DNA of 62,920 nucleotides, filler included, from Aduncisulcus paluster (lineage: Eukaryota), in assembly GCA_024181965.1 (NCBI GenBank). It is 5 parts of 5 records of this genome, joined end to end, with 100 filler letters (N's around TTAATTAATTAA, not from the genome) between each part and the next. Parts side by side here need not be neighbours in the genome. Positions count along the whole stretch, not along the records: positions 21,418 to 41,055 come from BQXS01009953.1; 4 more parts are not named here. One strand, written 5' to 3'. Of this stretch, positions 1 to 62,920 are shown piece by piece; position 1 is the first letter of the stretch; each line of letters opens with the position of its first letter. The translations under genes and the position numbers were made by a program. The notes beneath the pieces were generated by a model, which was given only the letters and a program-made list of their open reading frames with translations, had not been told where the DNA came from and did not search any database.

Positions 1-492
1 AATCGAAAACCATTCCAGTCCAAATGTCTGAGTTAACTATTATTCCAAAGACTCAAACCATCATTTCAAAACCAACTTCTCCAAAGGTTGTTCCAAAGCC
101 AATATCAATGCATATACCTCCAAAAGAAGTTGATTTATTTGATTTTAATTTCTTGATGGCGAGGAAAGTACCCAGACAAAATGAAGCTTTGCCACGCCCC
201 AAAGAAAAAGAAAGTGAAGAGTATGGAGAAGAGGATGGCCTTTATGAGTTTGAGGAAGAAGAGGAGGAAGAGGATGAAATTTTTTCAGAGAGGCCGATTG
301 TTCCCCAATCGAAAACCATTCCAGTCCAAATGTCTGAGTTAACTATTATTCCAAAGACTCAAACCATCATTTCAAAACCAACTTCTCCAAAGGTTGTTCC
401 AAAGCCAATATCAATGCATATACCTCCAAAAGAAGTTGATTTATTTGATTTTAATTTCTTGATGGCGAGGAAAGTACCCAGACAAAATGAAC
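1..492 (+). repeat. Intragenic direct repeat, 306-bp period (1-~186 matches 307-~492)
   Basis: aatcgaaaaccattccagtccaaatgtctgag... starts at both 1 and 307 and is identical for about 185 nt. The acidic spacers differ. Confidence 0.9.
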
Positions 493-1016
493 CTTTGCCA
501 ATCTCAAAGGAAGAGGAAATCAGGGAAGAATTTTCTGAAAAACAAATTGAAGAGGAAGAAGAAATTGAAGAAGAAAAGGAAGAAGAAATTCCTCTTGATG
601 AGTCTTCTACCCATGTTTCCCACATGGAGATATACCCTAATGTTGATGTATATAACATCAAGCGATATTTGGAGAATCAGGATGGTGCTGGCATTGGGAG
701 ACATATCATGAGCATTCAAAACACAAGCAGCGCGTATGCTCAACTTCAAAGAAGCCAAGGATATAGTGTTTGGAATGGAGAACTACCAATGCATTCATCT
801 GCTTTGAAAGTATCGATTTCTGAAGATTCATCGTCATCTCCAGCTTCATTATTCATTTCTCCAGGCTCAGCTGCTTTGGAGATGTCGATTCAGGAAGCTT
901 CGGAATCGGATGAACATGAAATATCTAGAGAACAAGAAGATTCCTCAGGCTCAAACCCATCTTCATCGTACGAATATACTTATGTGCCGGAGGATCAGGC
1001 ATGGAAATATCAATAA
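3..1016 (+). CDS. 5'-partial low-complexity acidic (Glu/Ser/Pro-rich) protein with a 102-aa tandem repeat
   Basis: Frame is open from base 3 (SKTIPVQM...) to TAA at 1014-1016. The block SKTIPVQMSELTIIPKTQ...ARKVPRQNE occurs twice, each time followed by a poly-Glu tract. No recognisable domain. Confidence 0.6.
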   Translation, partial: SKTIPVQMSELTIIPKTQTIISKPTSPKVVPKPISMHIPPKEVDLFDFNFLMARKVPRQNEALPRPKEKESEEYGEEDGLYEFEEEEEEEDEIFSERPIVPQSKTIPVQMSELTIIPKTQTIISKPTSPKVVPKPISMHIPPKEVDLFDFNFLMARKVPRQNEPLPISKEEEIREEFSEKQIEEEEEIEEEKEEEIPLDESSTHVSHMEIYPNVDVYNIKRYLENQDGAGIGRHIMSIQNTSSAYAQLQRSQGYSVWNGELPMHSSALKVSISEDSSSSPASLFISPGSAALEMSIQEASESDEHEISREQEDSSGSNPSSSYEYTYVPEDQAWKYQ

Positions 1017-1106
1017 GCAATTAAAACAAGTAAAAATAAATTACGGCAATTAAATATATTAATTTTGCGTAATTATCATTAATATATGTGGGCAAATTGA
1101 CGATTT

Positions 1107-1173
1107 TGCCCGGGAATCCCCGGCTGGTTGTAAAGTTTCCCGGCTACTTGTAAATTCCCTTTTTCTTGGGAAA
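1107..1173. repeat. GC-rich dispersed repeat motif (cccggct..tgtaaa units), inverted homolog of 14795-14840
   Basis: 1129-1173 (tgtaaagtttcccggctacttgtaaattccctttttcttgggaaa) closely matches the reverse complement of 14795-14840 on another contig. Confidence 0.7.
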
Positions 1174-2349
1174 TAACGATATCCAATTAATATTGTTGGT
1201 TAGTTTATAACCTTTATAAAGTTGGTGGAGCAAATTTATTAATTATGAATAGAAAAATGCCCGGAGAGAATCAAAAAGTAAACTGAAAATATCTAGATCT
1301 ACAAAAACTTTCATATACGATCTCTGGTAATAACGCAGTAATAAACATTCTAATATTGAAATAAATATATTAATTAAAATCCTATTATAAAATATGGGTT
1401 AAATATTCAATAATAAAAGAATATTAAAGAAAACAATAAAAAGGTCTGCTTTTGGCAACAGCCGTGTTATTCAAACAATATAAACAAAAATTAAAACAAT
1501 GGATGAGTAATATGTATAGTACAGTATAAAAATAACGAATTCAATGTGTGGTTAGCATGTATGAGATCATTGTCATTTATGTCGGGATCATTTACGTTGT
1601 TTGAAGCTTTTCATTTATCCCCCTGCTGTTTCTTTGAAGCCTTTTTATGATTTTCTTCATAATGCTGTGCAGCTATTCGTTTGTTTGTTTTGGAAGTGGC
1701 TGAAATTCGGGTACGTCCACGGGTAATTACCATGCAGCCGAACAGCCGAACAACCGAACAGGTTGTTATTATCAATTGAAGACTTAATAACAGCCTCCCT
1801 CATCTCTTTGACTTGGGATTCCTATCAACACTCAAGCTGAGGGATCTCAGACTGTTTTTTCAAGGGACCAGATTGGAGCGCATCCTGAGAACTTCTCATC
1901 TTTCTTGCTTGTTTACGTCTTAAAACCGGATTATACTTAGTCTAATGATATTTCAGAGTACTATAACGTGCAGCAGTCTCATTATTCAGACTTGAACGTT
2001 GAGGGTCAGAATAAGTCCATAAGCAGAGAAAAATTACATCTACATTGCAAATAATAAGATTTTTATAATGGTTTTTGTCCATCAAAACTCCATTTAAAAT
2101 AATTCTCTTCAAACTTCTTCTTATCTTCAAATTATTCTTTGCCCTTTTCATCTAAAGCATCCCAAACTTCTTGTATAAAGTAATTTTTGTTACAATTACC
2201 CATAATTATTGCGAAATGATGCAAAAAAAAGAGATTCAAACCACGAAAATTGTGGAGTTTATTTTCAAAAAAAAAAAAAAAAAACGCAAAATGCAGCCAC
2301 TTGGCAGCCACTTGCAGCCAAATTTCTCGTTGGCAGCCAGCGGATGCAA

Positions 2350-3336
2350 GATGTACACCCCTGTATTACGCATGCGGATCACATTTATCTCTGCAAGAAA
2401 TGCTCGAAAGGAAGAACGAGCATACATGATGCTGTCAACAAAACTCTATGTACAATATCAAATCAGGTCCCTGATACGACTGCGATACTGGAACCGATGC
2501 ACCTTCAAGAACAATTTGGATGTAACCCTGATTTGGTAATTCATACTCCGACGAATGGTGAAAGGCAGCGAGCGGTGGCTGACGTGGTGATAGGGTGCCC
2601 ATATCAGTCACAAACCAAACGTAAACCGAGGAGAGACCCGGGCCACAAAACCCAGAAAGCCGAAACATTCCTGAACTCACTGGAGAGAAAGAAGATCATC
2701 AAGTATGGTCGATCAAGAGCAGCAGTCTTGACCAGAAGACAGAGAGAAAGGCAGGCTCAAGAAAGTCAAACCCACGGCGAACAGAGCGAGAGAACCGAAA
2801 CGAACGTACAAAGACAGGATAATAATGATATTATTCTGCCAAATCCGAACATTACTGAAGTCGCTTCAGTGACCACTTCTGCCACCGATTCTGGTCAAAG
2901 GGATCAAAATGCTGGGAGTCATATATCTCAGCAGGGAGAAAGTGAATCACAAGCCCAACAAATAAGTGAAGGGCAGGACGACGAACAGACAGACTCGGTG
3001 ACCCTTGAATCAATTGACTCTATGAGGAGGAGCGTAGCTATACAATACTTCGGAGTAATTCCGGTTGCTATCTCAACCCATGGAGCCATTGGTCAAGGAT
3101 TATCAGACCTGTTGAAAGAATTTCGCAGAAGAGACGTGACTGCAACTAGTGAAGTGGATTCATCTTCAGGAGACACTTCCAGCGAAGATAGCACGGTTTC
3201 TGAAAAATCCCTCTACCAAACATCATTCTGGAGACTTGCTCGCCTTGGCGCAGCATTGGCGAAAGGATATGGATACTGTTTCTCAAAGTATTTGGCGAAG
3301 CTGGATCAAAAGAGGAATCCCAGATGTGAAATATAA
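2350..3336 (+). mobile_element. 5'-truncated non-LTR retrotransposon remnant: zinc knuckle plus restriction-like endonuclease (RLE) domain (CRE/NeSL/R2-type architecture)
   Basis: ORF 2209-3336 carries the RLE motifs in canonical order: DHIYLC (end of CCHC knuckle), RTSIHDAV (RHD/RHN-like), EP, PDL...ADVV (PD-D), ERKKIIKY (E..K..KY), IPVAISTHGAIG, and RLGAALAKG. No reverse transcriptase is present upstream. Confidence 0.7.
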
Positions 3337-3400
3337 TATAAAATATAGATAATTAAATAAGTGTAAAAATTTATTTGAACAACATGAAATAAAGCAGAGT

Positions 3401-3700
3401 GTGTGTATTACAAACCCTGCAAATAAGCGTAGTGATTACACGCCTAATCCTCCTCCTGGTAGTGAGATTGACCCTCGCTACTCGTTCGACTTTTATCCCA
3501 TGATATTTTCTTCAACAGGTGTTGTTGGTGAATCATTCCAAGAATTTCTTCAAGAAAGGCAAGTTGCCTTGGTTCAACGTCATCATCCATCTCGCTGCAT
3601 AGAGGAACTCAAGGTAGTGCTTGCTCGCTCCCTTGCTTATGGCAATGCTTTGAATCGTCAATCTTTTGAGCTCCGCTGCAGTGGCCATGCCACTTCAGAA
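3401..3700 (+). mobile_element. Second, divergent RLE C-terminal fragment of a non-LTR retroelement
   Basis: FDFYPMIFSSTGVVGESFQEFL...LKVVLARSLAYGNA matches the F.P..F...G..G ... L...L..GNA terminal signature of CRE-like RLE domains. It parallels the end of the preceding ORF. Confidence 0.55.
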
Positions 3701-3885
3701 ACTATCTACAACCACCGTTTCCTTTTACTCACCGTTCGTGTGTGTCTCATAGGCGTGGTTTGGTATAGATAGTGGGCAGATTTAAGGTTTTATTTGGTGA
3801 CTTCCGACTTCATCTATAGTCTCTATAGATTAGCTGCCCATGCTCCTCCCATACCGTTCTCTGAGATTATGAGCCTTTTTCTTTC

Positions 3886-3951
3886 GTCGCCTACACCTTT
3901 GTGTCCAACTATCTTCCAAACTCCGCTAGGAGAAAAAATAAAGCTTCAATT
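3886..3951. repeat. ~65-bp dispersed repeat, second copy at 14849-14913
   Basis: gtcgcctacacct(t/a)tgtgtccaactatcttccaaactccgctaggaga...taaagcttcaatt occurs on two contigs with only a few differences. Confidence 0.85.
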
Positions 3952-6446
3952 GTCTGTCGGATCTTCAAGATCCGATCTTGTCAACTTTTTTTTTGTTTTG
4001 ATAGACATACAATTCTATTGAAAGTGATTCCCACCAAATGCATTGTTGCTGATTGCTTTTTACTGAAATATTCAATTCTAAACATCGAATTATGATGTTT
4101 TATGTTCTTTCTTGGGATGAAAATTTTATCAATGAGAATTAGAGGATAAAACATGATAAAAGGTATAATTTCATCCCGAAAACATCTTGTGGAGCAAATG
4201 GCATGTTTTTATTGATTTGATTCCCCTCTTTATATTGAGTCTTCATATCATCTTCATTGTACAACCTCTTAAGAATATTTTTCAAAATAACTCCCAATAT
4301 TCCTGGAGTATCACGATAAAAACATAGCTTACCGTCATTGCAACTCGATGTCCATACCATTATTCCCCTTCGAATGCTTGTTGTTGTTTTCAATGATATC
4401 TGTTTGATTTTCGAAGCTTTTGACACATTATTGTTATTTTTATTGACATAAAACTGAACTCAAACGTTTATTAGTTGCCATACTACACCCAAAAATACTG
4501 CCACAAACTAACAAAAAAACACTCAACTTTCTGGTTCTGTTCGTTGCTCCTGGTTTCCATCCATTGTCTCTGAAAATAATTGACAAATTGACACAACTGC
4601 CCCCTGCTTTACTCATTTGAATTTCGAATAACACATCAATAACATCAATAACATCAATGCTATTCCCCAATCTGTGTGTTATTTCATCATATTTTTGAAC
4701 GATGTTTCTCGATTCGTGATCTTTCCTTTTTTTTGCCGAATCCAAGCTTTTCTCTTCTCCTTGAAACATAAGAAGAGAACCAGAACTGTGTCTATGAAGT
4801 CTATTCTTTTTATTCTTGACTTCACCAATCTCCTATCTATCTATGAGTAAAATTCCCCCCTTTTACCCCCATCCGTGGGGGTCCCCCCTGTACGGTGGTT
4901 GCACTGTACATTTCTTTATTATATTTTTTTCCCAAAAAAAACAAAAACAAACAAACAAAAAAAAATACAAACTTTCCACCGGCGGTGGCTGAGAAAAGTG
5001 GGGGAACCTCTACCAAAAAAATATTATATCTTATTTGGTTTGTTCTATTTTTTTACTTGATGCTGTGATACATATACATATATCCATGCCATGTACATTG
5101 GATAGTGTGCTGAATGTGAGAGTAATGAATCGTCTGTCACTTCTGAGATATTGCTGCTTCGAATTTCTGCATGTTACATTTTATTCCTTTTTAAGTAAGT
5201 TGTTTTGTGAAATCTCAATGCTGAGTATGACGATAAGTTGAATTGTTTTCTTTAATATTTATTTATTGTTGACCACTACCAAAAGGCTTGTGACATCTTC
5301 GAATGATTATGGTTCTATTGGAACACACATCCTCAAGAAACGTCTATATCCACATTTTGGTATGAGCTTCTTCTTGATTCTTGGAACCTAGGTCATTCCA
5401 TTCTTGAAAACCAGACCAATATAATAGGTTCTCTCTAACCCCAGTGCCCTTCATCGAATCTATACTGATGAACTCAATGAAAGCCATCGAACTGTCATAT
5501 TGGAGCATATTGTATATAAGAACTCTCTTCTCTTCACTCCTTTCCTTCTCTTCTTCCTTCCTTCTTCGTTATTTTTCTCACCTTCTTGCTTTGTTCTTAT
5601 GATACTAAATGCTATCTGTCTTGATGAGATCTTGACATGGATACGAACCATCGCACCATCGGTTGATAAATTAATATTATCGGTTTAATCTGACTTTGTT
5701 CTTATGATACTTTCATTTTATGTCGCTGCATCGCAAGAACAGTGGCGAGCAAGCCATCTTTGTCTCTCTCAGAATAACCATTGGCGCGATTGCCTCTTGG
5801 TCTGGCCTACACTCTCTTCTTTCTCCTCAAGATTCTTCTTCCTTACTATCACGAATATATATATATCATTGATCAACATGAATAACGCGAACGACCCTTG
5901 GTTTATCATCGAACCGTGTCATGAACAATCTGTCTTTCATTAGATACATTCATTGATATCTTTTAGTTATTAGACCCCATTGTATATCCAGAACTCTCTT
6001 CTTTCTTCACTACTTTCCCTTCTTCTCCCTTCCTTCTTCCTTCCTTCCTTCTTCGTTATCTTTCTCATCGGTTGATAAATTAATAGGTTTAATAACCTTA
6101 ATAAATCCCACCACGCCCTATGATGCCAATCAATATTTGGACTTTTGGCATTGCCCTGTGGGGGATCTCTATCGAAAAAATATTTGATATTTGCATTCTT
6201 TATTAATTTGTTGCGGATATGGACGTATTGAACCTTATTCCGGTCGTCTTCGTTGAATGATCCGATGTCGTTGTGCAAGAAAAAGTATTTTAAGGATAAT
6301 AATATCATTTTTCAAAATATATTTGTTTATTAATTTAATAAAACAATATGTTTTGCTTATTTTATTCTTAATTTCGTTTGATCATCTCTCAAATCATGTT
6401 TTCTTCCGATATTATACCTATTCAATATATTTTTTTATAATTTATT

Positions 6447-7709
6447 ATGCCAATTGATAATCCATGTTCAGATTTATTGATTTCGTTGTCATCAAAATTA
6501 TGCAAAGGAGAGTTAGTTGCTTTCCCCACTGAAACAGTCTACGGACTCGGTGCTGATGCTACAAATGCTGAAGCCGTTAAGAACATATTTAAAGTTAAAG
6601 GTCGGCCATTGTCAGATCCGGTTTTTTGCCATGTTGACTCTATATCCATGGCACTTACTCTTTTAGATTTTACTGTGCAAGAAAGAAGTATTTTTGATGC
6701 TCTAGTTGAATATTGGCCTAGTCCTCTAACGATTGTGTATCGCTAGTGCCTCCTGTTGTCATGGCTGGTGGTTTAACCGTTGGAGTTCGTTTTCCTGATC
6801 ATCCTGTTGCCAGAACTCTTATTCGGCATGCCAAAGTCCCAATTGCTGCCCCTCTGCGAATAGATTTGGACATATATCACCGACAACTGCCCATACCGTG
6901 ATTTATACAAGACAGAACTTCATATAATTGATGGAGGATGTACAAAAATAGGAATAGAAAGCACGGTATTGGTCATTAATGATAATAATGTTACTATTTT
7001 TAGAAGGGGAGGTTTTCCCGTGTCTCTTGTTGAATCTGTTCTTAAACCCCTTGATGGTGTCACTATTAATGTCTTCAATCGTGCCTCAAGGGTTGAAGAT
7101 GTGAAAGAAGGTGAGTTGTCGGCCCCTGGACAACTTTTAAAGCACTATGCTCCAGATCTTCCCTGCTATTTATATGGCGGGCCAATTTCAAAAACTCTAG
7201 AAATATCTTCTGCTTCCTGTAAGGGTTCACAAACGAGTGTTCAATATACAGTTTCTCATTCATACGATTCTATATTTATTGTGGACATTGCTGGTCATAT
7301 TGCCTCTCTTTCTACAAAGTTCAAACACTACATTGATATCTGTCCTGATGGAGATCTCGATATGGCTGCCCAGTCCTTTTTCCATACTTTGCGTCATATT
7401 GAAGCTGAACTGAAAGATGGAACTCTTGATATTGAAGCTATTGTCATATGTGATCCGACTATCCTCAAGCTTGACTTTTCTCACACGACATCTCATGCTG
7501 TTTCTGGAGTTTCTGAAGAATCATCTTCCAGGTCCACGAAGGACATGTCAGACGGTACAGATTCCAGTTCAACCATTCAAATGAAGTCCAAGTCCGATCT
7601 TCTTCATGTCTCTGCTGGGGCTCTGAAGGATAGAATGTTTAGAAGCACGAGTGGATACACGTGTGATATCAAAGAAGATTCCATCGTTGTTTATCCCCCT
7701 TATTTCTGA
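6447..7709 (+). pseudogene. SUA5: Threonylcarbamoyl-AMP synthase (Sua5/TsaC), disrupted by three frame breaks
   Basis: Motifs lie in successive different frames: VAFPTETVYGLGADA..KGRP.DP; VPPVVMAGGLTVGVRFPDHPVAR..PIAAP; SANRFGHISPTT; DL..LHIIDGGCTKIGIESTV..PGQLLKHYAP. Breaks are at about 6745 (TAG), 6852 and 6895. The WPGP motif is changed to WPSP. Confidence 0.85.
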
Positions 7710-7746
7710 TATTAATAGATACAATTCATCACTGTCGGCTGGTTGA

Positions 7747-9720
7747 TTAATTAATCGATTTGCTCTCATTAATTTGGGATCTTGTTTTTGCAGCAGTAAA
7801 CTTTCTCTCGAGTCTTGGGGTTCTTCTTTGATATTTTCCTGATATCTGGGAGAGAGAGAGAGGTGAGTTTGGTTTAGTGATTCATTGCATCAAATGGAGC
7901 TTATAGCATGTTAAAGATTATTATGATAAAAAGTCATGTATGTAGGGTGGGTGGGCAAGACATACATGACCCTGCTGTTATGATACTCGCAGCTTACGAG
8001 CTTGCTTTAGCTAGGGTCGAAAACCCTGAAACATTTCACACCCTGACCATGAAAATAACAGAATACCAATTAACTAGAAGCCCTGAAGAATGTTGTAAAG
8101 TAATAACTCCCAAAATCCCGAGTTCAACGACTTCAGATTGGTCAGATGGTTTCCATGGGGTATCTCCATTAGAATTGAAAAAGCAAAATCCACCAAAGAA
8201 ACCTTCTCAAGGATCTTCAAAAAGCTGGAATTTTTGAAAAGACTATTCCCATTTATGAAAAATTTACAGAGTCACTTCCAAATAAGCTCTATTCACAGAT
8301 TATTTCCGGAAAACATCCAAAAATTAAGGAATTTGTTGAATCAGATCTCGTTCCGTTCACTCCTCAATCATTTTTATTATATCTTCGACAGTTTTCTTTC
8401 CATCGAGGAATTCAGAAATTTTTTTCAACTGAGAAACAAATGAAACTTGTCGAAAAAGAATATTTGACATGCTATACAAATGAATTATTTGCTTCAATGA
8501 CTCCAAAATCGGTGTTTCCGCCCAAACCTGATCAACCCTTGGATCAAGCTTCTTTTATCGGCAATAGTATCTCCAAAATCAAACAACTGACTTCATTTCC
8601 ATCCCCTGTACTCGCCTCCATCGCTTGTCCCTGCGATATCTTTAGGTGTAAGCGTGAGACTGTCTTGGAGGCCTCGTTTTTACTCGGTACTGCACTTTCC
8701 TTCGACATTCCGACAACCTTCCTCTTCAACATGATCCAACGTTTTGTCTCAAGTCTTATCACGTCTCTCAAACGTTTCATGCTTCTCTCAACAGCAGTTA
8801 TCAAGCGTTGCCAGTCTTGTCCTTCCCTTGCGAAAGCTTACACTCGCATTGGGAATAATAGGAATATTCATGCAGGATCGCTCCAAGACATCAACACTGT
8901 ATTAAAGGCCATTCGAGATGATCCTAGTCATGATCTTGCAAAGCTTCCGACGCCCTATCAGTATTTGATAATTCCACTCGACGTTGCCAAGAGGTTTGAG
9001 GCTGGGATCTCTCCCTTCTTGCAGGACATGAAGAAAACAGGGATAAACATGAATGATTTAGCAGAGGGAATCGAATACGATGCTTCTTGTGTCGCTCGTG
9101 CCGTGCTCACATCCACAAATATGGGTTGTATGCTTGATCCGTGGGATTTGGCAGTGTCGTGTGTTGTCTATGTTCTGATGGAAAGATCTAAGTGTAACGG
9201 AAAGTCATCAGAAATCAAGAAAAGGAAGCCTCCATCATCTGGAATGGGTTCGACCAAAGATTCTTCGTCTTCTTCAATGAAAAAGGTCAAACAGGTAGCT
9301 AAGTCTCCTTCTCGAGTCGGTAAGCCTCCTAAAACCAATATTTCCAAGTCTTTTGTTATGAGAAGAAGAAGAAAAGGAGGAGATGTATGATGTCAGTGAT
9401 TCTCTTTTGAAAGATGTTCTGGGAGATGACAAGATACATGCTGATAGTACCTTGTAGAGCAAATCTGTGAGACAAGAAGTTTTATTGGCCGAGATGGATG
9501 AAATGTCTGAGTTATATCATGAAACAAAATGGAATATGAATTCCTTGTCCTCTTACACCACAATATATATCTGTTGTTGAGGAAAATATTCGTATTCTTC
9601 CTTCATCTGCACAACACGATTGGCAGACGAAGTGTATCGTCTTAGGATAAAGAATTCTCACGATAGGAAACGAAAGATTGAGGAAAGGAAGAAGAATTTG
9701 TCTCTTCACTCGTCTAGTTC
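7747..9720 (+). pseudogene. Cyclin-like (T/K/L-type transcriptional cyclin) gene, disrupted, with a predicted intron at 7863-7945
   Basis: Cyclin-box-like segments: GSSLIFS*YL (in-frame TGA), then GTGAGT...TAG intron in matching phase 2, then HDPAVMILAAYELALARVENP. After a +1 break near 8220 the frame is open into ORF 8440-9390 (EASFLLGTALSFDIPTTFL; PWDLAVSCVVYVL). A further break near 9387 leads to STL*SKSVRQEVLLAEMDEMSELY. Confidence 0.5.
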
Positions 9721-9803
9721 TGTCTGCTCTGAAGAGAAGAACAAGGGAAATGGATTATTATCATGTCTTGGGATTCCTCAGCCATCGAAACAAAAGATAC
9801 AAC

Positions 9804-10642
9804 TTTCGTCAAAGAAAAATTAGTTGAGATATACAAACTAAAGCTGATTGAGGAGGGTGTTGTGACAGCGGAAGAATCAGCAATCAGCATTGTAAAATTC
9901 TTAACATATAACATCAAGAGAATGTTACGGGAGCATTCTGAGACAGCTAACCCACGGGTAAATAGTTCTCAAATCAGAGATGATGATGAGTTTGCATTTA
10001 TTCCGAGATCCCAAGCCATTTCAACCTCAATCAGCACAGATGATCCTTGTTACTAAAAAAATATCCTCTTCCTCCTCTTCTTCCTCAGACTCATAAATAT
10101 TTTCATATTCGTATAATATATAATAAATTTCCTCCTCTTCTCCATACTCCTCTTCACTTACATTTTCGGGAGATTCTTCTTCAACGATTTCCTCTGTTAC
10201 GGACAATTATTTCGTCAAAGAAAAATTAGTTGAGATATACAAACTAAAGCTGATTGAGGAGGGTGTTGTGACAGCGGAAGAATCAGCAATCAGCATTGTA
10301 AAATTCTTAACATATAACATCAAGAGAATGTTACGGGAGCATTCTGAGACAGCTAACCCACGGGTAAATAGTTCTCAAATCAGAGATGATGATGAGTTTG
10401 CATTTATTCCGAGATCCCAAGCCATTTCAACCTCAATCAGCACAGATGATCCTTGTTACTAAAAAAATATCCTCTTCCTCCTCTTCTTCCTCAGACTCAT
10501 AAATATTTTCATATTCGTATAATATATAATAAATTTCCTCCTCTTCTCCATACTCCTCTTCACTTACATTTTCGGGAGATTCTTCTTCAACGATTTCCTC
10601 TGTTACGGACAATTATTTCGTCAAAGAAAAATTAGTTGAGAT
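9804..10642 (+). repeat. 406-bp perfect tandem repeat (two full copies plus the start of a third) running into the contig end
   Basis: tttcgtcaaagaaaaattagttgagat begins at 9804, 10210 and 10616. The duplicated ORFs in the track (10047/10453) confirm the period. Confidence 0.9.
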
Positions 10643-10742
10643 NNNNNNNNNNNNNNNNNNNNNNNNNNNNNNNNNNNNNNNNNNNNTTAATTAATTAANN
10701 NNNNNNNNNNNNNNNNNNNNNNNNNNNNNNNNNNNNNNNNNN
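10643..10742. other. Artificial contig-joining linker (N44-TTAATTAATTAA-N44)
   Basis: The same 100-nt spacer with stops in all six frames occurs four times. Confidence 0.97.
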
Positions 10743-13700
10743 ATACCAATCCCCAAGACCACACAGAACAACATTCCTTCGAATATGTGATGGGGGAAAT
10801 CTAAATCCTTCAGTCATGAGCAGGGACAATTCTCTTTGTTTGTTATTATTGTTATTGCTCCTTTTGCTTCCTTGTCTCTCTCTCTCTATATTCTTTGAAT
10901 GATTTGAACAGGAAACTCTATCGTGAATCGATGGAGTTTTGGAATACCCTGAAGAAAGACCACCATTAACAGAAGGTGAAGGAGAGATGTCAGAAACCTT
11001 TGAAAGGCTTGAAGAAGGAGAAGCAAGAGGAGAGAGAGAGGAAGGATACGATGGGAGTGGTGGCGAACAAGAAGAAGAAGAAGAAGAACAAGAAGAAGAA
11101 GAAGAAGAAGAAGAAGAAGAAGAAGAAGAAGAAGACGTGATGTTTGGTATTTCTTTATCTTCCAATTCTTCATTACTTTGATCCTTGCGTTGTTCTTCAG
11201 TAAAGCCAAGTGCAAGAGCAGCTGAAAACGTTGTGATAGCAGGTAGTGGGGATGAGGATATTTTGGAATTAGAGGAATTAGAGGAAGCTGAAGAAGAAGA
11301 AGAAGAAGAAGAAGAAGAAGACGTGATGTTTGGTATTTCTTTATCTTCCAATTCTTCATTACTTTGATCCTTGCGTTGTTCTTCAGTAAAGCCAAGTGCA
11401 AGAGCAGCTGAAAACGTTGTGATAGCAGGTAGTGGGGATGAGGATATTTTGGAATTAGAGGAATTAGAGGAAGCTGAAGAAGAAGAAGAGGAAGGAGAAG
11501 AAGATTGATCGGTTTGTGATTTTGTATTTTTTGAAAGTAACCCCTGATGTGAATCTGCTGGTGAACTCTGAGATTGTGTTTGTGGGGTATGGAGCAAAAC
11601 GACAAAAGGAACAAGGGATTCCTTTTCTCTTTCTCTGATCAGTTTCGCCTTTCTTTCTAGCTCAAGCTGCTTCAAACGTTCATTCCTCTTCCTTCTTGCT
11701 CTCTCAACCCAAACAAGCGGACTCTCAAGGAATAAAACATTCAATAATGGATTATGAAGGTAGAAATCATCACCAAAATCCCAAATATGACGATGAGACG
11801 GTGTTCCAATCTTATAGAATGGTAAATAATATCCCAAGAGCACATTAATTGAATCTTGTCTAGATTGATCCGTCATTGTATTCGTGAAATATCTTTTTAG
11901 AGTGGTGACAAACTTTAGATTAAACTCCAATCGACTTAGTTCACTCAATCCTTTCACTCTTTTGGGGAAACCAACCAGCTGGAAATGTGCCCGGGACCCA
12001 CCATATTGCTGTGACAACGCATCTCCATGCCTGGCCCACATTCCGACAAGAACGGCTGAAATGGGCGTATGAAGTGAGAATTTATGGGTACGAATGTCGA
12101 CTCCTACCTCCTGAAGTTGCAATGAAGCTGCGGACAAGGCACAATATGCAGACATTGCATTGGTTCTATCGAGGCAATCAATGCAATTAATTCGAGGAAT
12201 GTTGTTCTGGACAGATAGACAGTGCAGTTGAGTGTGATGACGATGTTGAGGATGTGCATGTGAATGAGAGAGGAAGGAAAGAACTCCACATTGTCTGACT
12301 ATATATGTTGCAAGTGATTTATACAACGTTGTGGGTAAATATCCAGCAGAAATACACTGCTTATTGAAATCAGCATAGTCAAGATGTGTGTAAGTTATTG
12401 GATGTGGAAGAGTCTGTTGTTTGTTAAGAACACTCCCATTGCGCCAAAAACTATTCCTATGTTTCGAATTCTCACCAATGACACTGATATTATTATTATT
12501 ATTTCGAGGATTTCTATTTTTATGTTGTTTATCACCACTGATGTCATTGGTTGTATTATGTTTGTCGATCTTATTATCACGATGATCATCACTATCAGTG
12601 TCATATATTATTCGAGGGTGTGAATTATAAATATCCGTATCTTCAACCCTTCGATTCATCCTTGCTTGTATTTCTCTGAAAACGACTCTTTCAACCCATG
12701 CGTCTTCTCTTCTTCGTTCCATAATACCTCTGACAACTTGTTGATATTCGTTCTCAAGATTCCCTTCTCTCTTGTTCTTTTTGAGGAGACTTAGAATACT
12801 CACACCGCATCCATACCGCCATTGGAGTTGTCTGAAATGTCTCAATGTACGCCAGTGCCAAGGATCTAGTCGATGGATACAGATCGATGGTGTGGGATCG
12901 AGGGGAGATGTTGGTTCTTGTTCCCATGAGAGTGGAACTGAGCCACGAATAATAGAGAATATGCAAGCCTTGCAGTGTGACATTGATGGTGAGAAACGCT
13001 GAATGATTTGTTCCGTTTCAACCTCGTTGGCAACATTACCATTGTATGAACAACCTCTCTTTTTAAACCTTGTTCCAGCATAAAATGATGATCGACGAGC
13101 AATGATCGTGATCACAATCGATGTTGGATGGGGGTCAAATAAATAGGGGTCAGAAACACCTTTATCACGATGTACCTTTCGTGAAGAAGAAGAAGAAGAA
13201 GAAGAAGAAGAAGAAGAAGAAGAAGAAGAAGAAGATGCTGATGATGAATTTTCTTCACCATCTGAACTTTTCGAATAACTACTGACAGTCACACCTTTCT
13301 GTTCAAAATAGCCGTACAATAGCTGAACACAGAAAGAAATCAGGGGAGACATGGCAAGGGGACCAAGGAAATGACGATTCCAAACAAATCTATTTTTAGA
13401 TTCAACTGATGAGAAATAAGTTGACACCGAATATGGAGATTTTGGTGAAGTCGATGATGATGATGAGGAAGAAAGAGGTGAAGAAAACTTGACGGATTTC
13501 CCCCTTACCTTTCTTATTCCGGCATTCTTAATTAGCGTTTCATGCTCTTCAGAGTCACAACTATTGTTTAACCGTTGTTGATTTTGTTGATAGATGGGAG
13601 TTGTCTTATCCTCCGTTAAATGACCTTTAAACAGAGATTGGTAACCATGAGAAAAGGAATTCGATCCCACACCGAAATAAAACATGCTTCCATTGAATAA

Positions 13701-14201
13701 GAAAGGACATCGCAGGAGTTCAAGATAGATTTTTTCATCTTTCAATATCTTGCGTCGAAGACTAACAGACATATCGGAATTAAGTGTAGAATCAAACAGA
13801 GGATACAGTGTTGGGGGTTCGTGTGATGAAAAAACCTGAACACCAGGAAGTGATCCAATTTTACGGATTTTTTCATAGAAAACAAGGTAATATCCTAAGG
13901 TCAGACGAACAACTCCCAGTAGGGTCTTAAAACGTAATTTTCGAGACGAAGATTGTCGCTTTTCTTCAAATATTCGATGGTCAGAACACATTTTATGAAT
14001 TGAAAGGTTAGATTCTTCCCGGAGGTAGTTGGATGACTTAAATATCTTTCCATCAGGTTTTATAAGACGAAAGGAATCTGATAATACGAAAATGTCTATA
14101 TTATCATCCCTAAAGCATTCCAATACGTGTTCACAGGGTGAGATAGTTGTAAGGGCGAAATAATCCGGGACATTGGTCGCTGCCTCGTGTTTTACGTTCA
14201 T
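10743..14201 (-). CDS. FIG4: Sac-domain phosphoinositide phosphatase, FIG4/SAC3-like (3'-partial)
   Basis: Motifs RFVWN, IARRSSFYAGTRFKKRG, VANEVETEQI, RGSVPLSWEQ, catalytic RINCIDCLDRTN (CX5RT) and HGDALSQQYGGSRAH. It has long poly-Ser inserts and is cut by the linker. Confidence 0.88.
11104..11487 (-). repeat. 186-bp (62-aa) in-frame tandem duplication bounded by (GAA)n tracts within FIG4
   Basis: gacgtgatgtttggtatttct... occurs at 11134 and 11320. The protein block SASSNSSNSKISSSPLPAITT...EIPNITSSS appears twice. Confidence 0.85.
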
Positions 14202-14651
14202 ATCATATTTTTAATCAAAAATACTATTATGATAATTGATGATATATTGTAGATTGCCGACAAGAGAATCCTTTTCATCTCGAAAACTTTTCAATTGCTA
14301 CATCATCGCACTGGAAAAATTTTTGTAGAGCTGGTTAAATTTTTAAAATATATTCACATGTATTTTAGAACTATAAACTTCATAGACGGAGCTAGCTCCG
14401 CTTCATCATTTTCCTTAGCTCTCATCATCGGATAAACAATTATATATACATACCTTTTATTATATGCAAGATAAATTATCTTTTATTATTAAAATAGATA
14501 ACCCGCAGAGTCAATCACGCTCCACCAAAATTCTATTTCTCGGTTCGAAATAGGAATTAAAATGAACTTAAAGCAATAATATTTCTTACAGTAACATCAT
14601 TTATGAGTGATGAAGTTTATATACATTCCTAATCCTCGCAACATTCCCAAT

Positions 14652-14913
14652 ATTATGACATAATAATTATGTGACATAATTTATGTCATAATCATGCTCA
14701 ACTTCAGACAATTGCGAGTAGCCGGGCCGGATGAGCCGGGAACCGGGTCCCGCTGGATGTTATGGTTTCCCGGCTACTCGTTACGCAAATTCAGTTTCCC
14801 AAGAAAAAAGGAATTTACATCCAGCCGGGAAACTTTTACAGCTTTTATGTCGCCTACACCTATGTGTCCAACTATCTTCCAAACTCCGCTAGGAGATAAG
14901 TAAAGCTTCAATT
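14652..14913. repeat. Structured composite repeat in the FIG4/kinase divergent intergenic region
   Basis: Near-perfect 41-nt palindrome at 14652-14692; 12-bp inverted repeat cgagtagccggg/cccggctactcg (14715-14726 and 14769-14780); segments shared with 1129-1173 (inverted) and 3886-3951 (direct). Confidence 0.65.
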
Positions 14914-15544
14914 CACCCACTTCAACTTAGCTAGAGTCAAGTTAAAACATTTTCTGCGGTTACAGGATGTTAACAACATATGTGCGGATCAGAAAGGAAT
15001 AAACTGATAAAAAAGATATGGAATAGATGCAGTAACAAGAGAATTATTTGTTGTTTGTTAATATCGATAATTGCGGACATCTGTCGAGAATCAATGATAT
15101 TCACAGACAACCATCGGGATTTATCATAACACAATAAAACTTTATAATCCAATATGTGAACAAAACTCGGGACTTAGGAAACGATTTTGAGTCAGGAGTG
15201 GAATAGCAAGACTAGCTTCCAATATATGTTAGAAATAAAACATTTGTATTTTTAATCGATATATTCTGCAATGACATCTTGCAATGTTATTATACAGAGT
15301 TTTGAATTCTAAAACTTCATTTCTTCCCGTTGTAAAAGAAATATCGAAAATATTGTATGTCATAAATTTTCGTTTGTTAGATATTAAATTCTTTTCAATC
15401 CATAATCACCCCATTTTATTCACTGGTTCTCTCGCTGGCTGTTTTTGTCGTCATTTCCTCCTTGAAACTCACTTCATTGTCACTAATTGTGGCGGAATTT
15501 TTTTATAAAACGAACTTTTATTTTAATTATAGATAGAATAATCA

Positions 15545-18113
15545 ATGGGGAATGTCTGTTCCTCTTTAAGCTTAATAGATGACGTAGTTCAATATGGAAC
15601 TACTATTCGGCTCTCAGGATGTCCTGTTTCTTGGACAGATACCAATATTACTCGAATCATGCATGATGCTTTCAAGGAAGATGTTTTGCCATCTCTGGCT
15701 GAAGATATTTCTACTCCCAAATATCTTCCAGATGTAACCTCAATAGGGAAAGGTGTTCGAATTCACACTTAATGAAGATGATGATGGTAATCCTGTTGAA
15801 TTCGCTAATTCCTTTGCTGGATATATACCTCGAGAGTTTCGTTGTCACACTGACCCTGACCCTATTGACTCTTCTAAACCTGTGAAGATTGTTGTTCATT
15901 TACAAGATTTAAAAACAAGGGAGTGGATAGAATGGAAAGAACAAAAACATGATCCAAGGGTTCAACATTGTTTTAGATTGGGTTTTAGTCATACAAAGCA
16001 TCCTGGAAGGGAGACAAGAAAAGATCCAGAATTTGTTCACAAAGGAGATTATTCTTTCCGTCCAATTCCTCGAGAGTCGCCCAAAGTCGCCAATCCAGCC
16101 TTCGAAACAATCGAAGCAAGAGATGAAACAGTTAACAAAGATTATGTTGGGTATGATCAAACCTCCAATGCAAGAAGAATGCTGGAAGGGCAAAGTAATT
16201 CTGGAACATTTACGAATATTTCAATTCCTTTCGCTGAAATCACTCCAATAACAGGTGCCTATCTGTGCATTGGAAGCAAATCATTTCATTCATCTCCATC
16301 CCACCTGATCTTTACTTTCTCTTCTTCAACTGGATTAAAAACGTGCAAGAGGTATGAATTGCCAAATATAAAAACTGATTGTTGGTTCTTTCTCCCTGTT
16401 GATCTTTCTGATATTGTATTATGTGAGATCAATGGAAGAGGGAGAGATAGGGATTATATGAGTATTAATTCTCTGATATTCATGCGAGAAGATCCTGTCC
16501 ATACTAGGCCAGTATTTATTCACAAAGGAGATCATATTCAAGGATCAGAATCCGAAAAAAACTTAGGTGATTCTTCATTCTCTAAAACAAGTGTAAAACA
16601 GAGGCCGGTTCCACGAACTATTGACAAATCAAGGGATCATAAAAGGCATGGCAAAGAAAATAGTCACATCTCAGAAGATTCTTCAGAAACCTCATATGAT
16701 AGTAGTTCAGACTATTCTGAGACATCTTCAAGCTCTATTGAATCAAGTTCTCAAGATAAAAAATCGAAAAAGAAAATGATTCGCAAGCGTTTTATCCGAG
16801 AATCACACTTTATTGCTTACGCTTATGTTGGAGATAAGAAGAAGAATAGACCTCTCTCAACGATCCCTGATGTAATATTTTCTCCCCGTGATTCGTTCAC
16901 TCTTACTTCTTCTTCAAATATATCTCCACGGTGTATAATTGGTCGTGGTGGCTTTGGTGAAGTTCAACTTGTGAAAGTTCAGGGAATTTCTTGTCCTTGT
17001 GTTCTGAAGAAAATGCTTAAAGTTGCTGATTCGAATGTTGTTCGTGGATGCCGAAATGAGTTCAAGATGCAACGAAGGTTATTTAACCACCCAAAATGTT
17101 ATCATCGTATCCCACGTCCTCTTTATATTCTTGATCTTCTCGATGCAGATATGAAAGGTATATATGGATATATCATGGAATATTGTGCTGGAGGTAGTGT
17201 TAGGGATTTTGCAAGGAGTTGGTGTGCTGATGGTGAGTTTTTAAAATCAAAGGATGTTAGAGATGAGAGTGAAAAGAAGGAGAGTGAACATGACACAACT
17301 CATATTGATCCCATGACATTAAACCCTGTGAAAGTATGTTCTCTCTGTGTTGGGATGATTGAATGTCTTGATGATGTGTTTAGAGCAAAGAGATTTCTTA
17401 TTCATCGAGATGTCAAACCAAACAACTTCCTTGTTCGTGTTGATCCCAAAGATGGAGATTGCACTGTTGTCCTTGGTGATCTTGGATTTGCTAAGATCCA
17501 CGATTCAATCTCCTCCTCTATTGTCTGCAAGAGTTTCTCATCCTCATCTTTCCTCACAGATCTTACTCTCTCTACTTCCTCCTCCCCTGTCAGTGCTTCT
17601 TCCTCAACAAGCTCATCATCTCAATCTAGTTATCAATCATATGCTGGAACAATTGTATATTCCTCATTCGAAGGGCTTAAATATGGTGAACAAACACAAC
17701 TCGGTGATGCCCATTCTCTTGGAATGTCTATTCTTGCCCTGTTCTTGTGCAAACATCCTTTTATTGATCATCCAGCATTGTATAAATGCACTCGAGAAAG
17801 CATGGAGTATGTTGGCATTGTGATTGATTTGCTTAAAGATGATGTTTTGAGCACAATGTTATCTCGTTCACCTCTCTTCAAATCTCTCATGACTATTGAA
17901 GGTGGGAAGTATGAACCTGTGCATGAATGTTTGAATGAAGTGTTCCAAGGTCTCACCAAACTCGATGTTAAGGAACGCATGAATGTTCATGAAGCCTGTG
18001 AGAAGGTACAATCCATCAAACATCTGCTTCCAAAGATAGGTGAGGGTTGGAAATATCCAGATGTTGATAACATGATAAAAAAGTTTCGTTCAAAATATGG
18101 AATTCCTGAGTAA
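15545..18113 (+). CDS. Protein kinase with N-terminal MGNxCS acylation motif and one copy of the unnamed beta-rich domain; +1 frame break or short intron near 15750
   Basis: ORF 15545-15772 (MGNVCSS...) overlaps ORF 15753-18113. Kinase motifs: GRGGFGEV, VLKK, HRDVKPNN, DLG (for DFG), AGTIVYSSFE, DAHSLG. The domain copy lies at about 16026-16490. Confidence 0.75.
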
Positions 18114-18802
18114 CTCTCGGAGTAGCATGTGTTATAAATTGAGAAAGATGATAGTATGTCACAGTTCAACGATAGTTCGGTGGTCTATCGTATTTATTGG
18201 ATGACACGATGGTGAAAATTCCAAATAAAATTAATAATTCCCTAGATTCTGGATAGCCATTGGCCAAGGCCAGTGTGAGGGTGCAAATGTTAACTCAGGC
18301 GGAATAGCATCTTTGTTGAGGCCTGCCAAGACCAGTTGTCTCCATGACTTCTTTGCTGACTCTTTCTGCCTCTCTTCTCCACACAGATAGAAGAGGAGTT
18401 GAGATTGGCTGTCTTGACTGAGGTATATTGTGGAGTCTATCCAAACCAGCAACACCATCGATGTTGCTGATGCTACGGATAATCTCAGAGCATATTCATC
18501 CCTCCTCTTCTTCTCTCTTTCTCTCAGACGTTACAGCCTCTTCCTCAAGAAGAATACGACGAGATGTGACAGAACGAGTGAGGGTAAGACGAGGCAGAAG
18601 ACAATAACAAGTAAGGGTTGATAGTTCTCCAAACTCTTGGTTTCCGTTTTCTTCCTGTGTCTGACACAGGCTGTGTCAAACCTGGCTCAGTATTTGCTTC
18701 AACATCACTTTACTCAACTCTACAGCTTAGACACATCGCTTCCTTGTCACTTCTTGTTGCTTTGTCAAAGCCTTTGAGACACTACTAACGAAACGGTGTT
18801 TC

Positions 18803-21317
18803 TTAACTTTGTTCTGATATGAATACCATCCGAATTGCGATTGCCTTCCCTTTCTGATCTCTTGCAATGAAGACAGGGTACTGACCAGAACCCCACCCAC
18901 ATTTGCACTTCCATCCACCAGGTACTGAGCCTGTAATATCACCTGAATGGTCATCCAATGTTCCAAGAACGCTTTCAAACGTCACAACCTGACCTTTTGG
19001 AAGCAAGGAACCAAGGTTATCCTTGGATGGAGAGAGACCATGAATAGCAACAGTTTGAGATTGATTTCTAAAAATGGAATAAACAAAAAACCCTGCCCAA
19101 TCTTCAGTACACTCTATTGTTTGTGACAATTGTTTCCATTCAACTCCTTCACTTCCCCCGGCTAATGGATAAGGAAGCTCGTGCGGACACGTTGTCTCAT
19201 ATGGGCATGTTATAATCGGATGTTGTCCTCCTTCTCTTCCTTCTATCGTGGAATCCGGAATGGAAATTGGAATTAATTCGGGGGAAAAATAAAAACTTTC
19301 ATCCTGATAAAAATCTGCATGGATCATCTGACAGGCTCCTACTCTATCATCACGAATGACATGAGAACAAATCCAATCACCCGGACGAAGATTCTTGATC
19401 ATTCTATTATATCCACGATCAGGACAGCCTAAAATGATGGTATTCTTGTCAGATGTATCAATTTTTGAATCATATCTTTCCTGTTTCTTCTTCTTCTTCT
19501 TCTTCTTCTTCTTCAACGGTTGATACTTTAACATCAGACCGGCTAGAACCGATAGATATGATATCTGGCCGAAGATCATCTCGCCAATGGAATGAAATAT
19601 CCATCGATTCATTAAGCTTATCTCCCCTTGCATACTTTTCAATAGCTTCAGAAGTAATGCAGGGTATTCCAGCCCATTTGCCACCCAGACATGACGTTCC
19701 ATACATCCTATCTGAAACTTCCCCACATGTCACAGTCCCGTCCCTTCGTCCGTTCTGGTAACCAAGCATAAACCATGCACGCATTGCACCTCCAACAGGA
19801 ATTTCACTTACAATTGGGGCTCCGATAAAATCTCCAAGCTCTGAGAGAGATATTTCAATAAAATCGGGTGACCTAAGATCAAAAGGAACATGCCCAAGTG
19901 TGCCAGAACCCATAATTGCGCTCTTAGAATCGATTATAAGGCGTTGACTATGGTGTTTATCGGACAGAGAAAGAGGTTGTATAATTGTATCTGGTGAGAT
20001 CTCTTCCACTTCTTCTTCTTCTTCTTCTTTAAAAATATCTGGATTAGTACCTATTGTTTTGGTTTGTTGTTGAATCTTCGAATCGATTTCTATCTCTTGT
20101 CTTGTTCTAAATTTAGGTTCCTTATCGGATTCGTTCTTCACGATTCCAATCGATATTTGATAATACTCAGGCGAATATGCAAGCTTATATGGAGAATTCA
20201 TCCCAGGTATTCTATAATTCATCGATTTAATCTTCTCCATATCACTTTCAGAGAACTGGGTAAATGCCCATGGAACAGGTGGAATCCATTCTTTCATTGA
20301 GGTTAGAGCTTCTACAAGAGCCATGTTAATGCAAGATCCAAGTGGAATGGAGAAATTAGTTAACAGGGAATATATATTGGGACATTTAAGAGCATATGAT
20401 TTCGATTGAGCTCGATCAGAAAGGACAAAACATAACGTTGGTTGTTGATATTCCTTAAATTCTTTTTTTGCCGATTTTCCAATTGTTTTTGGATCTTTCT
20501 CAACAATGTCATTGAGAATAAAGTTTGTAATATGATTATTCTTCAAAAATACCAGAGGAGATACGGAAATGTCAGCTAAATCAATACTTGAAAATGCTCC
20601 TGATGAGTCAATAAATGTATTAGAAATATCGATGATATGCGGAATTGGAAGCTTCATGCAATCAGAAAGGTATTTGGACACATCAAAATCTTCAGAAATA
20701 ACATCAAAATATTCAGAATAAATAGAAACGCTTGATTCACAATCATCATCTCGAGATAATTCATCTCCTTTCTCCTCTTTCCTTTCTCTTGTTTTCCCCT
20801 GTACTTCAAGCAAAAATACATCGAATGAACGTTTGACACATTCAAGATACTTATCACTTGGATCTGATATAATTCCTTCAATAATAATGCAATCCGGAAG
20901 ACTACACGGTTTAACAACTGGTTTCTCAAAGAAATTCCACGATGAGCATTGGATGGACAATTTGGATAGAGAAGAACCAACAGATTGTGGGGATGAACTT
21001 GGGGGGAACAGCGAGAGAAGAGTATCATGAGAAGGAAGAGGGAATGAATATACAGATGATCCAGAACAACAATACACGATATACGCCATTTTAAATCCTT
21101 TATATACCCCTCTTGGACTTGAATATTCAGATTGCTCACGAACTATCTTTTCATGTTCATCGGAGTGTTTTGTCTTTGGAAGTAATGGAGATGAACAAGG
21201 GACAACGACGACAGAGACACCAAAACGATTCAAATTCACATGAATCATTGATTGTTTGCTGCGTTGAGGAGGGTTTGAATCATCTTTTCCAATCATCCCC
21301 TTTTCTTTTTCTTTTTC
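18803..21317 (-). CDS. Hypothetical protein (~800+ aa, possibly 5'-partial) with a DUF4241-like C-terminus; two ORFs joined by a +1 break or 46-nt intron (19481-19526)
   Basis: ORF 19470-21296 ends just after a (GAA)n tract and coding-like sequence continues in ORF 18803-19726. The C-terminus CGWGSGQYPVFIARDQKGKAIAIRMVF resembles the SGWGDG.YP....D..G motif of DUF4241. Removing GTATCA...CAG restores the frame. The frame is open to the contig edge. Confidence 0.55.
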
Positions 21318-21417
21318 NNNNNNNNNNNNNNNNNNNNNNNNNNNNNNNNNNNNNNNNNNNNTTAATTAATTAANNNNNNNNNNNNNNNNNNNNNNNNNNN
21401 NNNNNNNNNNNNNNNNN
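21318..21417. other. Artificial contig-joining linker
   Basis: N44-TTAATTAATTAA-N44. Confidence 0.97.
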
Positions 21418-21939
21418 CCTTCCAAGAGTGGTGCTTACTTGGTGTTCCCTTATTACGCTCGTGGAGACATGACGACATGGCTGCGCACTTCGTCGCCAAG
21501 TGTGTGCCATGTGCGTCAAGTGTTGAAATGTGTTCTTCACGCGCTGTCGTTCTTGCATGAGCATGGGATTGTGCACTGTGACCTGAAGCCTCAGAATGTG
21601 CTGATCGATGATGCGTGCAATGGTCTTCTGTGCGACTTCGAGGGAGCTGTTGATTGTGGAGAGCGTACGATCGGATTGTTCAGTAAGACTCTGCGCCTTG
21701 GGACACCCACCTTCATTGCGCCTGAACTTGAGCTTGCCCTGAAAGAACACCGTCATCCACACCCTTCTCCCGCGAGTGACATGTTCTCGTTCGGTGTGCT
21801 TGTTCAGGATGTGTTCGGTGCACTTGACGGTGTGTGCATGCCTGCAGAAGTGCATTCCATCTGTGCCGCATGTGTGAGTGAGCATCCACGTGATAGACCC
21901 ACAGCAAGGCAAGTGCTCACCCATAAGTGGTTCTTGTGA
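21418..21939 (+). CDS. Ser/Thr protein kinase C-lobe, 5'-partial, GC-richer than its surroundings
   Basis: Motifs HCDLKPQNVL, DFE (for DFG), GTPTFIAPE, SDMFSFG and DRPTARQVLTHKWF. Frame is open from the contig start. Confidence 0.85.
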   Translation, partial: PSKSGAYLVFPYYARGDMTTWLRTSSPSVCHVRQVLKCVLHALSFLHEHGIVHCDLKPQNVLIDDACNGLLCDFEGAVDCGERTIGLFSKTLRLGTPTFIAPELELALKEHRHPHPSPASDMFSFGVLVQDVFGALDGVCMPAEVHSICAACVSEHPRDRPTARQVLTHKWFL

Positions 21940-22598
21940 TGTGAATGCATGTCTGATTATTCCCCTCTTCAAACTCATGAACCTCGCAACAGAGACACTT
22001 GACAATGGCTTTTATTTGATGATAGAATTTATCAGATCTGATTCAGATAAATTTATCATTGATAATTGCATGATAATATGATTAATAATGTTAAAGAAAA
22101 AGGAAGAAAGAAAGAAAAAGAAAGAGTAATGCCCAAAGAGCAGTGGGGTGGGAAAGTGTGTCAAGCAGGAGGAAAACAGGAAGAGGAATTGATGTTTTGA
22201 CGGGTAAATCATTTAATTTAAAATATATCACGACTATTTTTATGATACGAGATGATAAGTTCGGAAAGGAGTATTTGTCGAATCGCCATCCAAAATTTGA
22301 TTCTCGAAACAGATATTGTTAGACCCCAAGACATTTTTATTTGAAGGTTATGATCAAAAAGAGTCAAGAAAGGGAATGTAAGATACCATGGATGAAGAGT
22401 TGTTTTGATTTCCAGGAGCACACAAAAGCCTTTTGCTCCTGTGGAGGCCCGAAAACAAATTTCATTTTCAAAAATTGAGTCCCTGACTTTCAGGCATTCA
22501 ATGACACTCAAATTCCTTTCAAATCTAATGTTTTTGCAATGGAGGTCGAAATCACACAATTTCTTTTGCAGGAGTTTGATCTATTTATAATTGATATA

Positions 22599-23768
22599 TT
22601 ATTTCCATGGAAGTAGAGATAATCTTTCAATAATTTCACTTTCCCCTTGTCTCTTAAAAATGAGGGAATGGATGTTGAAACATCGCCTATTCTTATTGTT
22701 CCACGTTCCTTTACCTTCAATCTCACATAAAATAACATTTGGTAAATCGATAGGTAAGAAGTGCCATTCATAAAAATATTTAGGTCTTGAGAATTCATAC
22801 TTCTTGGATGTCTTCTCCCCATCACAATCAGTAAAAGTCAAGAGAAGAGAGGGTGAACTAAAAAACTTACCCCCACAGATGAGAGCACCTTTGATTGAAC
22901 AAGGCATCATAAAAGGAATTGAGAGATGGGATAAACGTACATAATTTGAGATGCCATATTCCCCTTTTAACATACTTTGAGCTTTTGATACTTGATCATA
23001 AGAGCCAGATTCCTTACCCCTTGAATCATCTTTGCACTTAACCATTGATAATAAAGGCTTTATCAGGTTTGCATTATCAAGAGGAATGCATTTTTCGGCT
23101 TTTGCTTCCTGAAGAAACTTTGGTTTTACAACAGGAGCTTCAGACCACAGGGTCTCTTTGGATTTACGGATTACACTTTCCTCAGGAGTTTCTTTTCGAA
23201 AAAAAGAAAGCGATGCAATTCTAAATCCCTCCTCTTTCTTCTTTGAAATATCACATAAAACAACACCAGTGAGATAAATGGGAAGTTTATACCATAAAAA
23301 ATCTTCTAAAATATCAAATCTAAGTTTTTTGGTTTTATCATTCAGAAATTTGAATCTTCTAGTTGTTTTTACGCCTGTTGATGAAGTGAAGGTGAACTTG
23401 AGATAGGTTGGAATTCTTTCTAGATAATCAAAGCCATTTATACAAATATAAGCACCTTCTATATCAGAAGCAGAAAACGGCACGGAAATGCGGGTAAAGA
23501 GTCTTTGGGTAACGTTTCCACAATGATTTTGATCCATCCCTTTTAGCAGCCTTTGTGCGTCGAGACTTCCATCATATTTTAGATCAAGGGTTGCTTTGAT
23601 GGATGGAAAATCTGGACTTACAATATTGGGGACATCTCGAGGAATTGGACAACAACACAAATCACCATGAGAAAAAATGGGTAACCAATATTCATTTCTA
23701 TCTTCAATAAATAATGGTTTTGTGATGGGAATAGCTATACGAGAGGTTTTGTTGATGCGATATGGCAT
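22599..23768 (-). CDS. Protein with two tandem copies of the unnamed beta-rich domain and an IERLSLLPW tail
   Basis: 389-aa ORF with two repeats of PIP...A..(L/M)LKG...S(V/I)PF..I.GA.IC...(F/L)TFT...G.KT...(F/Y)...W..LPI.L..V.LC(D/E)I....F.I.SL.F. The same motif occurs in the 15545 kinase and in the 38089-41055 genes. Confidence 0.8.
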   Translation of the reverse strand: MPYRINKTSRIAIPITKPLFIEDRNEYWLPIFSHGDLCCCPIPRDVPNIVSPDFPSIKATLDLKYDGSLDAQRLLKGMDQNHCGNVTQRLFTRISVPFSASDIEGAYICINGFDYLERIPTYLKFTFTSSTGVKTTRRFKFLNDKTKKLRFDILEDFLWYKLPIYLTGVVLCDISKKKEEGFRIASLSFFRKETPEESVIRKSKETLWSEAPVVKPKFLQEAKAEKCIPLDNANLIKPLLSMVKCKDDSRGKESGSYDQVSKAQSMLKGEYGISNYVRLSHLSIPFMMPCSIKGALICGGKFFSSPSLLLTFTDCDGEKTSKKYEFSRPKYFYEWHFLPIDLPNVILCEIEGKGTWNNKNRRCFNIHSLIFKRQGESEIIERLSLLPWK

Positions 23769-24524
23769 TATATTCTGTTAATTAGTGAAATAAATAGTGA
23801 AGAAATGCAAGTTATGATGGAATAATCAGATATAGTCAAAAGAAAGGGTAATTATATATAGAGACAAAATATATTAAGAATAATTCAATAAATAGATGAT
23901 GATGTGTATACAATAATTTCAACTATTTATGTTAGGCCCACAAAAAACAAAAAGAAAATTTCCAAACTTGTCTAATAAGAATTAGAAGTTATCATTGCAC
24001 AAAATATATAAATAATTTTACAAACATTTTCTTTTGAATTTTACATTGCATGCCATCCTTGTGAATTCACTCCTGACAAAACTTTTCACAAAATCGTTTC
24101 CTAACTTTGAGTTTTGTTTACATAGTGGATTATAAAGTGACGAGATATTATGATACGTTGCAGTTATAACCCATAAATGTTATATTATATTGAATCCTTA
24201 TGATTTATCGCAAAACAAATTTGGTTACCAAAGCACGGTGCTTCAAGAATCGGCCAGTTGGCGAATCAGTGCCTCCAAGTTATGTACTTGGTATGGTGAC
24301 CATGTGAAACCGATTGAAAAAGATTTTCGCTATCAATTGGATGTATGTGTTGCCATCAGAAATCGAATCTTCCTGGCAGGAAATTATGAGCTGTGACCAA
24401 AATGGATGTCATGTTTTTTTATTCTTGGATGGCGAAGAAATTTCTTAGAAACAACAAGTTGGAAAAAAGCAACAAACAAATTATTATAAAAAAGTGATAA
24501 TAAAAAAAAACTTAAACAAACAAA

Positions 24525-27123
24525 TCACTTCTTCCTTTTCTTTTCTTCTTCCCTTTCCTTTCTTTTCTGAGCTTCATGTGCTTCAACACGATAACCTTTC
24601 ATAATATCCACAAACATATTTTGGGATATTTTATCAGTTCCAGCAATAATAATGTCTCCTCGACTCCTACTGAAAGAAGAAGAATATAATCTTTGGGATG
24701 GGGAGCTAAGAGAACTTGACGAACCCATTGAATCTTGAGAACTCATTGAATAAGCAACCTTTGCTTCATTCGGAGTGTATCCTCCAACATAGAATATCAC
24801 GATCTTCCGAGACATCCTGAACTTCTCAGCACCAGTAATCATTTCACGCACTTCTGCACTCTTGAGATGGGCAGCGGCAGTCTCAGCCTTTTCATCTTCA
24901 GCTCCCACCAGAACTGAACCTTGATGATGGGAAGAAGAGGAAGAAGGGGCACCAGCATGCATAGAAGATCTCTCTTCAAAAGCCAATGGACGACTAGCTC
25001 CATGCATACCAAGTCCAGACTCCATTCCATAACCACCTCTTCTCGTTCCCTCAAGTTTCTTGAAGATTCCTTCTACAATCCGACCGTCTCCATCTTGAAT
25101 AGCACCAATAACATCAGCAATACGAGGAATATATTCTTCCTTGTCCTCCATGTACTCCACAAAGGTCCCTTCTTTCCTCCCAGTGATCATGCTCTTGAGA
25201 GAAGCAGTACCTGCTGCCATTCCAGATACTGAGGTGTGTGTGCCTATCATGCCGACAAACCCTTGCTCGGCCGCAGAAGCCCGGCCTCCGATTCCACCTT
25301 GTGCACCAGCAGTAGAGAGGAACAAGATCCTCTGGATGGTGGCTTCCTCATCGCTTGTGGGCCGAATAGCCTTTTTCATGGCATCAAAGACATCATGGGG
25401 GGTGTTGGGCATGCACAAGAGACATATGCACATGAGACGGATCTTATCATTACGGATAAAACGGAGTTCACGCTCAGAAAGCTCAATTTCAAGGCTCGAC
25501 AAGCCAGGAGATTTCAACTGAGAGCGCAGTTTCTTCTCATATGTGGACTCAACCAGAAGTTTCTTGAGGTTATACTCAAACATTTGCATCATTAACTGGT
25601 GTGAAAGCGTAATGACATCACGTTTCTCAGGCCTTGGCAATACGGCTTTCATCATATTAAGCTCAGTGTTCAGCAAAGGAGAGTAATCTCTGCTTTCATC
25701 AAATTTGGCGGAATTACGGAGAAAGCTGACATGCTTTGCATAGGAAGAAATAACCTTACGATGTTTCATGGCTTCAAGGGTTGCAGTTCCCATAGCAGCA
25801 GCATCCTTACTGGCTTTTGACGTAATAGCGGCACCACCACGCTGTAAATCATCCAAATCCATCTGAACTTTCCTATCAATTCCAATGACAGACGAATAAC
25901 GGTACTTGGTGAAGCATGCATCCTTCTCTGAGAGCTCATAAATAAGAGAAACGCCAGAGGCAACGGCTTCATCCACTGAGGCCACAGCAACAGTGTTGTG
26001 CAGGCCTTTACAGTCGTCAGAAAGGAATATATCGAGAAGAAATGGCTCGTAGTCATAAGAGTGATACAACGGTGTGACAAGATCAAAAGAACGATCAACA
26101 ATAAATAGCATGGGTGGTTCGGGACCAGATGACGGAGAACGTCCATGAGCAACAGAGGCTACATGTTTGTTAAGGATTCCTTTCGACTCATAGCCTAGCA
26201 AAAGGCCACGAGTACATGTGGCAACAGATTCGGCAGATGAACTCTGTTGTCTGAAGTATATTTCGGGCATTCCCATTCCAAGAGTCGTGAAAAATGAAGC
26301 GATTTGATCAGATACAGCGGCAACAGCGGTCTCTCTGGAAGGGATACTTCCAGCTGAGCTATGAGTAAGACTAGGCTGGACTATCTTGCCTTGGGGGCCA
26401 CCAGAATTGAAAATAATACTCTCTGTGGCATATTCCTTTGTGGTAATAAATTCCTTAGGTCCAATTGGTTGAAACCCGAGATATAGCTCTTTCAGGGTTA
26501 ACAACCGATTACAAAGACCGGTTTCTTTTACAATAGAGAGTAATTCTTTACCAATTTCGCTGGTGGTGACGATGTGGGGCCGTCTATACTGCCTGTGAGC
26601 CCTGGGGATAACATGACGCCAAGAACAACATTGTTTCACTTGCTCTTCATACAACTCTTTCTCAGCTTTAGGCGTTTTAATTTTATATACTCCTTTTTGA
26701 TAACCATAATCTTCGGCGATTTTGTAGAAATTCTGGACAGAAGCACATACGAAATAAATGACATCGACATCTGGGATCGGTTTTCTACCCTTGTCGATAT
26801 GTTCAACCAAAGAAATATTATATTCAACCAGTTGCGATACCGTGAATAATTTATCGATCAGATGGATCGTTGCATCATCGACAACCATGACTTTCCAAGA
26901 TTTTGGATCGATGGAAAAAACATCGTTGATAATTTCTATTATTTAAAAAATAAAATGATAATTTAAATAAAAAATATAGGATTGTAACAAAAGAAAATTT
27001 AAAATAGGAGGAGTTAAAAATCAGAGTCAGAATATCTTGTTTGTGAAAGAATAAAACAGTTAAAGCATAACAAAACGTGACTTTATCGTTATACATACCA
27101 ACTTGTAGTAGATTTTTGATCAT
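24525..27123 (-). CDS. SEC1: Sec1/Munc18 (SM) family vesicle-fusion protein; exons 27123-27099 and 26935-24525, 811 aa
   Basis: SM motifs WKVMVVD, RKPIPDVDVIYF, IVDRSFDLVTPLYHSYDYE and IVIFYVGGYTPNE. A GTATGT...TAG intron (27098-26936, 163 nt, phase 1) restores the N-terminus MIKNLLQVEIINDVF...SWKVMVVD. Confidence 0.87.
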
Positions 27124-27569
27124 GTGTGTTCTTCAAACCTTGACGTAAGAATCTGATCAGTCTAGTTGGTGACTCCTTTTTTTATTTTGAGTCCTAATAA
27201 CAACATCAAAAAGTAAACTTGACTTATTATTTAATTTTATCACTGAGCTGACATTTACTATTGGATTTTAAACAGAAACGTTGTCATTTCGCTTCTAAGC
27301 AACTTAGTTGAAATCTGGGTAATAAATAGATCAAAATTAATTCTAATAGAAATATGATACCATGAAATAGAAGGTTATTGGATCAAAGGTTATGATTGGA
27401 CCTCCTGGGATTTCTTCTCACTCTATCGAAATTTTCAGCAAGTTATAAGGAATAATATCGGAATGATTTGAATTTTAATGGAAGATTCTTGCTGGCAGAT
27501 ATTTGTTATATCCCATATTAAACATGAGAGATTTCCCATTCTCTTTTTTGGTTATTTTGCTTACATCAC

Positions 27570-30500
27570 ATGTTGTTTGACGATGATATTGGCAAGTTCC
27601 TTGCCTCTAATTTGAGTGAAAAGGAGCTTACCGAGATTTCAAAGATGTATGGCATTCGAATGAAACATCCTCTGGACTTTGCTTTTCCAGATCCAATGGA
27701 TGTGGCCACATCCAAGAAAATATTTGAAAGGGCTCTAAACAATTTGACAAATCCAGCAAAGGGAAAATCTGGACCTCCTTATCGGGTTATAGCCTGTTTA
27801 ATTATATCTGCTTTACTATCGCCTGCTAAATTATCATTCGCTAGTCATTATGCAACTAGCTTTCAACTTATTATATGGACTCCTATTTTAGATCCTAAAC
27901 CAGAGGTTCGACAAGCAGGATATCAGGTTGTTCGAAGTGTATTCAAATGTATTCAGGCTATGAACAAATTAGATACTCAACCACATATAAATGTTATATT
28001 GAAGACATTAACAAATCTGTATAAACGGCGAGATCGAAAGAAGCATGAAACTCATGGTGCTTTGCTCGTTACAAAAGAACTTTTTAGGTGGCAACATCCA
28101 CCTCATTTATTATTGAATCAATCGCATGTTCTGACTGAAGTCGTTCTTAGCCACTGTCAATCCAAGCATGGATTCGTTCGTGAGGAGGTACTATGTATTC
28201 TTCCTATCATTGCAAAATTCTATGCTGACAATGATCTGGTTCAACCTTATAATTTTCTCAATCATGTGTTAAACTTTATTTTATCATCTTTAAGAAGTGG
28301 AAACCTCACAAGGTCGAAGATGCTTAATGCACTTGGCGACATTGCTATGACAGTTGGGGAGGAGATTGGAGCCTTTGTTAAGATCATTATTGATGATGCT
28401 ATTCTCTCATCATTGCCCGTTCCTGGGTCGTCTTCAACATTTTCAACTCAATCCATCAACGATGCCCTCTTGTGTCTTTCGAAACTCTCTGTCGCGTGTC
28501 CTATTGCCCTTAACAAAAACAAACTCATGTTCAGGGGCATTCTCAATACCATTTTCCATACTCCGTTCTCATACGAACTCGTCTCTACCCTTGCCAACAT
28601 CGCCAGTCACATGCCTCCCCACCTCCACTTTATTCAGATCAATCTTCTCAATGTTATCAGTGTCACCCTCTGCGGTGTGCTCCTCAAATTTGTCCACACC
28701 GATATCGTGGATTCTGAGGAAATTCAGAGTCAGTGGGATGTTGAGGCGAATAGAAGTGGCCGAGAGAGCAAGCGAAGGAGAGCCCTTCGAGAAGTGAGGG
28801 CAGGCATCTCCCTTGACCATCCATCGAAAGTCCATGGTCCTAGTCCTATTATTTCTACTCCAGGAGGCACTGGAACTCCCCTTCCCCTCTCCTCTTCATC
28901 TCTGAGTCTCCTTTCCGGTGGTACTGGGGGTGCCCATGACTCCTCCGCCGTCTCAGTCTCATCGCGATCCTCGGGATCCCATGATGATATCTTCACTCCC
29001 GGAGGTAGTATGCTTGGGAGACCGAGAAGAAGCAGCCTCAGCAGTCGTTGGAGCGGTAGCAGCGTGACCTTTGGCTCTGGTAGCAAACTGAGTAACAGTG
29101 AACGAGTCAGGAGGAAGGCCATTGAACAAGGTGAGAGGAGAAGAAAGGAAAGAGTGAAGAAAGAACTAGAAAAAATGCACGGAAAAGATAGCACGGCGTC
29201 TCCAACTTTGTCTGATTCCAGAGCAAAGACCTCAGGGAATGCCAGTTCTTCCTCCTCTTCTTCTTCCACATCAGCTTCTGTGGCTTCCAGTTCCTCCACT
29301 ATCAAACCAAGCAAGAACCAACAACTTGTTGCCACTCTTGACTCATCTTTGAAGAGTCAACAGGGCTTTCTCTCTGATGGAAGGACGAGAGATTTGTGCA
29401 TATTCAGTGATATTAGCTCTCTTTCAACCTTAGTCAAGAATGCCACGGCCTCGCACACTTCATCTCAGCTTCAAACACACACAAAGATGATTATTCTTGC
29501 CCTTCAAACACTCACTCAGTTCCCATTTAATCACAGTGTGTCTCTGACTGATTTCTGTGCCGACGTCGTTGTCACGTACCTTGACCATCCAAATCCTCTC
29601 ATTCGTCAGCTTGCTGCTCAAGCCTGTCTTCGCCTTGCCGTGCGCAAAGGAAAAGAGACTCCCACTGTTGGATATCAATCTCTTCTTGTATCTGAGATTC
29701 TCGCCCGTGTTCTCATTGTTGGTGTGAGTGATTTGTGCGTACATGTCCGAGAGAAGATAATTACTGCACTCTCACAACGATATGATGCACTCTTGGCACA
29801 AGAAGAGCTGTTATCGACTCTTGTGACTGGTTTACAGGATGAGAATACCAATGTCCGAGCCTGGGTGATCTTTGTGTGTGGACGATTGTTGCACCACAAT
29901 CCTACGCACATCATTCCTCCGCTCCGTCGCCTTGTTATGTTTGTCCTGAATGAGATTGAGCTTGCATCGAGCATGTCTGCCAAGACAAATGCCGCCAAAC
30001 TACTTGGGATCATCACTTCCTCAGCCCCATCGGTTGTGCAACCTTATCTTCAAGTCGTTCTCTCCACCCTTCCATCTGTAATCCCTGCCTCATTCTCCTC
30101 TTCTCATCTCACTCCTGTCCAGCAGCGCGAAGAGGAGGCTCTGGTGGTGGCTGTCACTCAGTGCATTGAGATTATTTGTAAAACGTGTGACATGGAGATT
30201 GTGTTGTTGCATTTTATCCCATCTGTCGTACCTTATCTTATATCCTTGCTCCGAGATAAAGCTAATAAGCCTCACAAGAAAATTCATGCCCTGAAGACTC
30301 TAACCGCAGTGTTTGAGTGCATTGGAACAGCCACTGAACCTTACGTGCAGTTCTCACATCTCTTGCCTTTGTTACTTGCCATACTTAAAAGAGAAACTAG
30401 TCCCCACATTAAGAGTGAGATCTTACGTCTCTTGGGGACTCTCGGAGCTTTGAGTCCAGTAGCCGTTCAACGTCTCGAGGAAGGGGAAGATTTCTCAACG

Positions 30501-33500
30501 TCTCGTGCCGTTCTCTCTGCCGGTGGATTCTCGGTAGATTTGTCGGCTATCGTTGAACAAGTTGGAAGTGGTGATGGAGCTGTATTCCTCACACAACACT
30601 CTCTAACTCGTAGTGCGGCCGATGATGCTGAAAGACGTCGAGGAAGGGGTCAGAATAGTCACGGTGGAGCGACTTCCTCCTCGTATTCTGCTTCCTCATC
30701 GAGATCTCCCTCAGATCCGACTCTAAACCCTTCGCTACTCTCATCTACACCTCCATTCTCTTCCTCAACCTCACATATCACCGATAGAGTCAACGAGATT
30801 CAAGATCTCATGATTCAGGGTGTTCTCACCGGTGTGAATACTCGAGGCAGGGGAGACACAGAGTCTGGGAGTAGATGTGGACTTCGTATGGCCCCGTTGA
30901 GAGAGAATATTAGAGTACAAAGGGAAGGAAGGAGGAACTATGAAGATAAAATCCTCAAGAGTGGTAAGCATCATGACTTGACAATTGCTCAAGAGGTTGC
31001 TCAGAGCAAACATAAACAATATATCCCGGAACATCAACGAAGGATTGCTGACCGCCCTGCCACCCTCATTGATATTTCTGCTGAGGACGAGGATTATGTC
31101 CCCCTTATTCATCCACATACTCGGAGTCTGTTATTCTATAATAGGAACAGAGAAACTCAACTTTTGAGGAGGATAAAGGATGACAACCCACAAGAAGTTG
31201 CTCCTTTGACCAATCCTTCTCTTGTTGGTGATACCAATATCCACTCTGACGTTTTACACTCCGTCTTGGCAGTTCTCTCTGATGCTTCTCTATACCCATT
31301 CCATACGTCTGCTGTCGAGTGTGTCGGTGCTCTCGTGTGCGTGATGGATGAGAATAATCTTAAACATCACATGACCGAATTGCTTGACAAAATTGGTGAG
31401 ATGCTTAAGGGAGGGAGAAGAACAGATATTGAGGAACAACCAGCACAGATTGGAGAGAAGAAAGGTTCCAAGAATGCTAATGCTACCTCCACTGGTGCCA
31501 ATTCCTCTTCATCGCCTTCCCTCACGATATCTCTGTTCGATTGTTTTACTTTAATTGTCCACACCACAAAACATGCAGTGAGGCCCCATCTCGAATGGTT
31601 GTTCGAATGCACAACAAACTATTGGCCAAGTGTTGAGCATGCTGCCGACTTGTCCTCTTCTTCCAAACTCTTGGAATTGTACCATCTCCTTGCATTCGTT
31701 GAGGAGATAAGTGTAAGTATTGCTGATGATTTTAGAATGGTATTACCATGGGTTCTACCACGTTTATTGGGAGTTATCAATGTTGATCGTGTGTGTGCTG
31801 GTATCGTAACTTCACACGGAAAGTCGGCGTCCACACATGCCCATTCATTCGCTGCTGCTCAAGCTGTGTTGAAGACTATCAGAGTTATTGGTGTTCATCT
31901 TGGAGAGTATGTCCATATTGTGCTTTCTAACGTTATCGACGAAGTCAGCATCGTTCCTGGGCGTTTAAGTAACACTTCGCTGAGATTGGAGGCCCTGTAC
32001 ACAACAGAATACCTTGTCAGAGCTTTAAATTTAAGCCAATATGTCAGTAGAATCACTGTGCCAATTTGTAGGATGCTCGATAGCTGTGTATGCGTGACAA
32101 AGGGACGTTTTATGATTCAAGGGAGTGGATATTCAAGCTCTGGATCTGTGTCAGGAGCCTCTAGCACATGGGGTGGTTTTGACAGCTCAGCTCAAACGGT
32201 TGAAGATGATCGATTGATCCAAATGAGTTCGAACAAGATGTTTAATTTCGGTCACGATTATTCAACTTCATGTGCTCCTTCTTCAGCCAAACCCATCTCT
32301 CCCTCTGATCTGCACCTTCTTGGCATCAATCAAGTCAGACTCAATAAGCTTGTTGCGGCTGGCATTAATGTTTTATTTGCTCTCATGCAACGAGTCGGAG
32401 TCCCTTTCTCTATTTTCATACCCACTGTGAATTCCGTGATGGTTCGTGTCAAGGAAGCCTTCAGCGTTAGTGCTGTGATGTGGAGGTATGAGCGATGTGT
32501 TGAGAAAATCCTTCGTGAAGAGCATGTGAAGAACACTGGACCATCTTGCTCTGCTGCTGGATTCCCACAGATATTTGGAGCCCTCAATCTTGTCAACCCT
32601 GTCACGTCATCCTCTTTCCTTTCATCGCCAGCTGCAAGTGTTGTCAGTGTGTGCATTGGTGGGGAGTATGGAGATGAGGATCAAGATGAAGCTGGTGTCA
32701 TTAGTAATGGTATCAGAGTTCGAGTCGGTGAAGGTGGGTACATTAACCTTTCTCAGCCACATTTAAAAGAAATGGTCCAAGTCAATTGGAATGTAGAAAC
32801 ATGCACAACTGTCCACGATTGGCACTCTTGGTTCAATCAATTATCTCTGACCCTCCTTGCTTCATCTCCTTCTCTTGCCCTTCGAGCTGTGAGTAACCTT
32901 GCTCGTTTCCCAGACACACATCTCTCTCGGAGTTTGTTCCAGATTTCATTCACTATTCTATACAAATACAACGATAAACGTGTACAAACCCTTCTCCTTG
33001 CCCATGTTATGCGTGTGCTTCAGAGTGATAATATTCCTCCGGAATATAGACAGTTATTGCTGGATCTTATTGAGCATTTGGAAAGGGAATGCGTCATTAC
33101 AAAATATAAGTTCAAGATGTTAAGTGAGCTCTCCCTCAAATGTTATGCCTATGCAAAGGCTCTGCACTACCAAGAGGCCTGTTTTGACCAAGAACCTAAC
33201 ATCCAGATGGGCGAGAGGTTGATTCATACATTTACCCAGCTTGGACAGAGATCGGCCGCCGTGGGAGTCCTTGCTCTGTTACAACGGAAATATAAGGACG
33301 TCGGGAGTTTCACCACTCACACAGAGAAATGGTTCGAGAAACTTGGTGCTTGGGACAATGCTCTTGTTCAATACAACAAACATATTGGATCTCTTCTCGA
33401 AGAAGGAAGTGGGATGACAGGTGTGGATATATCCAAGAAATCGACAGATGGTGAAACCTCACAAACGACTGGAATTAAAGAAAAGAATAAGTCTTCTGCC

Positions 33501-36500
33501 GAAGGGAAACATCCTCTTCCTGCCTCAATGTCTCCTCTTGGAAGTTCCATAGATGCTTCTGTGAGTACTCCTGACCTTGGTTCTGGCAAGACCCCTGTTC
33601 CTCTGTGCTTCACTCATTATCAATCAACTCGTTTGCTGCCATTGTTGATGGGCAGACTTCGTTGTCTTGAAGGACTGGGCCTGTGGAAGGAAGCTCTGGC
33701 AACAACTCAAGATGCTCTTGCTCTCCCTCACTCTCCCTCTCATCATACTGAACTAGCTCTGCATGGAGCTCACTGCGCCTTCAATGTGTCAGATTGGAGT
33801 ACACTCTCACTCTACACTCCCCATATTCCTTCCAATACTGTCCAAGGAATGTTCTATCGTTGTGTGTGTGCTGTGTGTCTTGGCAACTACCAAAGCGCAC
33901 TCAAGCTCATTCAACGAACAAGGTCGATGCTTGAAATGCGGATATGTGGTGTTCTGAGTGAGTCTTATAACAGATCCTATGGTGATCTTGTGATTAACCA
34001 ACAATTAGTAGAGCTTGAGGAAATTATTGAGTTCAATGTCCACTCACAGCATGCAAGGAATGAGAGAGATATGGATCTTGATGGAGGTGAAGAGGAAGTC
34101 GTGTTGAAGAGAAGAAAGCGTCTTGAAAGAGTTTGGGAACAACGTTTGATTGGATGTGAAAGGAACACAAATGTATGGACCCAGCTTTTGTCTGTTCGGC
34201 AGCTTCTTGATGTTGGAGAACCCACAATTGGTGTTGACAGTCCGCTTGCTCAGGGTGATTCGGAAAGACATGCTGAGCGAGTATCCCCCAAAATTGAAGA
34301 AATTGCTTCCACCACAGATCTTCATAGTACTGCTAATTTGTCACGTACTGATTCATCCCCTGCCAATCTTGTTCCCTCTACAAGTCTGACAACATTCGAA
34401 AACACTCCAACTTCAATATCTTCTCCAGGTATGTCTATTGCCTCTTCTCTCACTTCCCCAGGATCCAATCTCTCCGTTCATTCGCATACAATTGACACGG
34501 AACAATACATACCTTGGATTGCCTTCTCTTCACTCTCTAGGCAAGATGGAAAGGAGAAATTAGCAAGGAATATATTGATACATCTCATTGGAGAAGAACC
34601 ATGGGCAAAGAGTTACGAAGGTGAACGTTATTTGCTTGAGAATGGTGGAAGAATAGTGTCTCCAAGTTGTACTCGTGGAGGTGGATCTACATGTGATTCT
34701 GGATCATTGCATCGTTCATCGCCCCATTTATCACTCTCAGCGACACCATCTCCTTCACCTCCTCCGACGTTCATGTTCTGCCATCCTCTGGGAGCACCCA
34801 TGCCATTCGCTACACACCGTCACACTGCCCTTGTTGCATACTGTAACCACTTATGGGAGGTTGGAGAGCGTTGGATGGGATATGAGTTGCTCCATGGACT
34901 CATTGTGAGTGGAGGTAAATCCGAGAGAGTTGAAGAAGTCCGTTCTGAAGTTGTTGATTTCTTCATGAACAACGTGAAGGTTGTCAAGGAACAGATTGAC
35001 GATGAAGCTCCAAGCGATGACACATTTTTGCCTACATTTGATGTGCCTCCCCTTGCTCCATCATTGCCGTCAGCCTCTACGATGATATCTCCACGAGGGA
35101 ATGCCGAAGAACGCAGAGGAACTCTCGACGGGCGGATATTCTACAATCAAGCCGAAATGGAGGATGAGGATATTCTATCTATACATGGCTCGGATCAACA
35201 AGTTTCGAATCAACNNNNNNNNNNNNNNNNNNNNCTTGCTCCATCATTGCCGTCAGCCTCTACGATGATATCTCCACGAGGGAATGCCGAAGAACGCAGA
35301 GGAACTCTCGACGGGCGGATATTCTACAATCAAGCCGAAATGGAGGATGAGGATATTCTATCTATACATGGCTCGGATCAACAAGTTTCGAATCAACAAC
35401 CTGATGTAACGCTAACAACACCGCCTTTCCCGTTTGCCAGTTCAAAATCATTCTCGTCCATTTCTAATTCCCTTGCTCCAGCACTCTCTGCATCTGCACT
35501 GTTGATGTTCGGGGATTGGAGCATTGTTCTTGCCAAGGAAGGATATTTCGATGAGGAAGAAACACGTGGGCATGCCTTGGAGTTATATGAGGAAGCCACA
35601 TCTGTCTGTCGCGAGAGTACGTATGCTTGGCGACGAGTTGCCTACACTTGTGTCAAACTGTCCGAATTTAAGGCGAAAACTCTTAGAACTCTGAGTCAAG
35701 CCAAACCAGATTCAAAGGATGCGTTCGATACACATCTTGCAAACCAACAACGCAAGACATTGATTGAAAAAGAGCTAGATAGGCTCTTGAGCAAAGCTAT
35801 ATATGCACTATTGCAATCCATTTCCCTTGAACATCGTGCAGGAAAGCAGGAAGGATCGTTACCAGATGTGCTCTGTTTGTTGAATATATGGTTCGAGTAT
35901 GGAACGTATAGTGGTGTTGAGATGGCTGTAATTCGTTCATTTAGCGTCATATCTCCCGATCTCTGGCTCTTGGTTACTCCTCAGATCATTGCTAGGATCG
36001 ATTGTGGACATTTGAAGCACCTTGTCCGCGAGTTGCTCATATCTCTGGGTTCTGTTCATCCTCAATCCCTCGTGTATCCACTCGCCGTTACAAGCAAATC
36101 TCAGCGTCTTGGAAGGCAGGATGATTCCTTAAGTATCATCGATCGCATCCGTCGTGGATATACAACATTGGTCGACCAAGCCCTTCTTGTTTCTGAAGAG
36201 CTCGTGAGAGTCAGTGTTCTGTTCGAGGAAAGATGGTCAGGGTTGCTTGATCGTACCAATAATAGGCTGGCTCAGAATGTATCCGTGCCCGATATGAATG
36301 ATTTTGTCTCCTCTCTTGTTCCTCTGCAGGCATCTCTTGATGAAGTCGCTGAAACACCCGCTGAAGATTATTTTATCAAAGATTTTAGACCCTTATTGGA
36401 TGAAGCTTTCATTTATATCCGTAAATTCCTTGTGAACGGTCAAAAGGCTGACTTTAACACGGCTTGGAACAAGTATACACACATTAACAAGCTTTTGGGG

Positions 36501-37784
36501 AACAAATTTAAACAGACCAAGAGCTTGATATTGTCAATGGTGTCACCTGATCTGCTATCATGTCGTAATCTTGAGCTTGTTGCACCCGGAGGATATTCCC
36601 CCTTCCTTCCTGCCATTCGAATTAATCGATTCCACCCAATTTTGAGTGTGATCTCTTCAAAACAGCGTCCTAGACGTCTGTTGATCAACGGAGATGATGG
36701 TGCTAGTTATGCCTATCTCTTAAAGGGCCACGAGGATTTGAGGCTTGACGAGAGAGCCATGCAACTGTTTGGTTTGATTAATGTTCTGTTGAGTGCAGAC
36801 AGAAGGTGCAGTAAGCGTGATCTCGTTATCACTTCATATTCCTCTGTCCCTCTTTCGCCCAATAGTGGTATTCTTTCGTGGGTTCCTCAGACAGATACCA
36901 TCCATTCCCTCATTGAGATGAATCGGACTGCTCGTCGATGGTCGCATGATGTCGAGGCAAGGGTCATGAACAAGGAGTGCCATGAGTATAGAATTGTCAC
37001 ACTGAACCAGAGAATTGAGGCCATTAAAGATGTACATAGGGAAACCCCCGGGACTGATATTCGTGATATGATGTGGTTACGTGCTCCTTCATCACAACAA
37101 TGGTTCCTTCGTAGGACAAATTATACACATACTCTTGCTTTAACATCAATGGTTGGGTATGTTATCGGACTCGGAGATCGGCATCCGGCCAATATTATGG
37201 TTCATCGTGTGAGTGGTCGTGTTCTCCATATCGATTATGGTGATACCTTTGAAGTTGCAATGGAGCGTGCCAACTTCCCAGAGCGCATTCCTTTCCGTCT
37301 CACTCGTGTTCTTGTAAAGGGTCTGGACATTGGAGGTATATACGGTGCCTTCAAAATTACTTGCGAGCTTAGTATGATTTTATTGCGACGATCTAGAGAT
37401 TCCTTGATTTCTATGTTGCAAGCCTTTGTGTATGATCCCCTTTTGACATGGGTAACTGAAGAAGAAAAGAAGAGGGATAAAAGCTCAAGTCGCGATGAGA
37501 GAGGTAAAACTACAACGAAAAAAGGAGATCCTTTGAAACCTGAGCAACCTGAGGATGAAGTGAATTCCCTCCTTGGTAGTAATGGTGGTGAGGTGAGAAA
37601 TATCCGTGCTTTGAAGATTTTGGATAGAATCAAAGCAAAACTCAGTGGAAAAGATTTCTTTGATGCATCTCGATGCAATTCAGAAGTTTTGTCTGCTGAA
37701 AATCAAGTTTTGAAGCTTATTGCTCAAGCCACAAACATGGAGAATATCTGTGCCTGTTATTGGGGATGGTGTGCTCATTTGTGA
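27570..37784 (+). CDS. TOR: Target of rapamycin kinase (HEAT-FAT-FRB-PIKK-FATC), about 3343 aa after removing a gap-flanking duplication
   Basis: Motifs CYAYAKALHYQE, ESYNRSY, WLLVTPQIIAR, HPQSLVYPLAV, SSKQRPRR, YLLKGHEDLRLDERAMQLFGLIN, GLGDRHPAN, HIDYGD, FPERIPFRLTR, AFVYDPL, and FATC ENICACYWGWC. Confidence 0.96.
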   Translation: MLFDDDIGKFLASNLSEKELTEISKMYGIRMKHPLDFAFPDPMDVATSKKIFERALNNLTNPAKGKSGPPYRVIACLIISALLSPAKLSFASHYATSFQLIIWTPILDPKPEVRQAGYQVVRSVFKCIQAMNKLDTQPHINVILKTLTNLYKRRDRKKHETHGALLVTKELFRWQHPPHLLLNQSHVLTEVVLSHCQSKHGFVREEVLCILPIIAKFYADNDLVQPYNFLNHVLNFILSSLRSGNLTRSKMLNALGDIAMTVGEEIGAFVKIIIDDAILSSLPVPGSSSTFSTQSINDALLCLSKLSVACPIALNKNKLMFRGILNTIFHTPFSYELVSTLANIASHMPPHLHFIQINLLNVISVTLCGVLLKFVHTDIVDSEEIQSQWDVEANRSGRESKRRRALREVRAGISLDHPSKVHGPSPIISTPGGTGTPLPLSSSSLSLLSGGTGGAHDSSAVSVSSRSSGSHDDIFTPGGSMLGRPRRSSLSSRWSGSSVTFGSGSKLSNSERVRRKAIEQGERRRKERVKKELEKMHGKDSTASPTLSDSRAKTSGNASSSSSSSSTSASVASSSSTIKPSKNQQLVATLDSSLKSQQGFLSDGRTRDLCIFSDISSLSTLVKNATASHTSSQLQTHTKMIILALQTLTQFPFNHSVSLTDFCADVVVTYLDHPNPLIRQLAAQACLRLAVRKGKETPTVGYQSLLVSEILARVLIVGVSDLCVHVREKIITALSQRYDALLAQEELLSTLVTGLQDENTNVRAWVIFVCGRLLHHNPTHIIPPLRRLVMFVLNEIELASSMSAKTNAAKLLGIITSSAPSVVQPYLQVVLSTLPSVIPASFSSSHLTPVQQREEEALVVAVTQCIEIICKTCDMEIVLLHFIPSVVPYLISLLRDKANKPHKKIHALKTLTAVFECIGTATEPYVQFSHLLPLLLAILKRETSPHIKSEILRLLGTLGALSPVAVQRLEEGEDFSTSRAVLSAGGFSVDLSAIVEQVGSGDGAVFLTQHSLTRSAADDAERRRGRGQNSHGGATSSSYSASSSRSPSDPTLNPSLLSSTPPFSSSTSHITDRVNEIQDLMIQGVLTGVNTRGRGDTESGSRCGLRMAPLRENIRVQREGRRNYEDKILKSGKHHDLTIAQEVAQSKHKQYIPEHQRRIADRPATLIDISAEDEDYVPLIHPHTRSLLFYNRNRETQLLRRIKDDNPQEVAPLTNPSLVGDTNIHSDVLHSVLAVLSDASLYPFHTSAVECVGALVCVMDENNLKHHMTELLDKIGEMLKGGRRTDIEEQPAQIGEKKGSKNANATSTGANSSSSPSLTISLFDCFTLIVHTTKHAVRPHLEWLFECTTNYWPSVEHAADLSSSSKLLELYHLLAFVEEISVSIADDFRMVLPWVLPRLLGVINVDRVCAGIVTSHGKSASTHAHSFAAAQAVLKTIRVIGVHLGEYVHIVLSNVIDEVSIVPGRLSNTSLRLEALYTTEYLVRALNLSQYVSRITVPICRMLDSCVCVTKGRFMIQGSGYSSSGSVSGASSTWGGFDSSAQTVEDDRLIQMSSNKMFNFGHDYSTSCAPSSAKPISPSDLHLLGINQVRLNKLVAAGINVLFALMQRVGVPFSIFIPTVNSVMVRVKEAFSVSAVMWRYERCVEKILREEHVKNTGPSCSAAGFPQIFGALNLVNPVTSSSFLSSPAASVVSVCIGGEYGDEDQDEAGVISNGIRVRVGEGGYINLSQPHLKEMVQVNWNVETCTTVHDWHSWFNQLSLTLLASSPSLALRAVSNLARFPDTHLSRSLFQISFTILYKYNDKRVQTLLLAHVMRVLQSDNIPPEYRQLLLDLIEHLERECVITKYKFKMLSELSLKCYAYAKALHYQEACFDQEPNIQMGERLIHTFTQLGQRSAAVGVLALLQRKYKDVGSFTTHTEKWFEKLGAWDNALVQYNKHIGSLLEEGSGMTGVDISKKSTDGETSQTTGIKEKNKSSAEGKHPLPASMSPLGSSIDASVSTPDLGSGKTPVPLCFTHYQSTRLLPLLMGRLRCLEGLGLWKEALATTQDALALPHSPSHHTELALHGAHCAFNVSDWSTLSLYTPHIPSNTVQGMFYRCVCAVCLGNYQSALKLIQRTRSMLEMRICGVLSESYNRSYGDLVINQQLVELEEIIEFNVHSQHARNERDMDLDGGEEEVVLKRRKRLERVWEQRLIGCERNTNVWTQLLSVRQLLDVGEPTIGVDSPLAQGDSERHAERVSPKIEEIASTTDLHSTANLSRTDSSPANLVPSTSLTTFENTPTSISSPGMSIASSLTSPGSNLSVHSHTIDTEQYIPWIAFSSLSRQDGKEKLARNILIHLIGEEPWAKSYEGERYLLENGGRIVSPSCTRGGGSTCDSGSLHRSSPHLSLSATPSPSPPPTFMFCHPLGAPMPFATHRHTALVAYCNHLWEVGERWMGYELLHGLIVSGGKSERVEEVRSEVVDFFMNNVKVVKEQIDDEAPSDDTFLPTFDVPPLAPSLPSASTMISPRGNAEERRGTLDGRIFYNQAEMEDEDILSIHGSDQQVSNQXXXXXXXLAPSLPSASTMISPRGNAEERRGTLDGRIFYNQAEMEDEDILSIHGSDQQVSNQQPDVTLTTPPFPFASSKSFSSISNSLAPALSASALLMFGDWSIVLAKEGYFDEEETRGHALELYEEATSVCRESTYAWRRVAYTCVKLSEFKAKTLRTLSQAKPDSKDAFDTHLANQQRKTLIEKELDRLLSKAIYALLQSISLEHRAGKQEGSLPDVLCLLNIWFEYGTYSGVEMAVIRSFSVISPDLWLLVTPQIIARIDCGHLKHLVRELLISLGSVHPQSLVYPLAVTSKSQRLGRQDDSLSIIDRIRRGYTTLVDQALLVSEELVRVSVLFEERWSGLLDRTNNRLAQNVSVPDMNDFVSSLVPLQASLDEVAETPAEDYFIKDFRPLLDEAFIYIRKFLVNGQKADFNTAWNKYTHINKLLGNKFKQTKSLILSMVSPDLLSCRNLELVAPGGYSPFLPAIRINRFHPILSVISSKQRPRRLLINGDDGASYAYLLKGHEDLRLDERAMQLFGLINVLLSADRRCSKRDLVITSYSSVPLSPNSGILSWVPQTDTIHSLIEMNRTARRWSHDVEARVMNKECHEYRIVTLNQRIEAIKDVHRETPGTDIRDMMWLRAPSSQQWFLRRTNYTHTLALTSMVGYVIGLGDRHPANIMVHRVSGRVLHIDYGDTFEVAMERANFPERIPFRLTRVLVKGLDIGGIYGAFKITCELSMILLRRSRDSLISMLQAFVYDPLLTWVTEEEKKRDKSSSRDERGKTTTKKGDPLKPEQPEDEVNSLLGSNGGEVRNIRALKILDRIKAKLSGKDFFDASRCNSEVLSAENQVLKLIAQATNMENICACYWGWCAHL
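35052..35397. other. Scaffolding artefact: 163 bp duplicated either side of a 20-N gap
   Basis: 35052-35214 is identical to 35235-35397. The net +183 nt keeps TOR in frame. Confidence 0.9.
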
Positions 37785-38088
37785 GTGAAATGGTATGCAC
37801 ACTATTATTAGCACTGATTAACCGGAACGCTCTTACTTTTTGAGCATTTAGATATTCTTCTAAACGCAATTTTATATGGGCATGAAAAAGATCGAATCGT
37901 GATGATCAGACTCTCAACCGTAGAGAGTTACACCGTAAGAGGGAGAGTTACTCCAATCGGCAAGTGAATACGAATAGACAAATGCAAGATGTTTTAGAAT
38001 AAAGGCTTTACTTTTTGTGAACATGAAACATTCCAAGATTACGTAAATATAACACGTTTTGAGACCATCGTCTTCACGTGAAACATTG

Positions 38089-38622
38089 TTACAGTATCAT
38101 ACAACATCCAGAAGTATCACGACAGAAAAAAATCCCGTTTAAATGATTTTGTGTGAGGTCACCATTCCATGTAGAAATGATCTCAATTTTACAAGAAATA
38201 ACTGGGGTAATCAGTTCAAGGGGGAATCGTTGCCAAAAGTAATGTTGAGAATCACGCTTTTCCATCCGGAACCTATGAACAATAGTCTGTTCCCCACAAC
38301 ACAGTTTTTCACAACAGAACGTAATCTTGAAGTCTTTGATCCCATGTGGCCAACTATGTTGGCTTACATAGAACGACTCGAGAAATTCTGATTCAACAAA
38401 TGGAAGGAACAATTGAGATTCGAAGGAAAAATGTCTTTTCCCTTGTAGGAACTTTTCTAATTCCCTCTCTCCTTCGGAAAATTTAGGATTTAAGTTCCCA
38501 AGAGCTTTGCTCTCATCAATTTTGGCCACACGAGGATCATCAGGTTCATATGGGGCTTTTCCAAAAAGAGAGTCCCCACACTTTTTCCCAAGATCAACAA
38601 CAGTTTTACCAATTATCGGCAT
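38089..38622 (-). CDS. Stand-alone unnamed beta-rich domain protein ending in a CaaX box (GCCMIL)
   Basis: 177 aa. Shares IIGK, LFLPF, HSWPHGIKDF, HYFWQRFP and VISCKIEIISTW with the adjacent array. It ends C-M-I-L-stop with an upstream Cys. Confidence 0.8.
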   Translation of the reverse strand: MPIIGKTVVDLGKKCGDSLFGKAPYEPDDPRVAKIDESKALGNLNPKFSEGERELEKFLQGKRHFSFESQLFLPFVESEFLESFYVSQHSWPHGIKDFKITFCCEKLCCGEQTIVHRFRMEKRDSQHYFWQRFPLELITPVISCKIEIISTWNGDLTQNHLNGIFFCRDTSGCCMIL

Positions 38623-38895
38623 TGTATATCAAGCGTATAAATATATTGTGCAAGGAAAAAACAGAAATAGTTTCTGAATCTTGCAACCATCCCAAAAATA
38701 GAAATGTGAGGGCCAATCTCAAGTTAATCTCTCCAGGCCGCATATAACAATCGTATTAGTTGTAAGACACACGAAAATGAGTTGTTTTAGAAAATAATAA
38801 TCGGAAATAAACCATTAATATCGCAGTGAAACGTCAAAATTCAAAGAAATGAGGATCAAAGAAATGATCAATATTTTGATCATCAAGATCAACTT

Positions 38896-39471
38896 CTACA
38901 ACCATGGCAACATCGACAATCGTTCAATGGTTGCAAGTTCATGCTCTTTAGTGGCTAAAATTATCTCTCGCTTCTTGTCAATCACAAATCGAATGGCTTG
39001 CAAATTAATAAAATCTTGTTTTCCATCCCATGACGATATAACATGAATATCACAAGAAATAACATTATCAAGATCTATAGGGAATTCTTGCCAGAAATAA
39101 TGATCTGGAGGCATCTCCCCCATTTGATATTCTTTTGTAATCTTCTTTCCATTAGATGTTGTGAATGTAGCATCGAAATCTTTGATTCCATATGGCCAAT
39201 TATGATGACTTACAAGAAACTTACTGAGATAATATGGTGTAAGAAATGGAAGATGTAAATTGGGAAAGAAATAGATGTATTCTTGACCTCTTAAGAACTT
39301 CAATAAAAAAGAATGCTTATAACGACTATGATAATCCCCATATGCTTTGAATCCATCGATTTCAGATAGATCTGGATGACCAACAGGGTAGGGGCCTTTA
39401 AACACTTTCTCAAAGTCAAACAATCCATCACATCCAAGAATATCTAGAATACATTTGCCAATAATTCTCAT
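38896..39471 (-). CDS. Tandem-array member A of the unnamed domain family (ends ELATIERLSMLPWL)
   Basis: Likely ATG start MRIIGK at 39471 (or 39474). Paralogous to 39872-40432. Confidence 0.85.
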   Translation of the reverse strand: MRIIGKCILDILGCDGLFDFEKVFKGPYPVGHPDLSEIDGFKAYGDYHSRYKHSFLLKFLRGQEYIYFFPNLHLPFLTPYYLSKFLVSHHNWPYGIKDFDATFTTSNGKKITKEYQMGEMPPDHYFWQEFPIDLDNVISCDIHVISSWDGKQDFINLQAIRFVIDKKREIILATKEHELATIERLSMLPWL

Positions 39472-39871
39472 CATACACAATAACACAACTATAGTTTATC
39501 CAATATCAAATTAAATAATAGAATAATAAACACCAATAACCTTCCAATTGCAAGGAAAAACACAATTTTACAATTGTCTTGGAACAGAACAATAATATCC
39601 AAAATCGATGTTTCTTATCATTATTATTATACACACGTGATAATAAATTATTTATTTTGTAAACACATTTGTTCTCCAAATAAGGCGTACTCAGACATTG
39701 TTGACATTATTGACAATACAGCGATATAAACATGAAAGTGACAATATACACATGGTATCCATCATATCTCAAGACATGACAGGAAGTAATGGTTCATACA
39801 ATACAACATTTGTATGTTTGCTAGAAGAGGTTATAAATATTCAATCATGGCTGTAACGAAAGAAAGATATT

Positions 39872-40432
39872 CTATAACCATGGAAGCATCGATAATCGTT
39901 CAATGGTTGCAAGTTCATGCTCTTTGGCGGCTTTCTTTTTCTCTTGCTTCTTGTCAATCACGAATCGAATGCCATACAAATAAATAAAATCTTGTTTTCC
40001 ATCCAGCGTTGATATAACATGAATATCACAAGAAATAACATTATCAATATCTATAGGAAACTCTTGCCAGAAATAATGGTACGATGGCATCTCTCCCATT
40101 TGGTATTCTTTTGTAATCTTCTTGCCATCAGATGTTGTGAATGTGGCATTGAAATCTTTGATTCCATGAGGAAAACTATGATGACTAACAAGCAACTTAC
40201 TGAGATAATGTCGTAAATTAAATGGAAGATGTAAATTGGGATAGAAAAAGATCGAATCTTTACCTCTTACGAATTGCAATAATCTAGAATGATTATGACC
40301 ATGATGATAATCCCCATATGCTTTGGATCCGTCAATTTCAGATAGATCTGGATGACCAGTAGGGTAGGGGCCTTTGTACAGTTTGCCCCAATCAAATCTA
40401 AAATCTTCAATGCATTTGCCAATAATTCTCAT
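39872..40432 (-). CDS. Tandem-array member B of the unnamed domain family
   Basis: MRIIGK...ELATIERLSMLPWL; about 76% identical to member A by manual alignment. Confidence 0.85.
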   Translation of the reverse strand: MRIIGKCIEDFRFDWGKLYKGPYPTGHPDLSEIDGSKAYGDYHHGHNHSRLLQFVRGKDSIFFYPNLHLPFNLRHYLSKLLVSHHSFPHGIKDFNATFTTSDGKKITKEYQMGEMPSYHYFWQEFPIDIDNVISCDIHVISTLDGKQDFIYLYGIRFVIDKKQEKKKAAKEHELATIERLSMLPWL

Positions 40433-40826
40433 CACAAACAATAACACAACTATGGATTATCTAATATCAAATTAAATAATAGAATAATAAACACAAATAA
40501 CCTTCCAATTGCAAGGAAAAGCACGTTTTTATAATTGTCTTGGAACAGAACAATAATATCCAAAATCGATGTTTCTTATCATTATTAATATGCATACATG
40601 ATAATAAATCATTTATTTTGTAAACACATTTGTTCTCCAAATAAGGCGTACTCAGACATTGTTGACATTATTGACAATACAGCGATATAAACATGAAAGT
40701 GACAATATACACATGGTATCCATCATATCTCAAGACATGACAGGAAGTAATGGTTCATACAATATGATTGTTATCAGGAAAGAAGTTGTATTCAATCCTT
40801 GTGGAAACGATGATATGAAGGATCAG

Positions 40827-41055
40827 CTATAACCACGGCAACATCGATAATCGTTCAATGGTTGCAAGTTCAGCTTTCGTTTTCTCTTGTTAGGTCATAT
40901 TCCATAGCCTTCTTCTTTTCTTGTTCTTTATCAATCACGAATCGAATGGCTTGCAAAAAAATGTTTCTTTGTTTTCCATCCCACGACGATATAACATGAA
41001 TATCACAAGAAATAACATTATCAATATCTATCGGGAACTCTTGCCAGAAATGATG
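40827..41055 (-). pseudogene. Tandem-array member C, 5'-truncated by the contig end, with a frameshift before the conserved tail
   Basis: Reads HHFWQEFPIDIDNVISCDIHVISSWDGKQRNIFLQAIRFVIDKEQEKKKAMEYDLTRENES, with TGA at 40872-40870. The ELATIERLSMLPWL tail lies in the +1 frame, ending at TAG 40829-40827. Confidence 0.7.
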
Positions 41056-41155
41056 NNNNNNNNNNNNNNNNNNNNNNNNNNNNNNNNNNNNNNNNNNNNT
41101 TAATTAATTAANNNNNNNNNNNNNNNNNNNNNNNNNNNNNNNNNNNNNNNNNNNN
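41056..41155. other. Artificial contig-joining linker
   Basis: N44-TTAATTAATTAA-N44. Confidence 0.97.
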
Positions 41156-41157
41156 GT

Positions 41158-42546
41158 CCTGTTTCTGATGATCTTGGTTTGTGCAGTGGATCTTCTCGTG
41201 GAACATGTGATGCTGCCACCCATACATGTGTGTGTGAGTCTGGGTATTATGGCTCAGCATGCAACCTTTATTGTGATAATTTGTCAAGATGTGGTCTGCA
41301 TGGTCAATGTGCTGTTGGTGATCTCTCTTCAGATTCTTCTGAGACTTCCTCTTCTGAGACATTGTATTGTGAATGTGATGCTGGTTGGTATGGGTCAACA
41401 TGTTCTTCCCAATATCCTGTTGAGACTGTTGAGTATGTGAATGATGATGATGAAACAAACCCGACGATCGTTGATTACGTGTGTGGAGTTAATTACTCTA
41501 CAAATCCATCTTCATCATATTCAGCCGATGGAATCTATTCATCAGACACTGACACATATTCGTGTGACTGTTCCTCCTATGGTCTCATCACTGATGCATC
41601 CACATCCACATGCATTGATCCTGCGACTCACCCTGAATACAAGGACATTGCTGGAAATGACACTGCTTGCTTGACCTGTGGCACAACCACGGATAGTCAT
41701 GGCATATGTGTTCTTGGTGAAGGAGAAGATAGTCTCACAGCCATGTGTCAGTGTGAGTATGGATGGGGAAATTTTGATGATAGTACATCCATCTCATGCT
41801 CTTATGACATGTGTGGAGTAACTGCCGATTCTTACTCTGAAAGTAGCGAAGATCCATCCTCTTTGTGTTCATCTCATGGAATGTGCAATTCATATACTTA
41901 TGCCGATTCCAATGCATTAAATATTCAATATGGATGCATGTGTGATATTGGCTGGAACGGTATGATGTGTGATGAAGAAGATAATAATTCATTGAAAATA
42001 TTTGTGTGGATTTCTGTAATCGTATTATTAATTTCGATTGGATTTAGCATTCTTGGATTTACGTTTTGGTTCCGTCTAAGAAAAAAGAATCTAACCACAG
42101 TGAATGCCTGGAGTCCAAGTAATTCTTCACTCGTCATTCCTTCTGATTTTGCTGAGAGTACACCAACTGTTGTACAGGTCAGAGATGACCCTTCCTTGCA
42201 TGAATCTTTGTCAACTACTCTTGAAACTTCGAGCTATGTGACTGTCAAAAGGAGAAAGAAAGTATCTGATTCAAAGGAAGAAAAAGAAAAGAAAAAGGTT
42301 GAAATCAAATCAAAAAAGAAGAAAAAGAAAGAAAAGAAGCCAAAGAAGAGCAAGAAAAGAAAGAGAGAGCTTGATCACCAAGAACAAAATGAATTCGAAG
42401 GAGAAGACGACGGTAAAGAAGTGGAATTAGAGATGTCAAAGAAAGAAGATATTACAAAATCAAAAAAGGAGAAGCTAAAGAAAAAAAGGAAAGGGAAATC
42501 CAAACCCAAACATAAGTTAAAACCCATTGATTCTCCACATGAATAG
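41158..42546 (+). CDS. Cys-rich EGF/tenascin-like repeat single-pass membrane protein (5'-partial)
   Basis: Repeated CxCxxG(W/Y)xGxxC motifs (CVCESGYYGSAC, CECDAGWYGSTC, CMCDIGWNGMMC), a hydrophobic helix IFVWISVIVLLISIGFSILGFTFWF followed by RLRKK, and a Lys-rich tail. Confidence 0.85.
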   Translation, partial: PVSDDLGLCSGSSRGTCDAATHTCVCESGYYGSACNLYCDNLSRCGLHGQCAVGDLSSDSSETSSSETLYCECDAGWYGSTCSSQYPVETVEYVNDDDETNPTIVDYVCGVNYSTNPSSSYSADGIYSSDTDTYSCDCSSYGLITDASTSTCIDPATHPEYKDIAGNDTACLTCGTTTDSHGICVLGEGEDSLTAMCQCEYGWGNFDDSTSISCSYDMCGVTADSYSESSEDPSSLCSSHGMCNSYTYADSNALNIQYGCMCDIGWNGMMCDEEDNNSLKIFVWISVIVLLISIGFSILGFTFWFRLRKKNLTTVNAWSPSNSSLVIPSDFAESTPTVVQVRDDPSLHESLSTTLETSSYVTVKRRKKVSDSKEEKEKKKVEIKSKKKKKKEKKPKKSKKRKRELDHQEQNEFEGEDDGKEVELEMSKKEDITKSKKEKLKKKRKGKSKPKHKLKPIDSPHE

Positions 42547-42989
42547 TGAGTCATTCAAAAAACCAAGATCAATGGGGAACGTGGGTTTACACATTCGTTT
42601 TTATAATGATACTTAATAGACATTTTATTGTTGATTCCTTCTTAGCAATGTGATTGGATTATATCCAAGAACATCGTGTTCTAAAAATGATTTTTCCAAA
42701 CCTAATCATCTTTTGTCCAACTTTCATATGATTGAGTTTTGTGTAATTTTTATTTTAATGGTTGTAAATTTCTCGTCAATTGCTGTTTTTTTTATATTGT
42801 ATCCCCCAATTTGGAAAAATGGCTGAACTCGGTGAGTTTTGAATAAATTTAAATTTTAAAGCCATAAATTTTCCATGTTTTTTTAGAAAGTATTCTATTT
42901 TGTTTTGATTTTCTGCAAAATATATTCCATATGATTCTATAGCAATGAATTGCTTTCTTTTGCGCATTGCTAAGTACTATATCTACGTT

Positions 42990-43958
42990 ATGGCATTTGG
43001 AAAGAAAAAGGATACTGATGCAACAAGAAAAGATCTTTCCTTATCTGCTATGGCAATAAGAAGTACTTCTACCTTTTCAAAAGTTAAATCTCCTGGTATG
43101 GGCTTATCCCTCCACCCTATGCCATCATCATCGAGTCATATGGATAAATCTGCTAGGTCTATTGGATTAAAAGAGTTAGGGACAGTTCCAACAGATAGAT
43201 TGCTGGGTAATGAATATTTACGCTGTATTTCTTCTCTTTTCTATGGAAAACCACTTTCTATATTTTTCAGATCGGCGAATGTATGTGATGAAAGTAATAA
43301 TATGTGTTGTTTTGGACGTGGTGGACGTAAGAAATGCACAAGATGTTGTCTCGCTCATAATCCTGTTTGTTGTTGTCCTCACCCCAAAATAATAGATTTA
43401 GCAAAAGTATATGATAGTGATGATTCCATGGCATCCATTTCGATGGAGCAATCTCTTGAGCTGGCTCATATATGTTCATTTCCTCGTGCAATTTATACTG
43501 TCAAAGGTCATTCGATTACTTGCACCCTTGTTTGCGATTATTTCAAAAGATCTCCTTCTAAATTGAATATTGATAATCCAGGAGATGGTAATAAGAGTTA
43601 TTTTATTGATAAAAAGGGCGATAAGGATGGATGTCATACTTCTGTTATTTTGACAGTTCGCGATGAAACTAAATCAATTAAAAGTGGCGGTATTCCCATT
43701 GTTTCTCTCATGAAAGATTGTGGAAGACTATATTTCAAGGGTTCTGATGATGCTATTGTTGCTGTATTAACATATAACAAACCCCATGACTCTGCTTGTT
43801 GTGGGGTGCCTCAAGGAAGAGTTCAGGTCATTTTCTCGCGCTGTTCCACGCAAATTAAGGCGATTATTATCGGGATTATGCCTTGGATTGTTGATGGAAT
43901 AACTGGATTGGAAGGAGATAGTGTCAAAGATAAGTATACGTCAACTATCGTGAAATAA
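42990..43958 (+). CDS. Cys-rich protein, possibly phospholipid scramblase/Tubby-C fold
   Basis: Cys clusters (CCFG..CTRCC..VCCCP; SACCG) and C-terminal VIFSRCSTQIKAIIIGIMPWIVD, resembling the scramblase F....D...KA...GA...ID helix. Likely start MAFGKKK. Confidence 0.45.
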   Translation: MAFGKKKDTDATRKDLSLSAMAIRSTSTFSKVKSPGMGLSLHPMPSSSSHMDKSARSIGLKELGTVPTDRLLGNEYLRCISSLFYGKPLSIFFRSANVCDESNNMCCFGRGGRKKCTRCCLAHNPVCCCPHPKIIDLAKVYDSDDSMASISMEQSLELAHICSFPRAIYTVKGHSITCTLVCDYFKRSPSKLNIDNPGDGNKSYFIDKKGDKDGCHTSVILTVRDETKSIKSGGIPIVSLMKDCGRLYFKGSDDAIVAVLTYNKPHDSACCGVPQGRVQVIFSRCSTQIKAIIIGIMPWIVDGITGLEGDSVKDKYTSTIVK

Positions 43959-44569
43959 TTAAATTATTTAGCAAAGAAAACTAAAAAAATGTGTGAATGA
44001 ATCATTATCATTCGAAAATTATTATTATTGTCGATTACTGAGTGATTTTTCGATTTTTTACACTTAAAATTATCATCTTGATTTTGCTAAATTTTTTTCT
44101 CAACTAAAACAAATTAGATTAACTTTTTTTGGTTGGTAATACCCATCAGGCTTAGCAAGCCTAGTATTTTCATGGTCCTATGACAATAACGACTGGATGA
44201 TCCCTTTTTATGACTTCTACTAGCAATCAATAGTATTGATTGGTTGTCATCCTTGAATTCTGATTCATTAAAATCATGAACGATCTTTTTCAAAAGAAGT
44301 TGAAACGTCTCAGGGAAAGACATCCATGAAAATTTTCATGATGAAAATAAATAGAGCCGATTGGAGAATAATTCATGTTTTTCTCTGTTCCTATTATAAT
44401 ATTAATACCATTAATATTAGTAATATTATAAGTTCAGTTCAGATGAAATAAAGACAGTGTCTTTAGACAGTGTCTTAGACACCAGATAATGTAGCGACAG
44501 TTTATTGATCCAAAGAATAAACTGATCAAACCCAACGGCACGAAATGAGGTTTGACATGGAAATAGTTC

Positions 44570-47500
44570 TTATTCTTTTGGATAAAAAAACGGACAATGT
44601 TTTTTCTTAAGATTTTGCCGAAAGAATTTAAGAGCTCTAACAACACTATTAATTTTTGTTCTCTTTAATTTTCCTTCAGTATATATCAATTTCCTCCTAA
44701 TTTCACCATGGTTAAGTTCTTTTGCAGATATAAGTGGCAGAAAATATGTTATGATACAAAGGCAATTCTCAAGGAGTTTGAGCATGAGCAAGATGGAAGG
44801 TACTGACAAAAATGAAACATCGAAATCAAGGAAATACTTTGTCATTGATAACAATATCTCTTGTGCATTTGCAGGGAAATAAGCAAAACGCCGACACCAT
44901 GAAGTTGCACTTATCAAATTTAGAATTAATTGATCCAATGATACACTGCGCTGTGAGAAATACAAGGAAGTCGACTCTGATTTCTCAACATCGGTTGAAA
45001 ACCGACCGATCCATTCTTCCCATTGAGTTTGAAATTCATTGAACTCCATCTTAACTTCATCAAACACACCCAAAAATAAAAATTGGAGAGAAAATCTCCC
45101 TCTAACAAGAACGGATACAATATCATTAAGATTGTCTCCACTGGATATTCCATCCCCTAAAAAGCCTTCAAAGACATTTTCAGCCAGAAAATCAAGAAGT
45201 TCGGTAACACACGGTGGAAAAGGTTTCTTAGTGCCAATATCTTCAGAAATAGTTTTGCCGAAATCTTTTAACTCAAGATCCATCAAATTTGCACAGTGGT
45301 GAGAATGATTTGGTAAATAATTGATAGGTAAAGACCAATTTACAGGAGGAAAATTAAACCCTCCCTCATTCTTAAGGATAAATTCACAATATCGGGACAC
45401 AACAGTTTGTTGATGTTCCAAATCATCTCTTTTGGCCAACAAAGCTATCATTTCTTCAGAATCCATTGGTTTTGAACCAGTTTCAAGCTTTTCAATAACC
45501 TGATTCAATTCTTCGTGAAGAGAATACGTGACGAGCTCTATTCCATCAGACAGAGGGGAGAACATCCAAGATTCTATAAGCTGAAGAAAATGCCAAAAAA
45601 ATGAAGAAATTATCGAGGAGTTAGTTTCTAATTCAATCCAAATACTCTTGATTTCATTCTCATGAAATTGAAAATGATTAATAATGGAATCGGTGGGTGA
45701 TAGAGGAGCAATACAACCCAATTCAAACAATTCAAATGGCTTGAGTTGAAAAATATCATTCTCAAGGATTCTTCTCTTGTGCTCGGAAATTATTATCTTT
45801 TGGCAGGATATTTCTTCAATTCCACTATGCTTTTCAATTGAAGGATGAAATTTTAGCTCTCCAAAAATGAAAATAAAAATCTTCAAAACAAGAACTGTAT
45901 TTTGAATAGATTCTTTGCAAAAATTTCGTAAAAAACGAACAACTTGCATGGTACAGGTTGTTGGCCTGGATTGCAAAAGTTGAACAATTAATAAAAAACA
46001 GAGAGATCGCGAATTAATGATTAAAGTATCAGAATATCGTGAAATAAAGTTTCTTTTCATTACTAATAAATAGGAAAAGATATCAGTCATGATGGATTTT
46101 ATAGGTTTTGACTCAAAAAAGCTTCGTTTTGAAATCATCCACAGAGTCTGATTTGAAACTGGGAAATGCATTGAAGATTCAACTCCAAACCGGAAAAAGG
46201 CTTGTACTTTTTGCAATACAATACATTTTAGCATATCAGAACACAAGAAGTGGTCTTTTGATGTAACATTTTGGATTACATTGAGAATGATTTGTGATAT
46301 TAAGAACATTTGTGGTTTAAATGAACAAACAAGAGAAAGAAGCATTTCATAACGAAATCCTTTAAACGAAAACAAGATCAAACTCTCAAATGATTTTGAA
46401 AACCCAATTAAAGACCTCATAAAATGCCAATAATCAAAGAGCTTTGTTCCAACCAAACTCTCTCGGTCAGGAACATTTGGAATGATATCTTTTAATGATC
46501 TTTTATAATGCAAATCTGTGAATTCCATTGGTTTTTCGAGAGGATTTATGACACCATATTGAACAGCGGAAAGAGATGGAATGCCATCGGCAGTTGTCAA
46601 ATCAATAGACTGAGATGAAACTTTATCCAATCTTCTCTGGCTGCCAGAATGTTCGTTAGTGTCATGATTCATAAGCAAAGATTGAATTCTTGATTTCACA
46701 AGATTTTCCCTCTTGCTACTAAGATATAATAATTTTTTGAAAAATATCCTTGAAATAATACGCCAATCAATCCGATTACATTCTTCTTTCTTTTCTTCAT
46801 CTTCAAGGAGATCCCGTTTACATTTACAAGAACAGCAATGACTCAATTTATAGTGACTTCGAATGGAACGCTCATCCATCGCCCAAATATTTGATTTTAA
46901 ATCATTCTTAGTCTCAATTTCTTCATCAGTTAGTTGAGGTTTGGGAGCATTAGAGATATTATCAGCATCTTTTTGTTGAGAATGAGATAATTCTGTGATT
47001 TTCTTCTTCTGATAGGTGCGAATATGGTTAATTTTCCTGAATATCATACAAAAACAGATCATAGCGGTTTCAACTGTTATTCTATCATCTTCTTTTTCAA
47101 TAATATCCAGGAGCATCTCAATAGTGTCTCCAACATTCCGATAATTAACAAGGGAGCAAGTATATACACACACATCCAAGAGAGGCAAACTACATAAATA
47201 AGTGGCAGATGGAAAAGTTGCAACATGATGTGAGACAAAAACTTCGATGCATTTCTTAAGAATACCAACAACATCATTTCTTACAACAGTTATTGGAACA
47301 CAACGCAATATCTTTCCAAGAAGAAAAACTTCAGGTGGAACATCCATATCAGGAACATCAAGAACTCTAGAACTAAATCTACCATCACCACTTTCTTGAA
47401 ACGAGCCAAATTGGGATTGGGCAGCAGAAGTTGCCACAATAGAAGCAATACTAGCGATAGACTGAATGATCGACTCAGGCCCCATTTTTATCGATAAACT

Positions 47501-50500
47501 TGAAGTTTGATACTGAATTGAATGTGTAATTGAACTCATAGTTGTGGCTATTATATCTGTATCACTTGTAGGGCTCCCCAATAATCTAAAGAGGAAAGAT
47601 TTGTATGATTTTGGGCACTCAACAACAATCTTCGAAATCAAATCGAGCATCATTCCCATTCCCTTTTCATCATTATGAACATAAAAACGCACAAGATATT
47701 CAACATAAAGATTCCCAAGAGAATCAAGTAATATGGGAAAATCCGAGAAAGCATCCCATGTTTTGGAGAGAATATGGAAAAGATCTTCAGGAATTAAATA
47801 TGAAAACGAGACAGATAAAAGGTGTTTATGAAGATGAACGATTAAATGACATATATTTTTGAACTCTCGTTCTCTTCTTTCTTCTTCGCGAGCTTGAGCT
47901 GCTTCATCAATTATTGATAAATTACTATCGGATAATACTTTCTTAAACACACTTTTATGTTCAGAAATGTGTTCGTAAGCCAACTTTCGCCAATCGAAAG
48001 ATGTGGAATTCTTATTTTTAGGTGAGATGTGAGAACGAGTACTCATTGATCCTCGGTGGGAGAATTTCATCTTGACTTTTGCCTTTTTAAGACTTTTAAT
48101 TTCAGAATATGAATATAATACTTGTGAAAAAACATCTGAGGAACACCATACAAAATATATAAGAGAAAAAATATCAGGAACAAAAGTTGACTGCAAAAAA
48201 TAACTTTCAGAAGTGGAATATCGGGAACGACAGAACCATTCCCTCACTGCCTTATGAACTTCCATCTCAAGATCATTATCAATTCGAATCTTCTCAANNN
48301 NNNNNNNNNNNNNNNNNTTCAGAATATGAATATAATACTTGTGAAAAAACATCTGAGGAACACCATACAAAATATATAAGAGAAAAAATATCAGGAACAA
48401 AAGTTGACTGAAAAAAATAACTTTCAGAAGTGGAATATCGGGAACGACAGAACCATTCCCTCACTGCCTTATGAACTTCCATCTCAAGATCATTATCAAT
48501 TCGAATCTTCTCAAGTTTCGCTTCTTCATCTTCAGAAATAGAAATTGTGATAATTTCTTTCTCCCCTGAATCTTGAGAGGATTCCTCTTCCTTTGTGTCT
48601 TTGCGTTTTCCTTCTTTTATATCTTGGGCAGATTCACACACTGAAGATTGGGAAAAAGTAAACACGTTCAAAGGGCATTCAGAAATTGCTGGATTCACAG
48701 CTGGCGAATATGTTGAATCGGGAGTTACTCTCCCAACAACACCACTCCCTTCTCTAGTTTCATCATAATTAATTGAAGAAGTAATCGATCCGCTTGAAGA
48801 AAATGATGAGGATTCACTAAGCGCATCGTCATGCTTACTTGTTTCTTTTTCAACGTGACTTTCGATTAAATCAAGGAGATGCATGGGTTCTTCATGAGTT
48901 TTTATCGTCGTTTTGAAAATTTGATTTGCTCTCATTATTCGATTTAATAAACCAGTTTGCACCTCGCGACGTTTCACAAAACAAATCTTTTGAATGGATT
49001 CCTTATGTTCCCAGAATAAAATATTCAATTGTCGAATGAAAAACATCACAAGATCTGTAATAGAAATATCACTGAAATGAAAACTCACAAAAGCTAGAGA
49101 ATTAGAACACACATCAATGAGATGCTCACTATCAATTTTGGACAGGTCAGATAAATTTCCAGGTGTTTCACTCTTAGAAGGCCTTGTACTACAAAGACAT
49201 GGATTGTCAATTGGATGAAGTGAACATGATGAGTTGAATTTGAGGGCACTTTGCATAATATCATTCGAAAAACGAAGAATATTGGGGCCACTAATCTCGT
49301 TAACTTCGGCTTTTGTATCTGACAGTGCTTGGATAATGAAAATAAACAACAATTGACATATTTTAGTAAAAACAAATCCCCGAAGAAATTCTTGGGATGA
49401 AACCATTGAAACTGATAACTCATAATTATACTCACCAATTGTTTGCATACTGCTATCACTATCCATTTTACATATTATTGAATTCGTGAACATGTGAGAA
49501 ATAGTTTGAATTTCCATATTCCATCGTATTCTTGAAAAAGTTTCACTATCAAACATAGTTGCAATGAGAGACGTCGTCCTCACAAATATATTCGGATGAA
49601 TTGAGTAGCGTTCAAATAGTTTTCGCATTGGATTAATTGTACTTGAGACCTTCGAATCACTTAAAAAATATCTCAATAAAGATACTAATACAACTTGAAG
49701 GGATCGGGATGGAATAAGCGGAATCTTGTCAAGACAGAGAGAGACTAAATAATAATAACACGCTTCTTGTGGAATTAAAGGCAAAAGGATGAAAAACATG
49801 TATATACGACTCATCAAAAAGAATGCAATTCGATAATATTTTACATTTTCCCTCATACATATTTCCATTTTTAGAGAATTTCTATCAAAAATTGCAGAAT
49901 CCGGTGATTTAATTGGTAACCATTGCATCAAAGCAATTAAATCATTTAAATAGTACAGAGATCTTTCAGATTGATGAATAACGATACAAAAAATGTATGA
50001 CAATTTCCAACATAAATTTTCCCAGATTGGGCACTCAAAATAATTGACTATTTTATCCACTGGCCCAGAAATAACACCATCTGGAAGATGTGAAGTATCA
50101 CATATGAGAAAATTATCACTTGATTCTGGAAAATAAAATGATGGACACAAACATTGAGTATCAAAAAATTCGAGAAAATAGTGAATAAGCAGTTCATGTA
50201 GGCTTGCAACATAAGAAGCAAATGTTTGCATCACAAAATCACCCAAACGATTATTTTGAACAAGCGATGGAAGAAATAAATATCTCCAAACGTTGTAAAT
50301 TCTCACGATGGACTCATGTTGACTATAATCAGCATAAGCTTCAGGAGTAACAAGAATATGGGCAAGTTGACAAACCACAAGAATACAACTTTTACAAACT
50401 TCGGTTTCGTGAGATGATAGACGTAAATTGAATTCATCAAATCTCAGTGAGGTATGTTTTTTCCAAATGTCATAAAGATTTGTTTTTGATCCATAATATG

Positions 50501-53500
50501 TTTTCACAAGTATCTTCAAAGAGATTTCCGGAAAAACATTAATTATTGAAGGAATTACTTGTGAAAAGGTTGAAGGACAAATCAAATCCTTTAGCATTTG
50601 TCTTGAAGAAGGCATCTCTGACTCGAATTTCCTGTTTTGCTTTTCTTTTGTAGAACAGGGGGAAAACTTTCCTTGATCGGCAAAATAGCACAAGATTCCC
50701 AAACAAAGTTGCATTTTGAAAATCATAGAAACTCCCTCATAACAAATCGATGAGTCTAGAACCCTCCGTATAACCGGATTCTGGACAAGATTTGTTGAAG
50801 TAAAAATGGAAGAATCAATCCGAACAATAGATTCAGACCGTAAAAGATCGGCCATACATATATTAAAGCCAATTCTCGCGGGAATTTTCAAAAATGGTGG
50901 GATCATTTTCTTGTTCCTTTCCCAATCATAATACCATATTGTATGCCGAACAATTCGACAATTTCCATCAGAAATAAGTAATTTGGCCACTTTAATTGGA
51001 AGACTATTGGGAATTGTTTTGATCCAAATGAACTGAAAAGCTAAACAAATATAATATCCTCCCCATATTGAAATATCCGATTCATCAATATCATTAAGGA
51101 TGTTATAATTGTTTTGATAAGAAATAATACCATCATAATACCATTGACAAATATTGATCAACTTACCCAACATATCATCTTCATCTGTGTAGCTATTCCA
51201 TTCACTTTGAGGTGAAAAGATATTAAAACATCGAATGAGATGGAACAGATAATTCTTCGAAATAACTGGAATTTCTTTTTCTTCTCGCCTTTTCATATAT
51301 GCCACATAAAATGACATGGCAAAACCATTTAATATATTAACAAAATCAAAATAAGAAACAAAAAACATTCCACCATTAAAATAAGGCATGTGATTCGAAT
51401 CTAGCAAAAGATGCACACGTCTGTTTGATAAAACCATTAATACAGATAAATTTCTCAGTGAATACACTTTTCTTGGATTTTTACGAAGTTCTTTGAATAA
51501 AGGATTACATTCAAGGATCAAAAATTTCATTGGGTCCAATATAGCATTTGAAATTAAATTTCTATAAAATTCCTCACTCCTAGAAATATGAGAAGCAAGT
51601 AGTTTCTTGGTAAATGGAATATTATCAGAGAATGGACAATGATCACGATGGAGAGCTCCTTGCTTTAACATTTTTTCGAAAATATCAATAGCATCTGGGT
51701 TGAAATCAAAATTAAATTGATATAACCCAAGATGCTTCGAATTGAGCGCATTTTGAATAAAAGACAACAAAGTACGTGGTGATATCCACCGATCATCAAC
51801 AATAATCTTGTAAAACAACATTCGAAGGGCTCCTTCAAGAAGGAAAACTTTTGGATCGAGAAGAAGTTGCAAATAATCATTTTCTCCAGAATTTCTGAAC
51901 AAAAAATAATCTTGTTTCAAAAATGATAATTGTTTTCGTAAGATTAAAATTCCAGATTTTGATCCTTCATCTTCATAGAACCTGGGAATATCATATGTTG
52001 GCAATATTGAAAATATTGATGTTGATTGAGGAGTGTTTGCTAATAAATTGGAAAAATAGAATGATTCATACCGATCAAATGAAATGATAAGGTGATTGAG
52101 CCAAGAATTAATAATTATTGGTGGGACTTTATCAATTTTACCCAATTTCCGACAGAGGATAAAAAATTCTTCCTCAAAGCACATTTCTTTTGACAAAAAA
52201 GTCAATAGTATATCCTCATCAATGTTTTGAAGCTTGTAAAATATGTGATACAACCCTCTTATCAGAGAAACACATATTCTGACCAAGTAATTCTCAATAA
52301 TGAATGAAAGATTCGAGGAAAATTCAATATGTTGAATACACCAACTAAGAAGATTAAACAAATCATATACACATTGAACAATTCGTTTGCTTTCCGAAAC
52401 AATCTGTGAGAGATGATTTTGATTATTTTGAGATCTAATAATTCCTGCTAAAGTCGGATTTTCATTGAACTTGTTCAAATAATCGGTAGTAATACAACTC
52501 GGAACAACAGAATCGATGAATTGAAAAATCAATATAAGTTGAGCCTGTGCAGCCTTTGAAGGTATAAACTCATATTCATGAGAATTATGAAAATGAGTTG
52601 ATGATAAATCTAATCTTTCCTCTTTTTCAATATGTGATTCAACTTGAAGGAGTTTTAGGGTAGATTTTGTGATTAAAATTAAATGATTAATCCTGGCTTC
52701 AGGCGATGCTATATTGAGAATGGTTTGAACAATTGTCAAAATCATGAACATTTGACATAATTCCTGAGATATTATCATTAGATCGTGAAGATTATGAACT
52801 TCGCTGAGAGCACACAATCTATTGAAAACAATAACCATCGTTGGAAACATACTATCCTTTAGAAAACTGATTGTATACAATTTCTGACAAAATAACACAA
52901 CAAAACGAATATAAGAGATTGAAATTGGGACATGATATGCATTCATCTGATCAAATAATCTATTTACACAATTATAAATATCGATTACTTTTGATTCAAT
53001 GGGGGGCGGAAATTCTATGATTGATTGATTAACCATATCACTATATTTTAAGTTTAGAATATCATATGATTCTTGTGAAAACAATATACAATACTCTGAT
53101 CGTTCTTCGGATCCAATGATATATTCAGGAGAAAAACAATATGATGATTGGGATAAAGCATAGAACAAACAAAAAATATCAAATGCAACCTCTCGGTCAA
53201 CACTTCCAAGCACAGCAGTATTAATGATACAATTGGCAACAATATTCATAAATATCTCATTGCCTCCCTGTGATAATAGATTTATCCATGTTCTGGGACA
53301 AAAGTGAGTTCTATTATCAGAAAATGACTCCCAATTACAATCGAGCAAATAGTCGAAATGTTTCCCACCTTTTTCATTCAATTCAGTTCGAACTTGAGGA
53401 GGAATCGAAAGAAATGATCCATTTTTAGACAATTGATTTGAGAGCTTTTCTTCATCAACATGCAGAATTGATTTAAACATCTCCCATTTGGTCATCGTTC

Positions 53501-56500
53501 TGACTTCACAATTATTTCGAAGAGCACATGAATATCGAATAAGCATTTGATAAACAAAATCTAAGCTATGTACCATAGATTTTGTATTATTTGATACTAA
53601 CCCCTTGATAGAGATGGCAATAAGTCCCCTAAGATGAAGTTCTTCCATAAATCCCAATGATACATAATTCATTAGAGTATAATAGAGTCTATCATTAATC
53701 ATATGAAGGTAAGGATGCAAAATATTACTTCTATCTGTAATTATGATTCCCTCAAGCTCTTCAAGAGCAGGTAGAGCACATCCAGCTTTGGTTGAAAAGA
53801 AATATGATTGAAATCTGGGGATATTTGCGAAGACTAAAAAGCAAATCAAAACAGTATACCTTGCATTGATAAGGATATTGAGAATAAGATCAGAAGTAGG
53901 AAAAGAAAAGAATTTCTTCAGAGGTAATGAGTTCGAATCTAAGGCAAATTCAAGCAATTGATTCCGAAACAAATATGGTAAAAGACCTCTAATTTTAGTA
54001 GGAGACATGAGGGGCAAATATCGTCCTTTAAGAGTTTTTAATGTTATCACAATTGTAGAATTTGTTCTATATTTACATTTTTCACAATAAAAAGACCGAC
54101 ATCCATCTGCAATAACTTGTTTCTCTTCCTCTGAAAGAACATTACTTGATCCTCGTGAGTCTAGATCACATTTTGGGGCAAAACAATACAAAAGTTGATT
54201 GAATATCACATTTAACAGAGAAATAAAATGATAATCTTCAAGATATCCCATTTTTATAGTTTGAATATTCTGAAAACCAGGTTGCCTTTCGAGTTTTGTG
54301 TTTGGAATAGCGGTTGCTTTGCATATAGGTTTGAAAACGGCTCCATGAGGAAACAATGTAAGTCCATTATAATAAATTTGAGAGATTATGTGTGAAATTA
54401 GTTCTTCCAATAGAGGGAACATAATCTTTCGGATAATTGAACCTTCATAATTTCCGGAAGAAAATGCACATTTAGAAAGGCTTGGTTCCCAATATAGTTG
54501 AAATATAATGAAAGAAAATAATCCATCAACTAAATTATGTTCAAAATCTCTTCGAATAATATTAAAATCTTCGGATCTGAGGGGTCCAAAATAGAAGATG
54601 AATTTCACAGTTTCTTGGAAATGCGAAGAAAATAACCGATCAAAAAATTGAGTTTTGTACATGATTCTGTTTAATGATATTGGAATAATAAATGTTCTCG
54701 AGGAAGGACAAAATGGTTCGGCACAAGGATTTTTCAACTCTGTATATTGATTTTCAATGCAAATATTCAATATTCTAGCTGTGTTTTTTAACAAATTATA
54801 GTAATCCAAATATAATCTCGCCTGAGACTCCGCATCAGGAGCATTTATCATCTCCACAATTGAGCGATTAATTCTTCTAAACAATGATGATTTAAAGATA
54901 TTGAGATTAAACGCCTCTGAGTATGTTGATATTGTTTTTTGAATATAACCATCACAGAAGTATTGTTCCTTACCAATGGAGCGTTCGCCAGACATATCTC
55001 TCTGACGTAATTCGTACATGCTCATAATGGCCATATCATGAACATAGCTGTTGAAGGCTACAAGATGTTTTGGAGATGACATAAACATGCTAAAATCTGT
55101 CCAAAATCCATCAGATGGAATTTCTTCACCCCATATGAATGATATTCGATAACGATAAACATCTTGACATAAATCAAATGATTCTTTGATCGTCATTTTT
55201 GTAAAGTTAACCAAGTGTCGAACTGTTATATTGAAATGAATCTTTGAAAAATATGGAAATATCATTTCACTTATTACAGTTCGAATCTTCGCAATTTCAG
55301 TTTCTATTTGCAATATTTGAGCTGAATAGGGTTCGGTTGGAAAAGATTTGTCGTGTTTGGCCTTGTTTTTTTTGGCCTTTAAATGCGCCAGTTGCTTAAT
55401 TATTGCTTGGCCTTCAAGAATGAGGATAGTTAAACATTCAGCAAGGATTATTGAATTTTCTGAAATGTGATCATCACACATTTGTATCGATGGAGAAGAA
55501 ACAGACGCTACCCGAAGAGTCTTTAAAAGTTTTAGGATAAAAACAATGAATGGAGAAACAAAGAAGGATTGAATCGTAGAATGATTTCCATAATTTGATA
55601 AAAAAGGAATAATCAAAACGTATTTCATTGCTTCTTGAACAAATTCAACACAAACGGTTGGAGATTTCAGCAAATGTCTTTGAATACTTGTCGAAAAGAA
55701 GTGGATAAATTGCAAAGTCAAAATATTGGGATTAGGTTGCTTTAGACAGAATAATATAAAAACGGCTCTGTAACAAAATAATCGAGAAAGTTCAAATTGT
55801 TTCGATTGTTGAGCTGACAGAAATAATAATGATGAGTTAGATTGTGGAGACGGTATTGATATTCTTGCTTGAGCTTTCAATCTAACCTCTCCCTCTGATG
55901 GCGCGCGAGTTTTCATAAATATCTGATTAATACATCTATATGAGGAACAAAACAAAATTATCACACTCACCCAGTAGAAAATGGAACACTTATTCCTCTC
56001 ATTGCCATACATTCGTGACACTTCCCAGAAATGAAGCTGGGGTAATGCACAAAATATTTCAAAAATATTGTTAATTTTATAATAATCACTGATGCAAGCA
56101 GGATCTGGATGATTTATGGAGAGAGTCCCTAACATGAAGGAAATGCATAGAACATGGAGGATACTGATGAGGAGATAATTCAAAGATTTATAGTAAAAAA
56201 AACTCGTGGAAGATCGTTTTTCAGGGTGAAGAGGAATAAGTTCTTGAATAATGTCATATAAATTGGATACAAGTGTCATAATCGCAATAAAATGCTCATC
56301 TTTAAGCTGGGGTAAAGCCTCCAAATAATGCTTTCGCGAAGCTTGAAAAGATGAAACAGAAGTTTGTGAGTGATTTGAATAAGGTTTTATCTTTAAAATT
56401 ATTATGTCTATAAGAAAAAGAAGGTTAATTAAAGAGGAAATACAATCAGAAACGGAAATATCAAGCTTGGAGAGAGAACCTGATTTCATATTAGATATAA

Positions 56501-57402
56501 TAAGTTGCAATTCACTAATCTTTGATTGAAATATTGGGATATATGCCACAAGATCCTTTTCATGAAGTAATATTGTCTTTATCTCTGCAATTACAACCCA
56601 AATCAAACCAGCTGGTATCTTGAGAAATTTCTTTGAAGATGGATAATGCGGGGTTGAGTAGGTATCTTGTATCCAAGGCCCAATCTTAAAACGAGGATTG
56701 TCAACATAGAATATCCCAATATTGTATAATAGTCCAAGATGAGTATCAAACATAGGAGATGCATGCGCAAATGTAGCATCAAAATAAATATAATAGTGAG
56801 AAATGCACGATAAGAAATATTGAATAAAGACAACGTGTGAAAAACACAAATATTTTGGAGGATTATTTCTAAATTTGGAACTTTCGACAATTCTAACAAT
56901 TGAGTCAAAGGAAGATCCAATTGCGGTACGAACGGGTTCATAAAGGAATTCATCTCTTGAGGATTGAACATAACATAATAGGAAGAAGAAGCAAAGTTTA
57001 TCGATAGGAGAGCATAGGGAAATAAGAAAATTTAGTAAACTCATAAACAAATACTTTGATCGATATGAATTCGGAGATGAATCACATTTCCCCAAGAAAG
57101 TTAAGAATTGATCCAAGGAATTCAGAAGACCCCTTTCGAAGAGTCGATATATCATAACACATTCGTTTAACAATATTTCAATCGATCTACCCTGAATAAT
57201 TTGGCAACACGAATGAAACCTCAAAAAAATATCAATAATCAATTGGAGGGGGGAAAAGCTACCTGAACGAACAGAAAATATTGATCTTTTGAGATAAAAC
57301 GACAAATATAGAACACTTCGGTCATTTTTCCCGGAAGAATTTAGAAATAACCGGAGAACCGATGGAACAATTGGCGATAAGACATTTGGAACAAAATGAT
57401 TC
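44570..57402 (-). CDS. Giant hypothetical protein (at least 4204 aa, 5'-partial), probably an alpha-solenoid
   Basis: The 3003-aa and 1276-aa ORFs overlap through a 197-bp duplication flanking a 20-N gap, and removing 217 nt fuses them in frame. The frame is open to the contig edge. F/I/L/S-rich helical patterning with no recognised motif. Confidence 0.8.
48101..48514. other. Scaffolding artefact: 197 bp duplicated either side of a 20-N gap (one SNP, FLQ vs FFQ)
   Basis: 48101-48297 matches 48318-48514. Confidence 0.9.
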
Positions 57403-57502
57403 NNNNNNNNNNNNNNNNNNNNNNNNNNNNNNNNNNNNNNNNNNNNTTAATTAATTAANNNNNNNNNNNNNNNNNNNNNNNNNNNNNNNNNNNNNNNNNN
57501 NN
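57403..57502. other. Artificial contig-joining linker
   Basis: N44-TTAATTAATTAA-N44. Confidence 0.97.
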
Positions 57503-57536
57503 GCTTTATCCCTAATAAATGCATCCGCCTTCTTAT

Positions 57537-57573
57537 AAACAAACAAACAAACAAACAAACAAACAAACAAACA
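57537..57573. repeat. (AAAC)n microsatellite, about 9 units
   Basis: Read directly from the sequence. Confidence 0.9.
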
Positions 57574-57661
57574 AAAAGGTTATTATTATTCGGCAATTAT
57601 TTATAATCAATAATTAACAATCGGTTATAAGAATATTTAAGAATAAACGAATCGGAAGGAA

Positions 57662-59282
57662 TTATAATAATTCAAAAACTCCACAAATCCCACTAACATC
57701 TGAAAAACAGACACATTTACCATCAGGACTCGTATCAAGAGATGAAACAAATGAATACTTCTTTGGTGTTGCCATGTTCTTGGCCAAAATCCTACCTTTG
57801 TGTATTTTTTTTATAACATTGATAAATTGAATAACTCCATTCCCAAAAATGCACGCATTGCCGGAATTTGGGATAGAATGAGTTGCGTAGGGCGTTGAAG
57901 CAACGAACTTCTCAATAAAACAGCGTTGAACAATATTGAATCGACAAACATCAGATTTAGGACACACGGCCTTGTCTCCAACAGAATTAGAGATGCCTAG
58001 ACATAACAATTCACCAGAACTACCAATTATTGTCAAATAAAACAACTTTTTTGTCAGTGAATTATTCCAAAACATGAGTTTGGTGGGAAAAGGAATAGGG
58101 ATGGAACAAACATCACATTCAATCTTATTAATGGCAGAAATAGACATTAAACCAGTTTTATAGGGCATTTCCTTTGCGAATCGACAGCCACCAATAAAAA
58201 TGTGATTGTTAGGAGCTGGTGAAGAAATTAAAATGGAAAATAATATAGAATCGTTAATAATCGCTTTGGAACAAAATATATCGGATATAGATTCGCCAAT
58301 CTTCAAATCGACCTTGATATCTTCTATTACAACTCTAGAATCATCCCAAGGTAGGAAAACAACCCGTAAACTTGAGGGAAGTCCCAATAACATGAAAGTA
58401 CCATGCTCATCAACTTTTAACACAACTGACGCCTTTATCTGCAAAGTAGACGATACTAATGGGACAGTTTGCACGGAAATTTTATAATCTATCGATTCTA
58501 AAGATTTCAAAGAATGTTTCGAAGGAAGAGGAGACCTATCATGAATAGAGTTCCATGAAATGGTAATATACGACACCGAATGGATAGTAGTCATGAGAAA
58601 AATACATTCTTTTCGTCCAGTACCACCTTTATCATATGGAGACAACAATCGATGTAGTCGAAGAGAAGAAGAAGGCAATTTATGGATAGAATGACGAAAT
58701 ACACATTGAAATGAACCTTTAGAAGAAATTGGATTAATTTGATAAAGATTTAAAATTCCTATGACATCAGATTTCCTCTGTTCAGCTCCAAAAGAAATAA
58801 ATCGAAAATTGTCAATCCAAAGAGTATGGAGATGTGAATTTCCTGTGCTATCTTCAAATATAGGAGTTTTTATCGCCATTCTGAACCTTAAAAAAAATGT
58901 CAATGCGACAAAAACATATTTCGCTTATTTTTTTTTCCGACCAAAATGAGGGAGTACCTCAACATGATAGCATCATCAAAAAAATCGATCAAATGGAATG
59001 GGAAGAAGAGAGGGCTGGATACTGTTATGGATGAAGTTAAGAGGCCACGCTGGAGTGGCGTGTTCGTGAATAAGGCATCGGCACTCTCTCGTAGCTCATC
59101 AACCATCGGTATGATATCCTCCAGTGTTGATAGTACAGGTCTTGGGGCTGCATCGGGGTCAGTTCCAAGAAACAGCACACTTGACAATGCTCTAAAGTAC
59201 ACGATGGCCTCTATTGAATCTCCTTTGTTCCTCCCTTCCCCACCCCTCGTGTCCCATCACTCTCACGAGGTAAAAAACGCAT
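57662..59282 (-). CDS. Beta-propeller/WD40-like protein; predicted exons 59282-59267, 59210-58958 and 58886-57662 (497 aa)
   Basis: The C-terminal VSSLDTSPDGKCVCFSDVSGICGVFEL is a WD40-like blade. Intron GTACTC...TTTTTTTTAAG (71 nt, phase 2) joins ORF 58900-59202 to ORF 57662-58903 in frame. A weaker GTGAGA...TAG intron (56 nt) supplies the ATG. Total 1494 nt. Confidence 0.6.
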
Positions 59283-59531
59283 TTTTTCAGGCAGGAGGTT
59301 CTATTGGGAGGCTCTTCTAAGCGCCCTGTTCTTGACCTTGATCAATGAGCTTTTATTTTTCACCCCCTGTGTTATTTTGCCTTTCGAGGCGGTAATATAT
59401 GGTGGAGCCACTTTGTGGTTCGATCAAATTGTGAAATGGTCATTTATTAAATAAAGAAAAAATTGAATAAGAGGTTTTAAGCGTGATTATCACGGCATAG
59501 GTTTTAACTCGATGGTAACTGTAAGTGAGAA

Positions 59532-60959
59532 TTACATGAATCCAAACTTACCAGCATCGATTCCAGGAATAGGGAATTGAGAAGTAAAATCAACAACCTT
59601 CTTCCCAAGTTCAGCAATCTCCTTAATACGAGCACCACCCATTCCATCAACAGCCCTCTTAAATTCCTTTAATTTCTTGGTTCCAGTTGTTTTCTTCAAA
59701 GTACGAGCAATGTCTATACCTTCAAGAAGGAAGTCTCCAACCTTTTCCATGTCTTTCTCGTCCATTCCACGTGAAGTAAGCAAAGGAGTACCGAGCCTCA
59801 GACCACCGGGTACAAAAGCACTCTTGTCACCGGGAACACTGTTTTTGTTGACAGAAATGTGACTGAGTTCAAGAACACGCTCAACACGTGCACCATCAAT
59901 ACCCAGAGAAGATTTCACATCACAAAGACAAATGTGGTTGTCAGTACCTCCAGAAACAAGCTTAACACCACCTTTAACAAGTCTCTTACCAAGAGCAGAA
60001 GCATTTTTCACAACTTGGAATTGACACTCCTTAAATTCAGGCTCCTTGGCCTCCTTGAAAGCAACAGCCATCGCAGCAATAGCATTATCATGAGGTCCTC
60101 CCTGAAGACCTGGGAATACGGCAGCATCAATCTTCTTGGCGAATTCCTTCCTGCAGAATATGATTCCAGCACGGGGACCACGAAGAGTCTTGTGAGTGGT
60201 GCTTGTAACAACATCACAGTAGGGGAAAGGAGAAGGGTGAGCACCAGCAGCAACCAGACCAGCGATGTGGGCCATATCACACATGAGAATAGCTCCAACT
60301 TTGTCGGCAATGGATCTCATGCGAGCAAAGTCAATGTGACGAGGGTAAGAAGAGGCTCCACAAATCAAGAGTTTAGGACGGTAGTTCAAAGCACTCTTCT
60401 CAAGAGCATCATAATCAATAAGACCAGTAGCAGGATCAAGGTGGTATGGAAGAGATTCGAAGAAAAGACCAGTGGCAGAGACGGCACCACGAGCATTACG
60501 GAATCCATGAGTAAGATGACCTCCATCTGGAAGATCAAGTCCCATAAGACGGTCATGGGGCTTCAATAATCCGGTATAAACGGCAAGATTGGCTGGAGAT
60601 CCCGAGTATGGCTGAACGTTAACATGCCATTCATCGGGGGATAATCCAAATAAATCTAAAGCACGACTTTGAGCAAGCATTTCAACTTCATCAATAACGA
60701 TATTTCCACCATAGTACCGAGCTTTAGGATATCCTTCAGAATACTTAGAAGTAAGACAGGATCCAAGGGCTTCAATCACGGCAGTACTAGCAGAACTTTC
60801 ACTAGCAATCAACTGAATCTCAGAAAATTGGCGTTGTTCTTCTCTTTGGATAAGTCTGAAAATTTCAGGATCGACTGTCTCCAAATGGCGATTTCCAATA
60901 AAAGGACGAGTTTTAGCAAGGCTTGTTGCAAAACCTTTTGAAACGGCACGAGATAGCAT
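59532..60959 (-). CDS. SHMT: Serine hydroxymethyltransferase with a putative mitochondrion-related-organelle presequence (475 aa)
   Basis: Motifs LIASE, KYSEGYP.ARYYGG, NVQPYSGSPAN, GGHLTHG, DMAHIAGLVAAG, PLP-lysine STTHKTLRGPR, FPGLQGGPH and GLRLGTP. Likely start MLSRAVSKGFATSLAK. Confidence 0.96.
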   Translation of the reverse strand: MLSRAVSKGFATSLAKTRPFIGNRHLETVDPEIFRLIQREEQRQFSEIQLIASESSASTAVIEALGSCLTSKYSEGYPKARYYGGNIVIDEVEMLAQSRALDLFGLSPDEWHVNVQPYSGSPANLAVYTGLLKPHDRLMGLDLPDGGHLTHGFRNARGAVSATGLFFESLPYHLDPATGLIDYDALEKSALNYRPKLLICGASSYPRHIDFARMRSIADKVGAILMCDMAHIAGLVAAGAHPSPFPYCDVVTSTTHKTLRGPRAGIIFCRKEFAKKIDAAVFPGLQGGPHDNAIAAMAVAFKEAKEPEFKECQFQVVKNASALGKRLVKGGVKLVSGGTDNHICLCDVKSSLGIDGARVERVLELSHISVNKNSVPGDKSAFVPGGLRLGTPLLTSRGMDEKDMEKVGDFLLEGIDIARTLKKTTGTKKLKEFKRAVDGMGGARIKEIAELGKKVVDFTSQFPIPGIDAGKFGFM

Positions 60960-61406
60960 TTTCTCCGACGAAAACAACCATGTCAAGAGATTTCTTGATT
61001 TTTTGAATGGGTTTCTATCCATCGAGAATGGCATTGTGATAGCCTATCAATGAAAAAAATGAAAAACAATTGTGATTTTATTTTTTCAAATAAAGTTTAT
61101 TTTGTGTACAATTAACCCAATTTATCTATCTCTTGAGGATGTAATAAATTTTGTTGTAAATTTCAACCACATTGATTCATTTATCATATTGTTGTTGAAT
61201 ATTAGCATCATATAATGATAAACACACCAGACAATCCAATACCGGCCCAAAATAGTATTTTTCATTAATTTTTTATCAAAATTAGAAGAATAAATACGAT
61301 TCGAATAATATCTTGTTTTGTAGATTCAGATTTCCCATCAGTTTATCTCAAAATTTTACAGATTTTATATAAAAAATAAAAGTTTCATATTTGAACGAAT
61401 GAAGTA

Positions 61407-62920
61407 ATGCCGATAAAAAACAAAGGAGGATCTGATGAAGAAGCTGCATTGTATAGTTATACAGCACCTTTTTTGATCTCCAAAACTCATAAATCACCGA
61501 ATCCTTCAAAAAAATCAAGCAAACCTTTAACTCCAAAGCTTCTCGCATCTTTGCATGCAGAAACTTCTTCCAAATATAAGGAAAAACAATTTCTTACCCC
61601 TAAAACTCGATCAAGAAAACCTTCTCTTGGACTTCCAAAAAAATCTTCGTTATCTCTACTTGGACTTATTAAAGAGTATCAAAAAAAGACTCAATCAGAA
61701 TCCAATGATACGTTACAAATTGAAGACTCTTCTAAACCGGTTGAATCTCTTTCTCCCTTGGATCTTCACGAGAAACGACGTGAACGAGGACCTTCCGTTG
61801 TTATCACTAAATTACCCGCCAGATCTTCTGCTGAGATTACATGTTCTCCGGTTACTAATAGGTTTCAGTCATTATCGCAATATAACAATGACCATGGTGA
61901 ATCTAAACCTCATAACCCCGTTTCTGCTGGAAAGATATCGTACCCCAATGTGAAAAGCATTGTTGGCACGAGCATTCAAGAAGCTATAAAGAAGGAGAAA
62001 TCTAGACAAAAGACCATGAAAACGTCTACTTCTGATGGCCTCATTCCTTCTCTTCCTGAGAAATTTAAATCTGAATTACAGTTACCCATTGGTTCAATTC
62101 CCTATAATTCCTCCCGAAAAGGGTCCCATGTTCACAGTCCTATCCATCAAACCTCAACAGACATATTTAACGATTTTACTCCTTCTTTCTCATCTTTTGA
62201 GAAGAAAAGATATCTAAATAGATTGGGATCATTATCACGACCTGCATCTTCAACTGGACAACGTCTAGCGTCTCCTTCCTCCACTCTCTCTCATCCCCCT
62301 CATGACGAAGAACATAGCCCTGCCACCATACCCAAACCTCTTGCTGCTGATCTCTCACCGGAACGTAAAATTCTTCCTTTCAAGCCATCGTCGCTCCTGT
62401 TGATTCTTATTTCACCCCCACCTCCAACCACTGCGTATTTCTATGCCCATTGGTGTGAGTTAGTTGACACGGGAAAAGAGAAAGGTTGCATACGAGAATG
62501 TTGGCTCAGAGTTCAAATAAGCGACCGTCATAAAGTGTTCAAGTCAAATATCGAGAGGGTTGGATGGTATCTGAAGAAGCATAAGAAGGATTTGATCGAG
62601 AGAGAGAGACAGAAAACGAATCAGAAGCGAGTTCAAGGTCTTGTCGGTGTTGTGGTTAGAGGAGCTGAATCAGGGTGGACGAGATGGACAGAAAAGGAGA
62701 AAAGAGGAGAGTCTGAAGACCTCAAGGTAGAACCAATGTCTTTGATAAAACTTGAAAGGAAAGATTTACCTCAAGAATATATTAGGTCGAGACCAAAGTC
62801 AGTGCAACGGGTGCTCAAACATAAGACGAAAACCCCGATTATGGCTCACTCATTGAGTTCTGGTATTGGACCAAAAGATGCTCGTTTGAGAAAGATGAAA
62901 AGTCGATTGTTATCTCATTC
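61407..62920 (+). CDS. Hypothetical Ser/Pro/Lys-rich protein, 3'-partial (at least 504 aa), absent from the ORF track
   Basis: ATG at 61407 (MPIKNKGGSDEEAALYSY...) reads without a stop to the window end, checked codon by codon. Confidence 0.8.
   Translation, partial: MPIKNKGGSDEEAALYSYTAPFLISKTHKSPNPSKKSSKPLTPKLLASLHAETSSKYKEKQFLTPKTRSRKPSLGLPKKSSLSLLGLIKEYQKKTQSESNDTLQIEDSSKPVESLSPLDLHEKRRERGPSVVITKLPARSSAEITCSPVTNRFQSLSQYNNDHGESKPHNPVSAGKISYPNVKSIVGTSIQEAIKKEKSRQKTMKTSTSDGLIPSLPEKFKSELQLPIGSIPYNSSRKGSHVHSPIHQTSTDIFNDFTPSFSSFEKKRYLNRLGSLSRPASSTGQRLASPSSTLSHPPHDEEHSPATIPKPLAADLSPERKILPFKPSSLLLILISPPPPTTAYFYAHWCELVDTGKEKGCIRECWLRVQISDRHKVFKSNIERVGWYLKKHKKDLIERERQKTNQKRVQGLVGVVVRGAESGWTRWTEKEKRGESEDLKVEPMSLIKLERKDLPQEYIRSRPKSVQRVLKHKTKTPIMAHSLSSGIGPKDARLRKMKSRLLSH

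Follow-up and report, generated by a model that had tools for sequence, protein, structure and literature searches.

A uniform upstream block between diverged paralogues in a tandem array of small beta-sandwich protein genes of Aduncisulcus paluster

Aduncisulcus paluster is a little-studied free-living relative of Giardia belonging to the Fornicata (Metamonada). At one locus of its genome the proteins encoded by two neighbouring genes differ far more than the non-coding stretches upstream of these genes, which raises the question of whether the proteins evolve unusually fast or the spacers unusually slowly. A preliminary description of the locus favoured fast proteins, and suggested a variable recognition repertoire under diversifying selection. 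The window analysed here is the whole stretch of 62,920 nucleotides (62.9 kb, filler included) that contains the locus.

The genes at this locus form the end of a tandem array in this free-living flagellate and encode small, uncharacterised beta-sandwich proteins, predicted to be intracellular. The locus comprises four paralogues arranged head-to-tail on the minus strand in the order C, A, B and D (Table 1), as had been noticed at the outset. The window is made up of several contigs, and the array is located at the end of one of them, of 19,638 nt (21418-41055), directly followed after position 41055 by an N44-TTAATTAATTAA-N44 linker. Gene C is the most distant member, with 37-38% identity to A, and is found by tblastn with A at an E value of 7.5e-29. 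The tail ELATIERLSMLPWL gives a tblastn match at 40830-40871 in a frame that differs from that of the D body, and the repeat spacing of 955 versus 977 reflects 22 extra nucleotides. The 3' flanks of B and D are only weakly alignable, with several indels (z 3.2, p 0.004), and the 3' flank of A could be aligned to neither of them (z -0.2 and 0.6). The alternative code in which TAA and TAG specify Gln, known from some diplomonads, was rejected, since long ORFs end with TAA, TGA and TAG alike and are intact under the standard code. The same contig carries a TOR gene in which a protein stretch of about 54 aa is repeated on either side of a 20-N gap.

Table 1. Features of the A. paluster array (positions along the window)
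Feature	Position	Strand	Remarks
Gene C	38089-38622	-	177 aa; divergent paralogue; ends CCMIL, a CaaX-type prenylation box; basis: ORF, tblastn, alignment
A-C intergenic stretch	38623-38895	-	conserved block absent (blastn)
Gene A	38896-39474	-	192 aa (191 counted from the second ATG); one predicted jelly-roll domain, C-terminal helix, LPWL tail
Conserved non-coding block upstream of A	39477-39803	-	28% G+C; 39650-39803 is the 154-nt tract identical to copy 2
3' flank of B	39804-39871	-	diverging fast; weakly alignable to the D 3' flank
Gene B	39872-40435	-	187 aa (186 counted from ATG); equals P0004
Conserved non-coding block upstream of B (copy 2)	40438-40764	-	compared pairwise with 39477-39803
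D 3' flank and the family's conserved tail-coding stretch	40765-40869	-	tail 40827-40871 follows the family frame, which is not the reading frame of D
Gene D	40870-41055	-	3' part of a fourth paralogue (61 codons, TGA stop), truncated where the contig ends

The alignment of proteins A and B shows 45 differences in 187 residues and a 5-residue indel; without the first codon (ATG in A, GTG in B) the count becomes 44 of 186, as in the preliminary description, and the differences fall in the short patches listed there. The coding sequences differ by about 14%, and their identity in 50-nt windows ranges from 50 to 94%, mostly from 76 to 92%. Synonymous divergence (dS 0.19-0.34) exceeds non-synonymous divergence (dN 0.13-0.15) by all four methods applied, with dN/dS ratios of 0.52 (NG86), 0.70 (LWL85), 0.50 (YN00) and 0.40 (maximum likelihood). 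This is the relation of dS to dN that the preliminary description had itself set against its proposal. The ratio is about 0.1 in the core codons 91-140. In the codons of the variable patches pN (0.27, 59/219) and pS (0.28, 15/54) are practically equal (p=1), and although pN/pS locally rises to 1.5-1.7 in codons 41-80 and 151-180, the highest 30-codon window, with a ratio of 1.7 (16/72 vs 2/18), is not significantly above unity (p=0.51). All these codon-level figures are derived from a single full-length gene pair, A and B, which gives them low power in either direction.

Comparison of the upstream blocks 39477-39803 and 40438-40764 revealed 13 differences in 327 positions (96.0% identity), all of them within the ATG-proximal 173 nt, while the longest identical run comprises 154 nt (39650-39803, corresponding to 40611-40764). 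The preliminary figures of about 325 bp, about 13 differences and an identical distal portion of about 150 bp were therefore accurate. The spacer is about six-fold less diverged than the synonymous sites of the adjacent genes (13/327 vs 27/~110, p=3e-9), and is also less diverged than the four-fold degenerate sites (7/45), both as a whole (13/327, p=0.0055) and in the identical tract (0/154, p=2e-5). The ATG-proximal 173 nt with their 13 differences are not significantly less diverged than the four-fold sites (p=0.14), so that the excess conservation rests mainly on the 154-nt tract. A spacer slower than synonymous sites points to homogenisation or constraint of the spacer rather than to accelerated protein change. 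The anomaly of the locus is thus an unusually uniform spacer, not unusually fast proteins, and the earlier proposal of diversifying selection finds no support in this one gene pair.

The block adjoins the start codon, and the homology of the A and B units continues unbroken from it into the coding sequence; at the other side it ends abruptly at 39803/39804, beyond which the flank is barely alignable. The identical tract contains a 24-codon ATG-initiated ORF (39691-39765). Inspection of the 62.9-kb window by blastn revealed no further copies of the block; for this reason, and given that the homology runs on into the coding sequence, a dispersed mobile element was rejected. A structured RNA was rejected as well, as the block has no Rfam match at E<=1 and a folding z-score of 0.25 on either strand; the sole Rfam match in 37785-41055 is a chance-level miRNA match at 40924-40962, outside the block. 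Two inverted repeats were found in the block, both weak. Nor is the spacer a decayed gene copy, since the family HMM run on six-frame translations of all intergenic pieces matched only the tail of D itself, and blastn of the spacer against the coding sequences produced chance words only. A 41-nt stretch of the identical tract has no exact match in bacterial and archaeal genomes.

The combination of a non-coding segment evolving significantly more slowly than neutral coding sites with a sharply ended tract is characteristic of concerted evolution, for which constraint is the alternative reading. Most likely the spacer was homogenised by gene conversion or unequal crossing-over, with additional constraint perhaps contributing; we infer conversion rather than constraint as the cause from a comparison of two block copies, which cannot separate the two. 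A functional element, such as a promoter, 5' UTR, upstream ORF or 5'-UTR intron, maintained by purifying selection without any recent conversion, would account for the position of the block at the start codon, for the sharp onset of homology at 39803, reminiscent of the edge of an element, for its absence upstream of the differently tailed gene C, and for the short ORF in its invariant part. However, perfect identity over 154 positions next to a synonymous divergence of about 0.3 means stronger conservation than in the protein core, and the conservation peaks far from the ATG and decays towards it, which is the opposite of what a core promoter would show; moreover, there is neither an RNA-family match nor excess folding energy. 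We therefore regard purifying selection alone as a rather unlikely cause of the uniformity.

Signs of sequence exchange between paralogues were also found in the proteins. In a run-length test over 109 variable columns, 45 of 378 paralogue pairs share improbably long identical runs at p<=0.01 (3.8 expected). The test treats all variable columns as equally likely to match, and many of the top runs fall in the slowly varying tail (167-191), so its significance is inflated. A and P0022 match at 26 variable columns in a row (A residues 124-175, p<=0.0005), although over all 78 variable columns they share their identity is only 60%. A PHI-type test gave p values of 0.024, 0.065 and 0.0035 for windows of 5, 10 and 15 sites, of which the 10-site window is not significant. 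B resembles P0009 and P0006, whose genes lie on other contigs, more closely than it does its neighbour A in three of five segments. As judged at the protein level, at which all of these tests operate and at which assembly chimeras may contribute, the paralogues are mosaics of shared segments, as produced by segmental gene conversion. The adjoining segments of the locus are of three different ages, which a mosaic history would produce.

The AlphaFold2 model of A (pLDDT 92.1, pTM 0.86) predicts a galactose-binding-like jelly roll, of the kind found in APC10/DOC, muskelin discoidin and CBM32 domains, followed by a C-terminal helix. Foldseek returned 28 PDB matches at E<=1e-3, and those listed are all galactose-binding-like domains (APC10, CBM32, muskelin, F5/8 type C, SUN and XRCC1-N), with TM-scores (normalised to the query) of only 0.37-0.51. 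In the atlas, the closest clusters bearing a name are F5/8 type C, PF00754 (score 0.94). The model thus qualifies as a galactose-binding domain-like fold, which is typified by a beta-sandwich jelly roll of about 130-160 residues superposing on solved members. Among 20 close paralogues the variability is concentrated outside the beta-strands, amounting to 0.48 bits per strand position versus 1.10 in loops and 1.22 in helices, in line with the conserved framework and variable loops noted previously. Positions of high entropy are A residues 9-25, 49-50, 55, 58, 64-67, 78, 92-94, 123, 153-158 and 170-180. The variable loops may together form the binding end of the sandwich, an arrangement read only from the alternation of loops in the secondary-structure string of the model.

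Such a pattern, with fixed strands and variable loops, N-terminal segment and helix, could result from diversifying selection driving the loops apart on a conserved scaffold, so as to provide a repertoire for immune, prey or parasite ligands. This possibility fits the locally elevated pN/pS values, the use of the same fold by lectins and peptide receptors, the large size and lineage specificity of the family, and the feeding of A. paluster on bacteria (PMC9933649); in a preprint, cytosolic discoidin-family lectins of Dictyostelium are likewise described as sensing bacterial glycans (bioRxiv 10.64898/2026.06.18.733164). Nevertheless, loops evolving faster than strands are the default for any beta-sandwich, the whole-gene dN/dS is 0.4-0.7, no window or patch in the one full gene pair is significantly above 1, the proteins lack both signal peptide and membrane span, and their domain also occurs fused to cytosolic kinases and Ras-like GTPases. 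Furthermore, according to that preprint, recognition in Dictyostelium requires the H-type lectin domain, not the discoidin domain. Diversifying selection is consequently considered an unlikely driver of the variation.

The predicted location of the proteins bears on the same question. The N-terminus of A is part of the fold, as residues 1-10 have a mean pLDDT of 94 and DSSP assigns residues 3-4 and 6-10 to its strands. A strongly hydrophobic N-terminal 19-mer (KD>=1.8, a crude filter) was found in none of 130 representatives of the family, a hydrophobic 19-mer elsewhere in 11, and Cys at position -4 in five. The protein encoded by gene C ends with SGCCMIL, a CaaX box, and its relatives end with CMIL, CCIV, CTVV, CTIV or CDIM; the product of gene C is therefore a putative prenylated protein, as far as the C-terminal motif indicates. 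CaaX prenylation is a cytosolic modification. Variant surface recognition repertoires are exemplified by the VSPs of Giardia. The array proteins have neither a signal peptide nor a membrane span, and one copy carries a CaaX tail, making a surface or secreted repertoire unlikely. An intracellular role in recognition is conceivable.

Searches of Pfam with A, B, C and D at E<=1 produced only two chance-level matches, to pXO2-34 and HTH_92, far below the cut-offs, and no match to F5_F8_type_C (PF00754), APC10 (PF03256), Muskelin_N or Sad1_UNC (SUN). No relative was found among PDB sequences at E<=10 with the A1 profile. The 29 close relatives include 27 named A. paluster proteins, one sequence from the transcriptome of this organism and the window's own copy, and all named relatives are hypothetical proteins of A. 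paluster, among them P0035, which ends with CMIL, and P0163, the closest relatives of C. B and C, but not the exact sequence of A, were returned by the search of the protein collection, and a related transcript, P0026, is present in an independent transcriptome. The family profile matches 137 representatives at 50% clustering, the named subset of which belongs to A. paluster. Giant proteins repeat the domain in up to 13 copies, and fusions to protein kinase (13), Ras (4) and thioredoxin (1) domains are found among 68 representatives scanned. In bacterial and archaeal genomes 77 pattern matches were obtained, none of which was confirmed by tblastn. A literature search, which did not reach supplementary annotation tables, found no paper describing the family. 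By sequence, the array proteins constitute a new family of known fold so far seen only in A. paluster, and the initial impression of an unrecognised family was justified.

The best structural matches are the APC10/DOC1 domain and the discoidin domain of muskelin (5khu_L, E 7.3e-5, TM 0.48; 1jhj; 4oyu_A), which are intracellular galactose-binding-like binding modules of ubiquitin-ligase complexes. Like the modelled array proteins, they are cytosolic single beta-sandwiches lacking a signal peptide. However, the array proteins show no Pfam match to them (E<=1), no PDB sequence match (E<=10) and no sign of an E3-ligase context, and the array family differs in having dozens of copies, its own N-terminal segment, a C-terminal helix and an LPWL or CaaX tail. 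F5/8 type C (discoidin) and CBM32 domains (4uap_A, 3nng_A, 4lqr), which are mostly secreted or extracellular, share the fold class and the principle of variable loops on a fixed sandwich, but PF00754 is unmatched and TM-scores are 0.37-0.6; the array family showed no alignable counterpart of a conserved CBM32 or discoidin binding motif. The discoidins of Dictyostelium resemble the array proteins in being small, lacking a signal peptide, containing a discoidin-fold domain and belonging to a small multigene family of a phagotroph. In the preprint considered above, their cytosolic sensing of bacterial glycans is assigned to the H-type lectin domain (bioRxiv 10.64898/2026.06.18.733164); the array proteins lack this second domain, and no sequence relationship was found. 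As regards the organisation of the locus, the tandem gene arrays of Trypanosoma brucei are reportedly an example of concerted evolution with mosaic paralogues, and the two systems have in common head-to-tail units, adjoining segments of very different divergence and sharp-ended identical tracts. Unlike in T. brucei, it is the non-coding block, compared in two copies, that is homogenised in A. paluster, whereas diversity is retained in the coding loops.

An assembly from Illumina reads alone could make the spacer look more uniform than it is, and if paralogues were joined into chimeras or collapsed, both the identical tract and the mosaics could be spurious. Such an artefact, in which a consensus path was threaded through a repeat common to dozens of paralogues so that the spacer identity and part of the mosaicism are unreal, agrees with the construction of the assembly from 150-bp paired-end reads of ~500-bp fragments by MaSuRCA (25,863 contigs, N50 4.6 kb; PMC9933649), with an identical tract that just exceeds the read length, with the break of the contig within D at the most conserved coding stretch and with the ~54-aa repeat across the 20-N gap in TOR, but appears distinctly improbable given that the two units were assembled as distinct (13 proximal-block differences, ~14% difference in coding sequence, unrelated flanks), that B and C are predicted as genes in the source record and that the related transcript comes from an independent data set.

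The explanation we prefer, with moderate confidence, is an array of a multigene family with a core under purifying selection, exchange of segments, and an upstream block reset by the same exchange. Each gene encodes a small protein of some 190 aa that lacks a signal peptide and is predicted to consist of a single galactose-binding-like (discoidin/DOC-like) beta-sandwich and a C-terminal helix, and to end either with the conserved ERLSMLPWL tail (A, B, and D before the frameshift) or with a CaaX prenylation box (C). The beta core would be under purifying selection, with the N-terminal segment, several loops and the helix nearly free to vary. Paralogues would swap segments through gene conversion or unequal recombination, and the same exchange most likely reset the 327-bp block upstream of the neighbours A and B, which makes the spacer look 'slower' than the proteins. 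Presumably the block serves as promoter and 5' UTR; selection on a regulatory sequence common to the genes may have contributed to its uniformity.

The proteins may be regarded as candidate intracellular binding modules for peptides, proteins or glycans, linked to kinase and small-GTPase signalling. A more far-reaching interpretation, which we consider speculative and improbable, is that of an intracellular discoidin/DOC-like repertoire whose members exist on their own, with a lipid anchor, as fusions to kinases and Ras-like GTPases or in chains of up to 13 copies, with loop specificities reshuffled by conversion and promoters kept uniform, serving for cytosolic germline-encoded recognition and signalling of prey or symbiont molecules. 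Its logic would be comparable to that of the cytosolic lectin surveillance in Dictyostelium, but its building block would be a domain family not described before.

Protein divergence in excess of that of the spacers does not by itself imply diversifying selection; at this locus it is the spacer that stands out. Inferences of this kind can go astray where paralogue arrays have been assembled from short reads. If the mosaic exchange is real, the family shows on a small scale how conversion can make regulatory DNA uniform and at the same time shuffle variation in coding sequence. The undescribed domain family, greatly expanded and combined with kinases and small GTPases, may represent a lineage-specific signalling or recognition module of A. 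paluster.

The array consists of four head-to-tail paralogues on the minus strand, transcribed in the order D, B, A, C, and occupies one end of a contig of 19,638 nt (21418-41055). Of the 187 residues aligned between proteins A and B, 45 are substituted; a 5-residue indel also separates the two. These changes fall into the same patches as were named in the preliminary description, whose figures for the tandem paralogues, the near-identical A/B spacers and the diverged proteins were reproduced almost to the digit. D is truncated because the contig ends at position 41055. In its tail region (40827-40872, minus strand), 22 additional nucleotides ahead of the conserved tail put the tail-coding stretch ELATIERLSMLPWL out of frame and create an early TGA stop. 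Read in the old frame, this tail has only synonymous differences from A and B, pointing to a frameshift of recent origin, an incipient pseudogene or a sequencing error. A search of the protein collection retrieved the neighbouring B (P0004) and C (P0161) but not A itself, a gene that probably lacks annotation in the public record. The same pairing of C-type and A-type genes is apparently present again on a second contig of 15,094 nt (ADUPG1_012013 and ADUPG1_012014), adjacency being judged from the locus tags.

A TOR kinase gene lies upstream of the array in convergent orientation. The standard genetic code is valid in the window, since TAA, TAG and TGA all close long ORFs, which remain intact. 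Several contigs are linker-joined in the 62,920-base window, so that genes across the joins are without physical linkage; two 20-N scaffold gaps are also present. The next contig in the window encodes a protein rich in cysteine, with EGF-like domains matching Teneurin-like EGF and EGF_2 (41179-42546, plus strand). Its hydrophobic segment and lysine-rich tail, both recognised by eye, are what a single-pass surface protein would have.

Coordinates of the array, the upstream block and other features of the window
Feature	Position	Strand	Remarks
Gene D	40870-41055	-	61 codons only
Block copy 2, upstream of B	40438-40764	-	
Gene B	39872-40435	-	
Block copy 1, upstream of A	39477-39803	-	
Gene A	38896-39474	-	
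Gene C	38089-38622	-	
TOR kinase ORF	27570-37784	+	3,404 codons, no introns; domains FAT, mTOR_dom, FRB, PI3_PI4_kinase, FATC
389-aa ORF	22599-23768	-	No Pfam match; C-terminal distant jelly-roll copy (tblastn E 1e-13, 29% identity)
786-aa ORF, separate contig	15753-18113	+	Jelly-roll domain at about 16044-16484 (E 1.3e-7), N-terminal to protein kinase domain
Contig joins	10643-10742, 21318-21417, 41056-41155, 57403-57502		N44-TTAATTAATTAA-N44 linkers

Pfam models found no match in A, B, C or D, and a family profile found none among PDB sequences. An AlphaFold2 model of A, built from a 24-row alignment, is confident (pLDDT 92.1, pTM 0.86) and consists of a mainly beta domain with a helix after it (residues 166-186). 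Foldseek returned 28 PDB matches at E<=1e-3, those listed (TM 0.37-0.51) being APC10/DOC1, CBM32, the muskelin discoidin domain, F5/8 type C, the GnT-IVa lectin domain, SUN and XRCC1-N; in a language-model atlas, clusters of F5/8 type C were indicated (score 0.94). Together, these predictions identify the domain as a galactose-binding-like jelly roll of an undescribed sequence family. Mean entropy over 20 close paralogues was lowest in strands (0.48 bits), against 1.10 bits in loops and 1.22 bits in helices, with hot spots at A residues 9-25, 49-50, 55, 58, 64-67, 78, 92-94, 123, 153-158 and 170-180. Judged from simple loop alternation only, loops 91-95, 117-124 and 148-154 would lie at one end of the sandwich.

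The faster divergence of the proteins than of their spacers had been read as diversifying selection on a variable recognition repertoire. This reading was not borne out, as the synonymous sites of A and B also diverge far more than the spacer. By NG86, synonymous differences number 27.0 over 110.5 sites (pS 0.244, dS 0.30) and nonsynonymous ones 60.0 over 450.5 sites (dN 0.147); four estimators gave dN/dS values of 0.52, 0.70, 0.50 and 0.40. Along 30-codon sliding windows, pN/pS was about 0.1 at codons 91-140 and about 1 to 1.7 at codons 21-100 and 151-180, the highest window being non-significant (16/72 vs 2/18, p=0.51). At differing codons and their neighbours, pN (0.269, 59/219) was indistinguishable from pS (0.280, 15/54; p=1). 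Diversifying selection is possible at individual loop sites, with no statistical support here.

The two copies of the non-coding block, 28% in G+C, differ at 13 of 327 positions, fewer than synonymous sites (27/110, p=3e-9) or four-fold sites (7/45, p=0.0055). A 154-nt run (39650-39803 and 40611-40764) is identical in both (0/154 vs 7/45, p=2e-5). The ATG-proximal 173 nt, which hold all 13 differences, do not diverge significantly less than four-fold sites (p=0.14), and the excess conservation of the block is thus owed mainly to the distal tract. A 24-codon ATG ORF, MMDTMCILSLSCLYRCIVNNVNNV (39691-39765, minus strand, with a copy at 40652-40726), lies wholly within this tract and could be an upstream ORF or a chance occurrence. 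We infer that the block represents the promoter and 5' UTR of A-type genes. A third copy was not found anywhere in the window. Rfam gave no match to the block at E<=1, the sole match across 37785-41055 being a chance-level miRNA hit (40924-40962). A structured RNA was rejected for want of excess folding energy (z 0.25 on both strands), as was a decayed gene copy, no remnant of family coding sequence having been found.

Each block is bordered on its upstream side by the 3' flank of the gene before it. Alignment of the B flank with the D flank is only weak and broken by several indels (z 3.2, p 0.004), the A flank is unrelated to either, and at the block edge (39803/39804) identity switches from noise to 100%. 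Over 55 shared codons D is much more distant from A and B than these are from each other, with D-A and D-B dS of 0.65-0.79 by three methods (YN00 for A-D only) and 0.37-0.38 by LWL85. Within one repeat unit, apparent age thus decreases from the flank through the coding sequence and proximal block to the distal block, and such adjoining segments of unequal apparent age are the pattern produced by segmental exchange.

Mosaicism was assessed at the protein level, DNA being represented by the window's own copies. Mosaicism of the kind expected from gene conversion, which the preliminary description had named for checking, was indicated by a GENECONV-like run-length test (28 sequences, 109 variable columns), with p<=0.01 in 45 of 378 pairs (3.8 expected) and p<=0.001 in 15, although many best runs lie within the slowly varying tail and the permutation presumes equal match probability for all variable columns. 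A PHI-type test agreed in two of three window sizes (p=0.024, 0.065 and 0.0035 for 5, 10 and 15 sites). It used 13 full-length close paralogues from the 24 rows of the family alignment A1 (67 informative columns), leaving out C and, among the related proteins of the collection, P0024-26 (too distant), P0009, P0012, P0013 and P0015 (truncated) and P0016, P0018 and P0020 (long tails). In the clearest mosaic pair, A and P0022, 26 consecutive variable columns are identical (A residues 124-175), against 60% identity over all 78 shared variable columns. Protein B is closer to P0009 and P0006, from other contigs, than to A in segments 31-60, 61-95 and 151-191.

Constraint on a common regulatory element is a live alternative explanation of block uniformity. 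Assembly collapse is another: the genome was assembled with MaSuRCA from Illumina 150-bp paired-end reads into 25,863 contigs with an N50 of 4.6 kb (PMC9933649), and chimeric assembly of paralogues would give a signal identical to mosaicism. In the TOR ORF, some 54 aa occur twice, once on either side of a 20-N gap (35215-35234); the repetition resembles an overlap left unmerged at the scaffold gap, an assembly artefact on the array's own contig.

The close family comprises 29 members at E<=0.01 among 53 candidates, and the family profile matched 137 representatives (50% clustering) at E<=1e-3, including 93 at E<=1e-10; one protein of 2,714 aa contains 13 matched stretches. A Pfam scan of 68 representatives found a protein kinase domain in 13 (11 above the curated cut-off), a Ras-family GTPase domain in four, thioredoxin in one and nothing in 50. 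The 786-aa ORF is an in-window instance of these kinase fusions, and the 389-aa ORF lies on the array's own contig about 15 kb away. In longer members the C-terminal helix extends into about 100-200 residues, judged by eye to be coiled-coil. A tail of this length with the motif ...DLMSDFISSTQQRFEELEKKLSDEKEQR... is common to P0016, P0018, P0019, P0020, P0030 and P0058, one of them a Ras-domain fusion, which suggests that this putative coiled-coil is a second module shuffled with the jelly roll. Examination of 130 representatives showed no strongly hydrophobic segment close to the N-terminus (11 contain one elsewhere), and the C-termini of gene C (CCMIL) and its relatives (CMIL, CCIV, CTVV, CTIV) are CaaX-type prenylation boxes. 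Together with other family features, these point to intracellular proteins rather than a secreted or surface repertoire.

No account of the family was found in the literature on the Aduncisulcus genome, gene families and fold (main texts). It is a new sequence family with a well-known fold, and the array shows a well-known evolutionary process. Most likely, the array belongs to a lineage-specific multigene family that evolves by birth and death and encodes intracellular binding modules of the discoidin/DOC-like type. In this family the protein core would be constrained and the loops almost neutral or weakly diversifying, while frequent segmental exchange between copies would shuffle coding patches and likewise homogenise the upstream block of neighbouring genes.
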